Shown: positions 1 to 64,000 of the stretch, piece by piece
Numbering within the stretch: position 1 is the first letter of the stretch
Layout: every line of letters starts with the position of its first letter
IMG/VR virus record: IMGVR_UViG_3300022748_000017
Span: 1 to 64,000 of that record
Length of the DNA stretch: 64,000 bases
Strand: one strand, 5' to 3'
Source: a virus
Position numbers and translations under genes: made by a program
Notes under the pieces: model-generated
Databases searched by the model: none
Seen by the model: the letters and a program-made list of their open reading frames with translations, nothing else
What the model was told of the DNA's origin: nothing

Positions 1-127
1 ATTTTCTACACGCTCAAAGATTCGGGGTTTCACCAGTTGTCATGTAGTGTAGATTGGATTGGATGCGTTGATCCTGCGGGGCCAATTCTAACGCCTTATG
101 ACAAAGTTGAATAGCTTCGTCCTTGAG
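1..127 (+). repeat. Exact 127-bp direct repeat of 39350-39476
   Basis: Base-by-base identity; first mismatch T128 vs C39477. Confidence 0.95.
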
Positions 128-1093
128 TCCAAGGTTCCAAGCTGCGATGCTGGCGTAGTCCCAAGGCTTTTCACCCCAGACTTCCGGGTCCATCGTGTAC
201 ACCAAGGCTTTGTCAGTAATCTGCAAGGCTGATTTGGCGGCTGCATAGCTTTCTGCCCACATGGACAGGCGATAGCATTGTGCGCACAATTCAACCCAAG
301 GCTCACGGGTTCCCGGTGCTTCAGCAACTGCCAAACGGAACCATTTGAGGGCTTCATGTGGGTTGCCTTTTTCAGCATACGCTTTACCCAGCAAACGCAT
401 TGCATAGCAACGCTCATTGACCCAATTGGCTTCTGGCATAGCCAAATACTTATTCAGGGCAACAATGGCTTCATCCCACCGAGAATAGAACGTCAGTTCA
501 CGGGCATGGTAGAAAGCATTGCGGGGGCAATACGGGTCTTCTTTGACCGCCAGTTCCAGCAAAGGCATATATTGCCCACGGGACTTGGTAGGGTCAGGAT
601 GGTGGCTTACCAGAAGCATATCCGTATGGGCATAGACCTCTTGGATACGCCCATCAGGACGAGGGTACTCATGGACCGGGTGGAAGAACCTATATCCATG
701 ACGAGAAAAAATCTTCTCATAAAAGAAGCTAATTCCACATCCCCAATCAAACTTGTATCGCAAACGAGTGGTATTTTCTTGCCAAACCCGTTCGATTTCT
801 TCTCTCCAGCCCGGTTCCAGCATTTCATCCAAATCTAGGCTGATGACAATGTCAATGTCGCGAGGAAGTAAGGAAATTGCGGCATTACGAGCCAAATCAA
901 AACGCCAAGGGCTGATACAGATATCATGCACAACAGCGCCACATTCAATGGCCCTAGCAACTGTTGCGTCAGTAGAGCCAGTGTCTGCAATGCAAATCAG
1001 GTCTGCATCTCTGGCTGAGTCGCAAAACCGATGAACAAACTGTTCTTCATTTTTGGAAATTGCCGAGACAGCAATCTTGAGTCGTTTTGTCAT
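14..1093 (-). CDS. GT2-family glycosyltransferase with C-terminal TPR repeats
   Basis: ISKNEE, DTGSTD, FDLARN, LDLDE (DxD) and VHE motifs, then TPR-like helices. Confidence 0.88.
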   Translation of the reverse strand: MTKRLKIAVSAISKNEEQFVHRFCDSARDADLICIADTGSTDATVARAIECGAVVHDICISPWRFDLARNAAISLLPRDIDIVISLDLDEMLEPGWREEIERVWQENTTRLRYKFDWGCGISFFYEKIFSRHGYRFFHPVHEYPRPDGRIQEVYAHTDMLLVSHHPDPTKSRGQYMPLLELAVKEDPYCPRNAFYHARELTFYSRWDEAIVALNKYLAMPEANWVNERCYAMRLLGKAYAEKGNPHEALKWFRLAVAEAPGTREPWVELCAQCYRLSMWAESYAAAKSALQITDKALVYTMDPEVWGEKPWDYASIAAWNLGLKDEAIQLCHKALELAPQDQRIQSNLHYMTTGETPNL

Positions 1094-1122
1094 GTTCTAT
1101 CCTATGCAATGTAATGTGATTA

Positions 1123-1422
1123 TTATGACTGATAGGCTTTGTTTACGCCGCCGTACTTTTTGACAATATTGATGATGCGGGTGTTGTCTTCCAGCGCTAG
1201 CAACTCATGCGGCTCGTTTGGGCAAAAGTCCATGATTTGTCCTGCTGATGCTTCCTGTTCCCAATCATGGCTATAAGCTTTTAATTTGCCTTTGGCAACA
1301 ATGGTGATGTGTACGTCATTTTCGGTGTGATTATGCTTTGGCAGGATGTCGCCAGCTTTTTCAAAATCATAGATTGCGCCTTGGATGTCGCCAAGGTTTT
1401 TAAGCTGCTTAACCAATAACAT
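1123..1422 (-). CDS. Cupin-fold protein
   Basis: PKHNH...HITIVAKG...PHELLALED cupin motifs; start reassigned to MLLVKQ by comparison with the unit B homolog. Confidence 0.7.
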   Translation of the reverse strand: MLLVKQLKNLGDIQGAIYDFEKAGDILPKHNHTENDVHITIVAKGKLKAYSHDWEQEASAGQIMDFCPNEPHELLALEDNTRIINIVKKYGGVNKAYQS

Positions 1423-1765
1423 TTGGTGCGCTCCCTGCGCCATCTGTGCCGGGCAATGGATTGTTTTTCAGCCACTCAATGAGGGCGTTGTGTTCATCGA
1501 CAAGCTGTTTGTCTTTGGCGGCGCGTTCCGCGTCAGTCATCGGGCGCACATGATGAACGTCTTTATAACCAGAACCGTCTTGCTCATACGTGACACCTTC
1601 ATAGACTTCGTATTTGCCAAGAACAGGGGGTTCAACGCGGGTGAACCGCGCAAATTCTGGAGGCAAGTTGTCGGTGTCCACATCAGGAAACGCAGCACGG
1701 AAGTTGTCCCCAAAGATGGGGTGTTCAAACGGTTGCCCGTCTTGAAGTCGGATGAAGAGTTCCAT
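1409..1765 (-). CDS. Putative tail-fibre-associated/assembly protein
   Basis: Directly downstream of the Gly-rich gene; homolog at 41698-42195 shares the N-terminus and terminal GSAPNVIG. Confidence 0.5.
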   Translation of the reverse strand: MELFIRLQDGQPFEHPIFGDNFRAAFPDVDTDNLPPEFARFTRVEPPVLGKYEVYEGVTYEQDGSGYKDVHHVRPMTDAERAAKDKQLVDEHNALIEWLKNNPLPGTDGAGSAPNVIG

Positions 1766-2550
1766 TACAGATTGCCTGTGTTCGTTGACGGGAAGCTACG
1801 TGTTGTGCCCGGCCAGATAATGCGGACAGCACCAACAGCACCAGCGCCGGGGCCAAACCCGCCATCCCCGCCGCCTGCACCGCCATAAGCACCTCCGTTT
1901 GCTCCGCTGCCAGCAGCGCCGCCAGAGCCGCCATTACCGGGGGCCGCAACGCCGCCAGTTGCGGAACTACCTTGCCCCAACAACCCAACACCACCACCAC
2001 CATACGCAGTGGCAGAAGCAGAACCACCACCACCAGCAGAGCCGCCAGTACCTGCAGTATTGAAGGTTGTTGAACCCGTGCCACCTGTCCCGGCATAACC
2101 ACCAGCACCACCACCACCCGGAGGGCTACCAGTAGAGCCACCACCAGCGCCGCCGTTGCCACCGCCATCGCCAGTAAATGTTCCTCCGGCCCCGCCAGCA
2201 ATAGGCCCAGCATTTGTGCCTGAGCCGCCTTTGACTGTAGTTGTATTGATGAAATAACTTGAGGTCGATGCCCCCCCGCCAGCAGCGGCAACAACTACGG
2301 TGTAGCTAGATCCCGTAGTTACTGAAATGTTGTTCTTGTATCCAAGAGCGCCACCACCACCGCCACCACCGGGAAAGCAGCCACTCATATTTCCACCGTT
2401 ACCACCAGCGCCCACAGCAACAACACTCACTGAAGTCACGCCAGCAGGGGCAACCCAAGAATATGTACCAGCAGTTGTGTATGCCTGCTGGCCCGGAGGC
2501 GCACCAAATGAACGCAAGTCTTCCATAACCATTTGCAAGATGCCGCTCAT
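1765..2550 (-). CDS. Glycine-rich virion protein (putative adhesin/fibre tip)
   Basis: [31 protein letters not shown] start of domain, polyGly tracts, [15 protein letters not shown] end; ATG overlaps the collagen stop. Confidence 0.7.
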
Positions 2551-5219
2551 GTCAGCCCCGCTCCAGAAATAATCCAAGTGGTGCTGGTCAGTTTCAGCGC
2601 GGTAGCCGTGCCGTACTGCGCCAAGGTGCGTGAACCCGTTGTGCCAGTCCCTGCCAAGTACATTGTGTCGGTGGTAATCGCGATAGTAATAGATGTTGAA
2701 GACAAGTTGGCAAACGTCACCGCAGTGCCAATTGGATACGCAACAGAACTATTTGCAGGAATAGTGTAAGTTGCTGCACCAGCACCAGAAGCATGGTAAA
2801 TGTGTTTTCCAGCATCCCCAAGCACTAATGTATAACTACCAGTTTGTGCATTTTGTGGGATATTGATATATCCCAAGTTTTGGGTTTGATCCCCAGCAGA
2901 TGTTGAAGTGCCCCAAGCAGTGCCTGTCGAAACAGCAATGCCTGCACTAGGATAAGTTGTTGGGCCAGTCGGGCCTGTGGATCCTGTGGGGCCGCCAGTA
3001 CCTGTACTACCCGTAGGCCCAGTAGGACCAGTCAAACCTGTAGCGCCAGTAGAACCAGTAGGCCCTGTAGGTCCAACAGCGCCTGTAGCCCCGGTTGCGC
3101 CTGTAGGTCCAGTGGGACCAACCGCTTGTGTATTAGTCCACTTTGTGCCGTTCCAAACCAAAGCATCGCCAATAGCCAATGTGGTCAGGCCAACGTCACC
3201 TTCATATTGACCCAACACGCCACCAAACGATGGACGCACAAACAAAGAGCCATTACTTGCTGACGAGTAAATGCAAGCGCAGACTTGAACTTTCGGGTTC
3301 GGAGCAGATGGAATAGTTACAGTCAGGCCACCAGCAACAGTTGGGTCGAGATACAAAATCTGACCAGCAGTAAATGCCGATGTGTTCAGGTTGCGAACCA
3401 AACCAAACGATGTGACATATCCCCAGCCATTCAATGCAATGTCTTGGGTGGCAATACCCATCACATACGATGCTTGTGCCGCTGTAAGGCCAGTGGCAGG
3501 AGCGCCAGTCAATGCGCCAGAAGCGCCAACAGTGCCCGTGAACATCACGACCTGACCGTTTGTGATTGCGCTGGATGCTTTGATTCGGAAATACTGTTCC
3601 TCACCAATTTGCTGTGTAGCAGTGCCGCCAGCCATCACCAACGAAAGCGTTTGGTTGCCATCAGCAGAATCCCAATACAACGTACCCGGAGTTGTCGGGG
3701 TTGTTGCTGGTGTGGTGTTAAACAGAATCCAATCAGGCGTACTGATGCTTGTCACACCAGTGATGTCGCCAGTAGGCATTGGGCCAGTTGGACCTGTCGG
3801 CCCAGTATTGCCTTGAATGCCTTGGATACCTTGAACGCCTTGTGGGCCTGTCGGGCCAGTGTCACCTTGAACACCCTGAAGCCCTTGTGGACCAGTTGGG
3901 CCAGTCACACCTTGAATTCCTTGAGGGCCAGTAGGACCAGTTGCACCTACTTCACCTTGTGCGCCAGTCGGCCCCGTGGGACCCTGAATGCCTTGGATGC
4001 CTTGAGCGCCCGTTGGCCCCGTAGGACCCACCACACCCTGAATGCCTTGGGGGCCAGTAGGACCAACCTCACCTTGGATGCCTTGCGCTCCAGTAGGACC
4101 CGTTGGACCAACATCGCCTTGTACCCCTTGAATGCCTTGAATACCTTGAGGACCGGTAGGGCCGACATCGCCTTGTGCGCCTGTAGGGCCAGTCGGCCCA
4201 ACATCACCTTGGATGCCTTGAATGCCTTGAGCGCCCGTTGGGCCAGTTGGCCCTTGAGCGCCAGTTGGGCCTTGAGGACCAACAATCTGACCAGCATCAA
4301 ACCATGATGTACCGTTCCATACATACAGATTACCTTCAGAGGTAACGATGTATGCATCATTGGGAAGGTTGCCAACCATAGGGAGATCGCCAACAGTAGC
4401 AACTTCACCTTTAAGGTTAATGGATGTACCTTGTGCGCCTTGCGCTCCCGTAGGTCCTGTTGGGCCGACTGCACCTTGATCGCCTTGAGCGCCTGTAGGT
4501 CCAGTGGGACCAGTGTCTCCTTGAATACCTTGAGGGCCAGTAGGGCCAGCAATACCTTGAACGCCTTGATCGCCCTGAATGCCCTGTGGACCAGTTGGAC
4601 CGACATTACCTTGGATACCTTGAATGCCTTGAGCGCCTGTCGGCCCAGTAGGGCCAGCAACAGTCGAATCAGCGCCTGTCGGACCAGTTGGTCCAATATT
4701 GCCTTGAATACCTTGTGCGCCTGTCGGGCCTGCGACACCTTGGATGCCTTGTGCGCCTGTAGGGCCTGTTGGGCCTGTGGCTCCATTAGCACCATTAGCA
4801 CCAGTTGGTCCAGTGGGTCCAGCAATGCCTTGAATGCCCTGTTCACCTTGAGGTCCTGTTGGGCCTTGAATGCCCTGAACCCCTTGAATACCTTGGACAC
4901 CTTGTGGACCTGTTGGGCCAACATCGCCAGTAGTTCCAGCCTGTCCTGTTGGCCCAGTTGCCCCCATTGAGCCAGTTGGACCCGTAGGCCCAGCATTTCC
5001 CTGCGGACCAGTTGGACCTGTGCCTGTTGGCCCCATAGCGCCCGTAGGACCAGTAGGTCCAGCATTTCCTTGTGGGCCTGTAGGACCGCTACCAGTTGGC
5101 CCCATAGGGCCAGTTGGACCAGCTACACCACGATCAATGCGTGCTTCAACGCGAGGCTGTGGAACAACCTCAAGACTGACGTTGTTGCCATCAAGAACCG
5201 TAACCTTCAAGTTGCTCAT
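2547..5219 (-). CDS. Collagen-like fibre protein (GPT/GxQ triplets, two globular inserts, C-terminal domain)
   Basis: Long Gly-X-Y runs rich in GPT. Confidence 0.9.
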
Positions 5220-5228
5220 AGCCAATCC

Positions 5229-5711
5229 TTACAGAACAATCACGCCGTCAGAACGGACGATGAACAACAGGAAAATAATCATGTCATCTGCCGGGACAGA
5301 GCCAACCGCAGGGAAAGATACTTTGACGCGACCAGAATATCCAACAGGATTTTGTGCGTTGATTTCCAGTTCGGGGTCTGTAGACATCAAAGACCAAGCG
5401 CCAGCATCAATCACAAGGGTGCAAGTACCCAAGGCCGTATTGATATTGCTGACAGTCAGAGGAATTGCTGTAGGAGTGGGGCTGTAATCAGCGATGTCAA
5501 ACGTCAACCCGTTGCGGGTATCCACAATGTTTGACAGTTCGCGGCGAACGATTTGAGCATCAATGGTTGCTCCAGTCAAATCGACTGGAAGGCCATTTGA
5601 TGTGAAAGACAGATTCCAATAGGTCTGCTGGTCCCAAACAAGTTCGCCAGCAAGAATAGGATTGTCAAAGCCCGAAACCTGGGCCAAAGTATTGCGATTA
5701 AAGACCGCCAT
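5229..5711 (-). CDS. Virion structural protein, BppU-like fibre attachment/baseplate
   Basis: PVDLTGATIDAQI motif; sits between tail tip and fibre; near-identical in unit B. Confidence 0.55.
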   Translation of the reverse strand: MAVFNRNTLAQVSGFDNPILAGELVWDQQTYWNLSFTSNGLPVDLTGATIDAQIVRRELSNIVDTRNGLTFDIADYSPTPTAIPLTVSNINTALGTCTLVIDAGAWSLMSTDPELEINAQNPVGYSGRVKVSFPAVGSVPADDMIIFLLFIVRSDGVIVL

Positions 5712-5780
5712 GTCAGTTCCCTGCACACAGTTAGAACATCCGTGATTCCCACGGGCGAATGCTGTCTTGTTTTAGCGATT

Positions 5781-8700
5781 TTATACCTTGTTTTCCAATG
5801 CAGCAATTCTTTCTTCAAGCTGCTGAATGGACTTCACCAAAGCCGCAACGATACCGTCATTGCTGAAAGATTTGTACCCTTCCAGCGGACCTTGCTCAAT
5901 GGTTGTGACCATCGTAGTATCTGTTCCCACGATTTCCTCAACCTCGTTTGCCAAGAAACCATAGGCTTGTTTGTCGCCATAGTGAGCAAACAATTCATGA
6001 TTCCATTTGAATTGGACTGGACGAAGTTTCTTGACGAAATCCAGACCATAAGATAAATCAACGATGTCTTTCTTGAGCCTTGAATCGGAAGTGACGTTGA
6101 TGTTGATGGCAGCAGTATTTGTGCCCATCGTCCATGAGATGGTTCCCGATGCGCCGCCTGTTAATGTTCCACTAAAAGTCACATCTGTGACACCACTGGT
6201 ATTTCCAGAAGTACCAATCAAACGAGCCGTGATATTTGAGCCAGAAAGGTTAACGGCTGACAGCGGAATGCTTGCAGTATTGAATGAGCCGCCAAGCGTC
6301 AAACTTCCACTGGTTGTGACTGTGCCACTTAGCGTCAAGCCATAGACGTTGCCTGTGCCGCTTACGCTGGTAACCGTACCTCCACCACTTCCAGATGGAA
6401 TGGCCCATGTACCATCATTTCGCAAGAAAGTCGTTGTTGATCCAGTTGGGGAAGCAACGGTATAACCACCCCAACTGAATGTTCCAGAATCAATCCTTAA
6501 AGCAAAACCGCCGCCAGTGTTATTACATTCAAGAGCCGAGCCTGTTGAACTTGTGGTGCTGAAGTAACCACCAATTGAATCACCTTCTCCAACAACGCCA
6601 ATGCCGGGACAAGCGACCCCATTTCGACCAACGCCAAGTACACCCACGTTGTATGAACTTGTAAGCGATGCAGAATAACCTACAACCCCACCACGAACTT
6701 TTCCAGAAGCAGCGGAAATGCCATTAGAAAGAGAAGAATAATCAATGCTGTATGAAGTGGAGCCAATCAAAACAGAGAATGATGCTGGATTGCGACCTTC
6801 AAAATATGCATCGCCATCGGTGTTAATGTCGCCCATAAACAATGCATTGCCAGCCGTATCAATGGTGAATTTTGCAACTCCAGACTGAGCGCCAACAATA
6901 CCGTTAGATGTAATGGCGACACCAGAGCCGCCAGTCAGAACGCCAGATGAGTTCCATGTGATTGTTCCTGTTTTAATTCCACCAGATGTAGTTGGAACAA
7001 TCGTGCCGGTCAAAACGCTTGTTGATGTCTTGCTCACCTTATCAGCAACATCAATAGTCAGGCCATCAATCTCGCCTTGAAGGAAAGCCACATTACCAGA
7101 CTCACTGTTGACTGGAGACCATACAAACGCTGTGCTGCTTGAAGACCTTGTGGATTGACCAAGTTCATTACCAACCACATACGCAAAATAATATGTGCCG
7201 CCAGCCAATGTCAAATTGGCAAAGTCGTATGTTGAACCATTGACCGCCGCTGTACCTGCTGGCGCATTGGCAGTAGCCAGAACTTTCCAATCAAAATCAA
7301 GAGGTGAAGATGATGTGGTGTAGTACAACGTGCCATAAGTCACACGACCTGTTGTCGGCACAGTTACACGAACTGTGAATGTGGGGGGCGTGACGTTATA
7401 GTTGTTTGCAACAACCGTAGGGGCAGTCAGTGCGCTGAAATAGATGGCGCTTGGAATGTTGCTATTTGGAACAGGTGTGTACTGCGTGATGTCAAAGTCA
7501 TCATAGACAGCGGCACTGTACTCATTCATCTCAAGACGAGCGCCAAGCGAACCATCAGGCAAAGATGCCTCATTCACTTTGACAACACGGAACAATTTGT
7601 TTGTCCAGCCATAGTCAGAGTTTGTCACGCTAACCACAGCACCAGCATCAACCTGAATGCCGTAGTAAGTTGTGCTGAAGCTGACAATCAAATCTTCGCG
7701 TGACTGCTCAAGAATCCGATTGGCAAGATACTGAGCGCGAACGCTGTCATTCACCAAGTCATAGCTAACACTGTATTTGTTTACAGGCTCATTTGGATAC
7801 AACAGGATTGAAGGTGTTTCCAAATTCACATAATCAGGCTGATCCCTGTTTGCACTATTGGGAAACTTGGCTTCGACTTGATTGATAGATTGCGTGATGT
7901 CTGTAGCACTGACACGAATCTCGCCAATGATGTTGTCATCATCAAAAGAATAAACTGCTGTTTCAGATTTGTTGATGACAGCAGACCATTGACCAGCAGC
8001 GGCGTTGTAAGACATCCAGCTATCGCAACAAGTCATGATCTTGTCGATATTGTTCAACACAGATTGACCAGCATCCAAAACACCATTGATGCGATAACGA
8101 GCTTCAGTCGCAGAACCGCCTCCAGATGGCGTATAAGTTATCAATCCATCAGAATAAGTATTCAATGCAGTTGCTGATGCAGAGTCAACAAATGCAGCAT
8201 CTACAGCACCGCCGTAGTATGGGTTGGTAACGTAGTCATACCAAACATCACCCGGCTTTGCAACACCAGTGCCATTCAAATAATGGCTTGCATGGAATGT
8301 GATTGGGCTGAGACTTGTTGTGCCAGCATCTTGGCTGTAGTTCAGCTTGATGATTGCAAATGCCAATCCATTCATCTGGCGACCAGTAGAAGGCCAACGC
8401 TGTGCAGATGCAATGTCAGAGCCACCCATCACTGTACTTGGAGCCGCAGCGCCGTTCAGAGATGTAATCGTTCCAGTCGCAGATGACTTGTACAGACTGA
8501 TGTACAAATTGCCGCTGATCTTTGTGTCCACGTTAGGCGGTGTCGCCTCATCGCTCAGGCTCACAACTTTTGTCAAATCTGTGGTGTCAAACGTGATTAG
8601 TCGATCCCCATAATAGAACTTGGTTGTATCAAAAGAGAATTGACCATTAGGGCTGATGCAAGACACAGCCATAACATAGTACATGGTCTTTTGGTCTGTC

Positions 8701-8951
8701 GAAAGAACAGCATCAACAAATGTGCCGCCAAGATACGCATCACCATATACAACCGGAATTGCATTCACATTCGATGGCGGAACTTGCTGGCGAACGCCAT
8801 TGTCTTGTTGACCTTGCTGATTCTGACCAAACACACGGGTCACGATCTGAGAAACAGCAAAGTTAATGGCAAAAGCAGCAGCGGTTTGGGCAGCAGAAAA
8901 CGCAGCAACTGCTGTCGAAGTAATTTCCGCAACAATGATTGACCCGACCAT
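5781..8951 (-). CDS. Tail tip/host-specificity protein with C-terminal intramolecular chaperone (peptidase S74-like)
   Basis: IPVVYG motif; C-terminal SDSRLKKDI...GFLANEV...coiled coil. Confidence 0.85.
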   Translation of the reverse strand: MVGSIIVAEITSTAVAAFSAAQTAAAFAINFAVSQIVTRVFGQNQQGQQDNGVRQQVPPSNVNAIPVVYGDAYLGGTFVDAVLSTDQKTMYYVMAVSCISPNGQFSFDTTKFYYGDRLITFDTTDLTKVVSLSDEATPPNVDTKISGNLYISLYKSSATGTITSLNGAAAPSTVMGGSDIASAQRWPSTGRQMNGLAFAIIKLNYSQDAGTTSLSPITFHASHYLNGTGVAKPGDVWYDYVTNPYYGGAVDAAFVDSASATALNTYSDGLITYTPSGGGSATEARYRINGVLDAGQSVLNNIDKIMTCCDSWMSYNAAAGQWSAVINKSETAVYSFDDDNIIGEIRVSATDITQSINQVEAKFPNSANRDQPDYVNLETPSILLYPNEPVNKYSVSYDLVNDSVRAQYLANRILEQSREDLIVSFSTTYYGIQVDAGAVVSVTNSDYGWTNKLFRVVKVNEASLPDGSLGARLEMNEYSAAVYDDFDITQYTPVPNSNIPSAIYFSALTAPTVVANNYNVTPPTFTVRVTVPTTGRVTYGTLYYTTSSSPLDFDWKVLATANAPAGTAAVNGSTYDFANLTLAGGTYYFAYVVGNELGQSTRSSSSTAFVWSPVNSESGNVAFLQGEIDGLTIDVADKVSKTSTSVLTGTIVPTTSGGIKTGTITWNSSGVLTGGSGVAITSNGIVGAQSGVAKFTIDTAGNALFMGDINTDGDAYFEGRNPASFSVLIGSTSYSIDYSSLSNGISAASGKVRGGVVGYSASLTSSYNVGVLGVGRNGVACPGIGVVGEGDSIGGYFSTTSSTGSALECNNTGGGFALRIDSGTFSWGGYTVASPTGSTTTFLRNDGTWAIPSGSGGGTVTSVSGTGNVYGLTLSGTVTTSGSLTLGGSFNTASIPLSAVNLSGSNITARLIGTSGNTSGVTDVTFSGTLTGGASGTISWTMGTNTAAININVTSDSRLKKDIVDLSYGLDFVKKLRPVQFKWNHELFAHYGDKQAYGFLANEVEEIVGTDTTMVTTIEQGPLEGYKSFSNDGIVAALVKSIQQLEERIAALENKV

Positions 8952-8953
8952 TT

Positions 8954-9400
8954 TTATTCCTTCACAAAACTTGCGCCAAATGGCTTGTAGCCACGTTTGC
9001 TGTAATCAATCAATGGGCCGCTTGCAGAGATGCTTGTAATGGCAACATCAATGTCACCAACCTCAAGCATCTTTGTTGCACGCTCATCAAAAGCCTTCCA
9101 CAGCCTTCCACCAACTGTTCCATTACGATGCTCTGGCTCTACCCACCAAAGAAGCTCATGGAGTTCTTTAACCTTTGGGGACCAGATATTGCTTTGTTTG
9201 ATTGCAATGATGGCCCCTCGCATATTGTTATCAATGTAGATGAACCCACGCCCTGCAATGATGCTGAACAAAAGCTCTTCTACATACTTTGGAAAATGAT
9301 TGTGTGGCTGCGCGAGAACTTGAATTGGGTTCTCATAAGCATATGACTCAACAATCTCCAAAAGTCTTGGAATGTCATATCTTGTTGCAAGTCTTATCAT
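8954..9400 (-). CDS. GNAT-like acetyltransferase
   Basis: MIRLAT..DIP start, WWVEPEHRNGTVG acetyl-CoA loop, YSKRGY. Confidence 0.65.
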   Translation of the reverse strand: MIRLATRYDIPRLLEIVESYAYENPIQVLAQPHNHFPKYVEELLFSIIAGRGFIYIDNNMRGAIIAIKQSNIWSPKVKELHELLWWVEPEHRNGTVGGRLWKAFDERATKMLEVGDIDVAITSISASGPLIDYSKRGYKPFGASFVKE

Positions 9401-10075
9401 TTAATATCCATATGTTCCGGGAATGTTTTCGCCAGTTGCAGCCATTGACCCATCATAAGAAGTCGTCGTGTCAGTTGCCTGTGTGTCAGTTTGTGGTGGC
9501 TTACCAAAGTCAAAGTAGGTATTGGCAATCGTAGACACTCTATTCATGCTTATGTCGCCGGGATAGAAAAATTGCCAGCTACTTTGATTGGTTTTTACGC
9601 CTGACAAACGATTCTCAAGGACTCTTCGCATTGAAGAGCAAGCAATTGAACAAGTTGCAACCCTTGTCCGAGCTTGAGTGTTGAAATCTTCCGAAATCGA
9701 AACACTGTTGATGATGCCTTGATAACGCTTGAAGAATTGAGTTGTCGGGCTTGTGATGATTTGGTTGTTGTCATCAAAGAAGCCACGCCAGATTTCAACC
9801 AATGATCCTTTGATGTCGCTACTCAAAATGATCGACACAGCTTCTGGGTTGATGCCAGTGAGGGAAATGGTCATATCATCACTGGTTGCTCTCATGTCAC
9901 GCTGGACATCACCAACAGACAAAAGAATGCCAAGGTTAGTGAATGAGATGCCATCAACCGTGATTGGCGCTGCGGCATTGCAGAATGTATATACAGTCTC
10001 AGCCTTACCGACTGTAAGACGAACAAATTCTGCCTGTCTAATTTGTGGCCCATTAAGGGCCGACATTGCTGTCAT
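9401..10075 (-). CDS. Minor tail/hub protein (gpL/DUF2163-like)
   Basis: Position after the distal tail gene; ISLTGI, VEIWRGF and QFFYPGD motifs. Confidence 0.6.
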   Translation of the reverse strand: MTAMSALNGPQIRQAEFVRLTVGKAETVYTFCNAAAPITVDGISFTNLGILLSVGDVQRDMRATSDDMTISLTGINPEAVSIILSSDIKGSLVEIWRGFFDDNNQIITSPTTQFFKRYQGIINSVSISEDFNTQARTRVATCSIACSSMRRVLENRLSGVKTNQSSWQFFYPGDISMNRVSTIANTYFDFGKPPQTDTQATDTTTSYDGSMAATGENIPGTYGY

Positions 10076-10668
10076 GTGATGTACTCCCGAAAGACAAATG
10101 CATCATCCCAATTGACGAATGCGCCATCCGTCATTGGAGTAAGAGTATACGTTGGGCAACGCTCTGCGACAACCGTGAACGTGCATTCTGTGCCCATGTA
10201 GACAGTCGTCCCAGAACTTGGCGTTCCAATCAGAGGACGGTGAATTGTCACCACAGAGCCAGCCGAATCAGCCGTGATTTTGTAGGTGTAGCCACCAATC
10301 ATGATGAAATCACCAGCCTTGAATGTGCCATTTGAAGTCAGATTCAAAGTCTGTGTATTGGCTGCTGGAGTACCATTCAAGGTTGCAGCCGTAGCCGTAC
10401 CCTGCATCTCCAAGAACCAAGACAGATTGTTGCTATCGAATGTGATGGTTTCAGGCAACTGACGATCTTTGTTGTCAATTGTCTGGATAATTTCTCTGGC
10501 TTGTGGATAGTACAGATAGTTGTGCGGAGTCACGGTGAAAACCCAAGGCACAGCAGTCAGATATTGAGCCACAGTGATGTATCCAGAGCGAGTGACTTGT
10601 TGACCAACCATTCGACGGTTGTTCACAGTCATCGCCTGCTGAATCTCAAAGATTGTTTGGAAACTCAT
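10072..10668 (-). CDS. Putative distal tail protein
   Basis: Immediately downstream of the tape measure gene; highly conserved in unit B. Confidence 0.55.
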   Translation of the reverse strand: MSFQTIFEIQQAMTVNNRRMVGQQVTRSGYITVAQYLTAVPWVFTVTPHNYLYYPQAREIIQTIDNKDRQLPETITFDSNNLSWFLEMQGTATAATLNGTPAANTQTLNLTSNGTFKAGDFIMIGGYTYKITADSAGSVVTIHRPLIGTPSSGTTVYMGTECTFTVVAERCPTYTLTPMTDGAFVNWDDAFVFREYIT

Positions 10669-13127
10669 GCCCTTCTCCCGTTAGAGGCCAATGACTTGTT
10701 TGCATATGTGTTTGCAGCCCAAATGGTGTTTGAGCTTTCCAGCAAACGCTGCTCAAACGACTTGGTATCAATCGCATTGATATATGTATTGTTCACAGTT
10801 GTAGAGCCGCCCATACCAGCAAGTTGGTTGTTTGGAATGATTGTCCCGGCAGATCGTGGAATAAAAAGCTCGGGTCCTTTTTCGCCAACAGGATATGCCG
10901 TCCCAGCATCAACCGGCCCACCAGCAGCATGTCCCGGACCCAATTTAACGCCACTGAAATTCAAAGCATATTGACTTGGATTTGCAGATGCTCCAGCAAA
11001 AAAGCTACCAAGCAGCCCACGCAACAACGTCATGGCTTGCAGCTTCATGTTCATGATGAGCATGTCTTGAATGACACTACGAGTGAAATCCTTGATGCTG
11101 AACTTGCCAGTGCGGACAAAGTTTTCGATGGCAGAAGACATGTTGCTCCATACAGCGTCATACATGCCTTGCATGTACTTAAGCGATTCCATGAACTTCA
11201 GGTTTTCAATACGAGCTTCAGAAACTCCACGCTTTTGCTTCTCGTAGTAATCCTGATCTTCTTTGGAGAGAAGACCATACTCTTCGCTTCGCTTCCATTG
11301 AGCAATCTCTTTTTCAATCTTCAGCTTCTCTTCGGCAATGCTCTTTTCCTTTTCAGTTGCACCAATCATTTCCATCTGGAGATGCAACAAATCAGACTGA
11401 TACTTGACCTCATCTTTTGATGTTTCAGTCTCACGAAATACCTTTAATTTGGCATCAATTTTCTTTTGATTCAATTGATTCTCAAATTCTTCTTGATGAC
11501 GCAATGCAGCAATCTCAGCATCAAGCTCTTGAATAAATCTTTTCTTACGGAGTTCAACACGTTTCTTTTCAGCTTCAGCAACAGCTTCAGAAATTTTGCT
11601 CTGACGCAATTTTTCTGTTTCACCAGCGTACTGATTAAAAGTCTCTTCGTTCTTTTTACGCTCTTCGTTTTTGGCTTGCTCAATTTTTCGAGCAAGCTCC
11701 AGTTCAATCTGCATCTCTTCAGATGCATTAGCCATACGCGCCTTGAACCTTGCGTCTGTCTTTGCCTTCTCAACTTCTTCCGCAATCTTCTTATAGCCAG
11801 CAAGACCGCCAGCTTTATCCCAAAGATTGATTTCCTCCTTGGATGTGCCAACATCTTTTGCTGCATCCGAACGACTACGCAAACGAACAATCTCAAGCAA
11901 AGCCTCTTTTTGATCTTTGAGTGCTTGAAGGTTTTTGAAGTTGCCTTCCTTGAACAAAGCATTGAACAACGTATGTTGCATCATGCTTTCATTCAAAGTA
12001 TCAATCTGCTTTGTCAATGCAGCGATATTTTGCTCAATGGTCGGGCCAGAAAGAGCTTCTTTGGTAGAGTCCCACCAATCGCTAAAAGTCTTTTGCAGGA
12101 AACGCCATTTTTCTTGAAGCATCCCAACGCCACGGGCTTGCTGCTCAAGTTTGGTTGTCAAGGCAATAGAAATCTCTTTTGCGGCCTCTTGAGTCTTTCC
12201 AAGTTTCTCAAGCGATTCAATGTTCTTGTACTGCTCAAGAGTCAAGAAATTCATCTTGTCATTGAGTGACTTTGCCTCAGAAGCTGAGCCACTAAGAGCA
12301 CCAGACAATGCTTTTGCTGCATCAGCACCAGAGATTCCTGCAACCCGAGCATATGTAAGCACAGCACGTTCAGCCGCACCAATGGACTCTTCCGTGAACT
12401 TCCCAGACTCCATTAAGCCCATCAAAGCATCTTTTGCAGTGCTGATTGATGTTCCACTGGCCTGAGCCATTTCTTTGGAAAGGCTGCGCCACTTCTCAAG
12501 AGTTACACCAGAATAGTTGCCAGTCAGCGCAATGGTTTTGTTGAAGTTATCAATCTCTTCATCAGCCTTGTATGCCGCATAAGCAAGCGCAGCAAAGCTA
12601 CCAATGATGCCTCCAAGAGCCAACTTAAATGGAGAGAACAAAGAAAGCACAGCGCGGAAAGCATTGCCAACACCGCCCATCGAATCTTTCAACTGACCAC
12701 CTTGCTGAATGAAGGCAATCATCGCGTTCTGACCGCTGGCAATCTGTGTAAAGAAGTCGGTAAGCTGATATGTCACTTGCAACTTTTGCTGCTCAGACAT
12801 TGCACCACTCATCTTCTTCATGGATGCCGCTTTTGCGTCATAGGCTTTTGCTTCAGCAAGCAACATGTCTTTTGTGTTCTGAGCCGCATACATAAAGCGG
12901 CCCTTGCTGATTTCACGCTCAATCTGCTCGACTTTTGTTAGAGTCTTGCCATAGTCTTCAGTAGCATCTTTGAGCGCAGAAACCTCACGCAAAGCAGCCT
13001 TGGTATCTTTCTCAACTTGATTGGAAAATTCTTTGAATTGTTTTTTGGCAGCGTCAATCCCCGTAACAAGCTCACCGCTGTCAACGCCAAGAACAATGCC
13101 AAGTCTGGCTAGGTATTGAGAAGCCAT
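10665..13127 (-). CDS. Tape measure protein (lambda H-like)
   Basis: QLTDFFTQIASGQ...QQGGQLKD motif, helical composition, GGPV...VGEKGPELF near C-terminus. Confidence 0.9.
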   Translation of the reverse strand: MASQYLARLGIVLGVDSGELVTGIDAAKKQFKEFSNQVEKDTKAALREVSALKDATEDYGKTLTKVEQIEREISKGRFMYAAQNTKDMLLAEAKAYDAKAASMKKMSGAMSEQQKLQVTYQLTDFFTQIASGQNAMIAFIQQGGQLKDSMGGVGNAFRAVLSLFSPFKLALGGIIGSFAALAYAAYKADEEIDNFNKTIALTGNYSGVTLEKWRSLSKEMAQASGTSISTAKDALMGLMESGKFTEESIGAAERAVLTYARVAGISGADAAKALSGALSGSASEAKSLNDKMNFLTLEQYKNIESLEKLGKTQEAAKEISIALTTKLEQQARGVGMLQEKWRFLQKTFSDWWDSTKEALSGPTIEQNIAALTKQIDTLNESMMQHTLFNALFKEGNFKNLQALKDQKEALLEIVRLRSRSDAAKDVGTSKEEINLWDKAGGLAGYKKIAEEVEKAKTDARFKARMANASEEMQIELELARKIEQAKNEERKKNEETFNQYAGETEKLRQSKISEAVAEAEKKRVELRKKRFIQELDAEIAALRHQEEFENQLNQKKIDAKLKVFRETETSKDEVKYQSDLLHLQMEMIGATEKEKSIAEEKLKIEKEIAQWKRSEEYGLLSKEDQDYYEKQKRGVSEARIENLKFMESLKYMQGMYDAVWSNMSSAIENFVRTGKFSIKDFTRSVIQDMLIMNMKLQAMTLLRGLLGSFFAGASANPSQYALNFSGVKLGPGHAAGGPVDAGTAYPVGEKGPELFIPRSAGTIIPNNQLAGMGGSTTVNNTYINAIDTKSFEQRLLESSNTIWAANTYANKSLASNGRRA

Positions 13128-13606
13128 TATTTCTTCCTCCGGGCTTGTTTAGCCGCCACTGTGTTGATGTATTCAACCAAGTTTTCTTTGAAAATGCTGA
13201 CCACATTATCCCTGTGTTTGGATATGGCTGGACGCAAAAAAGACTGAGCAGGAATCTTCTTTGTCCCGAATTCTTGGGCCAAAGAGACTGCTGATTTTTT
13301 GACTGAAACGACAGCAATAGCCACATCGGTCTGATTGACCATCAGGGACTTTCTATCTGTTTCGTTAGGAATTCGTGCCGTGACTTTGACCGTATCCCGC
13401 ATGTGGATCGGATTCTTCTCGTCACGGGCTTTTGTGCCGACAGGAACCGTGGTCAGAACCTCGTTGTAGACAGGCTCCATCGCATCCTTGGCGGCTTTAA
13501 CCAAGGTTTGACGGGCAACTGTATCTGCTCTTCCAAGAGCCATCAGATCGGAAAGTTTGGACTCAAGCTCTTCCAAACCTTCTATCCGAAAAATCTCAGT
13601 TGCCAT
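13127..13606 (-). CDS. HK97 gp10-like tail completion protein
   Basis: IEGLEEL start; EFGTKKIPAQSFLRPA motif. Confidence 0.8.
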   Translation of the reverse strand: MATEIFRIEGLEELESKLSDLMALGRADTVARQTLVKAAKDAMEPVYNEVLTTVPVGTKARDEKNPIHMRDTVKVTARIPNETDRKSLMVNQTDVAIAVVSVKKSAVSLAQEFGTKKIPAQSFLRPAISKHRDNVVSIFKENLVEYINTVAAKQARRKK

Positions 13607-13607
13607 G

Positions 13608-13958
13608 TCACGCCTTTATGTAAGCCTCCGACCCCGGTTTCATGGCAATGAAGGACAACAAGTTGGTGTTGGCCTGTTCTCGCTTCTGTTCCTCGGAAAG
13701 AGGTGGAACAATGTAATCGTGTGTTGACGGCAATACGTCCTGCATCTTGAAGGGCGTAGCTGTTTTCTGTATTTTCGCGTTCAGGTTGCCTGTGGTCAAA
13801 CAACTCAAGGCCAGAAGCACCGCCTTGGGTCCAAGCATACCATCAGACAACATGATTTCAATGGATCGCATGTCATCCACTGGAATCTCGTCAGGACACC
13901 CGCCGTGAGCATAGACATAAGCCCTAGCTTGGCGACGAATGTCCTGTATTAGTTTTTT
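13608..13958 (-). CDS. -1 frameshift extension of the tail assembly chaperone (gpGT-like)
   Basis: A AAA AAC slippery site at 13958-13952; the -1 frame is open into the 13608-13880 ORF. Confidence 0.75.
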   Translation of the reverse strand, partial: KKLIQDIRRQARAYVYAHGGCPDEIPVDDMRSIEIMLSDGMLGPKAVLLALSCLTTGNLNAKIQKTATPFKMQDVLPSTHDYIVPPLSEEQKREQANTNLLSFIAMKPGSEAYIKA

Positions 13959-14404
13959 CGCTCGTCCTTGTATCCGGGCTGGATGGCATCGCCAATCTTG
14001 CCCACGATTTCAATCTGGACGGACAAAGGCCACTCGGCTTCAATCTCTTCGTATGTCAGATCATCCAAGGTCCCCTCTTGTGGGACCAGCAACCGGATGA
14101 ATTCGACCACACGGGCTTCAAATTGAAGGCCAATACGAACCACATCTTTTGTGGAGCGACCATCAACGATGACATCATCATCAGTGAAGACCACGCCTGC
14201 TGTCTCGATATTCTTATCGAACCCAGCGACCAATTTTTCATAGCGTTCATCAAACTTTGCCTGATCGACTTCTTTGACACGCTCTTCAATCGCTTCCATT
14301 TCCTTGGTCAAAGGAATACGGACGCGAAAGGTTTGACCTGCAATCTCAAACGTCTTGATCCGCAGGTCTTGTGAATTCTTAAATGCTGCTCCGAGCCTTG
14401 TCAT
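13949..14404 (-). CDS. Tail assembly chaperone (gpG-like)
   Basis: Between tail tube and tape measure genes; ends in a slippery heptamer; homolog at 53940-54431. Confidence 0.75.
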   Translation of the reverse strand: MTRLGAAFKNSQDLRIKTFEIAGQTFRVRIPLTKEMEAIEERVKEVDQAKFDERYEKLVAGFDKNIETAGVVFTDDDVIVDGRSTKDVVRIGLQFEARVVEFIRLLVPQEGTLDDLTYEEIEAEWPLSVQIEIVGKIGDAIQPGYKDERKN

Positions 14405-14405
14405 G

Positions 14406-14636
14406 TCATTTCCTGTTGTTGATAATCTTGTTGTAAATCTCTTGATTCAGTTCGACAGCATAGTCCACCGCCTCTGTTGGAGTCAGTTTATCTGCATGTT
14501 TGGCTGCAATTTCATGAGATAGCGCAACCGCCGTAATTCTTTGAGTTGAAAAGCTAAACCAATCTTTTCTTTCACTTGATTGAAGAAGCAAAAAATGTAA
14601 GAGGTCTAAACTTGATTTTTTGTCGTCTTTTGTCAT
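14406..14636 (-). CDS. Conserved hypothetical tail-region protein
   Basis: Homolog at 54983-55210 (KDWF, LxHEIAxKHADK). Confidence 0.7.
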   Translation of the reverse strand: MTKDDKKSSLDLLHFLLLQSSERKDWFSFSTQRITAVALSHEIAAKHADKLTPTEAVDYAVELNQEIYNKIINNRK

Positions 14637-14638
14637 AT

Positions 14639-15187
14639 TTATTCTATTAAAAATTGATTGTGTTTTTTTCTGTTTTCTTGTTTTGTGATAATCATAAGAT
14701 TTTCTGGAACATGAAGCCCACAAACCTTATTATTTATCAAAGGAATGATGTGGTCAACTTCAACATCAAATCCATTCTTTCTCATTCTTGACGCCTTTGC
14801 ATAAATTTCTTTAATTGCCTCAAGATTCGCCCAAGATGGAGTGCATGTTTTTTTGTGCGATCTTCTTTTGGCGCAATAAAAGTACGACAACTCGGCATGT
14901 TTTTCTTTATTCAAAGATTCCCAGCTTCTTGCTCTTGATTTGTAGACATCACTATTTTTAGAATAATGATTCTTCTTTTGCTCAAGAACTTTTTGCAAAT
15001 TGTTTGCTTTCCATTGTTTGGCGTTTTGTTTTATTTTTTCTGCATTTTTCTGATAATACAACTTGTCACAAGATTTGCATCTGCTAGACAAACCATATTT
15101 GCCTTGTGGATTTGCAGAAAAACACAAAATTTCTTTTGTCTCTTTGCATGTACCACATTGTTTTTTCAATACAATTGTTTCGCTCAT
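14639..15187 (-). CDS. Free-standing HNH homing endonuclease
   Basis: CxxC zinc motifs, VDHIIPL...VCGLHVPENL...EN..K; AT-rich; absent from unit B; GGAG RBS before MSETI. Confidence 0.85.
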   Translation of the reverse strand: MSETIVLKKQCGTCKETKEILCFSANPQGKYGLSSRCKSCDKLYYQKNAEKIKQNAKQWKANNLQKVLEQKKNHYSKNSDVYKSRARSWESLNKEKHAELSYFYCAKRRSHKKTCTPSWANLEAIKEIYAKASRMRKNGFDVEVDHIIPLINNKVCGLHVPENLMIITKQENRKKHNQFLIE

Positions 15188-15252
15188 TTCGTTCTCCATT
15201 AACGTCATGGGAAGTAAAGCCTCAGTGCGCCAACACTGGGGCTTTGCGCTTT

Positions 15253-15777
15253 TTAAGCGTTGTTCGACCAACCGTAGCTGTTGCCACCAACCGGATGGAT
15301 GGTGAATTCAAATTTACCTTCAGCAGTAGGAGACATGTCCCACTTCAGGCCACCAACGCGACCATTGAAGGCGTATGCCACAGTGTCAGTGCCGTCATAC
15401 ACAGCAACAACATAGGTACGGATGATCGTACCGCTTGTGCCGTCAGCACGCATCAGCAACTGAGCAGGATCAGCAGGGTTCCATGCGGCAGTGATGGTCA
15501 AAGAAGTCACTTGGTTTTGGGTAGTGATCTTTGCACCAGTACGAGCACCAGCAACCGAGTAAGCTGCAAAAGCGTCATCAGAACCGAAGGCGGGGACTGC
15601 TTCCACAGGAATCTGTTCGCCATCAGTGCCAGTGCCGCCAGCAGACGTACCGATAATGTCAGCAACTTGACCTGTCCAAGTACCCAGTTGGGTATCTGTC
15701 AGAGCAGTAGGGTTAGAGCCGGTTTGACACCACAGCGTAGCAACGTAACCGGGCAAGACTTTGTTAATCAGAGCCAT
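15253..15777 (-). CDS. Major tail (tube) protein
   Basis: Position, size, strong RBS, conserved homolog in unit B. Confidence 0.75.
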   Translation of the reverse strand: MALINKVLPGYVATLWCQTGSNPTALTDTQLGTWTGQVADIIGTSAGGTGTDGEQIPVEAVPAFGSDDAFAAYSVAGARTGAKITTQNQVTSLTITAAWNPADPAQLLMRADGTSGTIIRTYVVAVYDGTDTVAYAFNGRVGGLKWDMSPTAEGKFEFTIHPVGGNSYGWSNNA

Positions 15778-15815
15778 TTTGAGCTTCCTTTAAAGAGTTG
15801 AACAATTATCTTGTT

Positions 15816-16235
15816 TTAAGCTGGGATGTCAATGGTGCAATCCAAATAGATTTGCGCCATCTTCTCTTCGTTATTGTAGCTGTTATATAGCCACAAAACA
15901 TCAGCTTTTGCGATGAAGAAACCGTCAGAAGGCGAACCAAACTGACCGCTATATCCATGCAACTGCTGGAGAATTTGATTGGAAATTGTGAATCCATCTT
16001 CAATCTGCTGAGTGAAAATGGAAATCTGAAATGTCGGCCTGTCAATGCCCTTGTTGCCCTTTGTCTGGCCCGTATACACAGGCTGATGGACATCACGCAG
16101 CATCCAAGTAATGAACTTGGGCTGATTGGCAAAGTTCCTGTTGAACGCCGCATACACGGGCACAGGATTGACGATTTGCGTCAGTTGGTACTGAATCGCT
16201 TTACCGTAATCAACGACATTGAGTTGCTGGACCAT
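15816..16235 (-). CDS. Tail terminator/completion protein
   Basis: Position before the tube gene; PTFQISIF motif. Confidence 0.65.
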   Translation of the reverse strand: MVQQLNVVDYGKAIQYQLTQIVNPVPVYAAFNRNFANQPKFITWMLRDVHQPVYTGQTKGNKGIDRPTFQISIFTQQIEDGFTISNQILQQLHGYSGQFGSPSDGFFIAKADVLWLYNSYNNEEKMAQIYLDCTIDIPA

Positions 16236-16580
16236 TTAGACCGCCGTAACTGGATCAGAACGATAGCACATCAACGTCACGCGCATACGGTCATTCGATT
16301 CACGAACATCCGTGATGCGCCAATCGTTACCGCGCCAAGTGATTGAATACGACTGCTGGTTATCAACAATCGTCTTCATGTTCGGAGTGTAGTTCAACGT
16401 GAAATTGACCAAATCCTGATACAGACGATACCTGTCCGCAATCTTCACACTGTTTGCGACATCAGCAACCCTTGCGCGAGTACCAAACCACACCGTTTGC
16501 GTGGTCGATTGCTCACCGAAATCCGACTTTCCAAAAGCCAGATTGTTGATCGTGATGTTCTCAAAACGAGCGATTGTCAT
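16236..16580 (-). CDS. Head closure/head-tail joining protein
   Basis: DFGEQ, ITWRGNDWRITDV motifs; synteny. Confidence 0.75.
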   Translation of the reverse strand: MTIARFENITINNLAFGKSDFGEQSTTQTVWFGTRARVADVANSVKIADRYRLYQDLVNFTLNYTPNMKTIVDNQQSYSITWRGNDWRITDVRESNDRMRVTLMCYRSDPVTAV

Positions 16581-17251
16581 TACATCACCAATGGCTTGTA
16601 TGAACGGAGCAGCGTTGTCACACCAAACGGAATGTCCTTCAGTTTGGTTTCAGTAGCATTTGCACGATTGTTGTACAAGTGCGTGAACAACAGCAGACCA
16701 GCTTGCTTAATCACAGGGTACGTCTGCAACGGGTTCGGAGCAGTGGTGTACTCAACAATGATTGGCGCAGTCATGCTGCTGTTGATGTTGGTCGGCAGAC
16801 TCGACACGATGACCTTGTTGCCGCTTGCATCGTAGTAATACTCAGTGTCGCTGATGACAGTCAGGACAGGAGGCGTTGCATCGCTCCAGAATGCCACACG
16901 ATTGATTTCCACACCAGACAAATCAGGATACTGATTCTGGCTGACTTCAGGAAGGTCAAGGCAAGTTGGAGAAGCCACAAGGCTTTCTGGTCCGTACCAA
17001 ACTCGGTACGTCACAGGGAAAATCGACAGGCCAAGATAATCCTCAATTGCTTGGCGCGTAGCCAGTTCAAGGCTCTTGAGGTATGTATCTTGGCTTTCGT
17101 CTTCAAACAGGTTGATATGCTGTGTAATCTCATCCAGCGTCAGCCAAGGCGTAACCACATCGCGGTCAATCTGCTCAACCTTTGTGTAGTTGAACGGATT
17201 GCGCGTTTGTGCGCCAAACGGCAGACCGGAAAGAGCGTTATCAGCAGCCAT
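16580..17251 (-). CDS. Head-tail adaptor (gp6-like)
   Basis: LTLDEI...IEDYLG; IKQAGLLLFTHLYNNR; PFGVTTLL. Confidence 0.85.
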   Translation of the reverse strand: MAADNALSGLPFGAQTRNPFNYTKVEQIDRDVVTPWLTLDEITQHINLFEDESQDTYLKSLELATRQAIEDYLGLSIFPVTYRVWYGPESLVASPTCLDLPEVSQNQYPDLSGVEINRVAFWSDATPPVLTVISDTEYYYDASGNKVIVSSLPTNINSSMTAPIIVEYTTAPNPLQTYPVIKQAGLLLFTHLYNNRANATETKLKDIPFGVTTLLRSYKPLVM

Positions 17252-17261
17252 ACTTCACCTC

Positions 17262-18278
17262 TTAAGCACTCATACGAGCGCCAGCAAACGGATCACGGAC
17301 AGTAGACACAACACGCTTTTCAGCATAGATGGTCATGAAGCCGGGAGTGGTCTGTTCAAACAATTGAATCGACATTTCCTCATTGTCGCCGATTGTCATG
17401 AAACGAGGCCAGTTTGCCAAATAAATTGGGAAGCTGGTAGACAAATATGGGTTCGGCACAACTTTGAAACCGAACATATAAGCTACAGCACCACCATCGT
17501 CATCACCAGTTTCCACGAACAGCGGCAAACCTTGACCGTCTTTCAGCTTACGCAGAGAGTCAATCATGGAAGGACGAATGTGCCATGCGTTGCCGGGAAG
17601 AGGCCAGTATTGGCTTGGGAAAGCGTTCACGATGTCAACAATGTTGTCATAGGTCACGCCACCGCTGGTTTGTGCAACTGTAGCCAGTGTGTGAATACCA
17701 GCAGTGATTGCAGTGCCAGAAGTGCCATAAGCAGCCTCTGAACCAGACGTATACATGTCCAGACCGCGAAGGCCAGATGTTGCGCCAGTGGAAGTGGTTG
17801 TAGAGCCAGCTTGGTCGTTGTTGATCGCCATCGAAGCACCTTCGATTTGCGAGAATTCCAACATCAGGTCTTCAACCAAAGTGTTTTGCAAGTTGTTCAC
17901 ATCCGACAGAACTGCTGTACGGACGGGAAGCTGTGCAGTCACAGCACGAACGGGCAATTGCCAGATCGAGGTGTTTGTGCCGGGAGTACCAGTGTTATTC
18001 TGAACTGGATAGCCCCAAGGATTCGTTTGATAAGCAGCGTTACCAGTCTTGGCAACGAACTGTTCATCAGAACCGTCAGTTGTCACCACGCGGGCAGCTT
18101 GACGGAAAGGGTTTGCATATCGCAGCGTTGCGAATGCGTCATCAAAGATAACACGACCACCAATACCCGAACCGGAACCAGTCAACGAGGACGCTTCCTT
18201 GAGGTCGATGGAGACTGTGCTGCCTTCTGTATAGGCTTGTTTGATTCCGCTAAGGATTTTCTCGGTGATAGTAGTCAT
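17262..18278 (-). CDS. Second HK97-fold capsid protein (paralog with short N-terminus)
   Basis: Shares KTGNA, RTAxL, GLRGLD, PxQYW, EKR...VRDPFAG with the MCP upstream. Confidence 0.85.
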   Translation of the reverse strand: MTTITEKILSGIKQAYTEGSTVSIDLKEASSLTGSGSGIGGRVIFDDAFATLRYANPFRQAARVVTTDGSDEQFVAKTGNAAYQTNPWGYPVQNNTGTPGTNTSIWQLPVRAVTAQLPVRTAVLSDVNNLQNTLVEDLMLEFSQIEGASMAINNDQAGSTTTSTGATSGLRGLDMYTSGSEAAYGTSGTAITAGIHTLATVAQTSGGVTYDNIVDIVNAFPSQYWPLPGNAWHIRPSMIDSLRKLKDGQGLPLFVETGDDDGGAVAYMFGFKVVPNPYLSTSFPIYLANWPRFMTIGDNEEMSIQLFEQTTPGFMTIYAEKRVVSTVRDPFAGARMSA

Positions 18279-18301
18279 GGCATTTCCTAAAAAAGCGAAT
18301 T

Positions 18302-18326
18302 AAAAAGCGGGGGCCGTAGCCCCCAC
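18302..18326 (-). terminator. Intrinsic terminator between the capsid paralogs
   Basis: GGGGGC-TACG-GCCCCC followed by a T-tract; conserved at 58262-58289. Confidence 0.8.
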
Positions 18327-18331
18327 TTTCA

Positions 18332-19681
18332 TCAGGTTGCTGTACCTGTCGAACGATAGCGAACGCCAGCGAACGGATCGCGCACAGAAGTTGCCAGACG
18401 CTTTTCACCGTAGAAGGTGATGTAGCCGGGCAATGTCTGGTCATAGCGACGAACCAGCATGTTCAGACGGTCGATGATCGTGTGGAAACGCGACCAGTCA
18501 GCGAAGTACGCAGGGTACAGGCTGGTAGTGCCAGCAGAGCCAGTAGTGGCTTGTGCAGGAGCGTCAACGTAGCTGTTAACAACCACATCGAAGCCCAACA
18601 GTTGACCGACGATACCGTCAACCGACAAACCTTCGTTACGGTTGAAGATAGGAGCGCCGTTGTCATCAACCAGACCACGCACTTGCGACAAGAACACGTT
18701 GTTCATCATGATCTTGGCATTGGGGGTCCAATACTGCTGTGGCAGAGCGTAGATGAAGTTAACGATGTCCTTGTAGGTCACGTTACCAGCGCCCACGGTG
18801 TTGGCGTTAGTGGTCAACTGGTCATAGGTGTTCAGGCTATGCAGACCAGTGTTGGAGCCAGTACCGGAAGTACCGAAAGCAGCAGTCGAGTGCGTACCAC
18901 CAGTGTAGGTAGCGTTAGCACCGCCGTACTGATCCAGACCACGCAGACCATCAGCACCACCAGTAGCTACGGTAGTACCGTCACCAGACTGGTCGTTGTT
19001 GGAGATCATGGACTGAGCTTCAGCTTGCGCGAATTCAGCCAGCATGTCATCAACCACGTTGGCTTCCAAGCCGTCGATGTCGTCCAGAGCCGCAGTACGG
19101 ATCGGGAACTGCACGTTGATGTCCTTCAGAACGATTTGCCAGATACTGGTGTTTTCAGTAGTAGCCGAACCGTTGTTCTGGATTGCATAGCCCCACTGAG
19201 CGCCAGCGTTGCCAGTCTTCACACGGAACTGATAGCTGGAACCATCGGTAGCAACGGTGCGAGACACGCCGCGCAGAGGGTTTTCCAGACGCAGAGCGCG
19301 GAACACGGGATCGTAAGCAGTACGACCACCTTTGCCATCACCGCCAGCGGTCAGAGCAGAGGCTTCAGTCATGTACGCAGCCAGTTGCGACTCGTCAGAG
19401 AAAATCTTCAGTTCTTTGTCCACATTGGACTTGCCAGAAGCCATCTCTTTGAGTTGTTCGCGCACCAGACGGTTAACGTCTTGACGAACGCTCTTGGCCT
19501 TCTCTTTGTGGATAGCAGGAGCTTGCACAGAAGCAACTTTGGCTTCCAGAGCAGACACCATTTCGCTGAATTCAGCTTTGACAGCTTCAACAGCAGCGGG
19601 GATAGCAGCTTCAACTGCTTGGATTTTCTCGGCTTGCGAAGCCTCGATAGCATCCAGTTTTTCGATGATTTCTTTAGACAT
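18332..19681 (-). CDS. Major capsid protein, HK97 family, with delta/scaffold N-terminus
   Basis: Follows the prohead protease; ~105-aa coiled-coil leader; HK97-fold motifs. Confidence 0.92.
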   Translation of the reverse strand: MSKEIIEKLDAIEASQAEKIQAVEAAIPAAVEAVKAEFSEMVSALEAKVASVQAPAIHKEKAKSVRQDVNRLVREQLKEMASGKSNVDKELKIFSDESQLAAYMTEASALTAGGDGKGGRTAYDPVFRALRLENPLRGVSRTVATDGSSYQFRVKTGNAGAQWGYAIQNNGSATTENTSIWQIVLKDINVQFPIRTAALDDIDGLEANVVDDMLAEFAQAEAQSMISNNDQSGDGTTVATGGADGLRGLDQYGGANATYTGGTHSTAAFGTSGTGSNTGLHSLNTYDQLTTNANTVGAGNVTYKDIVNFIYALPQQYWTPNAKIMMNNVFLSQVRGLVDDNGAPIFNRNEGLSVDGIVGQLLGFDVVVNSYVDAPAQATTGSAGTTSLYPAYFADWSRFHTIIDRLNMLVRRYDQTLPGYITFYGEKRLATSVRDPFAGVRYRSTGTAT

Positions 19682-19683
19682 GA

Positions 19684-20481
19684 TTAGCCTTTCAAGCGTT
19701 TGTCTAGGAGTTTAAGAAGTTCACGCTGCTCAAGAGCCGCGAGAATTTCGGCGGTTGCCTCCACATCAGAATCACTCTGAATAGGCGCAGTTTCAGCAGA
19801 TTCACCAACGGCATCACGCTGTTCGATCACCTGCTTGAATACAGATGCGGCGGCAACCGACATCTGTTTGGACAGACCTGCATCCCGCAGGGCTTCTTCC
19901 AATACCTTCAAATCAGCAGAGCCATCTGGACGGAAATACTCCAGCTTCTTCACTTCTGCTTTGGGGTTGTTTGGATGCATCACAACGCTGGTCTCGCGCA
20001 GACCACCTTTGGTGATTTGGAAGTAACCATCTTCGTAAACATTGTCCGAGCCAACAGTCATCGGTGTGCCATCTTCTTTGACCCACTGATATTCGTCAGC
20101 ATAAGCACCAACAGAAACGCCACCAAACATGTTTGGCGATTCGCTCATGACTTGATAAAGGTCCGAACCACTTGTGGTGTTCAGGAACAAACGACCACTG
20201 GCATTCATGCCATCATCGTCCATTTCAAGAGAGGTCCATTCACCAACAGGAATCTGGTCCGAGTTGTGATTAACGTACATTGGGAGAGGACGGCCCGATG
20301 CGGCAAATTCCTTTGCCCATTCCATAAATCCTTCTGGCTTGTAGAAGAACTTACGACCATCAGCGCCTTCGCGTGCGCCCCAAGTAGTGATACGAGCTTC
20401 AATCTTTCCTGTCGGTTCGCCGCTTGCGGCCTTTTCGGACAGGTTCAGTTTTGCTTCGCAGATGAGATTGATTTGCTTCAT
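19684..20481 (-). CDS. HK97-type prohead protease
   Basis: PMYVNH...PVGEW, GGVSVG, LRETSVVMHPNN. Confidence 0.9.
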   Translation of the reverse strand: MKQINLICEAKLNLSEKAASGEPTGKIEARITTWGAREGADGRKFFYKPEGFMEWAKEFAASGRPLPMYVNHNSDQIPVGEWTSLEMDDDGMNASGRLFLNTTSGSDLYQVMSESPNMFGGVSVGAYADEYQWVKEDGTPMTVGSDNVYEDGYFQITKGGLRETSVVMHPNNPKAEVKKLEYFRPDGSADLKVLEEALRDAGLSKQMSVAAASVFKQVIEQRDAVGESAETAPIQSDSDVEATAEILAALEQRELLKLLDKRLKG

Positions 20482-20614
20482 TGATTGCCCCTAAACCAAT
20501 TGACTGGTTGTTGTCTTGTATTTTAGGGGGTTGCCCTTGTAATACAGGCAACGGTGTCTTAGGTCTAATGACCTGTTTTGCCAATGCTACCAGATATTTT
20601 GAATCAGTACGCAT
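20399..20614 (-). CDS. Small ORF between portal and protease (uncertain)
   Basis: Positional homolog at 60360-60566 sharing GxPPKIxD. Confidence 0.35.
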   Translation of the reverse strand: MRTDSKYLVALAKQVIRPKTPLPVLQGQPPKIQDNNQSIGLGAINEANQSHLRSKTEPVRKGRKRRTDRKD

Positions 20615-20620
20615 TTTTTA

Positions 20621-22018
20621 TCAAGTCTTCCCGATATTCATTTTCTTGGTCTGATTTCCACCACCACCGCCTGTATCCTGCTTACTGCTGCCGGGAGTTG
20701 GTTCGGCTGCTTTGGCATCTTTGACCAGTTCATCAGCACCTTCTTTGTTCGCCATGCCCATGTATTCACGGGCTTCGTTCGGTGTCATGATGCCATTAGT
20801 CACGCCAGCGGTGACAAAGTTCATCTGATCCAAAGGCGCACCTTTCAGGAAGTCCTTGGTGTCAAATTCGATGCTCAGAGATGGATAGCCGGGGAACAAG
20901 TGATCGGCAAGTTTCTCTTGCGCGTTCACAATGACCGGATACATAGCCGATTTATAAAACTCGTCCATTGCAGTCTGGCTGTTATTGAATTTGCCGTCAT
21001 GGATGCCAATCATGGAAGGTGGTACGCCAAACAGACCGCAGATTCGGCGCATTGTCTGGAGTTTCAGGGCAGCAGCATCAGCATCTTGGAGCGTCAGCAT
21101 CTCCAACTTCTGGTACTTCATGCCTTGGTCCAGCAACATGCCTTGACCGGGCTTGGATGGATCAGATTGGCGAGAACCAACCATGTTGCTCCAAGCCTCT
21201 TTCAGACGAGCAGCAATCTCCTTGTACTTGCCATCAGGAATGACCGTATCTGTCACAAACATGCCAGAAGGTTTTGCACCATTTTGCATGACGTAGTTGG
21301 CATACAGGTCGATGTCCTGATCCAAGCCACACAGTTCAGCCATCAACACGCCTTTGTTGAAGCCAGCCGAACCTTGCCATGCCATCTCTTTGCAGTGCAT
21401 GACCTGATGCGCTTTCAGAGGCTGGTCTTTGCTGAAACCATAGGAAGGAGTCGAAAGACGATAGCTCGGATAGCGGGTAGGTGTAATCGTGACTGCAATC
21501 AAAGTTGAGTCAAGAATGTACATCTCCAAAGGAGTCTGAGTCGAACTCTCTTGGTCTTTCCTCCACCACAGAGTAAAGGCTTCGCCAGACAGTTCGTACC
21601 ACATCAGCCATTGATACCAGAACTCATAGCGAGACTGGAAATTGTTTGGCTTGTTCAGGAGCTTGGCAACTTGCTTGGCTTTCGTCTTGTCACGATCACC
21701 AACAATCTTGCTTTTGACAGCATCAACGTAATCGCCTTCCTCTGTCTCGTACATGACACGGATAGGCAACTGCGCCAAAGCCCGAGCTTTAATCGCCACA
21801 CAGGACATGATCGTGCTGTTTCGAGCCAGCATCGACATATCCACAGGCCGACCAGCATTGGTCGTGCTTGCTGTGGTTACATACAGGATTTGGGTATTAA
21901 CTGTCGGGTTTTTGTTGTCGCCTTGATAAACAATGTTGTTACCAAGAGCCGTCTGACCGAACATTGAGTTCGATTCATCAACCTGTTTTTTACCCTTGAA
22001 AATGTCCAAAAGTCCCAT
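20621..22018 (-). CDS. Portal protein, HK97 family
   Basis: PNNFQS, NGAKPSG, ICGLFGVPP, MTPNEAR. Confidence 0.95.
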   Translation of the reverse strand: MGLLDIFKGKKQVDESNSMFGQTALGNNIVYQGDNKNPTVNTQILYVTTASTTNAGRPVDMSMLARNSTIMSCVAIKARALAQLPIRVMYETEEGDYVDAVKSKIVGDRDKTKAKQVAKLLNKPNNFQSRYEFWYQWLMWYELSGEAFTLWWRKDQESSTQTPLEMYILDSTLIAVTITPTRYPSYRLSTPSYGFSKDQPLKAHQVMHCKEMAWQGSAGFNKGVLMAELCGLDQDIDLYANYVMQNGAKPSGMFVTDTVIPDGKYKEIAARLKEAWSNMVGSRQSDPSKPGQGMLLDQGMKYQKLEMLTLQDADAAALKLQTMRRICGLFGVPPSMIGIHDGKFNNSQTAMDEFYKSAMYPVIVNAQEKLADHLFPGYPSLSIEFDTKDFLKGAPLDQMNFVTAGVTNGIMTPNEAREYMGMANKEGADELVKDAKAAEPTPGSSKQDTGGGGGNQTKKMNIGKT

Positions 22019-22042
22019 GATTAGCTCCTATTTGACGACATA

Positions 22043-23722
22043 TTACCATTCAAATGAACGGAATCCAAATGAATCGCTCACAAATACGTTATCCAAATGG
22101 CAGTGCATCGCCATAATCATGGCAATAATACCGTCAACTTTGGCAGATGGGTCTGCTTCGTTCTTTCTGACCTTCACGTTTCCGTTGACATCAATGTAAA
22201 CCTCGCAATTTCCTAGCTGCCAACCAACAAAAGGATTGCCATCATGCTTAATGGCTTTCTTCAGAATCAATTGCTCGGTTGTTTTAGACGGGTTTGATAG
22301 AACCGCCATACCCTGACCGACCTTTTTAACAGGTAAACCGTCAGCATAAAGATTGGCGACAAGAGCCGCAGCGTTATAGGGATCGTATCCAATTTCTTTG
22401 ACTTCATATTTCTCACACTGTTGCTTGATGAACGATTCAATCTCATTCAAGTCAGTCACGTTACCCGGTGTGAGCCTCAAAATGCCACTTTTGTGAGCCT
22501 GTTGGTAGATAGACTTGTAATGGTTCGGCACAAAATCCAATGACTCCTCTGGCAAGAAGAATTGGAACTGCGAATAGAAATCTTCTTCGCCATATCGGTG
22601 CAAAGTAACGACAGCGTTTAAATCTCGCGTGTGCGCCAAGTCAAAACCGATAAATGTTGACTCAGGTTTATCCTGTGGTTTTTCAGCAACAGACTCATCC
22701 CAGAAGCGCCTGTCAACCCATGCGGCATTGGCAGACACATAGATGTTCAATTGTTTGCACAGGAACTCATTCAGGCTGGCTGGCTTGGCAGATGCCTCTT
22801 CAGCCATGTGCTTGATGTGTTCTTTGGTAACTGACACACCTAGCATAGGATTGGCTTTGCCCCAAACTTCAGGATTGCTCCATTCGTCACCGGGGTCGAT
22901 GCTGTACAGCAGTCCAAACCACCTGAAATTGTCAGCAGCAGCACCACGCAAAACCGACCGGAAATGGTTCAAATCCTCGTAGAACTTTGTCTCTTTGGTA
23001 AAGCTGGCAGTGGTCAAATACATCCGCAATGGATTCTTACGAGCGCCCATACCAGAGTGCAACACTTCAATACTGGACCGCTCCACAATCTGGGCAGCTT
23101 CGTCAATCATCGCGACACTAGGGTTTTTACCATCACCGGTTTTTCTGTTCTCACGGGACAGGGCGCGGTAAGTAGAAGTCGAGTCGCCAGCCTTCTTTAG
23201 CTCACTGCGGTAAACAATAAACTTAGCCGCCAGTTCTGCCTTCATGCCTTCGACAATAGCTTTAGACGAATCAAAGCAAATAGACGCTTGGTCACGGTTG
23301 GTAGCCAGAGTAAACACCTCCGCGCCAGCATCGCCAAATTGCAACTCATAAAGCGCAATAATGGACGCTATAGTGGTTTTCCCTGATTTGCGTGGAACAA
23401 ACAAAATGACATCGGTTGTCCACCGAGTGTTCACATCGTTCTTAGCGCGAAAGCCATATATGCCAGCCAGAAACATAATCTGGAACGGCTCAAGCTCAAT
23501 TGCTTTGCCAGCATCTGGACCTTTGACATGTCGGCAGAACCTGACAAACTTCAAAATGTGTTCGGCTTTGTCAGCCACAAATTCGTAGGGCGCATCCTTG
23601 CGTTCAGCCATGTCAAGGAATCGCTGGCAAGCCAGTTTGACATCCTCACACGCTGCTATATCCCCACGAACTACACTAATGGCGTATTGAAACGCTGATT
23701 CAAGCTGTGGCGAATAACTCAT
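22043..23722 (-). CDS. terL: Terminase large subunit
   Basis: Walker A PRKSGKT, Walker B IDEA, KANP, GFDLA, KVDG. Confidence 0.95.
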   Translation of the reverse strand: MSYSPQLESAFQYAISVVRGDIAACEDVKLACQRFLDMAERKDAPYEFVADKAEHILKFVRFCRHVKGPDAGKAIELEPFQIMFLAGIYGFRAKNDVNTRWTTDVILFVPRKSGKTTIASIIALYELQFGDAGAEVFTLATNRDQASICFDSSKAIVEGMKAELAAKFIVYRSELKKAGDSTSTYRALSRENRKTGDGKNPSVAMIDEAAQIVERSSIEVLHSGMGARKNPLRMYLTTASFTKETKFYEDLNHFRSVLRGAAADNFRWFGLLYSIDPGDEWSNPEVWGKANPMLGVSVTKEHIKHMAEEASAKPASLNEFLCKQLNIYVSANAAWVDRRFWDESVAEKPQDKPESTFIGFDLAHTRDLNAVVTLHRYGEEDFYSQFQFFLPEESLDFVPNHYKSIYQQAHKSGILRLTPGNVTDLNEIESFIKQQCEKYEVKEIGYDPYNAAALVANLYADGLPVKKVGQGMAVLSNPSKTTEQLILKKAIKHDGNPFVGWQLGNCEVYIDVNGNVKVRKNEADPSAKVDGIIAMIMAMHCHLDNVFVSDSFGFRSFEW

Positions 23723-24071
23723 CTACATCACTTACTTTGGCTTTTAACTTTGGACGACCACGGGCAACCAGCCCAAGCTCCGCAAGAATCTTCACAGCCT
23801 TGTCAGCCATCTCAGTCCGAATCTTGTACCACGGTCCTGTGGCTTCACCAGAGTTGTAATGGAATGTATGCCCTTGCTCACGGATGTTGATTTCGGCAGT
23901 CAGCAAGCTGTCCACAGTAATCACCAATGTGCCAATCAGCAGTTCATCGGATGCCGTGAGTGCGCCAGTCGAGCTTTCAACTTCTGCGCGAATAGCAGTC
24001 TCGAACGCTTCCCTGCTCCATGAGTTGGGGTCGTTCAAGTAGCCAAGAATGTGACGAGGTTTTTTTGCCAT
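23700..24071 (-). CDS. terS: Terminase small subunit (P27-like)
   Basis: Upstream of terL; PWY...ELGL..R motif. Confidence 0.75.
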   Translation of the reverse strand: MAKKPRHILGYLNDPNSWSREAFETAIRAEVESSTGALTASDELLIGTLVITVDSLLTAEINIREQGHTFHYNSGEATGPWYKIRTEMADKAVKILAELGLVARGRPKLKAKVSDVDELFATA

Positions 24072-24092
24072 AGGTTTTCTGTCTTATAAAGT

Positions 24093-24836
24093 TTAACTTA
24101 ATAATTTCCATGCTGTTGCAGCACAAAGTGGGACTTGTCCATTACCAATGGCTCTAAGTCTGTCCACCCCAGCGGCCACCCCATCAACCATTCGACCCAC
24201 ACCGGGTTCAGCTTCCCACCATTGTTTTGCTCCATATCCCGAACTGCTTGATTGATGGTGTACTGAGCCGGATGTCCCGACTTTCTTTTGGGAGTCCAAT
24301 TCGGTTGTGTTCCACGTTGACCGCAACTCGCATCTGGCGTTGGGAACTTTTGCAACAATCCAGATTCTGTCCCTCTGATGGTTTGCTCCAACGTCCGCTG
24401 CTCCCAGCACTCCCCATTTCGCATCAAACCCCATTGCGGCCAAGTCTCCGAGAACGGTTCCAAGTCCCCTAGAAGTGAGCATTGGTGAGTTCTCCACAAA
24501 GACGAATCTGGGTCCCACTTCGTGAATGACCCGTGCCATTTCTCGCCACATTCCGGAACGTTCTCCATCAATTCCTGCGCCTTTTCCTGACGCTGAAATA
24601 TCTTGGCATGGAAAGCCTCCCGATACGACATCAACAATTCCTCGCCACGGTTTTCCGTCAAAGGTTTGTACGTCATCCCAGATTGGGAAAGGCGGGAGAA
24701 GTCCGTCATTTTGTCGGGCGCACAATACGCTTGCGGGATAGGGTTCCCATTCAACAGCGCAGACTGTTCGCCATCCAAGGAGTTTTCCCCCAAGTATTCC
24801 TCCACCAGCACCTGCGAAAAGAGCCAACTCATTCAT
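24093..24836 (-). CDS. C5-cytosine DNA methyltransferase, alpha chain (motifs I-VIII and X)
   Basis: LFAGAGG, GGFPCQ, VENS, QRDRIW, RLRAIGNGQV. Confidence 0.9.
   Translation of the reverse strand: MNELALFAGAGGGILGGKLLGWRTVCAVEWEPYPASVLCARQNDGLLPPFPIWDDVQTFDGKPWRGIVDVVSGGFPCQDISASGKGAGIDGERSGMWREMARVIHEVGPRFVFVENSPMLTSRGLGTVLGDLAAMGFDAKWGVLGAADVGANHQRDRIWIVAKVPNARCELRSTWNTTELDSQKKVGTSGSVHHQSSSSGYGAKQWWEAEPGVGRMVDGVAAGVDRLRAIGNGQVPLCAATAWKLLS
24098..24832 (-). CDS. Overlapping alternative-frame methyltransferase beta chain (TRD-like segment plus motif IX)
   Basis: 244-codon ORF nested in the MTase gene; PTPDAS and LNPVWVEWLMGWPLGWT resemble motif IX, which the alpha chain lacks. Confidence 0.75.
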   Translation of the reverse strand: MSWLFSQVLVEEYLGENSLDGEQSALLNGNPIPQAYCAPDKMTDFSRLSQSGMTYKPLTENRGEELLMSYREAFHAKIFQRQEKAQELMENVPECGEKWHGSFTKWDPDSSLWRTHQCSLLGDLEPFSETWPQWGLMRNGECWEQRTLEQTIRGTESGLLQKFPTPDASCGQRGTQPNWTPKRKSGHPAQYTINQAVRDMEQNNGGKLNPVWVEWLMGWPLGWTDLEPLVMDKSHFVLQQHGNY

Positions 24837-25093
24837 ATCCTTCCTTGTCTTGTTTTTGGCAAGCGTAACACAACCGAACCGGTTCGTACACCCCCTGCTG
24901 AATTACGGTTATCCCGTAATTGACCCCGCGCCTGCTCCTAGCCCAAATTGTGTACTTTAAGTTTCTTTTCCGTGGGTTTTGCATGGATGGAGTCACGAAT
25001 CGAGCCTATTGGCGCTCGATTCCATCATTTTTAGGTGCGAATCGAATAGAAATGAGAAACAAAAGGGCTACAGACTGACAAGATGCGCCGTTT

Positions 25094-25516
25094 TTACCGG
25101 GCCAACATGAGAAACGCATAGTCTTGCGCGGTGTATTCGTTCGCTTTGTCGGTGTAATGGATGAATACCCCGCGTTTTTCTAGCGCTGACTTGATCCCAT
25201 GGCATTCAGCATCCAGACTCTGAAACAAATTGCGGGTGAAGGCGTGAACGCCAATTGTTTGCCACGGGAATACATGGTCTACATGGTTAGCCGCTGTGAC
25301 TTGTCCCCGCAATAAGCATGATTGACAAAGAGGCTGAATGGATAACTGCCGCTGTCTTATGCTTTCCCATGCGGCAGTTTTATATCTAGCATTGAACGCT
25401 TTACGGTCTATCGTGGGCGCTTTGCTTTGCGTGTGTGCTTCACAGTAGCGAGACCCCTTCACGCTAGGGGCTTTGCATTGGTATTCGTCACACTGTGCGC
25501 GGGGGATTGTGGGCAT
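25094..25516 (-). CDS. Packaging-associated HNH endonuclease (HK97 gp74-like)
   Basis: YCEAH, W..IR..QL..QPLCQSC, VDHVFP, NLFQSL..CH; located upstream of terS. Confidence 0.85.
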   Translation of the reverse strand: MPTIPRAQCDEYQCKAPSVKGSRYCEAHTQSKAPTIDRKAFNARYKTAAWESIRQRQLSIQPLCQSCLLRGQVTAANHVDHVFPWQTIGVHAFTRNLFQSLDAECHGIKSALEKRGVFIHYTDKANEYTAQDYAFLMLAR

Positions 25517-25549
25517 TTTTTGAGCTACCAGGGGAAAGGGGTTTCAAAG

Positions 25550-25665
25550 TTACTCACAGCATAAATGAAACTATCCACAAAAAACCCAAAGTTATGCACA
25601 GTTTTTCAACTGCAATTTAAGGGTTTATCCTAATCACTTTTTTTTTAATCCACAACTTATCCACA
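25550..25665 (+). promoter_or_regulatory. Cluster of same-orientation DnaA-box-like 9-mers
   Basis: TTACTCACA 25550, CTATCCACA 25571, TTATGCACA 25592, TAATCCACA 25646, TTATCCACA 25657. Confidence 0.7.
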
Positions 25666-25722
25666 GAACATTCGACACAATAGAGGGCACGGCAAACCCG
25701 CCGGGATAAAGAAAGGAAAACC

Positions 25723-25869
25723 ATGCAAACACTTTTGGGCTTTTGGTGCTTTCAATGCCCCTCTGTTTACATTACGCGCACCGTAATGGTCACTTATGCG
25801 GACGATGGTTACGGGGTGTTGATCCCGTCACCGTTTCCCGCCCATGCAATCAACACCGCAAACCAATAA
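25723..25869 (+). CDS. Small hypothetical protein (48 aa)
   Basis: AAGGA RBS; MQTLLGFWCF... Confidence 0.5.
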   Translation: MQTLLGFWCFQCPSVYITRTVMVTYADDGYGVLIPSPFPAHAINTANQ

Positions 25870-25879
25870 GAGATACACC

Positions 25880-26008
25880 ATGCACCATCACACACAAACA
25901 ATCGCAGACATTGAACGCGAGCAAGCCCCCGGCCTTTGGTCAATCCTTGGCGGGGCTTTCCTTTTCTTGGCCTTTGTCTTGGCAATGGCTTTTATTCTTT
26001 CAATCTAA
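25880..26008 (+). CDS. Small single-TM membrane protein (42 aa)
   Basis: GAGA RBS; hydrophobic C-terminal half. Confidence 0.55.
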   Translation: MHHHTQTIADIEREQAPGLWSILGGAFLFLAFVLAMAFILSI

Positions 26009-26018
26009 GGGGCTAACC

Positions 26019-26534
26019 ATGAAACAAATACGCGATTTCTCAGACTGCATCGCAAAAATTGTGCTTAACAAAAAAGGCGAACACGTTGCCACGGTTCAAT
26101 GGCGCTATGGCTCAGGCGGCGGGGTGCAATGTGACGTATGGTCACGCAAAGTCGGAGAATCTTGGCTTTCTCTTACTCACCAGAAAAAGGCCGGGGGCTA
26201 TGGTTATGACAAAGCCGCCGCCGCCCTTGCCGGGGCTGAAATTGAGGGCTACCGCATGGCGGATCATTGCGGCTATGTTGAAGCCGCCGGGGAAAAGAAA
26301 CGCGCCGCCCTTTTGAAAGCATACAAACGCCGCGCAAATTCCGGCTTGCCAATGTCCCGCGAGGATCATGCCGCATTTGAGAAAAAGGCCGAAAAAATTG
26401 GATGCCGCTTTGCTAATTGGGGGGCGGTCTGTCTTGCTGAAGGCGGCGAATCCAGTGCATGGCAAAGCCTTCACAATGAAAGCGGTTTAGGCCGCCTTGA
26501 AATGCTTGGTTTTCGCGTTATCAATGCAATTTAA
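26019..26534 (+). CDS. Hypothetical early protein (171 aa)
   Basis: AAGGGG RBS before MKQIRD; AGGYGYDK motif. Confidence 0.7.
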   Translation: MKQIRDFSDCIAKIVLNKKGEHVATVQWRYGSGGGVQCDVWSRKVGESWLSLTHQKKAGGYGYDKAAAALAGAEIEGYRMADHCGYVEAAGEKKRAALLKAYKRRANSGLPMSREDHAAFEKKAEKIGCRFANWGAVCLAEGGESSAWQSLHNESGLGRLEMLGFRVINAI

Positions 26535-26543
26535 GGGGAATTC

Positions 26544-26705
26544 ATGATCTACATTCAGCGCAAAGACTCGAACGGCCTAGAAACCGTTGACGAATTCAGC
26601 ACGCGCAAAGAGGCCGTTGCAATGGTCAAAGAGTACCGATTGTCAGACCCTTACGCTCAATACTATTTATCAAGCCGCGCGTGCAAAGCATGGAGAAAAG
26701 CATGA
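26544..26705 (+). CDS. Small hypothetical protein (53 aa)
   Basis: AAGGGG RBS; MIYIQRKD..LETVDEF; ATGA-coupled to the next gene. Confidence 0.65.
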   Translation: MIYIQRKDSNGLETVDEFSTRKEAVAMVKEYRLSDPYAQYYLSSRACKAWRKA

Positions 26706-26923
26706 AAGACAAATTTAAGAACAAAAGCGGGACACTTACCACTTACGCTTTTGCGTGCGGATACATTGAGACACGGCAAACAGGGGCAGTTGAAGTGCAA
26801 CTATTCCGGGACGGGGCTGCGTGGCACGTTATAGCGCGTGACGATAATCGAGGCCGTTTTTTGTGGGAATGTTTTGACTTGCTTACGCCCGCCCGCGCTT
26901 TTTTCAGGAAGGTGAAAGCATGA
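26702..26923 (+). CDS. Hypothetical protein
   Basis: ATGA coupling; LTTYAFACGYIE. Confidence 0.65.
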   Translation: MKDKFKNKSGTLTTYAFACGYIETRQTGAVEVQLFRDGAAWHVIARDDNRGRFLWECFDLLTPARAFFRKVKA

Positions 26924-27162
26924 AAATCGAGGCTCGATTAGAAAAAAGCGCCGGGGGTTTTTACCCTATAATTTTTTTCTTGGATGATGTCTTACACGAT
27001 AAGACAATTCAAGCCTACACGCCCACAGATGGTCATATGACCGCCTCCCGCGCTTATATGCGGCAGTGTAAAAAGCCAGAAAGCGCGGAAGAGTACACCG
27101 AAATTTTTGATTGTCTTGCCCAGTATTTCTGCCACGCTACACGATACGCTAAAAAGCGTTAA
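26920..27162 (+). CDS. Hypothetical protein
   Basis: ATGA coupling; last gene before a terminator. Confidence 0.65.
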   Translation: MKIEARLEKSAGGFYPIIFFLDDVLHDKTIQAYTPTDGHMTASRAYMRQCKKPESAEEYTEIFDCLAQYFCHATRYAKKR

Positions 27163-27187
27163 CGGTTCCCACTGATCCTAAAGTGAG

Positions 27188-27243
27188 AAGCCCTAGGGGG
27201 TTTGCACGGTTCGCCGTGTAGATTCCCTAGGGCTTTTTTCTTT
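27188..27243 (+). terminator. Long-stem intrinsic terminator closing the island operon
   Basis: AAGCCCTAGGG...CACGG-TTCG-CCGTG...CCCTAGGGCTT followed by a T-tract. Confidence 0.8.
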
Positions 27244-27279
27244 GCCCTATCGGTTCCCGCTTACCCGTCAAAAGCGACA

Positions 27280-27660
27280 CGCCCTAGGGGGCGGCATGGT
27301 TGACGCTATGCCACGCCCTAGGGCTTTTTTCTTGTCTATAGACCGGGAAATCGCCCACGGTGGGACGGGCGGCAGCTTATGCGGTGGGCTTTATAAATCC
27401 CGCCTTAATGCGCTACAGGTTACGGCAGCGCGGCAGCTATACAGGCGGCAGCGGTTGACCAGTAGGCGGCTTTGAAGCGGTGAAAACAGGCGGCAGGGCG
27501 GGGAAAGCGGCGGCGATATGGTGGGCGGCAAAGCATTGGCAAACAGGCGGCAGGTAGATGGCAGACAGCAGTGCGGCGCTACAGGATCAGCGGAAAACGG
27601 GCGGGTTCTGTAGTACTTTCGGCAAACAGAACGCCGCCGTTTGTAGTGCCGCCGCCATGC
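27280..27660 (+). repeat. Non-coding array of GGCGG(CA) motifs, inverted at the distal end
   Basis: About ten GGCGG copies incl. AAACAGGCGGCAGG twice (~27484, 27541); CCGCC copies at ~27633-27656. Confidence 0.6.
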
Positions 27661-27826
27661 GAACTAGGGTTTACCCCTAGGTTTTCTGTAAGTTATGTAA
27701 CGGACGGGCCAGAAAAATGGGTCAGGCCACTACGCATTTTTAAAAAAAAAATTGAAAGGCAAAAAAAAGTCCAGACTGGCTGGACTTAAAGCCAATTTCT
27801 TGGCAGGGAGGAAAACCAACAAGCAA

Positions 27827-28030
27827 TCAATCAGGTTTCTTAAAAAATTCCTGCGGTGTTACGACAGTTTGCTCTTTGCCTATCGCAAAGTCAACACCAA
27901 ATTCCAATTTGCTTTCGCCTTTGTAGCCATTGGCGTAAGCAGCCCTAGCTACTGCCAAGGCTTTTGCTTTGCTGTCGAATGGTCCTTTGCTACCCCAGAA
28001 CCATCCTGACTGTTTCTTTACAAGTGGCAT
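27827..28030 (-). CDS. Small hypothetical phage protein
   Basis: MPLVKK..WGSKGPF..KALAVARAAYANGY; coupled to the upstream stop. Confidence 0.6.
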   Translation of the reverse strand: MPLVKKQSGWFWGSKGPFDSKAKALAVARAAYANGYKGESKLEFGVDFAIGKEQTVVTPQEFFKKPD

Positions 28031-28428
28031 TACTTCAGACGCTTTAGCTTGAAGATGGTATGGCGGCACAGTTCTGCGATGCTGTCCACAAGGTTCTGGA
28101 CTTCGCTGTCCTGCGGGAAGCCGGGTTGTGTACGCAACGTCTTAACTTGCGTCTGAATGTGCTGCACCAATTCCAGAGGATTTTCCCCCAGAAAAAGTGC
28201 CTCTTTTTTCAAAATTATTTTTGACTCATCTTGGACGATGGCTTCGATCACGCTGTCTGTCAGTTCTGGAAGTTCAGAATAGAACGTACCCATTGCTTCA
28301 TGGGCAGCAAACGAGCCGGGTCCAAGGGTGTTCCAGTGCTGGATGTGTGCGGTAGCTGCGCCAAGCACCAGCATGGATGCAAACTGGCTGACCACATCGG
28401 TCTGTGCTTCTTTGATGGTGAATTTCAT
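28030..28428 (-). CDS. Ferritin/Dps-like four-helix protein
   Basis: HIQHWNT.G..FAAHEA...Y...D..IE; C-terminal helix. Confidence 0.6.
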   Translation of the reverse strand: MKFTIKEAQTDVVSQFASMLVLGAATAHIQHWNTLGPGSFAAHEAMGTFYSELPELTDSVIEAIVQDESKIILKKEALFLGENPLELVQHIQTQVKTLRTQPGFPQDSEVQNLVDSIAELCRHTIFKLKRLK

Positions 28429-28457
28429 GGCGGTTCCTTTTGGCATATTCTACCTTT

Positions 28458-28919
28458 TTAGGATATTTCCAACACATCATGTCCACCACTACGGATGTAA
28501 TCGTGGGTTTTTTGTATATAACGCTCGAATTCTGACCGTGAAATGCTTGATTGCTGAAGGTCAGCATATTCCATGAGTTCGCGGATGGCTTGGATTCCTT
28601 TGCCATCCAGACCAATCTTTTGCGTCTTTTCATAGCGCAATGCGGCTTTATGCAAGGCATCATGGACTTCTTTGCATACGGGCAGTACTTCCGGTCCAAC
28701 ACCCTGTTTTCCCATCATTTCAGCTACGTTAAGCAGGTCACATAGTATTTGCCAATCATTGACGTTGCCATGCCCTTTAGTCACAGCTTCTAATGCGGCA
28801 AGTTCACGGAATCGCAACCGATCAAGAACGTCACGGGTTGTGATAGCTGCCCCTGCTATGGCATGAGCAACTGGATTTGTCTGGGTTGACCAGATTTTTC
28901 TGCGGCATTGCTTTCTCAT
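28458..28919 (-). CDS. Hypothetical phage protein
   Basis: ORF in operon with ATGA coupling. Confidence 0.65.
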   Translation of the reverse strand: MRKQCRRKIWSTQTNPVAHAIAGAAITTRDVLDRLRFRELAALEAVTKGHGNVNDWQILCDLLNVAEMMGKQGVGPEVLPVCKEVHDALHKAALRYEKTQKIGLDGKGIQAIRELMEYADLQQSSISRSEFERYIQKTHDYIRSGGHDVLEIS

Positions 28920-29497
28920 GTGTTCTTTTCCTTGAGTTTGGCTTCAATGATTTCCGCCCACTGCTTTACGGTATCAAACACCCATGTCTGCTTGCACAGT
29001 GGTCGGATGTCATCCTCCGTCAGCCCAACCCATTGCCGCTGTGCTGCGGGTGGGGTGTTGAACGATGCGGCATCCTCAAACATGCAGCGCAGGTCTGTCG
29101 GTGTTCCTTGAATGTCGTGGCGCTCTGCCCACACCTCAATTTCAGCATCGCTTACAGGCTCCTGCACAGGTGCTGCGGGTGGGGTGATGCGAGGACATTT
29201 CAAGCATTTGCCCCCGGGCCAACTGCCACAAATACAAGGGCCAACAACATCGCCTTCCGGGTACGCCACAGGCTCATCGGCTGGCTTCCGCTCAAGGGAA
29301 GCTATTAAACCAAGAGCGGCTCTTAATTGGTCTACCTCGTTACTCAATTTCAGTCGATCATCGTGATAGACAAGAATCTCGTTGTGCAATCGCCGTAATT
29401 CGGTGGCGGCGGCGCTACAAGTCAGATTGTCTAATGAATAACGAATAAGTGGATCGATTTCATCTGCCAGTCGCAAGGCTGTTGGTCTTGTGGTCAT
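28916..29497 (-). CDS. Modular Ea22/EaA-like protein
   Basis: ALRLAD, AATELRRLH, QEPV linkers, QWVGLT..I...IEAKLKEKN. Confidence 0.6.
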   Translation of the reverse strand: MTTRPTALRLADEIDPLIRYSLDNLTCSAAATELRRLHNEILVYHDDRLKLSNEVDQLRAALGLIASLERKPADEPVAYPEGDVVGPCICGSWPGGKCLKCPRITPPAAPVQEPVSDAEIEVWAERHDIQGTPTDLRCMFEDAASFNTPPAAQRQWVGLTEDDIRPLCKQTWVFDTVKQWAEIIEAKLKEKNT

Positions 29498-29847
29498 CAG
29501 TGGTTCCTCATAAATTCACGCACGATGTTTCGCGCCGCTTCATCTCGTTCAAAAGAATCGTTTGGGTCAAACTTTTTAGGCTCCTGCACAGGTGCTGCGG
29601 GTGGGGTGGTTTCTGCCTCTTGAATAATTCCGTAGTGGTCTTGGTCTTCAACCTGCATCACTTCCCAGTCCTCAAGTTTTCGTTCACTTACCCAATGTCC
29701 GGCTGGATGTTTACGCATCAACCATTTGTAGTGCCGTGCATTGAAATCCATGCAAGCGGCATAAACAAGTTGTCCGTTTACTTGTTGAAGCGGAATAAAA
29801 CCTTTCGGCAGGTCATCAGTTGCCACCGGCTCCTGCACAGGTGCTGC
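29156..29847. repeat. Dispersed direct repeats encoding PPAAPVQEP linkers
   Basis: 31-bp identity 29156-29186 vs 29578-29608; 20 bp at 29828-29847; 17 bp at 29041-29057. Confidence 0.85.
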
Positions 29848-30153
29848 CAGTGGCTTAGCCACGTTGGGTGGGGTAATGTAGAGGGGAATGCAGTGTTCGC
29901 ACTCTTTGTATTTGCTGGTCTCCCACACAGTTTTGTCCAGTGAGTTACAAGCCCACATAAACGGCTCCTGCTTCTCTGCCTGCTCAATGGCGGTGCGGAG
30001 GGTGTTAAAGGCCTTTTCATTCATAGCCAACACATCTTGGTAACGAGACATCTCGCGTTCATTGTTCGGTTCGCAGTCGTGCCAGTTGAATAGAAAGTCG
30101 CCACTGTTTGCGATAGCCTCCAGCGCCTGCTTCATTGCTTCGATGTAGTTCAT
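29497..30153 (-). CDS. Modular Ea22/EaA-like protein
   Basis: MKQALEA...LRTAIEQAEKQEP..PLY and two PAAPVQEP-type linkers. Confidence 0.6.
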   Translation of the reverse strand: MNYIEAMKQALEAIANSGDFLFNWHDCEPNNEREMSRYQDVLAMNEKAFNTLRTAIEQAEKQEPFMWACNSLDKTVWETSKYKECEHCIPLYITPPNVAKPLAAPVQEPVATDDLPKGFIPLQQVNGQLVYAACMDFNARHYKWLMRKHPAGHWVSERKLEDWEVMQVEDQDHYGIIQEAETTPPAAPVQEPKKFDPNDSFERDEAARNIVREFMRNH

Positions 30154-30386
30154 GTATTTCTCCCAAAATTTTGTTGTGCAAACTCTCTTACGATGTCTCG
30201 AATGTCACACATGGCTTGCACTTGCATCCAGTTGGCTTCTTCTATTGTGCGAACATGGTTTTCGTAATTCTTTTGGCGAATCAACTCGGCCTCAATAGGG
30301 GCAACTTGAATCGCGCCCTTGGCTCTTACACGTTGCCGCATTACTTCCATGCGGTGCATTGCAATTGCTTTTTTGATATGTGTCAT
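30150..30386 (-). CDS. Hypothetical protein
   Basis: ATGA-coupled ORF MTHIKK. Confidence 0.55.
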   Translation of the reverse strand: MTHIKKAIAMHRMEVMRQRVRAKGAIQVAPIEAELIRQKNYENHVRTIEEANWMQVQAMCDIRDIVREFAQQNFGRNT

Positions 30387-30724
30387 GCTTGCCCCCTTGC
30401 TCGGATGGTTTTCTCGCATATGAGCGCGGCTTCCATTTCATCGCCGCAGTACATACTTTTAAATTCAAGAGCAATCTTGACGCACACCTTTGCACACGCC
30501 TCACGCTCGGCCTCAACAGCCTCACGCATTGCCACACAAGCAGCCTTTGTGCAGGTCGGGCCACATGAGTGAACGTCCCATGTGTATTTCGCGGCTTCAT
30601 CAGCACGAACAAGGACAACAAGGCGTTCAAGTTCTTCCTGAGTTATCGTCCAAAAATCGTTTTGCCATGCGTCCACTTTGTCTTTGTCGCAAGCCTCAAG
30701 CATCATGTCTATGGTGTTTCTCAT
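30383..30724 (-). CDS. Hypothetical phage protein
   Basis: EREACAKVC...IRARG motif typical of small phage accessory proteins. Confidence 0.65.
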   Translation of the reverse strand: MRNTIDMMLEACDKDKVDAWQNDFWTITQEELERLVVLVRADEAAKYTWDVHSCGPTCTKAACVAMREAVEAEREACAKVCVKIALEFKSMYCGDEMEAALICEKTIRARGQA

Positions 30725-31431
30725 ACTGTCTCCTTGATTGCGTAGTCATGGAATATCAAGCCCTTGGTTGCATCGCCAACCTTATGCGCCTTGACCCATA
30801 CGTTTTTTCCTGTCTTCAGCCTTCTCAAATGGCCTCTGCGCTCATGAAGTCGTGGTGATGCGTGTGTACCACCTTTATCGTCTGATCGGGGCTTTGCTGG
30901 CTCAATCCACACTGTTGTCCAGTCGTATGTCGGCAACTTGCCTTGTTGAATTTTGCGCCGATTGGTAAACGTGTCACGCACAGATGGCACATATGCTTCA
31001 ATGCGTCTGTCCATTGCCCCGTACCATGCTCCAAGTTGCGCCAACATCAGTTCGGCAAGTTCTTTTTCAACTGGCTCATCATCGTTGACTGCGCCATATC
31101 GGATGTTGTCATCTTCAATGAAATAAAACATTGCAGGGATAGGGTAAAGCCTTGTTCCTGATGGCCCCTTCCACATACAAACCGTGATGCCTTCTTCCGG
31201 GTCTATTCCAGCCACAAGCATCAACACCTCGTAACTTGGGTGATGGCGTGTTTTCCCTTGCCAAGTAACAAAGCATTTGTCAAAAGGCGGTCGGTGCGTC
31301 ATTACCGGGTCAAGGTCGGCTTTTTGTGAATCGCTGAATGCCCCAGTCATGTCAAACCATTTGATGTCCACCAAATCAACGCCAGCATCATCCATCAGTT
31401 TCATTGATGAGCGCACAAGTTGAGTGGTCAT
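30721..31431 (-). CDS. Hypothetical phage protein
   Basis: GTHASPRLHERRGH motif; start reassigned to MTTQ by coupling. Confidence 0.65.
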   Translation of the reverse strand: MTTQLVRSSMKLMDDAGVDLVDIKWFDMTGAFSDSQKADLDPVMTHRPPFDKCFVTWQGKTRHHPSYEVLMLVAGIDPEEGITVCMWKGPSGTRLYPIPAMFYFIEDDNIRYGAVNDDEPVEKELAELMLAQLGAWYGAMDRRIEAYVPSVRDTFTNRRKIQQGKLPTYDWTTVWIEPAKPRSDDKGGTHASPRLHERRGHLRRLKTGKNVWVKAHKVGDATKGLIFHDYAIKETV

Positions 31432-31776
31432 ACCAGCCAACTCCTCACTGCCATCATCGTGACGATGAAGCATACAAACGTCAAAAGAATCCACAACAAA
31501 ACGTCTTCGTTCTTCATTTGTTCACCTCGCACATTTCCCAACCTGTCCAAAAGTAAATCCAGCGGGTTTGCAATGATGGAACAATGTACCGACCACTTTT
31601 TGTCTCAAAGTTGTCATAGCCCTTGGTACGCATCAGAGCCTCAAATACTTTTCTAGCCTGTGTCATAGCAATGCTTCCTCTGCTTGTTGAAGTTGTTTAC
31701 GCTTGTATGCGGCTTCTTGTTGTGGTGTCCAAGGGATTGGACCGGATGGTGGGGGGAAGGGCCAGTTATGTGCCAT
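31428..31776 (-). CDS. Three coupled micro-ORFs (31663-31776, 31514-31666, 31428-31517)
   Basis: 37, 50 and 29 aa ORFs linked by ATGA overlaps; the last is hydrophobic. Confidence 0.5.
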
Positions 31777-32020
31777 GAGTACCCCAATCAGGCATGGATT
31801 CTTTTTTGGTCAAGCTATTGAGTTGCGGCAGCAATTCATCCAACTCAAATACGCCAAACTTGCTGCGGCAATAAGCGCCCCAGAACCATGTTGCCTCTTC
31901 CCAATAGCATTGACGGAACAGGCGGTCACGCACAAATGCGCCGGGGCTGTTGGGCATATACAGAGGAAGCGGATTGTCCAGTTCTTCCTGCATTGCTGCT
32001 CGGATTGCTTCGTAGTTCAT
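31766..32020 (-). CDS. Hypothetical protein
   Basis: ORF within operon. Confidence 0.55.
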   Translation of the reverse strand: MNYEAIRAAMQEELDNPLPLYMPNSPGAFVRDRLFRQCYWEEATWFWGAYCRSKFGVFELDELLPQLNSLTKKESMPDWGTHGT

Positions 32021-32289
32021 AACGTCACCTGCACCACACGAATTTCCCCGCTGCGTTCACGCAAACCTGCTCGTCCAGCATCTATTGCATCTTCTCTTGT
32101 TGGAAATAATGGATAAGGACACCGAAAGGAATTTCTTTGTGAATTGTCAAAATTTCCATATGCCTGATTGAAATATTCAGACGGCGCAAATCTGTACCAA
32201 GCCATCCATCCTTGGGGCCGCGCTTCTGTAATGATTACTTCAGCGGCTTTTGATGAGATGCCTTCGCTGACAACAATTTCATCTTTCAT
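32017..32289 (-). CDS. Hypothetical protein
   Basis: ORF within operon. Confidence 0.55.
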   Translation of the reverse strand: MKDEIVVSEGISSKAAEVIITEARPQGWMAWYRFAPSEYFNQAYGNFDNSQRNSFRCPYPLFPTREDAIDAGRAGLRERSGEIRVVQVTL

Positions 32290-32572
32290 TGTTTTTTCCT
32301 ATCTTGTTTAGTGTCCACTCAAGCAGTTCTTGCTGAGTGATGTCATAGTACTTCACAAACCCCTTGGTTCCCAATCCGTGAATACCCTTATTGCCACGGT
32401 GATGTTCATAGCATAAACCCATCAAAGTTTTGTAATCCCCTTTGCCCCATCCCCCTGCTCTAAGATGATGCAACTCAACTGGAGCCGGGTCATGTGGCCC
32501 ATAAAGATGATGGCAAAGGCAACAACCCAAAGCGGCAACTTTGGCTTTGTGTTCTTTTTCTTGTTTAGTCAT
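32279..32572 (-). CDS. Ref-like/HNH-type zinc nuclease
   Basis: LGCCLC...ELHH...LCYEHHRG..GIH. Confidence 0.65.
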   Translation of the reverse strand: MTKQEKEHKAKVAALGCCLCHHLYGPHDPAPVELHHLRAGGWGKGDYKTLMGLCYEHHRGNKGIHGLGTKGFVKYYDITQQELLEWTLNKIGKNNER

Positions 32573-32876
32573 CTTTTATGGTTACACCGTTTGTAGCCGC
32601 CCAATAGAGCAACCATTCGGTAAAGCTGATTGCTTGTTCTTTTGTGAATCGTCTGCTTTGCAATCCAAGCTGGACAACTCTTAAGCCATCAATACTTGGC
32701 ACAACTTTACTTACGCTGTCGGTTTCGCCATTCTCATGCGCCCATTGGTCAATCAAGAATCGCTTAAAACTTTCAGCAGACCAACGTGATCCATGAATTC
32801 TTGCTTGTGCGGCAATTTGAGCAATGATGGAGTGCATCAACTTGTTCTGTTGATTTGTTCTCATATCTGGTTTCAC
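32565..32876 (-). CDS. NinB-like recombination protein
   Basis: RTNQQNKLMH..IAQ...S..FT...FTEWL. Confidence 0.65.
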   Translation of the reverse strand: MKPDMRTNQQNKLMHSIIAQIAAQARIHGSRWSAESFKRFLIDQWAHENGETDSVSKVVPSIDGLRVVQLGLQSRRFTKEQAISFTEWLLYWAATNGVTIKDD

Positions 32877-33139
32877 TTAGCCACCCCAATCATGCGTAAA
32901 GCCCCTTCAACGTCATTTATGCGGCACAACGTACCTCCGGTCCAATTTCCGAAAAAGTCTTGCTGTAGGCGCGTTAAAGGCTTTTTAGGGCCATTTTTTA
33001 TCTCAACCAAAAATGTGTGGTTGTTGTAGCCGACCAAAAGGTCAACAGGTAGGCCAATAACCCATACATAAGCGCCAGCAGCCCGGAGTGCGCTGACGAT
33101 CTGTTCTTGATTGGCATCCACCTTTGCGGCATATCTCAT
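32873..33139 (-). CDS. VRR-NUC/PD-(D/E)XK nuclease
   Basis: KVDANQ..IV.ALR..G, VDLLVG, LVEIK, LT..Q..F. Confidence 0.7.
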   Translation of the reverse strand: MRYAAKVDANQEQIVSALRAAGAYVWVIGLPVDLLVGYNNHTFLVEIKNGPKKPLTRLQQDFFGNWTGGTLCRINDVEGALRMIGVAK

Positions 33140-33348
33140 AGCAGTTCGCCTTTCCTCATCATGTCCATGTAGTTTCGTATCCGTTGCACACAGCCGCTTC
33201 CATATCGCTTTTCTAAGTATTCAATCCGTTCTCGGGTAAGCACTCGCTGTTGAGTTGTCTCCCAAGTACGAAAAAGAATCCGAGCCTCACCTTGCTCAAG
33301 GATTACTCGGTCACTTTCGTTCGATATGGTCTTGCGGCTGTATGTCAT
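33136..33348 (-). CDS. Hypothetical protein
   Basis: ATGA-coupled ORF MTYSRK. Confidence 0.55.
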   Translation of the reverse strand: MTYSRKTISNESDRVILEQGEARILFRTWETTQQRVLTRERIEYLEKRYGSGCVQRIRNYMDMMRKGELL

Positions 33349-33512
33349 GGAAGCGCCCATGCTTTCCTGTTTTCCACAATCTTGCCTTCCCGTGAGCAGT
33401 AAGCAAGGGTGTAGTGGATTTCACGGTCAGTCCAACCTGTAATTTCCCGCAGTTCTTGGCGAGTTAGGGGGCCATGTTCCAGCAACTTCTGGAGTGCGTA
33501 TGTTTTGGTCAT
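33345..33512 (-). CDS. Small winged-helix DNA-binding protein (55 aa)
   Basis: LLEHGPLTRQELREITGW; coupled at both ends. Confidence 0.55.
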   Translation of the reverse strand: MTKTYALQKLLEHGPLTRQELREITGWTDREIHYTLAYCSREGKIVENRKAWALP

Positions 33513-34324
33513 GCTGTCTTCCTCAAAACTTGGTTAATCTGCTGACGAATGTGGTCAGGCATTGGAGCCGCTTTTTGCAAATCTGCCTTAATTTTGAGCA
33601 ATGCAGGGTCAGGGCCAGTATTTGTCGGTGGAACTGTTGTCCGGGCAACGTCAGCAGCTATTTGGGCAAATGACTTGTTTTCCTTTAACTCAAATACATC
33701 TTGCCATCCACTTGTAATTGATTTCTCCAATATAGCGACCACATCTTGTCCTTGAGTTTTAAATTTTTGCAATTTTCCAACTATTAGCTTTTTAGCAAAG
33801 TCGGTTGCAGGTTTTTTAATTCGCTTTCGCATTTCTATGAAAGCATCCCAAGTCTCTGTAGGAATCCAATCTGGCAAAACAAAGGCAACATCAGTTGCCG
33901 CGCTCTCAGGCGCTTTCCTTTCCAGTTCCTTTCCTTTCCTTTCCTTTCCAGTAGGTAGTGGTTCAGTAGGACTACGGTAGTCATACTGTAAATTGCATAA
34001 GTCCTTGATTTTGCTAGCAGTTTTCTTGTTTATAACTTGATGTTTTTCAAAGTTGACAATCTTGCCATAAGTCTTTCCATCAAAGCCTGAATATACCTCT
34101 ATGTAACCTATCTCTGATAGCTCCCGTAGAAGTACGGTAGTAGTAAATGACAATGTTCTTAATGGAAAAATATCAGATTCAACCAACTTTGGATTGGCAT
34201 TGAAATATCCTTCATCATCGCAATGATTGAGAAGACCAATAGCCAATAAAGCCGCTTCAGGTGAAATTCCAGCAAGCAATTCGTCACGCCAAAATTCAGG
34301 CTTAATTGTTCTGATTCGTGCCAT
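33509..34324 (-). CDS. Replication initiator / replisome organiser (lambda O-like)
   Basis: MARIRTIKPEFW N-terminus, DDEG, NFEKHQ, LPDWI...WDAFIEMRK...SITSGWQ. Confidence 0.8.
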   Translation of the reverse strand: MARIRTIKPEFWRDELLAGISPEAALLAIGLLNHCDDEGYFNANPKLVESDIFPLRTLSFTTTVLLRELSEIGYIEVYSGFDGKTYGKIVNFEKHQVINKKTASKIKDLCNLQYDYRSPTEPLPTGKERKGKELERKAPESAATDVAFVLPDWIPTETWDAFIEMRKRIKKPATDFAKKLIVGKLQKFKTQGQDVVAILEKSITSGWQDVFELKENKSFAQIAADVARTTVPPTNTGPDPALLKIKADLQKAAPMPDHIRQQINQVLRKTA

Positions 34325-34691
34325 GAATTTTCTCCAAAAACATTTTTGTCAAATCATCTTTTGTTAAGACAGATAAAACATCAACAAGACAATCCATTTC
34401 ATATGAACCCCAATATCCCATCTTGACAAGTTCTAATACAACATTTGCTTTAGACGCATCAAGGGCTGTATGTTCATCAGAATGGCAATCAGCACAAAGA
34501 GTAATTATTGAGTCTTGATCGTAATCCCAAGGGCCTTCTGCAAAAGGATGATATTGAGGATGATGTGCATGAAGTGTTTTGTCTTTTGAACCACAATTCC
34601 TGCAAGTAAAGTTATCTCGTTCATAAACGCGCAAACGCATTTGTTGCCAACGAGGATCAAGCAATTTTTCAGAGTATGACTTTTTTGCCAT
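34302..34691 (-). CDS. HNH endonuclease
   Basis: DPRWQ..R..V.ERDNFTC..C...LHAHH...TLCADCH; GGAG RBS. Confidence 0.8.
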   Translation of the reverse strand: MAKKSYSEKLLDPRWQQMRLRVYERDNFTCRNCGSKDKTLHAHHPQYHPFAEGPWDYDQDSIITLCADCHSDEHTALDASKANVVLELVKMGYWGSYEMDCLVDVLSVLTKDDLTKMFLEKIHGTNQNN

Positions 34692-34704
34692 AAAAATCTC
34701 CAAT

Positions 34705-34810
34705 AAAAAACCCCTGAAAGCTGGTGGGACTAGCACCAAACCTTCAGGGGTCAGCCTGTGAAGGCTTAGATGTATTTGCGTCTAGTCCACGAAACATCTA
34801 AGCCTTCTAG
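34705..34810 (-). ncRNA. Candidate two-hairpin small RNA / leader with complementary loops
   Basis: 14-bp and ~16-bp stems, loops GGACUAG and CUAGUCC, U-tract after hairpin 2. Confidence 0.7.
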
Positions 34811-34814
34811 GAAA

Positions 34815-34843
34815 AGTATATCACTTCCTTGGCGGTTTGCCAA
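34815..34843 (-). promoter_or_regulatory. Sigma70-like promoter TTGGCA-17-TATACT with extended -10 TG
   Basis: Read directly on the minus strand, just upstream of the hairpins. Confidence 0.65.
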
Positions 34844-35033
34844 AGTAAATCTTGGTCTTGTTATCGTCCATCAACTTGAACGTGATGGTCCAGCCAGCTT
34901 CTTTCAGGTCACTGATCCTGCGGTGAGGGGTGACACTTGGAAGGTGTTTCACAATCTCCACACTGGTCACACCCTGCTTGCGTTGCATCAGCAGCTTGAG
35001 TTTGTCCAACTGCGTCATCTTCTTGGCTAACAT
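34821..35033 (-). CDS. Small HTH protein
   Basis: GVTSVEI...RRISDLKEAGWTI. Confidence 0.6.
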   Translation of the reverse strand: MLAKKMTQLDKLKLLMQRKQGVTSVEIVKHLPSVTPHRRISDLKEAGWTITFKLMDDNKTKIYFGKPPRK

Positions 35034-35128
35034 CTTTCTTTCCTTTCTTGCCGAAAATCCGGTCAAAGTTTGATGAGAAAACTTCACTGTTTACGCTAAA
35101 CGGCCTTGGAGCCGACCCTTTTCCACCA

Positions 35129-35593
35129 TCAGACACTTGGTTTTGCCCTGCTGTAAGTGTGGACGGAATCACCCGTAAATGCCGGGTTAGCTTTAATCTT
35201 GGTCTGCATCACAGCAAGTTCAGATTTGCTGAACAGCCCTTTGGCGGTGTTGCGCCAATCAAAAGCATTGCCATGCGACTTTTTCCAGCCTTCAGGCCAG
35301 TGCGATTCAATGACGATAGACTTTGTTTCCACAGGCTTAATGTCTTGGACATACTTAACCTTTGACTGATCTACCAGTTCGACAATAAAAATGTTGCGTA
35401 GGCGTTTGTTGTCATAGCCGCCCACACGCAATTCAATTACGCCATCAGCAATCAGCTTATTGCGGATAGCAGCAGCCGATACGTTGAATTTTTGATTGAC
35501 CATGTTTTGAATTCTCTTGTCGTTCTCGGGTCCGTTTTTCAGACGGTCCAAGTAATATGCAATTGCACGATTGTCTTCACTGATAAAAGTCAT
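35129..35593 (-). CDS. Hypothetical protein (possible wHTH N-terminus)
   Basis: ORF within the leftward operon. Confidence 0.55.
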   Translation of the reverse strand: MTFISEDNRAIAYYLDRLKNGPENDKRIQNMVNQKFNVSAAAIRNKLIADGVIELRVGGYDNKRLRNIFIVELVDQSKVKYVQDIKPVETKSIVIESHWPEGWKKSHGNAFDWRNTAKGLFSKSELAVMQTKIKANPAFTGDSVHTYSRAKPSV

Positions 35594-35759
35594 TGATGGA
35601 TACCTCTCGGTTGATGATGCGCTCGATGGCGCGGGTTAGGAGTGCCAGCATAGCCGCTTCAACGTCTTGTGGATGGTCAACATAGTGCTTGACTAGCGTA
35701 TACCCATAAGTCGTTAAAGCGTCTGCTGCATTGGCTTCGGCTTGGTCTGGAGTTGTCAT
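35577..35759 (-). CDS. Hypothetical protein, first gene of the leftward operon
   Basis: ORF adjacent to the divergent control region. Confidence 0.5.
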   Translation of the reverse strand: MTTPDQAEANAADALTTYGYTLVKHYVDHPQDVEAAMLALLTRAIERIINREVSINDFYQ

Positions 35760-35866
35760 GCCGACAAGCGTATCATGTCTAGCTTGACTTTTTTCTAGGT
35801 GTTTTCACCTATGCTTTTTTGTGGGAATCTGGTTTACAGTGGAGGCTCAACAAGACAGGAGTTCAC
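35760..35866. promoter_or_regulatory. Divergent control region with palindrome TAGGTG-TTTT-CACCTA (35796-35811)
   Basis: Strand switch point; perfect 6-4-6 inverted repeat. Confidence 0.6.
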
Positions 35867-36019
35867 ATGAACACGACACTTTTACGCAAAGCGAGGACGC
35901 TGTTCCTCAACTACAATGCCACCCCCGATGTGATTCGGCAATATCAATTGAAGTGGGCACGTTCTGTCCATCAGCTTGGTGCTAATTACCTGCTTGCTCA
36001 ACCAGTGGGACGCAAATAA
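35867..36019 (+). CDS. Small hypothetical protein
   Basis: AGGAG RBS; MNTTLLRKAR. Confidence 0.6.
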   Translation: MNTTLLRKARTLFLNYNATPDVIRQYQLKWARSVHQLGANYLLAQPVGRK

Positions 36020-36020
36020 C

Positions 36021-36170
36021 ATGGGCGCGATCATTGTGTTAGCTTGCTTTGCAGCTTGGTTTACCCACATCATTTATTGCTTCTCACACACGCTGTGGGG
36101 TTTTTTGATTGCTGGTGCTTTGTTTTTTCCAATCGGCATCTTTCATGGCGTTTGGGTTTGGTTCACATGA
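36021..36170 (+). CDS. Small two-TM membrane protein
   Basis: AAWFTHII...GALFFPIGIFHG. Confidence 0.6.
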   Translation: MGAIIVLACFAAWFTHIIYCFSHTLWGFLIAGALFFPIGIFHGVWVWFT

Positions 36171-36682
36171 CAGAAAAAACACATTACAGAAAAGCCTTTG
36201 ACTCTCCATATTTGTCAGCGGCTGACATTGTTGAGCCTACAACTTTGACAATCAAAGAAGTTAGGCTTCAACCCGACAAAACCAAAAAAACCAAAGACTT
36301 GTTTAACACAGCGTACTTTGCTGAACGCGAAATTCGTCAAGGCGAAAAACTCAAGCCAATGGTTTTGAATAGTACCAACAGCAAAACACTAAAACAATTA
36401 ACAGGTTCAGCTTTTATTGATGATTGGGCAAATGTGTCCATCACAGTTTATGTTGATCCTGCGGTGCGTTTTGGCAAAGAAACTGTTGAAGGTTTACGCA
36501 TCAGCCCAATTCCTCCAGACAAACGTAAGGTTGCCGTTAAGCAACAGATTACAGATGAACGTCTGGATGCTGCAATTGCAAAAATCAAAGCTGGTGAATA
36601 CACCACACTTCAGCTTAATGAAAGATTCATTCTGTCTGAAGAACAAGAAAAAAAACTACAAGAGGCTTTAGCAAATGATTAA
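36167..36682 (+). CDS. Putative recombination (SSAP-position) protein
   Basis: THYRKAFDSPYLSAADI; lies upstream of exonuclease and ssb. Confidence 0.5.
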   Translation: MTEKTHYRKAFDSPYLSAADIVEPTTLTIKEVRLQPDKTKKTKDLFNTAYFAEREIRQGEKLKPMVLNSTNSKTLKQLTGSAFIDDWANVSITVYVDPAVRFGKETVEGLRISPIPPDKRKVAVKQQITDERLDAAIAKIKAGEYTTLQLNERFILSEEQEKKLQEALAND

Positions 36683-37304
36683 GTTTCGAGCATCGTCACT
36701 TGCTGACATCATGACTGACCCAAAAAGCAAAGATGAAATTTTGTCTGCTGGGGCCAAAACCGCTATTACCAAAATGGCTAAAGAATTTGTCTATGGATTT
36801 GATGAACGCATCAGCAGCAAATACATGGACAAGGGCATTCAAGTCGAAGATCGTTCTATTGAACTTTTAAACTCTGTTCTTTTTACCAACTACAAAAAGA
36901 ACACAGAGCGAAAAACTAACGAGTGGATCACAGGAGAATGTGACATTGTTGGTGATGGGAAAATTCACGACATCAAATCATCATGGTCATTAGCAACATT
37001 TCCTGTTCTGTCTAGCCAAGGCGAGGATAAAACCTACGAATGGCAGGGCAGAGCGTACATGATGCTTTGGGATATGGATGAGTTTGAAATTGACTATTGT
37101 TTGGTGAATACACCAGACTCATTGATTGGGTACGAGGATTACAATTTGCATTCTGTAGAACACATCGCTCCAGAATTGCGTGTAACCCGAGTCCAATACA
37201 AACGTGACTTAGCCTTGGAACAAAAGATCAAGGTCAAAGTTAATGCAGCCCGTGATTTCTATGAGCAAATCGTAAAAGAAATCGCTAAACAACACACTTT
37301 TTAA
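36675..37304 (+). CDS. Lambda-exonuclease/YqaJ-like nuclease
   Basis: RASS, KG..VE, GECD, DIKSSW, YEWQ..AYM. Confidence 0.8.
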   Translation: MIKFRASSLADIMTDPKSKDEILSAGAKTAITKMAKEFVYGFDERISSKYMDKGIQVEDRSIELLNSVLFTNYKKNTERKTNEWITGECDIVGDGKIHDIKSSWSLATFPVLSSQGEDKTYEWQGRAYMMLWDMDEFEIDYCLVNTPDSLIGYEDYNLHSVEHIAPELRVTRVQYKRDLALEQKIKVKVNAARDFYEQIVKEIAKQHTF

Positions 37305-37313
37305 AAGGTACAA

Positions 37314-37703
37314 ATGCTCAATCAAGCACAAATCATTGGACATCTTGGCAAAGACCCAGAAATACGTTATTTGCCAAGTGGTGAAGCTGTTGCAAATTTC
37401 TCAATTGCTACAACTGAAAAATGGAAAGACAAACAATCTGGAGATTACAAAGAACATACTGAATGGCACAGCATCAGTACGTTTGGTCGTTTAGCAGAAA
37501 TTGTTGGTGAATACTTGCACAAGGGTTCGCTTGTTTATGTATCTGGCAAAATCAAAACTCGCAAGTATCAAAAGGATGGGCAAGATCACTATGCAACGTC
37601 AATTCAATGTCAAGAATTGAAAATGCTTGGTGGAACCCAATCCAATAAACAACGTCAAGAATCTGAGCAACAACCAGTGCCAGAGGACGATATACCGTTT
37701 TAA
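37314..37703 (+). CDS. ssb: Single-stranded DNA-binding protein
   Basis: IGHLGKDPE, TEWH, KGSLVYVSG, C-terminal DDIPF. Confidence 0.95.
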   Translation: MLNQAQIIGHLGKDPEIRYLPSGEAVANFSIATTEKWKDKQSGDYKEHTEWHSISTFGRLAEIVGEYLHKGSLVYVSGKIKTRKYQKDGQDHYATSIQCQELKMLGGTQSNKQRQESEQQPVPEDDIPF

Positions 37704-37708
37704 TTAAC

Positions 37709-37790
37709 GGGCCAAAAGCGGATGCTAACGAGTCGTTGTTCTAGGCGGCGCAGGATGATCTCTGGGAAGTTAGACGCAGCGAGTAGGCCC
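37709..37790 (+). ncRNA. Candidate structured RNA downstream of ssb
   Basis: Nested pairings GGGCC/GGCCC, TGC/GCA, CTAAC/GTTAG with an AGUA internal loop. Confidence 0.45.
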
Positions 37791-37807
37791 ACCTTTTAAG
37801 GAAAAAA

Positions 37808-38119
37808 ATGAGTTTCCAATACATCGAAAACGAGATTGAAATTTGGGGCATCAACAAGGGCATCATTGGCCCCGGTGGTTTCGGCACTGCTGCTTCTCAA
37901 GCCAAAAAAACGGTTGAAGAAGTGGAAGAACTTGTCAATGCTGTTTGCGCTGACAACAAAGCCGAAATTATTGATGCCATTGGCGACATTGGAGTGACAC
38001 TGCTAATGCAATGCCATATCCAAGGCGTTACCTTTACCGAGTGCTTGGAAGCAGCTTACGCTGTTATCAGCAAACGCAAAGGCAAAATGGTAGATGGTGT
38101 CTTTGTCAAAGATGCTTGA
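37808..38119 (+). CDS. MazG-like nucleotide pyrophosphohydrolase
   Basis: KTVEEVEEL...DAIGD...ECLEAAY..I.KRKG. Confidence 0.8.
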   Translation: MSFQYIENEIEIWGINKGIIGPGGFGTAASQAKKTVEEVEELVNAVCADNKAEIIDAIGDIGVTLLMQCHIQGVTFTECLEAAYAVISKRKGKMVDGVFVKDA

Positions 38120-38327
38120 CCCTAATGTCGAAGCAGTCCGACAGAAGCTCAAACAACGGGCTGAAGTCGGGCTTGCCAAATACGGCACTGATACGACTCG
38201 CCAAGACCTAACGCATCTTCAATGGCTGCAACACGCTCAAGAAGAAGCAATGGATTTGGCGGTCTATTTGGAACGGATCATTTCTGATTTAAGCAAATGT
38301 CCGTTACATAAGATTGAAGAGCCTTGA
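38112..38327 (+). CDS. Small MazG-fold-like hypothetical protein
   Basis: G.AKYG...WLQHAQEEAMDLAVYLE. Confidence 0.6.
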   Translation: MLDPNVEAVRQKLKQRAEVGLAKYGTDTTRQDLTHLQWLQHAQEEAMDLAVYLERIISDLSKCPLHKIEEP

Positions 38328-38724
38328 GCTTCAATCCGTTTTCGTCAGCAACCCGCGCCAACGACTGAGTAGCTTCAGAACATTCTCGGATGATTGTGTC
38401 TCTGGGGTCTGCATCAGTTCTGGCGCAGGTTTTGGAATCTTGGCGTTCTCCATAGGAACGTAGCTGGTCGCGCAACCTGTCAAGCTCATTACGACTAGAA
38501 CGAATGACAGCATCAGAATTCTTTTTGCGCGTTGCATAATCTTCATCCAATCTTTGCTTTTGTTCATTCAGCGCCAATTCTTTGTTGCGGCGTTGCTCCT
38601 CAGTTTTGCGGACAGCAGCAATAAGTTCTGATCGTACAGACTCTTTTCCAGCAACATAGGCTTTCCAATGGGTTGCTGCCAACAAGACAACAATCAAAAC
38701 AGCAATTACGAGTCGGACATACAT
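38278..38724 (-). CDS. i-spanin (Rz-like)
   Basis: N-terminal TM plus coiled coil; follows the endolysin. Confidence 0.75.
   Translation of the reverse strand: MYVRLVIAVLIVVLLAATHWKAYVAGKESVRSELIAAVRKTEEQRRNKELALNEQKQRLDEDYATRKKNSDAVIRSSRNELDRLRDQLRSYGERQDSKTCARTDADPRDTIIRECSEATQSLARVADENGLKLKALQSYVTDICLNQK
38331..38537 (-). CDS. o-spanin (Rz1-like lipoprotein) embedded in Rz
   Basis: MQRAKRILMLSFVLVVMSLTG-C lipobox; Pro-rich mature part. Confidence 0.8.
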   Translation of the reverse strand: MQRAKRILMLSFVLVVMSLTGCATSYVPMENAKIPKPAPELMQTPETQSSENVLKLLSRWRGLLTKTD

Positions 38725-39167
38725 TGCTCATGTTCCTTTTGTCGGCGATTCACAAGCCCTTGAACCTTGCTGCCTTTGACATAAACCCATTTGAGCATCT
38801 GATCGCAAGCCTCTTGATAGCGGCCTTCATTGAGCAATTTGGCTGCTGTGGACTTGCAAAAGGCTGTTGCGCCAATGTTGTATGTGAATTGTGCCCAAGC
38901 GTCATATTCGTTCTGACTTAGTGGGACTTTGACGCATTGTTTTAGTGCGCCTTCAAATTTTGTGATGTCACGAAAAGCCATCTTTACAGATGTGATTGGA
39001 TCGGTTTTATCACCCATCTTGACACCATCGGTTGTGCCAAATCCAATGGTAGGAACATCACCTTTGACTGGAATTACTGCCTTATCTGTCCAACCCTCAG
39101 AAACAATCAAACTGACAAATGCAGCCGCAGAAAGTGTAAGACTAGCGATGGCTTTACGATTATCCAC
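38706..39167 (-). CDS. GH24 lysozyme, SAR-type endolysin
   Basis: Weakly hydrophobic N-terminus; EG...D..TIGFGTT, YNIG, GLVNRR. Confidence 0.88.
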   Translation of the reverse strand: MDNRKAIASLTLSAAAFVSLIVSEGWTDKAVIPVKGDVPTIGFGTTDGVKMGDKTDPITSVKMAFRDITKFEGALKQCVKVPLSQNEYDAWAQFTYNIGATAFCKSTAAKLLNEGRYQEACDQMLKWVYVKGSKVQGLVNRRQKEHEQCMSDS

Positions 39168-39351
39168 TTGTAACTTCTTTGTAGATTTGCCATGCCTTTT
39201 GACAAATCAACATGATGGTGTAAATCAATGTGGCCCAAAGGACCAATTCACTAACCTGATACCCAAGCAGTGTCGCAATAGAGACAGTTGCAGGAGGTGC
39301 TACCTTGGCAGTGATAGCAGCAGCAGTTTCAGTAGTCGTTGAATGGTCCAT
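39160..39351 (-). CDS. Putative holin
   Basis: 63 aa, hydrophobic, directly upstream of the endolysin. Confidence 0.7.
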   Translation of the reverse strand: MDHSTTTETAAAITAKVAPPATVSIATLLGYQVSELVLWATLIYTIMLICQKAWQIYKEVTSG

Positions 39352-39362
39352 TTTCTACACGC

Positions 39363-40442
39363 TCAAAGATTCGGGGTTTCACCAGTTGTCATGTAGTGTA
39401 GATTGGATTGGATGCGTTGATCCTGCGGGGCCAATTCTAACGCCTTATGACAAAGTTGAATAGCTTCGTCCTTGAGCCCAAGGTTCCAAGCTGCGATGCT
39501 GGCGTAATCCCAAGGCTTTTCACCCCAGACTTCCGGGTCCATCGTGTACACCAAGGCTTTGTCAGTAATCTGCAAGGCTGATTTGGCGGCTGCATAGCTT
39601 TCTGCCCACATGGACAAACGATAGCACTGTGCGCTTAATTCAACCCAAGGCTCACGGGTTCCCGGTGCTTCAGCAACTGCCAAACGGAACCATTTGAGGG
39701 CTTCATGTGGGTTGCCTTTTTCCGCATACGCTTTACCCAACAGACGCATTGCATAGCATCGTTCGTTGACCCAAGTCGCTTCAGGCATAGCCAGATACTT
39801 GTTTAAGGCAGTAATGGCTTCATCCCACCGAGCATAGAACGTCAGTTCACGGGCATGGTAAAAAGCATTGCGGGGGCAATACGGGTCTTCCTTTACCGCC
39901 AATTCCAGCAAAGGCATATATTGCCCACGTGACTTTGTTGGGTCTGGATGATGGCTGACCAGCAGCATATCCGTATGGGCATAGACCTCTTTGATACGTC
40001 CATCAGGGCGAGGGTACTCATGAACTGGGTGGAAGAACCTATATCCATGACGAGCAAAAATCTTTTCGTAGAAAAAGCTAATTCCACAGCCCCAATCGAA
40101 CTTGTAGCGCAAACGAGTAGTGCCTTCAACCCAAACACGCTCGATTTCTTCACGCCATCCCGGCTCTAGCACTTCATCAAGGTCAAGGCTGATAACAATG
40201 TCAATGTCCCGAGGAAGTAAAGCAATTGCGGCATTACGGGCAAGATCAAAACGCCAAGGGCTGATGCAGATGTCATGCACGACAGCCCCGCATTCAATGG
40301 CTCTAGCAACTGTTGCGTCAGTAGAGCCAGTGTCTGCAATGCAAATCAGGTCTGCATCTCTGGCTGAGTCGCAGAACCTATGAACAAACTGTTCTTCATT
40401 CTTGGAGATTGCCGAGACAGCAATCTTGAGTCGTTTTGTCAT
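39363..40442 (-). CDS. GT2-TPR glycosyltransferase (unit B)
   Basis: Near-identical to 14-1093. Confidence 0.88.
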   Translation of the reverse strand: MTKRLKIAVSAISKNEEQFVHRFCDSARDADLICIADTGSTDATVARAIECGAVVHDICISPWRFDLARNAAIALLPRDIDIVISLDLDEVLEPGWREEIERVWVEGTTRLRYKFDWGCGISFFYEKIFARHGYRFFHPVHEYPRPDGRIKEVYAHTDMLLVSHHPDPTKSRGQYMPLLELAVKEDPYCPRNAFYHARELTFYARWDEAITALNKYLAMPEATWVNERCYAMRLLGKAYAEKGNPHEALKWFRLAVAEAPGTREPWVELSAQCYRLSMWAESYAAAKSALQITDKALVYTMDPEVWGEKPWDYASIAAWNLGLKDEAIQLCHKALELAPQDQRIQSNLHYMTTGETPNL

Positions 40443-40473
40443 TTCTTATCCTATGCAATTCAATGAATATATT

Positions 40474-41403
40474 TTACAGGTTACCTGTGTTTGTTGATGG
40501 GAAGGATCGTGTTGTACCGGGCCAAATGATGCGAACTGCGCCGCCACCGCTGGCATTACCGCCAGTCACGTTACCGCCACTACCGCCGCCATATGCGCCG
40601 CCTGCACCGCCAGCAGATGAGTTTGAATTCTGTCCAGCACTGCCACCAGAACCGCCACCGCCGCCAACGTTTGTAGTCCCACCAGCGCCAGATGAACCTT
40701 GACCCAAAATCCCAACACCCCCTCCTCCTGCGCTGTTATATGTTGGATTTGGAGAACCGCCACGACCACCACCGCCAGCACCACCACCGCTACCAGGATT
40801 TCCTGTTGTGAAACCGCTATCTGCGCCAGCGCCTCCGTTTCCAGAATAACCTCCAGCGCCGCCGCCACCGCCGCCAGTTAGGCCAGACGCTGAGCCACCT
40901 GCGCCACCGTTCCCGCCACCATTGCCAACAAATGAACCGCCTGCACCGCCAGATTGACTGCTTGTGCCACCGCCGCCACCGCCTTTTACGGTAGAGCTAT
41001 TTACAAAATAACTGTCGCCACCATTTGCGGCAAAACTTGCGCCAGCTCCAATTTGAACGGTGTAACTAGACCCCGGTGTAACAGAATAATTGTTTTTATA
41101 TCCAAGGCCACCGCCGCCACCGCCGCCACCAGTAAGTAATGTGCAGCCACAAAAATAAACGCTGTAACCACTACCGCCACCGCCAACAGCTACAACGGAT
41201 ACAGAAGTCACGCCAGCAGGAGCAATCCATGTATAGGTTCCAGCGGTTGTGTATGCCTGCTGTCCCGGAGGAATTGGAATTGGCCATGTACCGGCCTTAA
41301 TGTTCTGCAAGGCTTGGTCAAGTGTCCAAATTCCGGGAGCCGCAGTCGATGTTGGCGCGACTGGAGACTTCGTGATGAACCCGCCGGGGAATCGTTCGCT
41401 CAT
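40474..41403 (-). CDS. Glycine-rich virion protein, paralog 2
   Basis: Same core and C-terminus as 1765-2550; N-terminal GIWTL...AGTWP motif. Confidence 0.7.
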   Translation of the reverse strand: MSERFPGGFITKSPVAPTSTAAPGIWTLDQALQNIKAGTWPIPIPPGQQAYTTAGTYTWIAPAGVTSVSVVAVGGGGSGYSVYFCGCTLLTGGGGGGGGLGYKNNYSVTPGSSYTVQIGAGASFAANGGDSYFVNSSTVKGGGGGGTSSQSGGAGGSFVGNGGGNGGAGGSASGLTGGGGGGAGGYSGNGGAGADSGFTTGNPGSGGGAGGGGRGGSPNPTYNSAGGGGVGILGQGSSGAGGTTNVGGGGGSGGSAGQNSNSSAGGAGGAYGGGSGGNVTGGNASGGGAVRIIWPGTTRSFPSTNTGNL

Positions 41404-41711
41404 GTTTGCACCTGATAGTCGTTGCTTACACCGCCATATTTTTTGACGATATTGACAATTCGTGTGTTGTCTTCCAAAGCCATCAACTCATGTGGTTCAC
41501 CGGGACGAAAGTCAATGATCTGACCTGCATCCGCAACCTTCTCCCAATCATGGGAATAGGCTTTCAATTTGCCACGCGCCACAATGGTGATGTGAACTGA
41601 ATTTTCATCGTGATTGTGCTTTGGAAGGATGTCGCCAGCCTTTTCAAAGTCGTAAATGGCTCCGCGAATGTCGCCAAGATTTTGAAGTGGTGTTGGTTTA
41701 GCCAATGACAT
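41400..41711 (-). CDS. Cupin-fold protein (unit B)
   Basis: Homolog of 1123-1422. Confidence 0.7.
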   Translation of the reverse strand: MSLAKPTPLQNLGDIRGAIYDFEKAGDILPKHNHDENSVHITIVARGKLKAYSHDWEKVADAGQIIDFRPGEPHELMALEDNTRIVNIVKKYGGVSNDYQVQT

Positions 41712-42195
41712 TTGGAGCACTCCCCGGCGCATTCACATCCATCACCGTTCCATCAGCATTGATGCGCGGAGGCTGCGGAATGTTCGGCTCTACAGGGTCA
41801 ACCAATGTCCATGCGTTTAACGCAGCAAGATAATCTATCCAAGCCTGCTTTGCAGCATCACTTGGCGCATTGTCAATGTTTTGCTGTGTTATTTCCTTCA
41901 AAAATCCAACACTTGCATTGGCTGCTTGAGTCAGGTCTTGCAATTTTTGTGCGTGCTCAATTTCGGTCATTGGACGCACACTCCAAACGTCTTTGACTAT
42001 GCCGTCTATCCATTGGTAAGACAATTCTTCAACTTCAAACGTACCCGCAGTGTTGGGTTGAGGCACGCGCTCAAACCGCGCAAATTCAGGCGGCAGATTG
42101 TTCACATCAATATCGGGGAACGCCTGACGGAAGTTGTCGCCAAAGATCGGATGCTCGTGAGGTTGTCCGTCACGAATTTGAATGAACAGTTCCAT
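41698..42195 (-). CDS. Putative tail-fibre-associated protein (unit B)
   Basis: Homolog of 1409-1765. Confidence 0.5.
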   Translation of the reverse strand: MELFIQIRDGQPHEHPIFGDNFRQAFPDIDVNNLPPEFARFERVPQPNTAGTFEVEELSYQWIDGIVKDVWSVRPMTEIEHAQKLQDLTQAANASVGFLKEITQQNIDNAPSDAAKQAWIDYLAALNAWTLVDPVEPNIPQPPRINADGTVMDVNAPGSAPNVIG

Positions 42196-43200
42196 TTACA
42201 TATTTCCTGTGTTGGTTGATGGGAACGAACGGGTTGTCCCCGGCCAAATCAGTCGGACAGCCCCACCGCCGCCAGAGCCAGCATAAGCGCCATTGCCACC
42301 GGGGTTTCCGCCTCCACCTCCGCCTCCATAAGCACCGCCAGAGCCTCCACCAGCAGCGCCTCCATCATTATTTCCGCCGCTACCACCTGTAGCACCATTA
42401 CTTCCACCAGCCCCACCTGTTGGAGAAACATGAACGCCAGTAGACCTTGTTCCGCCTGAGCCGTTTGTGCCTTGCCCTAACAAACCAACACCTCCGCCGC
42501 CAGCCCCGCCAATATAGTTAAATATCGGGTTGCAGCAGCATCCGCCTACAAAGTAAGGGCCACTACCACCACCGCCACCACCACCGCCGCCTCCTGCTCC
42601 AGAAGCGCCATTAGTTGGGCCATTTACTGTGCCTTCACCGCCATTACCGCCAGATGCTGAATATCCAGCAGCCCCCCCACCTCCGCCTCCAATACGAAAG
42701 CCACGAGAACCGCCTTGTCTACCAACAGCCGTAGTAGAGCCTTGATAGTATCCAACACTGTCTGGAGTCCCGCCTGTTGCAATCACAAAACCACCAACCC
42801 CTTGAAAACTACTGCTTCCTCCAGCGCCACCATTAGGGCCATATCTTCCTCCAGAGCCTCCGACACCAACTTCAACGGTATACGAGTTCCCCGGAACAAC
42901 AGTCAGATTGTTGTAGTAACCAAGACCTCCGCCACAACCTCCAGCGCCAGAGTAAATACCTTCTCCAGAGCCTCCACCACCAACGCAAACTACAGATACT
43001 GAAGTCACGCCAGCAGGTGCAACCCAAGAATACAAACCCGGAGTTGTATATGCGGCCTGTCCAATAGCAACAGGAACAGGCCAATTACCAGCAGCATTTG
43101 CTTGCATTTGTTGCTCTAACGTCCAAACACCAGATGCAGAAGAACTGCTTGTAGTAGGTGGCGTTGCGGAAATGACTCCGCCTTTATAGCGAAAACTCAT
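42196..43200 (-). CDS. Glycine-rich virion protein, paralog 1
   Basis: GVWTL...AGNWP N-terminus, polyGly, GAVRLIWPG end. Confidence 0.7.
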   Translation of the reverse strand: MSFRYKGGVISATPPTTSSSSASGVWTLEQQMQANAAGNWPVPVAIGQAAYTTPGLYSWVAPAGVTSVSVVCVGGGGSGEGIYSGAGGCGGGLGYYNNLTVVPGNSYTVEVGVGGSGGRYGPNGGAGGSSSFQGVGGFVIATGGTPDSVGYYQGSTTAVGRQGGSRGFRIGGGGGGAAGYSASGGNGGEGTVNGPTNGASGAGGGGGGGGGGSGPYFVGGCCCNPIFNYIGGAGGGGVGLLGQGTNGSGGTRSTGVHVSPTGGAGGSNGATGGSGGNNDGGAAGGGSGGAYGGGGGGGNPGGNGAYAGSGGGGAVRLIWPGTTRSFPSTNTGNM

Positions 43201-43211
43201 GCTTCACCTCA

Positions 43212-43604
43212 TCAAGAGATGTCTTCATAAGAAACACTGAATGTCAGCGAACTGCCTGTGCCTGATGTAATTGAAATAGATGTTCCTTCTTGTAAATAGA
43301 TCGGAGTTGTTTTATCAACAGCAATCAAAGAAGCATTCCCGGGAACAGAAATCGTTGCTACAACTGGATAAGCCGTTCCACCAGAAGGCGCAGAGCCTTG
43401 AGCAACAGCGCCGTTTGTGTAGATTGAGACAGTTGCATTTGCTGCGCTTCCTGTCACGTTTGCCACAACAATTTGGTTGATCTTGTAGACCTTGCCGCTT
43501 GACGCAGCGTTAGCCAGCAACACCACAGCAGATGTACCGCTAGGCGTGTAGTAGGTGGTTACGCCATAAAGAGCAGATACGTTAACGATGTTTGGGTTTG
43601 CCAT
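43212..43604 (-). CDS. Small beta-rich virion protein, only in unit B
   Basis: MANPNIVNV...SYEDIS; GAGG RBS; lies between collagen and Gly-rich genes. Confidence 0.6.
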   Translation of the reverse strand: MANPNIVNVSALYGVTTYYTPSGTSAVVLLANAASSGKVYKINQIVVANVTGSAANATVSIYTNGAVAQGSAPSGGTAYPVVATISVPGNASLIAVDKTTPIYLQEGTSISITSGTGSSLTFSVSYEDIS

Positions 43605-43613
43605 GATTATTCC

Positions 43614-46172
43614 TCACAAGCCAAAGATGATGTTAAGAGCGATTGTTTTGCTATAACTGACGGGGCCAGTAGAGCCAGTTGGACCTGTCGGACCATTTGT
43701 GCCATTGGCTCCTGTTGGGCCTGTTGGGCCAGTTGGGCCAGTTAAACCAGTTGACCCAGTGCTACCTGTAGGTCCGGTTGGGCCAACAGCACCAGTAGCG
43801 CCTGTAGAACCAGTCGGTCCTGTAGGACCTTGAGCGCCAGTTGCACCTGTCGCACCAGTGCTTCCTGTTGGGCCAGTCGGACCTGCAATTCCTTGAATGC
43901 CTTGAGGCCCGGTAGGACCAGTAGGTCCAACCGCTTGTGTGTTAGTCCACTTTGTACCGTTCCAGACCAAAGCATCGCCAGTAGACAATGTGGTCAGGCC
44001 AACGTCACCCTCATACTGACCAAGTACACCACCAAATGATGGACGCACAAACAAAGAGCCATTACTTGCGGATGAATATACACAAGCACAAACTTGAACC
44101 TTTGGATTTGGCGCAGATGGAATAGTTGCAGTCAAGCCACCAGCAACAGAAGGGTCGAGATACAGAATTTGACCCGCCGTAAATGCCGATGTGTTCAGGT
44201 TGCGAACCAAACCAAATGATGTGATGTAGCCCCAGCCATTCAGTGCAATATCCTGAGTAGCAATGCCCATGACATACGATGCTTGCGAGGCTGTAAGGCC
44301 AGTTGCTGGTGCACCAGTCAATGCGCCAGAAGCGCCAACAGTACCCGTGAACATCACGACTTGACCGTTGGTAATTGCGCTCGATGCTTTGATTCGGAAA
44401 TACTGTTCTTCACCAATCTGCTGTGTAGCAGTGCCATCAGCCATCACCAACGAAAGCGTTTGGTTGCCATCAGCAGAATCCCAATACAACGTACCCGGAG
44501 TTGTCGGCGTTGTTGCTGGTGTGGTGTTAAACAGAATCCAATCAGGCGTGCTTAAACTGGTAACACCAGTCACAGCGCCAGTAGGCATTGGGCCTGTGGG
44601 ACCTGTTGGCCCAGTATTGCCTTGAATTCCTTGGATGCCTTGCACGCCTTGTGGGCCTGTCGGGCCAGTGTCACCTTGAACGCCCTGAAGACCCTGTGGG
44701 CCTGTAGGGCCAATCACACCTTGAATCCCTTGAGGGCCAGTAGGTCCAGTTGCGCCTACTTCACCTTGTGCGCCAGTCGGCCCCGTGGGACCCTGAATGC
44801 CTTGGATGCCTTGAGAGCCCGTTGGCCCCGTAGGACCCACCACACCCTGAATGCCTTGGGGGCCAGTAGGACCAACCTCACCTTGGATGCCTTGCGCTCC
44901 AGTAGGACCCGTTGGACCAACATCGCCTTGTACCCCTTGAATGCCTTGAATACCTTGAGGTCCCGTAGGGCCAACATCGCCTTGCGCTCCAGTTGGGCCA
45001 GTAGGACCGACTTCACCTTGGATGCCCTGAGCGCCCGTTGGACCTGCGACCCCTTGTATGCCTTGAGCGCCTGTTGAACCAGTCGGGCCAACCTCACCCT
45101 GAATGCCTTGAGCGCCTGTGGGGCCAGTCGGGCCTTGTGCGCCAGTTGGGCCTTGAGGACCAACAATCTGACCAGCATCAAACCAAGATGTGCCGTTCCA
45201 TACATACAGATTACCTTCAGAAGTAACGATGTATGCGTCATTAGGAAGATTGCCCACCATTGGCAGGTCGCCCACAGTAGCAACTTCACCTTTAAGGTTA
45301 ATGGATGTGCCTTGTGCGCCTTGCGCCCCAGTAGGGCCAGTTGGGCCTGTTACGCCCTGAATGCCTTGAGGTCCAGTCGGGCCGACATCGCCAGTAACGC
45401 CTGTTGGTCCAGTGGCTCCTTGAATACCCTGAATGCCCTGAGCGCCCGTTGGGCCAATAGGACCAGTATCCCCTTGAATACCTTGAGGACCAGTAGGACC
45501 AGCAACACCTTGAACGCCTTGGTCGCCCTGAATGCCCTGTGGGCCAGTTGGACCGACTTCACCTTGGATGCCTTGAGTGCCTTGAGCGCCTGTCGGCCCA
45601 GTAGGTCCAGCAACAGTTGAATCAGCACCTGTCGGACCAGTAGGGCCAACATTGCCTTGAATACCTTGTGCGCCTGTCGGGCCAGTCGGACCATCAATGC
45701 CCATGTAGCCAGTTGGACCTGTTGGGCCTGTGGCTCCATTTGCCCCATTAGCGCCAGTCGGCCCAGTGGGGCCAGCAATACCTTGAATGCCCTGTTCGCC
45801 TTGCGGTCCTGTTGGGCCTTGAATGCCCTGAACCCCTTGAATACCTTGGACACCCTGCGGACCAGTCGGACCAACATCACCAGTAGTACCAGCCTGTCCT
45901 GTTGGGCCAGTTGCCCCCGTTGAGCCAGTTGGACCCGTAGGACCAGCATTGCCCTGCGGACCAGTTGGACCTGTGCCTGTTGGCCCCATAGCGCCCGTAG
46001 GACCAGTAGGTCCAGCATTTCCTTGTGGGCCTGTAGGACCACTACCAGTTGGCCCCATAGGGCCAGTTGGACCCGCTACACCACGATCAATGCGTGCTTC
46101 AACGCGAGGCTGTGGAACAACCTCAAGACTGACGTTGTTGCCATCAAGAACCGTAACCTTCAAGTTGCTCAT
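43614..46172 (-). CDS. Collagen-like fibre protein (unit B)
   Basis: Gly-X-Y runs; same globular inserts as unit A; short hydrophobic C-terminus. Confidence 0.9.
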
Positions 46173-46181
46173 AGCCAATCC

Positions 46182-46664
46182 TTACAGAACAATCACGCCG
46201 TCAGAACGGACGATGAACAACAGGAAAATAATCATGTCATCTGCCGGGACAGAGCCAACCGCAGGGAAAGACACTTTGACGCGACCAGAATAGCCAACAG
46301 GATTCTGTGCGTTGATTTCCAGTTCGGGGTCTGTAGACATCAAAGACCAAGCGCCAGCATCAATCACAAGGGTGCAAGTACCCAAAGCCGTATTGATATT
46401 GCTGACAGTCAGAGGAATTGCCGCAGGAGTGGGGTTGTAATCAGCAATGTCAAACGTCAACCCGTTGCGGGTATCCACAATGTTTGACAGTTCACGGCGA
46501 ACGATTTGGGCATCAATGGTCGCGCCAGTCAAATCGACTGGAAGGCCATTTGATGTAAAAGACAGATTCCAATAAGTCTGCTGGTCCCAGACAAGTTCGC
46601 CAGCAAGAATAGGATTGTCAAAGCCCGAAACTTGGGCCAAAGTATTGCGATTAAAGACCGCCAT
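46182..46664 (-). CDS. BppU-like structural protein (unit B)
   Basis: Near-identical to 5229-5711. Confidence 0.55.
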   Translation of the reverse strand: MAVFNRNTLAQVSGFDNPILAGELVWDQQTYWNLSFTSNGLPVDLTGATIDAQIVRRELSNIVDTRNGLTFDIADYNPTPAAIPLTVSNINTALGTCTLVIDAGAWSLMSTDPELEINAQNPVGYSGRVKVSFPAVGSVPADDMIIFLLFIVRSDGVIVL

Positions 46665-46733
46665 GTCAGTTCCCTGCACACAGTTAGAACACCCATGATT
46701 CCCACGGGACGATGCTGTCTTGTTTTGGTGATT

Positions 46734-49700
46734 TTATACCTTGTTTTCCAATGCAGCAATTCTTTCTTCAAGCTGCTGAATTGACTTCACCAAGGCCGCA
46801 ATGATACCGTCATTGCTGAAAGATTTGTACCCTTCCAGCGGACCTTGCTCAATGGTTGTGACCATCGTGGTATCTGTCCCAACGATTTCCTCGACCTCGT
46901 TTGCCAAGAAACCATAGGCTTGTTTGTCACCATAGTGAGCAAACAATTCATGATTCCATTTGAATTGGACTGGACGAAGTTTCTTGACGAAATCCAGACC
47001 ATAAGACAAATCAACAATGTCTTTCTTGAGTCTTGAATCGGAAGTTACGTTGATGTTGATGGCAGCAGTGTTTGTGCCCATCGTCCATGTAACCGTTCCA
47101 GCCGCGCCACCTGTCAATGTTCCACTGAACGTCACATCGGTGACACCACTGGTATTCCCAGAAGTTCCAATCAATCGTGCAGTAATGTTTGAACCGGAAA
47201 GGTTAACTGCCGACAATGGAATGCTTGCCGTGTTGAAAGAGCCGCCAAGAGTCAAACTTCCGCTGGTTGTGACTGTTCCACTCAGTGTCAAACCATAGAC
47301 GTTTCCCGTACCGCTGACGCTGGTAACAGTTCCCCCACCACTTCCAGATGGAGTGGCCCATGTACCATCATTTCGCAAAAAAGTCGTTGTTGATCCAGTT
47401 GGGGAAGCAACGGTATAGCCACCCCAACTGAAAGTACCAGAATCAATCCTTAAAGCAAAACCGCCGCCAGTGTTATTACATTCAAGAGCCGAGCCTGTTG
47501 AACTTGTTGTGCTGAAATAACCACCAATTGAATCACCTTCTCCAACAATACCAATGCCGGGACAAGCGACTCCATTTCGACCAACGCCAAGTACACCCAC
47601 GTTGTATGAACTTGTAAGCGATGCAGAATAACCTACAACCCCACCACGAACTTTTCCAGAAGCAGCGGAAATGCCATTAGAAAGAGAAGAATAATCAATG
47701 CTATATGAAGTGGAGCCAATCAAAACAGAGAATGATGCTGGATTGCGACCTTCAAAATAAGCATCGCCATCAGTGTTGATGTCGCCCATAAATAATGCAT
47801 TGCCAGCAGTGTCAATGGTGAATTTTGCAACTCCAGATTGAGCGCCAACAATGCCATTAGAAGTAATGGCAACACCAGAACCTCCGGTCAAAACACCAGA
47901 AGAATTCCATGTAATTGTTCCAGCCCTCATTCCACCAGAAGTTGTTGGGACAATCGTGCCAGTCAAAATACTTGTGGTTGTCTTACTTACCTTGTCAGCA
48001 ACATCAATTGATAATCCATCAATCTCGCTTTGCAAATAGGCTACGTTTCCAGATTCACTATTTACTGGAGCCCATACAAACGCTGCGCTGCTTGAAGACC
48101 TTGTAGATTGACCGAGTTCGTTGCCGACCACATACGCAAAATAATATGTGCCGCCAGCCAATGTCAAGTTGGCAAAATCATATGTCGAGCCGTTGACAGC
48201 CGCAGTGCCTGCTGGCGCATTGGCAGTAGCCAAAACTTTCCAATCAAAATCAAGAGGTGAGGATGATGTGGTGTAGTACAACGTGCCATAAGTCACACGG
48301 CCTGTTGTCGGCACAGTTACACGAACTGTGAATGTGGGGGGCGTGACGTTATAGTTGTTTGCAACAACTGTTGGAGCAGTCAATGCGCTGAAATAGATAG
48401 CACTTGGAATGTTGCTGTTGGCTACAGGTGCATATTGTGTGATGTCAAAATCATCATAGACAGCGGCACTGTATTCAGTCATTTCCAGTCGAGCGCCAAG
48501 CGTACCATCAGGCAAAGATGCCTCATTTACTTTGACTACACGGAACAGCTTATTTGTCCAACCATAATCAGCGTTGGTCACGCTAACTACAGCGCCAGCG
48601 TCAACCTGAATGCCGTAATAGGTTGTGCTGAAATTGACAATCAAATCCTCGCGTGCTTGCTCAAGAATTCGATTGGCAAGATACTGGGCACGAACACTGT
48701 CATTCACCAAGTCATAACTGACGCTATATTTATTGACGGGTTCATTTGGATACAACAACGAAGAAGGAGTTGCCAAATTCACATAGTCGGGCTGATCCCT
48801 ATTTTCGCTATTAGGGAACTTTGCTTCAACTTGGTTGATAGATTGCGTAATGTCTGTGGCGCTGACACGAATTTCACCAATGATGTTGTCATCATCAAAA
48901 GAATAAACAGGCGTTTCAGACTTGTTAATAACAGCAGACCATTGACCAGCCGAAGCGTTGTAGGTCATCCAGCTATCGCAACAAGTCATGATTTTGTCTA
49001 GATTGCTCAAGACAGATTGACCAGCGTCCAAAACACCATTGATGCGATAACGAGCCTCAGTAGCAGAGCCACCACCGGCAGGTGTATAAGTTATCAATCC
49101 ATCGGAATAAGTATTCAATGCTGTGGCAGATGCCGAATCTACAAATGCCGAATCAACAGCGCCACCGTAATATGGGTTTGTGATGTAGTCATACCAAACA
49201 TCACCAGGCTTTGCCACGCCAGTGCTATTCAATGTATGAGAAACATGGAAAGTTACTGGCGAAAGATTTGTTGTGCCAGCGTCAGTACTGTAGTTCAAAA
49301 CAACAATAGCGAAAGCCAATCCATTCATTTGGCGACCAGAAGAAGGCCACTCCAAACCAGATGGCACACCATTAGCCGTAGACATAATGCCATCAGGCAA
49401 CGTTCCACTGCTATTGATAGTCGTAATCATGCCAGATGCGCTGGATGTAAAAAGATAAATGAAAAGATTGCCAGCAATCTTTGTGTCTTCATTGCCAGCT
49501 TCATCTGTGAGTTTGCTAACCTTGCCAGGCTCGGATGGATCAAATGTAATCAGGCGATCACCGTAATACATATCCGTCTGGTCATAGCTGAATTGACCAT
49601 TTGGGCTAATGCAAGAAACCGTAAGCACATAATACATACGCTTTTGGTTTGTGGTAAGAACAGCGTCAACAAATGTTCCACCAAGATAGGCATCGCCATA

Positions 49701-49892
49701 CACAATAGGAATTGCGTTTGTGTTTGCTGGCGGCACTTGTTGGCGAACGCCGTTATCTTGTTGGCCTTGCTGGTCTTGACCAAACACACGGGTCACAATT
49801 TGCGAAAGCGCAAAGTTAACAGCAAACACTGTTGCGGCATATGCGGCTGTGCCAATCTCAAAAAGTGCTGCCGCAATCATGGTGCTGACCAT
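46734..49892 (-). CDS. Tail tip protein with S74-like chaperone (unit B)
   Basis: Homolog of 5781-8951. Confidence 0.85.
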   Translation of the reverse strand: MVSTMIAAALFEIGTAAYAATVFAVNFALSQIVTRVFGQDQQGQQDNGVRQQVPPANTNAIPIVYGDAYLGGTFVDAVLTTNQKRMYYVLTVSCISPNGQFSYDQTDMYYGDRLITFDPSEPGKVSKLTDEAGNEDTKIAGNLFIYLFTSSASGMITTINSSGTLPDGIMSTANGVPSGLEWPSSGRQMNGLAFAIVVLNYSTDAGTTNLSPVTFHVSHTLNSTGVAKPGDVWYDYITNPYYGGAVDSAFVDSASATALNTYSDGLITYTPAGGGSATEARYRINGVLDAGQSVLSNLDKIMTCCDSWMTYNASAGQWSAVINKSETPVYSFDDDNIIGEIRVSATDITQSINQVEAKFPNSENRDQPDYVNLATPSSLLYPNEPVNKYSVSYDLVNDSVRAQYLANRILEQAREDLIVNFSTTYYGIQVDAGAVVSVTNADYGWTNKLFRVVKVNEASLPDGTLGARLEMTEYSAAVYDDFDITQYAPVANSNIPSAIYFSALTAPTVVANNYNVTPPTFTVRVTVPTTGRVTYGTLYYTTSSSPLDFDWKVLATANAPAGTAAVNGSTYDFANLTLAGGTYYFAYVVGNELGQSTRSSSSAAFVWAPVNSESGNVAYLQSEIDGLSIDVADKVSKTTTSILTGTIVPTTSGGMRAGTITWNSSGVLTGGSGVAITSNGIVGAQSGVAKFTIDTAGNALFMGDINTDGDAYFEGRNPASFSVLIGSTSYSIDYSSLSNGISAASGKVRGGVVGYSASLTSSYNVGVLGVGRNGVACPGIGIVGEGDSIGGYFSTTSSTGSALECNNTGGGFALRIDSGTFSWGGYTVASPTGSTTTFLRNDGTWATPSGSGGGTVTSVSGTGNVYGLTLSGTVTTSGSLTLGGSFNTASIPLSAVNLSGSNITARLIGTSGNTSGVTDVTFSGTLTGGAAGTVTWTMGTNTAAININVTSDSRLKKDIVDLSYGLDFVKKLRPVQFKWNHELFAHYGDKQAYGFLANEVEEIVGTDTTMVTTIEQGPLEGYKSFSNDGIIAALVKSIQQLEERIAALENKV

Positions 49893-49894
49893 TT

Positions 49895-50341
49895 TTATTC
49901 CTTCACAAAACTTGCGCCAAATGGCTTGTAGCCACGTTTGCTGTAATCAATCAATGGGCCATGTGCTGAAATGCTTGTAATAACAACATCAATATCACCA
50001 ACTTCAAGCATCTTTGAAGCCCGTTCATCAAATGCCTTCCAAAGCCTTCCACCAACAGTTCCATTCCTATGTTCAGGCTCAACCCACCAAAGTAACTCAT
50101 GCAATTCCTTGACCTTTGGCGACCATATGTTGCTTTGCTTAAGCGCAATGATGGCCCCACGCATATTGTTATCTATGTAGATAAATCCGCGACCAGCAAT
50201 GATGCTGAAAAGCAATTCTTCTACATATTTTGGAAAATGATTGTGTGGCTGTGCAAGCGTTTGAATTGGGTTCTCAAAAGCATACGCTTCAACAATTTCC
50301 AACAATCTTGGAATGTCATATCTTGTCGCAAGTCTTATCAT
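49895..50341 (-). CDS. GNAT-like acetyltransferase (unit B)
   Basis: Homolog of 8954-9400. Confidence 0.65.
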   Translation of the reverse strand: MIRLATRYDIPRLLEIVEAYAFENPIQTLAQPHNHFPKYVEELLFSIIAGRGFIYIDNNMRGAIIALKQSNIWSPKVKELHELLWWVEPEHRNGTVGGRLWKAFDERASKMLEVGDIDVVITSISAHGPLIDYSKRGYKPFGASFVKE

Positions 50342-51004
50342 TTAATATCCAAATTGGCCCGGAGTAGGATCGGTTGAACTTGTTGTCGTAGATGTTGTAT
50401 CTGTTGCTTGTGTGTCCGTTTGAGGCGGCTTGCCAAAGTCAAAGTAGGTATTGGCAATTGTAGAAACTCGATCCATGCTTGTATCGCCAGGATAGAAAAA
50501 CTGCCAGCTACTTTGGTTTGTTTTTATGCCAGAAAGACGGTTTTCCAAAACTCGGCGCATTGACGAGCATGAAATTGAACAAGTCACAATCCTTGTCCGA
50601 GCCTGAGTGTTGAAGTCTTCAGTGATTGAAACGCTGTTAACAATTCCTTGATAGCGTTTAAAAAACTGAGTTGTTGGGCTTGTGATGATCTGATTGTTGT
50701 CATCAAAAAAGCCGCGCCAAATCTCAACAAAAGAACCCTTGATGTCGTTGCTCAAAATGATTGCAACACTATCTGGGTTCAAACCAGTCAGCGAAATAGT
50801 CATGTCATCGCTGGTGGCCCTCATGTCGCGCTGAACATCGCCAACAGACAAAAGCAATCCAAGGTTAGTGAATGAAACTCCATCAACCGTGATTGGTGCT
50901 GCGGCATTGCAAAACGTATATACAGTAGCGGCTTTGCCAACCGTAAGACGCACAAATTCCGCTTGTCTAATTTGTGGCCCATTAAGGGCTGTCATTGCTG
51001 TCAT
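50342..51004 (-). CDS. Minor tail/hub protein (unit B)
   Basis: Homolog of 9401-10075. Confidence 0.6.
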   Translation of the reverse strand: MTAMTALNGPQIRQAEFVRLTVGKAATVYTFCNAAAPITVDGVSFTNLGLLLSVGDVQRDMRATSDDMTISLTGLNPDSVAIILSNDIKGSFVEIWRGFFDDNNQIITSPTTQFFKRYQGIVNSVSITEDFNTQARTRIVTCSISCSSMRRVLENRLSGIKTNQSSWQFFYPGDTSMDRVSTIANTYFDFGKPPQTDTQATDTTSTTTSSTDPTPGQFGY

Positions 51005-51597
51005 GTGATGTACTCCCGGAAAACAAATGCATCATCCCAATTCACAAATGCGCCATCTGCCATTGGTGTCAATGTGTATGTTGGACACTTTTCAGCAACG
51101 ACTGTAAATGTGCATTGCGTGCCCATGTAAACAGTTGTGCCTGAACTTGGTGTTCCAATTAGAGGGCGATGGATGGTGACAACAGAACCAGATGAATCAG
51201 CGGTGATTTTATAGGTATAGCCGCCAATCATAATGAAGTCACCAGCCTTGAATGTGCCGTTTGAAGTCAGATTCAAAGTCTGTGTGTTGGCTGCTGGAGT
51301 GCCATTCAAAGTTGCAGCCGTAGCTGTACCTTGCATTTGCAAGAACCATGAAAGGTTATCGCTTGTAAAAGTAATTGTTTCAGGCAATTGACGGTCTTTG
51401 TTGTCAATTGTCTGGATGATTGCTCTTGCTTGTGGATAGTACAGATAGTTGTGCGGAACAACCGTGAACACCCAAGGTACAGCAGTCAAGTATTGCGCCA
51501 CAGTGATGTATCCAGACCGTGTAACTTGCTGCCCGACCATGCGGCGGTTATTAACAGTCATTGACTGTTGAATTTCAAACACAGCTTGGAAACTCAT
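51001..51597 (-). CDS. Putative distal tail protein (unit B)
   Basis: Homolog of 10072-10668. Confidence 0.55.
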   Translation of the reverse strand: MSFQAVFEIQQSMTVNNRRMVGQQVTRSGYITVAQYLTAVPWVFTVVPHNYLYYPQARAIIQTIDNKDRQLPETITFTSDNLSWFLQMQGTATAATLNGTPAANTQTLNLTSNGTFKAGDFIMIGGYTYKITADSSGSVVTIHRPLIGTPSSGTTVYMGTQCTFTVVAEKCPTYTLTPMADGAFVNWDDAFVFREYIT

Positions 51598-53579
51598 GCC
51601 CTTCTCCCATTGGATGCCAGTGATTTACCAGCATAAGCATTTGCAGCCCAAATTGTGTTGGAACTTTCCAGCAAACGCTGTTCAAATGATTTCACATCAA
51701 TTGCATTGATATTGTTATTGACGATGGTTGTAGAACCGCCCATCATGTCGCTCATTTTGTTGTTTGGAATGATCGTTCCAGAACCAGAAGGAACAAACAA
51801 TTCTGGGCCACGTTCACCGACCAAATATGGTGTGTTGTTTGTGACAGCACCGCCAACCGCCCTTTGTGACTCCAAAGAGCCTAATGTGTTGTAGTCGCCC
51901 ACCGATCCAGTTGCATACGGGAAAATAGACTTAAACATTGAAGAAAACAGATTTGTCATCTGGGCACGCATTTGGATTCGGATCAAATCCTGAATGATGC
52001 TTCTAGCCAAATCTTTGAATGACAATTTGCCGTTGGTAACAAAACGGTCAAGTGCGCCTTCCATGCTGGACATAACAGATGTGAACATTTCGCCACCAAT
52101 CTCAACTTGCGTTTTCATGGTATTCATGTATTCAACCATCTTGTTTTCAACGCCAACGAGAATGTCGCCATCTTTAAATTCTTTGGTCAAGCGATTGCGC
52201 TCTTTAGCAAGTTCAATGGCCTTTTCTGTAAGTTCGTTTTCTTTCTGGATACGGTCAGCTTTGTCACCTTTTGTCAGGTTGATTTCTTGTTCCAGTTTGT
52301 AAATGTTCTCCGCGCCCTTAGCCCGAATTTCAATAATCTCGCGCTCAAGCGTCAAATCTTCTTTTTTGAAGAACCGTGAGTTCATTTCAAGTTTGAAAAT
52401 CTCTTGCTCTTTATCAAGAGTCGTTTCAACAGCGTGTTGACGTTCTTCATATGCTTTATTGGTCTTCTGCATAGAAGCCAATTCACGCATCTTTTCGTCA
52501 AATGCTCGTTGATTTTCACGCCTTGCTCGTTCAGCATCTTTATCAATGCCAGGCGTAACAGGGCGACCAGCCGCAACTTCTTTGGCTTTATCAAGTCGGC
52601 GAGGATCATCAAATTTGCTTGTGCCGCCACCAAAGCCACCACCACCGCCCATAATGCGGCGCTGGAATTCGTCTAGCTTTTCTCGCTCACGGTCACGATA
52701 ACTGTCGTATGCAGCATTTAACTTTTTGGCGGCTTCAATGCCTTGAGTTGTAAGAACTTTGGCATTTTCAATCGTATGCCCAATTTCGTCTGATACACCC
52801 TTAATCAAAAATGCAACGTCAGAAATAACAACCGCAAGTGTTTGATAAGTAACTTTCAATGACTCAGCAAAAACATTGCCTTGGCTGTTCATTGACTCAA
52901 AATACTCGGTTGTAGCCTTCAATGGTGGGCCAAGTTCAGTGGCAATCACAAGGGCTGTATCCCTTGCGTGCTTCTGCAACTTGTCGTACATATCGGCGGC
53001 ATCTTTTACCGCTTCGGCCTGACGCTCTGTGATTGCGTTGGTTTCTTTTAGGGTGTCATTGAATCCAACGAAATCCACGCCTTTAGCCGCTTTGCCAAAG
53101 ACCTCAAGCGCCCTTGCATTACGCAGCACAGGATCTTCAATACCAGAAAGACCATCGGCAACTTTAGAAAACAGTTGGTCAATGGACATTCTGGAAATGT
53201 CCTGAAGACTGATCCCAAGCGTTTTAAAGGAGCGTTGCGCCTCAAAAGAACCGTCAGCAGCCTTGGTAACAAAGCTGTTAAAGCTAGACATCAAGCGGCT
53301 GGCGTTTTCAGCCTCACCGCCATTCTGAGCCAGCGCTTCACGCAACTTCAGAATTGAATCAATCGTTACATCATTGGCTTTTGCAACGTCTGCAATATCG
53401 TCAGCATATTTGAGCGCAGCAATAGAAGCCGCCACCAAACTGGTAGCAGCTACTTTGCCGTATTGTTCAGCCGCCTGCCCAAATTGCTCTAGCTTTTTGG
53501 TCGCTTCCTCAATGCCGCGCTTAAATTCGGCACTGTCAATTCCCAGCAAAACGCCCAAACGGGCAATCATGTTAGCCAT
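51594..53579 (-). CDS. Tape measure protein (unit B)
   Basis: ARLGVLLGIDS start; VGERGPELF; C-terminus matches unit A. Confidence 0.85.
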   Translation of the reverse strand: MANMIARLGVLLGIDSAEFKRGIEEATKKLEQFGQAAEQYGKVAATSLVAASIAALKYADDIADVAKANDVTIDSILKLREALAQNGGEAENASRLMSSFNSFVTKAADGSFEAQRSFKTLGISLQDISRMSIDQLFSKVADGLSGIEDPVLRNARALEVFGKAAKGVDFVGFNDTLKETNAITERQAEAVKDAADMYDKLQKHARDTALVIATELGPPLKATTEYFESMNSQGNVFAESLKVTYQTLAVVISDVAFLIKGVSDEIGHTIENAKVLTTQGIEAAKKLNAAYDSYRDREREKLDEFQRRIMGGGGGFGGGTSKFDDPRRLDKAKEVAAGRPVTPGIDKDAERARRENQRAFDEKMRELASMQKTNKAYEERQHAVETTLDKEQEIFKLEMNSRFFKKEDLTLEREIIEIRAKGAENIYKLEQEINLTKGDKADRIQKENELTEKAIELAKERNRLTKEFKDGDILVGVENKMVEYMNTMKTQVEIGGEMFTSVMSSMEGALDRFVTNGKLSFKDLARSIIQDLIRIQMRAQMTNLFSSMFKSIFPYATGSVGDYNTLGSLESQRAVGGAVTNNTPYLVGERGPELFVPSGSGTIIPNNKMSDMMGGSTTIVNNNINAIDVKSFEQRLLESSNTIWAANAYAGKSLASNGRRA

Positions 53580-53949
53580 CTTGTTTCACCTTGAACTTGT
53601 CTTTTTTGAATCCCGGCGCTTGGCTCATGAATCCAAGTAAGTTATTGCTAACCTGCTGCTTCTGAATTTCCGGGGGCAATGGTGGATAGATGTAATCGTA
53701 AGCGGAACCAATAATGTTGGCTAGTGTATATGGTGTTGATTTTGCTGGGTCGCGGATGTAATTGAACACGCCAGCAACAAGCGTGCCAAGCAACTCAATG
53801 ACTTTTTGATTTCCGAGGATTCCGTCACCGTACATTGCCTGAATCTGCAACATGGTGACTTCATCCAAAGCCGCAATTGATTCTGTTGTATGCCCATTAA
53901 AGACCATTGCGGCCTCGACTTGCGTCTTTAACGAGCCAATCAGTTTCCC
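53572..53949 (-). CDS. -1 frameshift extension of tail chaperone (unit B)
   Basis: G GGA AAC slippery site at 53949-53943; -1 frame open into MVFNG ORF. Confidence 0.78.
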   Translation of the reverse strand, partial: GKLIGSLKTQVEAAMVFNGHTTESIAALDEVTMLQIQAMYGDGILGNQKVIELLGTLVAGVFNYIRDPAKSTPYTLANIIGSAYDYIYPPLPPEIQKQQVSNNLLGFMSQAPGFKKDKFKVKQDG

Positions 53950-54431
53950 CGAACTTCCTTGTATGTGGGGCTGATTACTTCACCAATCTTTTCGCACAAA
54001 GCCAATTGGACATTTAAAGGCCATTCAGTCTCAATGTCGGCATAAGTAATGTCTGCAAGGCTATTGTCTGGATTCTCAGGAACCAGCAAGCGGATGTATT
54101 CAACAATCCTTTGCTCGGTCATGGCTTTGTTTTTTGCGGCTTCCCGCATTGACTTGCCTTGGACAAGCACATCATCCTCAAGAAAAACAAAGCCAGCCTC
54201 AACTGCGTCTTCGTCTTCTTTGTATTTCAACAGCGGCTCAGTCAACTCAGCATACGCTTCGTCAATTGATTTCTGATCTGGGTCTGTGATCCGCTTGTAC
54301 AGTGCATCGGTTTCTGCAACCAATGGGATGCGGACTTTAAAAGTAAAGCCGCCAAGTTCAAATTTGCGGGTAAGAATTTCTCGGCGCATCTGTTCATAGT
54401 TTGCGCCAAGTGCTGCACCAAGTCTTGTCAT
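53940..54431 (-). CDS. Tail assembly chaperone (unit B)
   Basis: Homolog of 13949-14404. Confidence 0.75.
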   Translation of the reverse strand: MTRLGAALGANYEQMRREILTRKFELGGFTFKVRIPLVAETDALYKRITDPDQKSIDEAYAELTEPLLKYKEDEDAVEAGFVFLEDDVLVQGKSMREAAKNKAMTEQRIVEYIRLLVPENPDNSLADITYADIETEWPLNVQLALCEKIGEVISPTYKEVRGN

Positions 54432-54982
54432 GTTTTAGCCTTGAATCGTTGAATGTATTTTTTAATTTCTTCTGCAAGCCTGTTTACCGTTGATTGAGAT
54501 TGACTTTCAAGGGCTGGCCTGAGATACGGTTGTGCAGGGTTTCTGGCTGACCCAAACTCTTGGGCAATCGCCCTAGCATCACTAGAAAAGCCTTTAAAAG
54601 CTGCCGCTTCCGTTTCAGAAGCGCCCATCTTTATAAGTTTTTTCCGTGTGCGTTGCAATCCTTTGCCTTCGCTCATAGCCTTCATTTTTTTGCCAGATGC
54701 GGTGGTAACGACTGCAATTACGGTGTCAGTTTCCGTAATGTACTTTGAGCGTTTATCTTTAGCTGTTGGCCTTCTGGCTTCGACCTGCAATAAAGCCCTA
54801 AGAGCACCCGTTTCAATTGGTGCTTTTTGCTGGGCCAATTCCAAGACTGGCTTGATAGCCGCCCTAGCAGCAGGGATTAGAACCTTGCTTCTGGCTTTTT
54901 TGTCGCCAATCTCATCAGCAAGTTCATCAAAGGCTTTCATTGCGTCACCGATGCCTTCTAGCTTGATGGTAACGCCACTCAT
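54428..54982 (-). CDS. HK97 gp10-like protein (unit B)
   Basis: APIETGAL; QEFGS..PAQPYLRPAL. Confidence 0.8.
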   Translation of the reverse strand: MSGVTIKLEGIGDAMKAFDELADEIGDKKARSKVLIPAARAAIKPVLELAQQKAPIETGALRALLQVEARRPTAKDKRSKYITETDTVIAVVTTASGKKMKAMSEGKGLQRTRKKLIKMGASETEAAAFKGFSSDARAIAQEFGSARNPAQPYLRPALESQSQSTVNRLAEEIKKYIQRFKAKT

Positions 54983-55210
54983 TTATGCCCCCGGCCTAAT
55001 GATCTTTAGATATAGCTGGTTGTTCAGTTCGCTGACGTAATTGACCACTTCAGCAGGGGTCATTTTGTCAGCGTGTTTTGACGCAATTTCATGCGCCAAG
55101 CTAATCGCTGTGAGTTTCTGTTGCCGAAACCCAAACCAGTCCTTTTGGGAACCAGCTTGGGAAATCAGGAAACTCAACAGGTCATTATTGTCTTTTATTG
55201 TTGTGTTCAT
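54983..55210 (-). CDS. Conserved hypothetical tail-region protein (unit B)
   Basis: Homolog of 14406-14636. Confidence 0.7.
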   Translation of the reverse strand: MNTTIKDNNDLLSFLISQAGSQKDWFGFRQQKLTAISLAHEIASKHADKMTPAEVVNYVSELNNQLYLKIIRPGA

Positions 55211-55216
55211 AGTGTA

Positions 55217-55741
55217 TTAAGCGTTGTTTGACCAGCCGTATTCATTGCCACCAACGGGGTGGATGGTGAATGTGAATTTGCCTTCGGCATTGGTGTTCAA
55301 GTCCCAAGACATACCACCAACGCGAGCGTTGAAAGCATAAGCCACAGTGTCAGTACCGTCATAAGCGGCAACGACATAAGTGCGGATGATCGTGCCGTTG
55401 TAACCATCAGCGCGAATCAGCAACTGTGCTGTATCGGAGGGGTTCCAAGGGCAAGTGATCGTCATGGAAGTCACTTGATTTTGGGTGGTAATCTTTGCAC
55501 CAGTGCGCTGACCAGCAATCGAGTAAGCGGCAAAAGCGTCATCAGAACCAAATGGAGGGATAACTTCCACAGGAACTTCAATGCCATCCGTACCAGTACC
55601 GCCAGCAGATGTGCCAACAATGTCAGCAACCTGAGCAGTCCATGTGGAAAGCTGAGTGGTTGTCAAAGGGGTAGGCGTTGCGCCAGTTTGACACCAGAAT
55701 GTCCCGACAAAACCGGGAAGAACTTTATCGATAAGAGCCAT
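55217..55741 (-). CDS. Major tail protein (unit B)
   Basis: Homolog of 15253-15777. Confidence 0.75.
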   Translation of the reverse strand: MALIDKVLPGFVGTFWCQTGATPTPLTTTQLSTWTAQVADIVGTSAGGTGTDGIEVPVEVIPPFGSDDAFAAYSIAGQRTGAKITTQNQVTSMTITCPWNPSDTAQLLIRADGYNGTIIRTYVVAAYDGTDTVAYAFNARVGGMSWDLNTNAEGKFTFTIHPVGGNEYGWSNNA

Positions 55742-55783
55742 TTTGAATTTCCTTCAAAAACAGGTTGATGAATTATTATCTTA

Positions 55784-56200
55784 TCAAGTCTGTATGTACA
55801 ACGTACAATCCAGAAAAATTTGAGCAAGTTTGTCCGTGTTGTCGTAGCTGTTGTACAGCCACATAATGTCGGTTTTGGCTACTTGCAAAGCATAGTCGCC
55901 CGTTCCATAGACACCACTGAATCCATGCATGGATTGTAATATCTGATTGGAAATTGTGAAACCGTCTTCAACAGTCTGACTGAAAATGCTTACCTGGAAA
56001 ACAGGAGTATCAATACCCTTGTTATTCTGGGTCTGACCAGTAAAAACTGGCTGATGTACGTTACGCAGATTCCATGTCACAAACTTTGGCTGAGTAGCAA
56101 AGTTGCGGTTAAAAGCCGCATAAACAGGCACAGGCGAAACCACAGAAGCAAGTTTGTCCTGAAACGCTTTGCCATATTGAATGACGTTATTCTGTGCCAT
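55784..56200 (-). CDS. Tail terminator protein (unit B)
   Basis: Homolog of 15816-16235. Confidence 0.65.
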   Translation of the reverse strand: MAQNNVIQYGKAFQDKLASVVSPVPVYAAFNRNFATQPKFVTWNLRNVHQPVFTGQTQNNKGIDTPVFQVSIFSQTVEDGFTISNQILQSMHGFSGVYGTGDYALQVAKTDIMWLYNSYDNTDKLAQIFLDCTLYIQT

Positions 56201-56545
56201 TTATACCGCCGTTTCTGGGTCTGTTCTGTAGCAAAGAAACGTAACCTTCATCCTGTCGTTGCTTTCCCGAACATCCGTAATTCGCCACTGAGCGTTACGC
56301 CAAGTGATTGAATACAAGTGCTGGCTGTCCACAATCGTGCGGGTATTGGGTGTGTAGTTCAAGGTGAAATTCACCAAATCCTGATACACCCGATACTTTT
56401 CCGAAATGCGGACACTGTTAGCAACGTCATGCGTCAGGGCGCGAGTCTTGAACCATTCGGTAATTGCCGTTGTTTGTTCGCCAAAAGTAGTCTTGGCAAA
56501 AGACAGGTTATTCACCGTAATTGATTCGTAACGAGCAATTCCCAT
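56201..56545 (-). CDS. Head closure protein (unit B)
   Basis: Homolog of 16236-16580. Confidence 0.75.
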   Translation of the reverse strand: MGIARYESITVNNLSFAKTTFGEQTTAITEWFKTRALTHDVANSVRISEKYRVYQDLVNFTLNYTPNTRTIVDSQHLYSITWRNAQWRITDVRESNDRMKVTFLCYRTDPETAV

Positions 56546-57214
56546 TTACATCACCAATGGTTTGTATGGACGCAACAGCATATCAAACCCGAAAGGAATG
56601 TTCTTCAGGTTCGCTTCTGTGGAATTGCTGCGGTTGTTGTACAGATGAGTGAACAATAGCAAAGCGGCTTGCTTGATTTGCGGATAAGTCTGTAGCGGAT
56701 TAGCAACAGTTGTGTACTCCACAAACACAGGCGCAGTCATGGATGTATTGATATTGGTGGGCAGGTTTTGCACCAACAACTTATTTCCAGACGGGTCATA
56801 TTGGTAAGCTGAACTTGCCAACAATGTTTGCTCGGCAGGAAAATTGTCGTTGTAGTACCCAACAGCATCAATTGTCACGCCTGGCAGATTTGGGTATTGG
56901 TTTTGGCTGACTTCAGGCAAGTCAAGAGCAACAGGACTTGCCACAAGACTTTCCGAACCGTACCAAACTCGGTACGAAATCGGGAAAATTGACATACCCA
57001 GATAGTCTTCAACCGCCCCACGGACAGCTAATTCCAAAGCCTTCAGATAATCGTCTTGAGATTCATCGCCCCAGTTGTTAATCTGGTTTGTGATTTCGTC
57101 AAGCGTAAGCCAGTTCGTTACTACGTCACGATCAATTTGCTCGACCTTGACGTAGTTGAACGGATTACGGGTAGTACCCGCAAACGGGTATCCTGTAGTA
57201 ATTTCAGAAGGCAT
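56546..57214 (-). CDS. Head-tail adaptor (unit B)
   Basis: Homolog of 16580-17251. Confidence 0.85.
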   Translation of the reverse strand: MPSEITTGYPFAGTTRNPFNYVKVEQIDRDVVTNWLTLDEITNQINNWGDESQDDYLKALELAVRGAVEDYLGMSIFPISYRVWYGSESLVASPVALDLPEVSQNQYPNLPGVTIDAVGYYNDNFPAEQTLLASSAYQYDPSGNKLLVQNLPTNINTSMTAPVFVEYTTVANPLQTYPQIKQAALLLFTHLYNNRSNSTEANLKNIPFGFDMLLRPYKPLVM

Positions 57215-57225
57215 TTCGGCTCCTA

Positions 57226-58242
57226 TTAGGCAGCAGAAGCACGGACACCAGCGAATGGGTTGCGAACGGAACTAACCATACGCTTTTCAGCAAACATGGT
57301 CACAAAACCGGGCGCTGTCTGTTCCATCATTTGAATGGTCATTTCTTCAATGTCCACAATTGACAGGAATTGCTCCCAATTTGCCAGATAGATCGGGAAA
57401 GCATCGGACAAATAAGCGTTGGCAATTACAGGCCAGCCAAAGATGTTACCCACAGCAGAACCATCAGATTCGCCGATTTCAAGGAACAATGGCAAACCTT
57501 GGCTGTCTTTCAACTGGCGCAAAGTTTGAATCATTGTAGGACTCATATGCCAAGCAGTACCAGGCAAAGACCAGTATTGCGGTGGCAATGCGTTAGCAAG
57601 ATTGGTGATCTTGTTGTACGTTGGTGTTGTGCCGCCAAACGACACGGTTGCAATATCATGGATGCCATCGGTAATAGCTGTACCGCTAGTACCATATGCG
57701 CTCACGCTTGCGCTACCGTAAGAATCAAGGCCACGCAAACCGTCAGTGCCGCCTGTGCTGGTGGTGGTAGAACCCGATTGGTCATCGTTGGTTGCCATAG
57801 AAGCAGCTTCCAAACTCATGAATTCCAAAAACAAGTCTTTGACCAGAGTTTCTTCCAAGCCGTTTACATCCGACAGAACCGCTGTACGGATAGGCAATTG
57901 TGCGGTGATAACTCGCGTTGGCAATTGCCAAATGCTTGTATCAGTATCTGGTGAACCAGTGTTAGGGGTAAATGTGTAGCCCCAAGGATTTGTGCTGTTG
58001 GCAGCGTTACCAGTCTTGGCAACAAATTGCACATCAGAACCAGATTCCATAATCTGTCGTGCGCCAAGACGGAAGGGGTTGCCCTTACGCAATGCAGCAA
58101 ATGAGTCATCAAAGAAGACTCGACCACCGACATCCGACCCAGAACCAGTCAGAGCAGAGGCTTCTGCCAAATTGATATTGACTTTGCCGCCCTCGGCAAT
58201 GGCTTTTTTGATTCCGTCTAGGATTTTTTCGGTGAGTTTCAT
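57226..58242 (-). CDS. Second HK97-fold capsid protein (unit B)
   Basis: Homolog of 17262-18278, same length (338 aa). Confidence 0.85.
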   Translation of the reverse strand: MKLTEKILDGIKKAIAEGGKVNINLAEASALTGSGSDVGGRVFFDDSFAALRKGNPFRLGARQIMESGSDVQFVAKTGNAANSTNPWGYTFTPNTGSPDTDTSIWQLPTRVITAQLPIRTAVLSDVNGLEETLVKDLFLEFMSLEAASMATNDDQSGSTTTSTGGTDGLRGLDSYGSASVSAYGTSGTAITDGIHDIATVSFGGTTPTYNKITNLANALPPQYWSLPGTAWHMSPTMIQTLRQLKDSQGLPLFLEIGESDGSAVGNIFGWPVIANAYLSDAFPIYLANWEQFLSIVDIEEMTIQMMEQTAPGFVTMFAEKRMVSSVRNPFAGVRASAA

Positions 58243-58261
58243 GGGTTTTCCTTATTGCTTG

Positions 58262-58289
58262 AAAAAAGGCAGGGGCCGTAGCCCCCGCC
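58262..58289 (-). terminator. Intrinsic terminator between capsid paralogs (unit B)
   Basis: GGCGGGGGC-TACG-GCCCCTGCC followed by TTTTTT. Confidence 0.8.
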
Positions 58290-58301
58290 AATGGCAACGC
58301 A

Positions 58302-59639
58302 TTAGGTCGCAGTGCCTGTGGAGCGATAACGCACCAAGCTGAAGGGATCGCGCACCGAGTTGCAAACACGCTTCTCGCCATAGAAATTGATATATCCTGG
58401 CTGTGTTTGATCGTAGCGGCGCAGAACCATGTTCAGACGATCCACAATGGTGTGGGCCTTCTGCCAGTCACCAAAGTACATTGGGTACAGGCTGTTAGTG
58501 CCAGCGGAACCTGTGGTGGCTTGGCTGGGGTTATCAAGGTACTTGTTAACCACAACGTCAAAGCCCAACAGGCGACCAACGATACCGTCAGTCTCACCGG
58601 GGTGCATACGCTCAAACACTGGAGTGCCGTTGTCGTCCTTGAGGCCACGAATCTGCGACAGCAGAACGGGGTTAATCATGAACTTAGCGCTAGTGGTCCA
58701 GTACTGTTGCGGCAGGGCGTAAACCATGTTCACAACATCTTGGTAAGTGATGTTTGCAGCGCCCACGGTGTTAGCGTTGGTGGTGATCTGGTCATAAGTC
58801 GCCAGCGAATGCAGACCGCTTGTAGAGCCAGTACCAGAAGTGCCGTAAGCAGCAGTGGAGGTAGTGCCTCCAGTGTAGGTGGCATTAGCGCCAGCGTACT
58901 GATCCAGACCGCGCAGACCATCAGTGCCGCCGTAGCCGCCAGAAGTCTGGTCATCGTTTTGGATCATCGACTGGGCTTCCAGTTGGGCGAATTCCAACAG
59001 CATATCGGAAACCACGTTTGCTTCCAGACCATCAATGTCATCCAGAGCCGCAGTACGGATCGGGAATTGGCAGTTCATGTCCTTCAGAACGATTTGCCAG
59101 ATGTTGGTGTTTTCAGTAGTAGCCGAACCGTTGTTCTGGATGGCATAACCGAAAGCAGCGCCAGCGTTGCCCGTTTTGGCACGCCACTGATAGCTAGAGC
59201 CATCTGTAGCAACGATGCGGCTAATGTCGCGCAGGGGGTTAGCCAAACGCAGAGCCACAAACACGGGGTCATAAGCTGTACGACCACCCTTACCATCACC
59301 GCCAGCAGTCAGAGCCGAGGCTTCTTTCAGGTATGCGGCATACTGGTCTTCGCTTTCAAACAGCTTGATCTCTTTTTCAATCGAGCGAGTTTGTTTAGCA
59401 AAGTCAGCCAGTTGCTCTTTAACCATACGGTTAACGTCTTGGGTGACAGACTTGGCAGTCTCACGGATCACAGCGGGGGCTTGCACAGCAGCCACTTTTG
59501 CTTCCAGAGCAGCAACCATTTCCGACATTTCAGCTTTCACAGCTTCCACAGCGGCGGGGATAGCGGCCTCAACCGCTTGGATTTTCTCAGCTTGGGTAGC
59601 TTCGATGGCATCCAGTTTTTCAATGATTTCTTTAGACAT
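58302..59639 (-). CDS. Major capsid protein (unit B)
   Basis: Homolog of 18332-19681. Confidence 0.92.
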   Translation of the reverse strand: MSKEIIEKLDAIEATQAEKIQAVEAAIPAAVEAVKAEMSEMVAALEAKVAAVQAPAVIRETAKSVTQDVNRMVKEQLADFAKQTRSIEKEIKLFESEDQYAAYLKEASALTAGGDGKGGRTAYDPVFVALRLANPLRDISRIVATDGSSYQWRAKTGNAGAAFGYAIQNNGSATTENTNIWQIVLKDMNCQFPIRTAALDDIDGLEANVVSDMLLEFAQLEAQSMIQNDDQTSGGYGGTDGLRGLDQYAGANATYTGGTTSTAAYGTSGTGSTSGLHSLATYDQITTNANTVGAANITYQDVVNMVYALPQQYWTTSAKFMINPVLLSQIRGLKDDNGTPVFERMHPGETDGIVGRLLGFDVVVNKYLDNPSQATTGSAGTNSLYPMYFGDWQKAHTIVDRLNMVLRRYDQTQPGYINFYGEKRVCNSVRDPFSLVRYRSTGTAT

Positions 59640-59641
59640 GA

Positions 59642-60436
59642 TTAGCCTTTCAAGCGTTTGTCTAGGAGTTTAAGAAGTTCACGTTGCTCAAGGGCAGCGA
59701 GAATTTCCGCTTCGGTTGCCTCCGCATCAGAATCACTCTGAATTGGCGCAGTTTCAGTCAGTTCTTTGGCAGCGTCACGCTGTTCAATCACTGACTTGAA
59801 CACGGATGCGGCGGCAACCGCTTCCGACTTGGACAACCCTGCATCCCGCAAAGCCGATTCCAAAACTTTCAAGTCCGCAGAACCATCAGGTCGGAAATAC
59901 TCCAACTTGCTGACTTCTGCTTTTGTGTTGTTTGGATGGATAACCACGCTCACCTCAGACAAGCCGCCTTTGGTGATTTGGAAATAGCCTTCATCGTAGT
60001 AATCGGAAGAACCCGCTGGCATTTGCTCACCGTTTTCCTTGACCCACTGATATTCTTCAGCATAAGCGCCAACAGAAACACCACCAAACATCATCGGCGA
60101 TTCTTTCATTACGGCGTAAAGGTCTTTGCCTTGCTGGGTGTTCATGTAAATGCGTCCAGCGGCATTCATACCGCTTTCGGTCATTTCAAAATCAGTCCAT
60201 TCGCCAACAGGAATGTTGTTGCTTTCATGGTTCACAAACATGGGAAGTGGGCGACCATTAGAAGCAAATTCCTTTGCCCAATCCATAAAGCCTTCTGGCT
60301 TATAGAAGAAACGGCGACCATCAGCGCCTTCCCGAGCGCCCCAAGTCGTTACCGTTGCCTCAATCATGCCGCATTCGTTTCCGGCCTTTTCGGTTACCAG
60401 TTTTGCTTCGCAAACCAGCGTCAAGTGTTTGGTCAT
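59642..60436 (-). CDS. Prohead protease (unit B)
   Basis: Homolog of 19684-20481. Confidence 0.9.
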   Translation of the reverse strand: MTKHLTLVCEAKLVTEKAGNECGMIEATVTTWGAREGADGRRFFYKPEGFMDWAKEFASNGRPLPMFVNHESNNIPVGEWTDFEMTESGMNAAGRIYMNTQQGKDLYAVMKESPMMFGGVSVGAYAEEYQWVKENGEQMPAGSSDYYDEGYFQITKGGLSEVSVVIHPNNTKAEVSKLEYFRPDGSADLKVLESALRDAGLSKSEAVAAASVFKSVIEQRDAAKELTETAPIQSDSDAEATEAEILAALEQRELLKLLDKRLKG

Positions 60437-60566
60437 GGATAACCTCTACAGTTTTAGTCAGGTCTATATCGTGTATTTTAGGTGGCCTGCCGCGCTTTTT
60501 AGGCGGCTCACCATTTGGCGTATATGTTGCCAAAGATGCTACCACTATTTTGAAAATCAGTGACAC
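60360..60566 (-). CDS. Small ORF with AT-hook-like KKRGRPPK (uncertain)
   Basis: Positional homolog of 20399-20614. Confidence 0.35.
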   Translation of the reverse strand: MSLIFKIVVASLATYTPNGEPPKKRGRPPKIHDIDLTKTVEVIHDQTLDAGLRSKTGNRKGRKRMRHD

Positions 60567-60568
60567 TT

Positions 60569-61981
60569 TTATTTGCCAATGTTCATTTTGCTCTTTTGGT
60601 TGCCGCCTCCACCCCCAGTATCTTGGGGGCTAGAGCCTGGAATCGGCTCTTGTTTCTTGTCTTTTTGGGTCAATTCATCACCGCCTTCAATTTCTGGCAA
60701 ACCCAGATATTGACGCGCTTCATTGGGGGTCATAATCCCCGCCGACACACCAGCACTGGAAAAGTTCATCTGATCCAATGGTGCGCCTTTTAGGAAATTG
60801 CGGGTATCAAACTCAACATACAAATTTGGATAACCAGCGAAAAGATGTTGCTTCAACTTCTGTTGGACGTTGACCAAAAGCGGGTACATGGTGGATTTGT
60901 AGAACTCATCCAACATGGTTTGGGTGTTGTTGTATTTCTGATCTGCCACACCAATCATTGCAGGTGGCACACCAAACACACCACACAAACGCTTCATGGT
61001 TTGTAGCTTCAAAGCTGCGGCATCGGCATCTTGCAGGTTCAGCATCTTGATTGGCTCATAAGTCATGCCGCTATCAAGCAACATACCTTGACCAGCTTTA
61101 GACGGGTCGCTGTCTTTGCTACCCGTCATTTGATTCCACGCTTCTTTCAGACGGGCAGCAATTTCCTTGTACTTGCCATCGGGAATGATGGCTTCAGTAC
61201 GGAAAAGGCCAGATGGTTTAGCGCCATTCTGCATGATGTAGTTGGCATACAGGTCAATATCTTGGTCAAGGCCAACCAATTCCGCCGCCAAAATACCTTT
61301 GTTGAAACCTGCCGAACCCTGCCAAGCCTGGTCAGTAACGTGCATGATTTGATAATAGGGAATCTGGTTCCCATCATTGAAACCATAGTAGTTTTGCGCT
61401 CCAACTGGCGTGCTAAGACGGTATGTTGGATAACGAGTAGGCGTAACCGTAGGCGCAATCAGCGTGCTATCCAACACATACATTTCTAGCGGTGTCTGTG
61501 TGCTGTTTTCCTTGTCTTTGCGCCACCACAACGTGAACGCCTCGCCCGACAGTTCGTGCCACATCAGCCATTGATACCAGAATTCGTATTGGCTTTGAAA
61601 ATTGTTTGGATTGCTCAACAAACTCAGCACAGACTTGGCTTTGGCTTTATCGCGGGGGCCAACTTTATCGGATCGCACAGCATCCACAAATGTGCCGTTA
61701 TCGTCTTGGTACATAACTCGGATTGGCAACTGGGCCAATGACCGAGCCTTAACTCCAACGCAAGCCATGACAGTGCTATTACGGGAAAGCACCGACATAT
61801 CAACGGGCCGACCAGCATTAGTGGTACTTGCCGTGGTGACATAAAGGATTTGCTGGGCAACTTGTGGGCCTTTTTGACCTGCCGCCCAAAGGACGTTGTT
61901 ACCAAGGGCAGTTTGACCAAAAAGCGTGTTGCTTTCGGACTTTTTTGGGTCTTTGCGCTTGAAAATGTCAAGAATTGCCAT
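60569..61981 (-). CDS. Portal protein (unit B)
   Basis: Homolog of 20621-22018; GAGG RBS before MAILDIF. Confidence 0.95.
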   Translation of the reverse strand: MAILDIFKRKDPKKSESNTLFGQTALGNNVLWAAGQKGPQVAQQILYVTTASTTNAGRPVDMSVLSRNSTVMACVGVKARSLAQLPIRVMYQDDNGTFVDAVRSDKVGPRDKAKAKSVLSLLSNPNNFQSQYEFWYQWLMWHELSGEAFTLWWRKDKENSTQTPLEMYVLDSTLIAPTVTPTRYPTYRLSTPVGAQNYYGFNDGNQIPYYQIMHVTDQAWQGSAGFNKGILAAELVGLDQDIDLYANYIMQNGAKPSGLFRTEAIIPDGKYKEIAARLKEAWNQMTGSKDSDPSKAGQGMLLDSGMTYEPIKMLNLQDADAAALKLQTMKRLCGVFGVPPAMIGVADQKYNNTQTMLDEFYKSTMYPLLVNVQQKLKQHLFAGYPNLYVEFDTRNFLKGAPLDQMNFSSAGVSAGIMTPNEARQYLGLPEIEGGDELTQKDKKQEPIPGSSPQDTGGGGGNQKSKMNIGK

Positions 61982-61988
61982 GTTTGCC

Positions 61989-63653
61989 TCAGAAAGTGCG
62001 GAATCCAAAACCGCTTACAGCGGGATTATCCAAGGAACAGTGCATAGCAATAATCATTGCAATGATCCCGTCCACCTTGGCGCTTTTATCGGCCTCATTC
62101 TTGCGAATCTTGATGTTTCCGTTCACATCCTCATAAACTTCGCAGTTTCCGAGTTGCCAACCCACAAAAGCGTTTCCATTATGCCTTATTTGATAATTCA
62201 TCAACAATTTTTCAACGTGCTTGCTGGGATTGGACAAAACCGCCATACCTTGGCCCACTTTTTTGACGGGCAAGCCGTTATCCACCAATCGAGCAACTAG
62301 GCTGGCAGCGTTGTACGCATCAAATCCGATTTCTTTCACATCGTACTTTTGGCATTGCTGGACAATGTAATCGCTGATTTCTCGGTCATCCATGACGTTG
62401 CCTTCGGTAACGTGAAGGATTCCAGATTGCCGCGCAACCCTAAATATGTCCCCGTAATGTTTAGGAATGAGATTAAAGCCATCCTCTGGCAAAAAGAACT
62501 TGAATTCGGCTTCGTAGTCATCTTCTGCATATCTTTTCAGCGTACAAACAGCGTTCAAATCTCGCGTTGCCGCCAAGTCAAACCCAATAAATACCGCTTC
62601 TGGTTCACGTTGTTCCACCCTAATTAGGGTGCGAGGATCGTCCCAATATGCTCTATCAATCCAAGCACTATTGGCGCTGACATAGATATTTAGGGTTTTG
62701 CACAAGAATTCGTTTAGGGCCGCTGGTTTGTGTTTGGCTTCCTCTGCCCGTTGTGCAATAGCTTCTTCAAAAACGGTAATCCCGTGCATCGGATTGGCTT
62801 TTGCCCATGTCTTAGGATCACGCCAATCATCCGCAGGGTCTAGGCTATACAGCAATCCAAACCACCTTGGGTTGTCCTCAGCCTCGCCAGAAAGCATAGC
62901 TTCCAGCATCATCATGTCTTCGTAGAACTTGGTTTCCTTGGTAAAGCTGGCAGTCGTAATGTAAATCCTTAGCGGATTCTTACGAGCAACCATACCCGAG
63001 TGCAAAACCTCAATACTGTTCCGGTCAACGATCTGGGCTGCTTCGTCAATGATGGCACAAGACGGGTTCAAACCGTCGCCAGTCTTTTTGGTGTCCCGGC
63101 TCAAAGCCTTGAACATACTTTGGCTGTCGCCAGTCTTGGTGATCTGCTTTTTAACTACGCTGTACATAGAAGCAACATCACCAGGCATAGCTTCCACAAA
63201 ACCAGTGGATGCCGTGAAAACAATGTTGGCTTGGTCGCGAGTGGTCGCCAGGCAATAGACTTCAGAGCCAGCCTCACCAAAAGCTAACTCATAAAGGGCA
63301 ATTGCCGCAGTCAGGGTAGATTTACCAGCTTTGCGAGGGATGTAAACAATCACATCCGTAACCATCCGTTGGCTCGTATCCTTTTTGGATCGGAACCCAT
63401 AAATGGCGCAAATTAGGAAAATCTGGAAAGGCTGAAGGGTTAGTTGCTTTCCAGCGTCTGGGCCTTTGGTATTGTGAAGCGTTCCAACAAAATCAAGGAA
63501 ATGCTGCACATACCGGACATGGAATTCCCACGCCCATTCCCTATTTTCTAGTTGATTTAGGAAACGCTGACAGGCCAACCGAATGTTTCGGCAAACCTGA
63601 ATCTCACCTCGGACAACCTGTACAGCATAAAGAATCCCGTCTTCGTATATCAT
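61989..63653 (-). CDS. terL: Terminase large subunit (unit B)
   Basis: PRKAGKS, IDEA, KANP, KVDG. Confidence 0.95.
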   Translation of the reverse strand: MIYEDGILYAVQVVRGEIQVCRNIRLACQRFLNQLENREWAWEFHVRYVQHFLDFVGTLHNTKGPDAGKQLTLQPFQIFLICAIYGFRSKKDTSQRMVTDVIVYIPRKAGKSTLTAAIALYELAFGEAGSEVYCLATTRDQANIVFTASTGFVEAMPGDVASMYSVVKKQITKTGDSQSMFKALSRDTKKTGDGLNPSCAIIDEAAQIVDRNSIEVLHSGMVARKNPLRIYITTASFTKETKFYEDMMMLEAMLSGEAEDNPRWFGLLYSLDPADDWRDPKTWAKANPMHGITVFEEAIAQRAEEAKHKPAALNEFLCKTLNIYVSANSAWIDRAYWDDPRTLIRVEQREPEAVFIGFDLAATRDLNAVCTLKRYAEDDYEAEFKFFLPEDGFNLIPKHYGDIFRVARQSGILHVTEGNVMDDREISDYIVQQCQKYDVKEIGFDAYNAASLVARLVDNGLPVKKVGQGMAVLSNPSKHVEKLLMNYQIRHNGNAFVGWQLGNCEVYEDVNGNIKIRKNEADKSAKVDGIIAMIIAMHCSLDNPAVSGFGFRTF

Positions 63654-64000
63654 GGCCCACCAAGTAATTTGGCGTATTTACCCGCCTCTGTCTTATTTTG
63701 TGCAAGCCGACCTTTTGGAGTCAGCCCAAGTTCATTCATTAGGACAACCGCCCGTGTAAGCGCCCTATCCCCAGCAGTCAGGTATGGATGTGGTCCAACC
63801 GTCTTGCCGCCGTTGAATTCGGTAATGATGCCTTCTTCCTGAACACCCTTCCAGCATCGGACGTAAATCTCAATCTGAGTCGCTAGTGCTGCAAGAACGT
63901 GCTTATCTTGGTCACTTCCAATGCTGTAGGTTTCCCATAGAAAATCAGAAGTTTCCTGAATGAATTTGGTTCTATCCCAAGATTCTGGGTTATCCAGCCA
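63650..64000 (-). CDS. terS: Terminase small subunit, 5' end outside the window
   Basis: Open frame ...GPHPYL...ELGLTPKGR...; TGA overlaps the terL ATG. Confidence 0.75.
   Translation of the reverse strand, partial: WLDNPESWDRTKFIQETSDFLWETYSIGSDQDKHVLAALATQIEIYVRCWKGVQEEGIITEFNGGKTVGPHPYLTAGDRALTRAVVLMNELGLTPKGRLAQNKTEAGKYAKLLGGP

Follow-up and report, generated by a model that had tools for sequence, protein, structure and literature searches.

A scaffold-less second HK97-fold capsid protein, encoded behind a conserved hairpin, is a probable penton protein of freshwater siphophages

The window analysed here, a stretch of 64,000 nucleotides (positions 1 to 64,000 of IMG/VR virus record IMGVR_UViG_3300022748_000017), carries two head-gene units, A and B, each of which encodes a major capsid protein (MCP1) and, directly downstream, a shorter paralog (MCP2) (Table 1). 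Gene order is the same in both units, with MCP1 followed on the minus strand by a GC hairpin with a U-run and then by MCP2, and all four proteins exceed the cut-off of the Phage_capsid family PF05065 (24.2 bits). In the head module, MCP2 is flanked by MCP1 and a gp6-like adaptor. The stop codon of the prohead protease gene lies only 2 nt from the MCP1 start codon, and there is no separate scaffold gene between them. The alignment of MCP1A with MCP2A spans 352 columns at 41% identity (E 3e-80). Because MCP1 residues 94-441 pair with MCP2 residues 16-335 in this alignment, MCP2 is without the first ~78 aa of the MCP1 leader; the frame upstream of the MCP2 start is open for only 7 codons in unit A and 3 codons in unit B, and therefore no concealed leader exists there. 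A fusion of MCP1 and MCP2 by read-through or frameshifting was likewise considered and is ruled out by the different frames of the two genes, by the MCP1 TGA with its adjoining second TGA, and by stops flanking the MCP2 start.

Table 1. Positions of the head genes and associated sequence features within the window.
Feature	Position	Strand	Basis
gp6-like head-tail adaptor, directly downstream of MCP2A	16580..17251	-	PF05135; PHROG 40 and 442
MCP2A, scaffold-less HK97-fold paralog, 338 aa, ~28-aa leader	17262..18278	-	PF05065 E 3.2e-22, 79.7 bits
EASSLT of MCP2A (E28 to T33), putative maturation site	18180..18197	-	
AGGAAA, Shine-Dalgarno-like, for MCP2A	18283..18288	-	sequence
Unit A hairpin GGGGGC-UACG-GCCCCC (extendable stem) + U-run, putative intrinsic terminator or 3' mRNA stabiliser	about 18302..18330	-	sequence, fold
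MCP1A, major capsid protein, 449 aa	18332..19681	-	ORF; PF05065 E 1.9e-28, 100.1 bits
EASALT of MCP1A (E106 to T111), putative maturation site, leader/N-arm boundary	19349..19366	-	
Prohead serine protease (S78)	19684..20481	-	PF04586 E 6.4e-9; PHROG head maturation protease
Portal protein	20621..22018	-	PF04860 E 4.9e-61
MCP2B, 338 aa, 65% identity to MCP2A	57226..58242	-	ORF; PF05065 E 6e-18, 65.6 bits
Unit B hairpin GGCGGGGGC-UACG-GCCCCUGCC + U6	about 58262..58289	-	sequence; z -2.85
MCP1B, 445 aa	58302..59639	-	ORF; PF05065 E 2e-28, 100.0 bits

Structure prediction placed the HK97 elements in the expected order in both proteins. In the AF2 model of MCP1 (pLDDT 80.7), the leader of ~105 aa contains three helices (residues 2-51, 65-81 and 97-109), and in that of MCP2 (pLDDT 86.9) a single helix (4-18) precedes the N-arm. 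With a helical scaffold of ~100 aa fused to it and the protease gene directly upstream, MCP1 is, as modelled, an HK97-type delta-domain MCP. The MCP2 model comprises the full HK97 fold, that is, N-arm, E-loop, spine helix, A-domain and P-domain hairpin, and this completeness ruled out a decoration protein, which we had also considered. Foldseek matched MCP2A best to the capsid proteins of RcGTA (E 1.5e-17), Mycofy1, D3 and HK97, with E-values of 1e-17 to 1e-15. A profile of the family searched against the PDB retrieved the RcGTA capsid protein at E 3.5e-44, and the same database searched with a single MCP2 sequence returned noise only (Fab chains, E above 0.05). Compared with MCP1, MCP2 has undergone three deletions (9, 8 and 13 aa), all of them between the spine helix and the P-domain hairpin, i.e. 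in the axial domain; as placed along the sequence, they leave the A-domain 31 aa (about 18%) shorter. The N-arm is full-length, and the E-loop exceeds that of MCP1 by 3 aa. As neither element is reduced, any structural mark of a penton specialist is confined in MCP2 to the smaller A-domain.

All four proteins share a hydrophobic-x-E-A-S-x-L-T motif at the leader boundary, which reads EASALT in both MCP1B and MCP2B. Among the long frames of the window, the pattern occurs in these four proteins and in one loose chance match. The motif is kept in both paralogs of 62/62 distinct genomes, and rare variants of it are common to the two paralogs of one genome (AGLQ in the cultured phage P19250A, EAAGL in the relative L057); synonymous-site differences between the two L057 copies argue against recent gene conversion. 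Besides, the longest modelled chain of the RcGTA capsid (297 of 386 residues) would start within 1-2 residues of the aligned motif, provided that its C-terminus is complete.

The hairpin between the two genes has, in either unit, the form of an intrinsic terminator, with a GC-rich stem-loop and a U-run on the transcribed strand. We base this call on folding (dG of -26.7 kcal/mol and z of -4.2 in unit A) and on conservation among the spacers of relatives: a hairpin is found in 49/49 distinct short MCP1-MCP2 spacers, with 27 different stem sequences, and at least four T follow within 8 nt past the GC stem in 40 of these 49. A simple terminator scan did not list the MCP1-MCP2 hairpin, which may be due to its stem extending into the U-run, and the total of that scan was not above shuffled controls. 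The sequence TTTAGGAA was found again in the spacers of most relatives. As exceptions, MCP1 and MCP2 adjoin without a spacer in one relative (L029) and are separated by inserts of 340-570 nt in three others, so that a ratio fixed by a terminator is not universal in the group. Nor can the hairpin be a full stop, given that the tail and connector genes downstream need to be transcribed. The region is present in three metatranscriptome runs, at the level of contigs with one depth figure each, and contigs bridging both genes do not equate to one transcript.

The features read from this DNA in an earlier note, namely MCP1 of 449/445 aa and MCP2 of 338/338 aa in both units, E-AS[AS]LT at the leader boundary of all four proteins (E106 versus E28 in unit A) and a C(UACG)G terminator between the genes, were thus recovered: the ORFs and PF05065 matches agree with the lengths, the motif is seen in the sequences, and the hairpin exists in both units and in every short spacer of the relatives, with terminator function being putative.

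At every related locus with enough flank (~100 IMG/VR contigs and the cultured siphophage P19250A), MCP1 lies directly upstream of MCP2, and this pairing holds over a range that extends down to about 55% MCP2 identity. In the LD28 phage P19250A, the sole cultured relative, MCP2 is retained between the MCP and the adaptor gene; in single-MCP outgroup phages, the MCP adjoins the adaptor or another gene directly. The relative L124 is a prophage on a contig of a Burkholderiaceae MAG. Phylogenetic analysis resolved an MCP2 clade (support 100) and an MCP1 clade (95) as sisters (88), and a delta domain of its own was found in no sequence of the MCP2 clade, down to 39-47% identity to MCP2A. Certain members of this clade have gained additional domains by insertion, either into the E-loop (P0123) or into the A-domain (P0129, P0134, P0135, P0136). 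Scans with distant representatives of the MCP2 and MCP1 clades gave no match, either among viral contigs (P0133, P0124 and P0126) or among metagenome contigs (P0133 and P0128). MCP2 is under strong purifying selection, its median dN/dS being 0.09 over 339 genome pairs, compared with 0.125 for MCP1. In a single relative of ~100 (L055), the MCP2 frame is disrupted by a deletion of 32 nt, and the frames are intact at the other loci. The earlier note had held the duplication to be older than the split between units A and B and to have been maintained since, had pointed to dN/dS and phylogeny as a check, and had named frequent pseudogenisation in relatives as a sign to the contrary. If anything, it understated the case: MCP1 and MCP2 form separate, old clades, selection on MCP2 is strong, and pseudogenisation is confined to L055.

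A second MCP is not geometrically required, given that in most HK97-like phages a single protein makes up pentons as well as hexons. To our knowledge, dedicated penton paralogs were for a long time known from T4 only. In that phage, gene 24 comes after gene 23, and cleavage by the protease follows the Glu of an L/I-x-E site, which resembles the hydrophobic-x-E|A motif found here. The T4 hexons consist of gp23 and the pentons of gp24, which is thought to derive from gp23 by duplication, and the prohead protease cuts both proteins, with a propeptide of 65 aa in gp23 and of 10 aa in gp24 (PMC9958956). On the other hand, T4 differs as a large myophage whose prolate head is of T=13/20, whose scaffold core is separate and whose MCP belongs to another family; moreover, the identity between gp23 and gp24 is only ~20%. 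HK97 gp5 and the RcGTA capsid protein, the latter being the closest solved relative by profile (E 3.5e-44), resemble MCP1 in the delta scaffold fused to the MCP, the S78 protease directly upstream and the lack of a separate scaffold gene, yet in these systems one protein serves for hexons and pentons alike and there is no second MCP gene.

The earlier note relied on T4 as the example of a capsid paralog, a background that is now out of date, as dedicated penton paralogs were reported in 2026 for two small siphophages, with one of the reports describing the strategy as unprecedented among icosahedral phages (PMC13595954; bioRxiv 10.64898/2026.07.24.740622). [quoted passage not shown] The likeness to the present locus is that of a small siphophage with a shorter HK97-fold MCP paralog in the adjacent downstream ORF and with the scaffold on the MCP only. 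Nocturne116 differs in its prolate head (Tend=4, Tmid=8), its isopeptide chainmail and the fusion of protease, scaffold and MCP in one ORF (PMC13595954), whereas here the protease gene is separate, the paralogs are 41% identical, and MCP2 keeps the N-arm, the E-loop and a leader of ~28 aa with the site motif of MCP1. We regard the duplication described here as independent of that in Nocturne116. In Jabs, a siphophage of Mycobacterium abscessus, a hexon protein of 594 aa (MCPh, ORF72), whose N-arm lies near residue 271, is followed by a penton protein of 257 aa (MCPp, ORF73) with a reduced axial domain (bioRxiv 10.64898/2026.07.24.740622). Jabs resembles the present case as a siphophage with an isometric head and no cement proteins, in which a long capsid protein is followed by a short one; it differs in its larger T=9 head, its disulfide-linked shell and its actinobacterial host (bioRxiv 10.64898/2026.07.24.740622), while the genome of ~39 kb here suggests T=7.

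Judged by the features of a penton protein, MCP2 is a paralog of the phage's own MCP, lies directly downstream of MCP1 in both units and at ~100 loci, and has a short leader only. We therefore consider it probable that MCP2 is a penton or vertex protein that is made in lower amount behind a terminator. More specifically, we favour MCP2 as a second virion shell protein that most likely forms the 11 non-portal pentons, with MCP1 supplying the hexons. From the roles that the earlier note had left side by side for MCP2 (vertex, portal-proximal capsomer or size determinant), the vertex or penton is the one that fits best and that matches the three solved cases. What stands of its wider interpretation, a siphophage of ~39 kb whose shell is made of two processed capsid proteins at a ratio set by terminator read-through, is the core of two processed-looking HK97-fold paralogs, one of them scaffold-less, which are separated by a terminator and stem from a duplication that is old and has been maintained.

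The alternative that survives best is that MCP2 enters the shell without being a penton specialist, e.g. in mixed hexamers with MCP1, at particular hexon positions (around the portal or next to the pentons), or to tune size or stability. The same structural evidence, i.e. fold, head-module position, selection and the common motif, would speak for such a role, the full N-arm and E-loop make MCP2 resemble a hexon subunit, and a two-component HK97-fold encapsulin shell of variable composition has been reported (PMC11071501). Still, we consider this role rather unlikely: the three second HK97-fold paralogs of tailed phages solved so far are all used for pentons only, a low-copy vertex role would suit both the smaller A-domain of MCP2 and its seemingly lower expression, and no tailed phage with mixed MCP hexamers was found in the literature searched. 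Clearly less probable is a function outside the virion, with MCP2 leaving the prohead after service as an assembly chaperone or checkpoint, or acting as a decoy for host capsid sensors or as a poison of competing phages' assembly. While the absent scaffold could mean that MCP2 is unable to enter shells, and the protease-site-like motif would allow it to be degraded after use, purifying selection acts evenly along the entire HK97 fold, E-loop, P-domain and interfaces included, and equals or exceeds that on MCP1. Moreover, the domains inserted in the E-loop or A-domain within the MCP2 clade are read as typical of surface-exposed shell proteins, and the P19250A isolate has kept the gene with the MCP and the adaptor on either side. 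A reading of MCP2 as a redundant or decaying duplicate, with the hairpin as a plain operon terminator after an abundant MCP gene, is most improbable and close to refuted by the selection data: the broken frame of L055 would fit it, as would the hairpin, since hairpins are common 3' of highly expressed capsid genes, but dN/dS is about 0.09, the frames are intact at all other loci, and the MCP2 clade is monophyletic and reaches ~40% identity.

If MCP2 is indeed the penton protein, it would have arisen by tandem duplication of the major capsid gene and subsequent specialisation. Procapsid assembly would be driven by MCP1 as the sole carrier of a scaffold, in the manner of the HK97 delta domain, and MCP2, having lost the coiled-coil part of this domain, would be unable to nucleate shells alone and would instead be recruited to the vertices of the MCP1 lattice. 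The adjacent S78 prohead protease may then trim both proteins at hydrophobic-x-E|A-S-x-L-T, removing ~105 aa from MCP1 and ~28 aa from MCP2 (compare the 65 aa of gp23 and 10 aa of gp24 in T4). The GC hairpin with its U-run, for its part, might lower MCP2 mRNA relative to MCP1, through either termination or stabilisation of the MCP1 3' end, and thereby shift the ratio of the two proteins toward 360:55, the figure expected for the T=7 head of a genome of ~39 kb.

Taken as a whole, the chances seem to us about even that an abundant freshwater clade of HK97-like siphophages with T=7 genome size, infecting Betaproteobacteria, has obtained a dedicated penton protein by a tandem duplication of its own, separate from those of T4, the c2-like phages and Jabs; that this protein bears a short cleavable propeptide recognised by the protease that also acts on the hexon subunit; that a conserved, attenuating hairpin controls how much of it is made; and that it carries extra surface domains in some lineages.

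The penton arrangement has so far been shown by cryo-EM in few phages. The window and ~100 relatives with the same gene pattern represent a large, environmentally common and almost uncultured clade of freshwater phages with a T=7-sized genome, in which P19250A, whose host is LD28 (Methylophilaceae), is a cultured member. If the proposed role of MCP2 is true, the specialisation of hexon and penton subunits would have evolved repeatedly and would be recurrent among small tailed phages, not a peculiarity of T4. Protease, MCP1 and MCP2 would then form a simple system in which to examine how a subunit without a scaffold comes to occupy vertices, and, in genomes of this kind, 'vertex protein' could replace 'hypothetical protein' as the annotation of the product encoded 3' of the MCP gene.

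The interval 17262-19681 holds exactly two adjoining minus-strand genes within a standard HK97-type head module (unit A), with which a second module (unit B), ~39.35 kb further on, is colinear. As the earlier note had proposed, each unit encodes two HK97-fold capsid proteins, the full-length MCP1 and its shorter paralog MCP2: all four match Pfam PF05065 far above threshold, and the claimed likeness along the whole fold holds, with MCP1A and MCP2A being 41% identical across the entire mature region (E 3e-80; MCP2 residues 16-335 aligned to MCP1 residues 94-441). AlphaFold modelled both proteins with confidence (pLDDT 80.7 for MCP1, 86.9 for MCP2), the best PDB matches of the MCP2 model being the capsid proteins of RcGTA, Mycofy1, D3, and HK97 (E 1e-17 to 1e-15), and the family profile recovers that of RcGTA (E 3.5e-44). 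The suspected contrast between a long leader in MCP1 and a short one in MCP2 is visible in the models, which place helices 2-51, 65-81, and 97-109 before the N-arm of MCP1 vs. a lone helix 4-18 in MCP2. A hidden leader 5′ of MCP2 was sought and is absent, the open frame reaching only 7 (A) or 3 (B) codons upstream of the ATG. Compared with MCP1, MCP2 has three deletions (9, 8, and 13 aa), all between the spine helix and the P-domain hairpin, and its modelled axial domain is smaller.

Head-gene features of the two units
Feature	Position	Strand	Detail
Large terminase	22043-23722		unit A head module
Portal	20621-22018		PF04860
S78 prohead protease	19684-20481		PF04586
MCP1A	18332-19681	-	449 aa
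MCP1A/MCP2A spacer			53 nt
MCP2A	17262-18278	-	338 aa
gp6-like head-tail adaptor	16580-17251		next after MCP2A
Tail genes	after adaptor		one encodes an 820-aa, tape-measure-sized protein
MCP1B	58302-59639		445 aa
MCP2B	57226-58242		338 aa

The 75,987-bp IMG/VR record to which the window belongs consists of two related yet distinct colinear phage genomes, head to tail and offset by ~39,349 bp, with nucleotide identities of 92% (1-1116 vs. 39350-40465), 84% in the tail region (2958-10847 vs. 43713-51779), and 69% in the head region (15253-23156 vs. 55217-63099). Tandem prophages are one possible origin, a chimeric or concatenated assembly another; a search for tRNAs found none. Among the unit A tail genes lies an endonuclease VII/HNH-like ORF (14639-15271, minus strand; PHROG 1035), whose 5′ end encloses a strong terminator-like hairpin in plus orientation (15214-15247). 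At the nucleotide level, nothing in unit B matches the 10.8-15.3 kb around this ORF. Besides, many internal repeats of 65-74% nucleotide identity (3784-5051 and 44599-46073) fall inside two large ORFs (2547-5225 and 43614-46178) that probably encode repetitive tail-fibre-like proteins.

The E-A-S-[AS]-L-T motif claimed for the boundary between leader and N-arm was found in all four proteins, the window's other long frames yielding a single loose chance match. Both paralogs keep it in 62 of 62 distinct genomes, and the residue at position -2 from the Glu is hydrophobic. Motif agreement between the paralogs of one genome exceeds that of shuffled pairings, a test inflated by shared ancestry; more telling are rare variants that one phage shares between its two paralogs, namely AGLQ in P19250A, a cultured Methylophilaceae (LD28) siphophage, and EAAGL in the related contig L057. 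Synonymous differences between the two copies in L057 speak against recent gene conversion, while the identical 20-nt run in both P19250A copies leaves room for it there. The longest modelled chain of the RcGTA capsid protein covers 297 of 386 residues and would thus, if its C-terminus is complete, start no more than one or two residues away from the aligned motif, which points weakly to the proposed cut position.

P19250A is the only cultured phage with close relatives of MCP1 or MCP2, and in the same order: its annotated capsid protein is followed by a 352-aa ‘hypothetical protein’ corresponding to MCP2. In ~100 IMG/VR contigs, covering MCP2 identities down to 55%, MCP1 (444-462 aa) lies directly upstream of MCP2 (333-352 aa) wherever the flank suffices. 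MAGs with the labels Burkholderiaceae, Rhodocyclaceae, and Betaproteobacteria contain prophage-like copies. In outgroup phages that have related MCPs, only one MCP gene is present, and the adaptor or another gene comes next. A library-wide HMMER search retrieved only 146 clusters (50% identity) at E ≤ 0.001, and a fast maximum-likelihood analysis of 55 sequences separated an MCP2-type clade (support 100) from an MCP1-type clade (95) as sisters (88). Together with the short leader at the start of every MCP2-clade member, this indicates an old duplication internal to the lineage, and the separate clades agree with the earlier claim that it predates the A/B split. In the same tree, MCP1B groups with MCP1A, MCP2B with the related locus L036 and not with MCP2A, and dS between the units amounts to 0.90 in MCP1 and 1.62 in MCP2. 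This pattern suggests that recombination has occurred between the two capsid genes, perhaps at the spacer.

In MCP2-clade members of 416-438 aa, the extra length has causes other than a leader. The gene call of one of them (P0122) takes in an inserted ORF that precedes MCP2; there and at two related loci (L030:5635-7014 and L031:4698-6077), an extra ORF of ~100 aa (starting MPKPND...) follows the hairpin and, with no stop codon in between, continues in the frame of MCP2, so that the open frame spans 438-459 aa. This ORF, which has no Pfam match, may represent a moron, or else an N-terminal fusion partner of MCP2. Other members carry inserted domains of ~75-85 aa, in the E-loop (P0123) or just after the spine helix (P0129, P0134, P0135, and P0136); none matches Pfam, and they may be surface modules on putative pentons.

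The UACG hairpin reported between the genes is a perfect GGGGGC/GCCCCC stem with a U-run in unit A (-26.7 kcal/mol, z -4.2) and has, as stated, an equivalent in unit B (z -2.85). All 49 distinct short spacers contain a GC-rich hairpin, most with a T-run behind it, yet with 27 different stems, so that the structure is conserved and the sequence is not. Over the 5′ ~640 nt of MCP1A (19050-19694), the k-mer depth of short unitigs in two metatranscriptome runs is 4-8-fold that of the adjoining long contigs (857-1253 vs. 151-193; 166-231 vs. 31-41), the rise in a DNA run being at most 1.4-fold (543-700 vs. 499-543). A third, low-coverage RNA run has contig depths of ~10-12 (MCP1) vs. ~3 (MCP2), but this region is available as contigs only, whose depths cannot rank genes or give transcript levels, and these figures are only a lead.

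MCP2 almost certainly functions as a protein of the capsid shell, and its closest precedents are dedicated penton proteins. In Nocturne116, an ORF comprising protease, scaffold, and MCP adjoins a downstream ORF for a shorter, scaffold-less HK97-fold vertex protein that forms only the 11 pentamers (PMC13595954); in Jabs, ORF72 (594 aa) makes the hexons and the adjacent ORF73 (257 aa), with a reduced axial domain, the pentons (bioRxiv 10.64898/2026.07.24.740622); and the T4 prohead protease removes 65 residues from gp23 and 10 from gp24, thought to be a duplicate of gp23 (PMC9958956). MCP2 combines these traits, namely adjacency downstream of the MCP gene, scaffold loss, a putative processing motif in common with MCP1, and an apparently smaller axial domain, and we therefore propose that MCP1 forms the hexons and MCP2 the vertices. 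Unlike the Nocturne116 vertex protein, MCP2 keeps a full N-arm, and its E-loop slightly exceeds that of MCP1 in length. The main alternative, at perhaps one chance in five, is a different structural role within the shell. A role outside the virion appears rather improbable. Least credible by far is a decaying duplicate: a check for frequent pseudogenes turned up one broken MCP2 among ~100 loci (L055:5832-6870, a frameshifting 32-nt deletion that may reflect either a genuinely defective variant or a misassembly), and median pairwise dN/dS over 339 genome pairs is 0.09 for MCP2 and 0.125 for MCP1. This locus, three contigs with 340-570-nt inserts after the hairpin, and one (L029) whose two genes lack a spacer are informative rather than contrary exceptions to the conserved MCP1-MCP2 arrangement.

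With MCP2 at the vertices, MCP1 would build the hexons and supply the scaffold, both proteins would be trimmed at hydrophobic-x-E|A, and the hairpin would hold MCP2 several-fold lower, a T=7 shell (a T number deduced only from the ~39-kb genome size) needing 360:55 subunits. Since T4, c2-like phages, and Jabs belong to unrelated lineages, we take the duplication to be independent of theirs. On this reading, the MCP1/MCP2 pair, carried by a large, nearly uncultured clade of freshwater phages, would be a new, independently evolved example of a kind already known, in which an HK97-fold paralog dedicated to the pentons has its gene behind that of the MCP.

Follow-up and report, generated by a model that had tools for sequence, protein, structure and literature searches.

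Two reading frames that overlap almost from end to end on the minus strand of the window most probably encode the two chains, alpha and beta, of a single phage orphan DNA cytosine-C5 methyltransferase, whose parts are interleaved between both frames. The window is a stretch of 64,000 nt and forms part of an IMG/VR virus genome of 75,987 bp which is rated 100% complete. We estimate the probability of this reading at about 0.72. What was observed directly are the two ORFs with their motifs and conservation, together with the selection that acts on each frame; translation, assembly, activity, target and role of the enzyme are inferred. The features of the locus and of its neighborhood are the following.

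25094..25516, minus strand: HNH endonuclease gene (phrog_144, E 7e-20), upstream of alpha and beta
24839..24846, minus strand: shared Shine-Dalgarno sequence AAGGAAGG, spaced 2 nt from the alpha ATG and 6 nt from that of beta (coordinates checked by translation)
24093..24836 (744 nt), minus strand: alpha ORF encoding 247 aa (stop codon included in the coordinates); motifs I-VIII are followed by a linker and motif X
24098..24832, minus strand: beta ORF encoding 244 aa (stop codon likewise included), read in the +1 frame; a leader is followed by a recognition module and motif IX
24798-24818, minus strand: alpha motif I (FAGAGGG), within the region of alpha-frame selection at 24357..24818
24603-24611, minus strand: alpha motif IV (PCQ), from the alpha-frame translation
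24483-24494, minus strand: alpha motif VI (ENSP), from the alpha-frame translation
24357-24377, minus strand: alpha motif VIII (QRDRIWI), from the alpha-frame translation
24129-24146, minus strand: alpha motif X (GNGQVP), from the alpha-frame translation
24096..24148, minus strand: alpha motif X and C-terminal helix IGNGQVPLCAATAWKLLS, again under alpha-frame selection; the same DNA encodes the short tail of beta
24365..24832, minus strand: beta leader, residues 1-156, stop-free, with the start and the first ~12 codons fixed at alpha-synonymous sites
24221..24364, minus strand: beta recognition module 'A', FPTPDASCGQRGTQPNWTPKRKSGHPAQYTINQAVRD..., recognized by beta-frame entropy; the alpha linker derives from the same DNA
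24149..24220, minus strand: beta motif IX, GGKLNPVWVEWLMGWPLGWTDLEP, overlapping alpha WEAEPGVGRMVDGVAAGVDRLRAI; the third positions of beta are the most variable
23700..24071, minus strand: terS, terminase small subunit (PF05119, phrog_83), 21 nt downstream of the alpha stop
22043-23722, minus strand: terL, in the same minus-strand block
20621-22018, minus strand: portal gene, in the same minus-strand block

Both start codons lie within ATGAATGAG at 24836-24828 (minus strand), which contains the ATG of alpha at 24836 and, 4 nt further, the ATG of beta at 24832. A comparison of ribosome binding sites revealed purine-rich sites at the equivalent position in related loci. The beta ORF is located entirely within the alpha ORF and the overlap amounts to 735 of the 744 nt. 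The GC content at the locus is ~0.5, so that the long second frame cannot be regarded as a high-GC artefact. A preliminary description of this DNA had proposed two starts 4 nt apart behind one ribosome binding site, ORFs of 247 and 244 codons overlapping by 735 nt and a position next to terS; coordinates and translation confirm all of this, and terS, identified by PF05119, is the gene directly downstream.

The genes of the minus-strand block are arranged in the order HNH endonuclease, alpha/beta, terS, terL and portal. HNH genes of this type are of the kind found beside terminase genes, and here the gene is taken as context only and not as a part of the enzyme. No restriction enzyme gene was recognized adjoining the alpha/beta gene, which is therefore counted as an orphan methyltransferase. 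Scans for promoters and terminators around it yielded no more matches than shuffled controls. Upstream of the HNH gene and on the opposite strand, an ORF of 263 aa (25743-26534, plus strand) has no PHROG match.

The alpha chain represents the catalytic half of a C5 methyltransferase. Its residues 4-184 match PF00145 (profile positions 4-181 of 324, E 3.4e-29, 102.7 bits with a cut-off of 22), residues 1-244 match phrog_363, a 'DNA methyltransferase', and the profile of the alpha alignment aligned residues 16-174 of M.HhaI, comprising motifs I-VIII, with an E-value of 3.6e-16. Motifs I (FxGxG), IV (PCQ), VI (ENV-like) and VIII (QxRxR) are all found on this one chain, and motif IX is absent from the translation of frame 1. 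The parts of a C5 methyltransferase are hence not all on one chain, as the recognition module and motif IX are confined to the +1 frame. Between motifs VIII and X (24219-24350) alpha consists of a hypervariable linker of low complexity which cannot be aligned among relatives; neither the alignment nor the entropy revealed a conserved sequence in this stretch that would be able to recognize a target. The catalytic part of alpha is 85-93% identical across loci with unrelated recognition regions. AlphaFold2 models, both based on shallow alignments, reached a pLDDT of 37 for beta alone and 46 for alpha; since a value as low as 46 was obtained even for alpha, undoubtedly a folded domain, neither of the single-chain models is informative.

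The translation of beta includes FPTPDAS... as well as KLNPVWVEWLMGWPLGWT, the latter fitting the motif IX pattern, which can be written for beta as KLNPxWVEWLMGWPxGW. Motif IX, LNPVWVEWLMGWP, is present in the +1 frame only and its DNA is nearly invariant across distant loci. Beta matches phrog_1008, likewise a 'DNA methyltransferase' (E 8e-26). A Pfam search with beta yielded nothing, even at E<=10, and its C-terminal part also remained without a match; a PDB search with the beta profile found nothing significant (best E 0.01, an uncharacterized protein), and the ESM Atlas contained no entry for the window beta or a homologue. The assignment of the C-terminal part of beta as the small domain of the enzyme is thus a prediction that rests only on motif IX and on the comparison with phage DrYang described below. 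The distribution of the motifs, with I, IV, VI, VIII and X but not IX in frame 1 and the PTPDAS... module together with motif IX in frame 2, had been anticipated and agrees with the motif translations, the PF00145 match, the beta translation and the selection in the beta frame. The same applies to the proposal that ~24200-24350 encodes the specificity region in frame 2 and a mere linker in frame 1, which is supported by the entropy over 24221-24364.

With a single module, the window beta has the minimal architecture A ('-A'). Longer relatives of beta contain 2-5 tandem xPTPxA modules of ~30-45 residues each (five, counted by eye, in the longest). Within a set of 138 betas, 1-4 modules were found which fall into ~50 sequence clusters and occur in many combinations (A, AB, HA, AD, AEB, JAB); 105 of these relatives have 2-4 modules. 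Such a mosaic of modules on a near-constant alpha would fit an easily swapped specificity, although this function is untested.

A different layout is present in the Arthrobacter phage DrYang (L092, genes 77 and 78). Its alpha ends after motif VIII and has a helical insert of ~70 aa, and the ORF in the second frame carries at least eight xPTPxA modules together with motifs IX and X in one frame. Within alpha, the open frame of this ORF extends ~260 nt further upstream than the annotated start. A Pfam search with the beta-like protein of DrYang gave no match. By its arrangement, DrYang connects modules of the beta type, and with them the LNPxFVEWMMG pattern, with the C-terminal portion of a C5 methyltransferase.

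The phage under study contains a second two-frame C5 methyltransferase, located outside the window (G000:C1 ~69736-70720, minus strand; L090 1484-2476). The beta chain of this copy, beta2, comprises 272 aa, is 57% identical to the window beta and has different modules (ASPNARDW..., WPTPRTKGMCGG...), and the catalytic part of its alpha is 85% identical to that of the window alpha. In the second copy the beta ATG is located upstream of the alpha ATG. It adjoins not terS but an ORF of 267 aa which closely resembles neighbors of the methyltransferase genes in two other loci (L001 and L002).

To estimate how readily the second frame stays open by chance, the synonymous codons of alpha were permuted, a conservative procedure by which protein and codon usage are kept. 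At the window locus, beta codons 1-155 remained open in 1.9% of these shuffles, and the median probability of an open beta leader was 0.018 per locus. In the reverse shuffle, alpha stayed open through the recognition region in 1.25% (0.0125) per locus. Multiplied over nine diverged lineages the probability is ~1e-16; the loci are related, so that their independence is overstated, but we nevertheless consider the value decisive.

Nucleotide entropy allowed us to assign selection to the individual frames. Over beta residues 1-156 the third positions of alpha are the most variable, i.e., the alpha frame is selected; over residues 157-228, which comprise the module and motif IX, the third positions of beta are the most variable and the beta frame is selected; and over residues 229-244 the pattern returns to that of a selected alpha frame. 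For module A, based on 10 distinct loci, the entropy at beta codon positions 1/2/3 is 0.22/0.19/1.06 and the amino acid entropy is 0.31 bits in beta versus 1.22 in alpha. The two frames thus mostly take turns under selection, rather than being jointly constrained. This does not hold for the first ~12 codons or for the junction of motif IX and pre-motif X, where the DNA is nearly invariant even in distant phages.

The start codon of beta is always ATG, whereas alpha starts at ATG, GTG or TTG and often has the weaker start of the two; some loci have TTA at the position of the alpha start and an in-frame ATG 9-18 nt upstream. The alpha-synonymous choices by which the beta start is fixed are AAT, GAG, YTG and TTC in 63 of 63 loci each and GCT in 62 of 63. 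For the leader as a whole, the identity of beta residues 1-156 in saturated pairs equals the prediction from alpha constraint and stop avoidance (Vibrio phage: 0.34 observed vs. 0.32 simulated). Four-fold sites which are unable to create beta stops are less variable at beta residues 1-12, 37-60, and 97-144 (p 0.02-0.04, small n) than in the regions chosen for comparison, residues 13-36 and 61-96. Residues ~61-96 are open without any detectable constraint of their own and residues ~100-156 are weakly constrained. Residues 103-143 resemble the second-frame protein of DrYang, partly where the alphas show no visible resemblance. The view that the whole leader is unconstrained was softened by the four-fold-site test and by this resemblance. 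No role beyond presumed translation has been demonstrated for ~100 residues of beta, and in our reading the first ~100 are mainly a translated spacer that must stay open, with the functional core of beta starting near residue 100-115.

Openness of both frames in homologues had been named beforehand as a check, and the relatives meet it to a large extent. In ~70 of 80 IMG/VR loci (beta 49-82% identical) both frames are open end to end, where an open alpha is one that extends from a start 4 nt upstream to within ~20 nt of the beta stop; the lengths of the two ORFs change in parallel, from 244 to 326 codons. Of the 12 GenBank phages examined, 11 are free of stops in either frame from the 5' end onward. 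These comprise phages of Salmonella, Klebsiella, Acinetobacter, Pseudomonas (two), Vibrio, Ralstonia, and Microcystis and an uncultured Manatee Spring phage. The exception is the Sulfitobacter phage phiGT1, in which the second frame is open only from ~40 codons after the alpha start.

The family is large. A word-indexed search with beta identified 6,493 clusters (90% identity) at E<=0.001, the best 120 of which are for the most part of full length (244-380 aa), show 55-83% identity and almost all lack a name. When the beta profile was compared with 1.84 billion cluster representatives (50% identity), 21,859 were found at E<=1e-3 and 2,634 at E<=1e-30, and most of the family matches listed start at residue 1. 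Annotators have called alpha in some records and beta, as a 'hypothetical protein', in others, but never both. The expectation that gene callers would miss one chain is therefore met, with a single frame annotated per GenBank record.

The question of where beta begins leaves some room for a second possibility, namely that there are two chains, but that beta is made from an internal start near the module, e.g., at Met137, the upstream frame and the ATG at 24832 having some other cause or none. In distant pairs no separate constraint is apparent on the middle of the leader, the beta frame of phiGT1 opens only ~40 codons past the alpha start, and the beta-like gene of DrYang overlaps only the 3' part of alpha, all of which would be compatible with such a start. 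We nevertheless regard it as unlikely. At sites synonymous in alpha, 63 loci agree in the beta ATG and in the five codons after it (one codon in 62 of 63), and the leader is free of stops in lineages whose synonymous sites are saturated, with the combined probability of ~1e-16 given above for related loci. Moreover, Met137 is a by-product of an Asp-Ala pair in alpha, and gene callers let beta begin at residue 1 in most of the listed family members.

It is less probable still that beta is a protein of separate function, such as a regulator, an anti-defence factor or a DNA-binding accessory protein, and that alpha alone acts as a weakly specific or non-specific methylase. The absence of binding evidence and of any database domain in beta would leave room for such a role. 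However, beta has the very motif IX pattern that is missing from alpha, DrYang combines beta-type modules with motifs IX and X in one frame, and the stretch of alpha between motifs VIII and X has no conserved sequence for target recognition.

Similarly improbable, if not slightly more so, is the synthesis of one polypeptide by two programmed frameshifts, where the ribosome would translate alpha, move to +1 after motif VIII and return by -1 into motif X. The order of the selected segments, alpha-beta-alpha, would then give the canonical succession of motifs I-VIII, recognition domain, IX, and X, and only ~5 nt separate the end of motif IX from the start of motif X. A search across loci, however, detected neither a slippery sequence nor a homopolymer that is conserved at one of the two switch points, and the window gene lacks runs of >=6 identical bases. 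The best candidate found elsewhere, CTTAAAG, reads CTTAGAG in the window and is different again in distant loci. Furthermore, frameshifting needs neither a beta ATG nor an open leader of 156 codons nor an open alpha across recognition regions of 60-150 codons, and all three are maintained. Finally, the possibility that frame 2 is a non-functional by-product of the alpha sequence and its codon usage has in its favor that alpha explains much of the conservation of the beta leader. It is effectively refuted by the synonymous shuffles (~0.02 per locus) and by the purifying selection in the beta frame over module and motif IX; lengths that vary in parallel without closing either frame and a pseudogene copy in E. 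coli, where one stop position interrupts the two frames alike, also argue against it.

There is precedent for functional C5 methyltransferases made of two chains. M.EcoHK31I from E. coli HK31 (YGGCCR; Lee, Kam and Shaw, 1995) requires two polypeptides, of which beta is encoded in another frame within the alpha gene; its alpha contains motifs I-VIII, motif X and the recognition domain and its beta motif IX only (PMC2836561, PMC3404938). The window beta likewise lies in an alternative frame inside the alpha gene and carries motif IX. In contrast to M.EcoHK31I, the recognition domain is found on beta, with nothing but a linker at this point in the window alpha. The two ORFs share the entire length of the gene (735 of 744 nt), their starts lie 4 nt from each other after a single ribosome binding site, and the gene is a phage orphan with a family of >20,000 clusters. 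The preliminary description had seen in the locus a phage orphan version of M.EcoHK31I with end-to-end dual coding. The orphan state and the whole-gene overlap stand, but the likeness does not extend to the recognition domain, which is on beta here and not on alpha. Nor is it a lone version, given the family of >20,000 protein clusters and the second copy in the same phage.

M.AquI (CYCGRG; Karreman and de Waard, 1990) consists of two subunits, the C5 methyltransferase being divided within the variable region; the larger subunit comprises motifs I-VIII and a part of the variable region, the smaller one the remainder and motifs IX-X (PMC3404938). A two-chain enzyme is what we infer for the window as well. 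Here, however, motif X is back in the alpha frame and not together with motif IX, and a split like that of M.AquI (I-VIII / IX and X) is found in the relative from DrYang. Genes embedded out of frame and missed by gene callers that penalize overlaps are also known from Rz/Rz1 and phiX174 (PMC11445585, PMC8227390). The second gene of the window is embedded and missed in the same way. Those overlaps are shorter or concern proteins of separate function, whereas the window combines near-full-length, complementary halves of one enzyme fold, with selection alternating between the frames along the DNA. In the literature, the coverage of which was incomplete, we found no earlier account of phage C5 methyltransferases that are encoded in two frames over the whole gene.

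The multispecific enzymes of Bacillus phages are orphan methyltransferases with a constant catalytic core and tandem, exchangeable modules of ~40 residues, all within a single polypeptide and one frame. The relatives of the window beta with their many module combinations resemble them in architecture. They differ in the use of two frames rather than a single chain and frame, and the window beta has one module instead of at least two. The Bacillus phages in question, SPR, phi3T, and rho11s, are reportedly treated by Trautner et al. in 1996 (cited in PMC12707154).

On the reading that we prefer, with two chains and beta starting at 24832, ribosomes bound at the single Shine-Dalgarno sequence would begin translation either at the ATG of alpha or, 4 nt further on, at that of beta. 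Alpha would form the AdoMet-binding, catalytic large domain with motifs I-VIII, would read the DNA of the recognition module in the 'wrong' frame as a meaningless linker and would then close with motif X, a part of the large domain. Beta would begin with a leader of ~100-150 residues, the sequence of which is largely dictated by alpha, and would contribute the small domain, consisting of one xPTPxA target-recognition module and motif IX. We infer that the chains come together as a normal bilobed C5 methyltransferase in which beta sets the specificity, and relatives would exchange and stack recognition modules on an almost constant alpha. Because the gene lies between those for the HNH endonuclease and terS, the enzyme is probably made late and may methylate the phage DNA around packaging, protecting it from host restriction; this, too, is an inference.

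One may go further and see in the family a C5 counterpart of a 'specificity subunit', i.e., a near-invariant alpha served by betas with shuffled modules. Obligatory co-initiation through a largely sequence-free leader might then set the subunit ratio or bring the nascent chains together, and phages with two copies could mix alphas and betas and thereby widen the range of protected sites. We offer this as a tentative idea, possible but on balance doubtful.

If both chains are made and assemble, the gene would belong to the longest and most widespread examples of same-strand dual coding in cellular or phage DNA, with an extent of ~245 codons and >20,000 protein clusters. Its logic is unusual in that selection alternates between the frames and a part of one protein is seemingly a translated spacer. 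Phage annotation lists a 'DNA cytosine methyltransferase' without a recognition domain, or a 'hypothetical protein'. As a consequence of this single-frame annotation, specificity predictions and surveys of phage anti-restriction misread thousands of genes. A modular beta on a constant alpha would, if true, be a natural scaffold for retargeting C5 methylation.

Further observations concern damaged or unstable copies. In one IMG/VR locus (L044, 3300043414_001027) alpha stops after 107 codons and beta is open for 284 codons, which could be due to either a decaying copy or a sequencing error. The prophage copy of E. coli PCP07014 (L091, NZ_CM129871.1, 2951116-2951877) has one stop that hits the same place in both frames and is labeled by PGAP as a pseudogene with 'internal stop'; a match at the DNA level was present in only 4 of 5,426 complete E. 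coli genomes. Some relatives have long homopolymers inside the two-frame gene, such as G11 at position 248 of L005 and C13 at position 502 of L061, and slippage in these tracts would shift both frames together.
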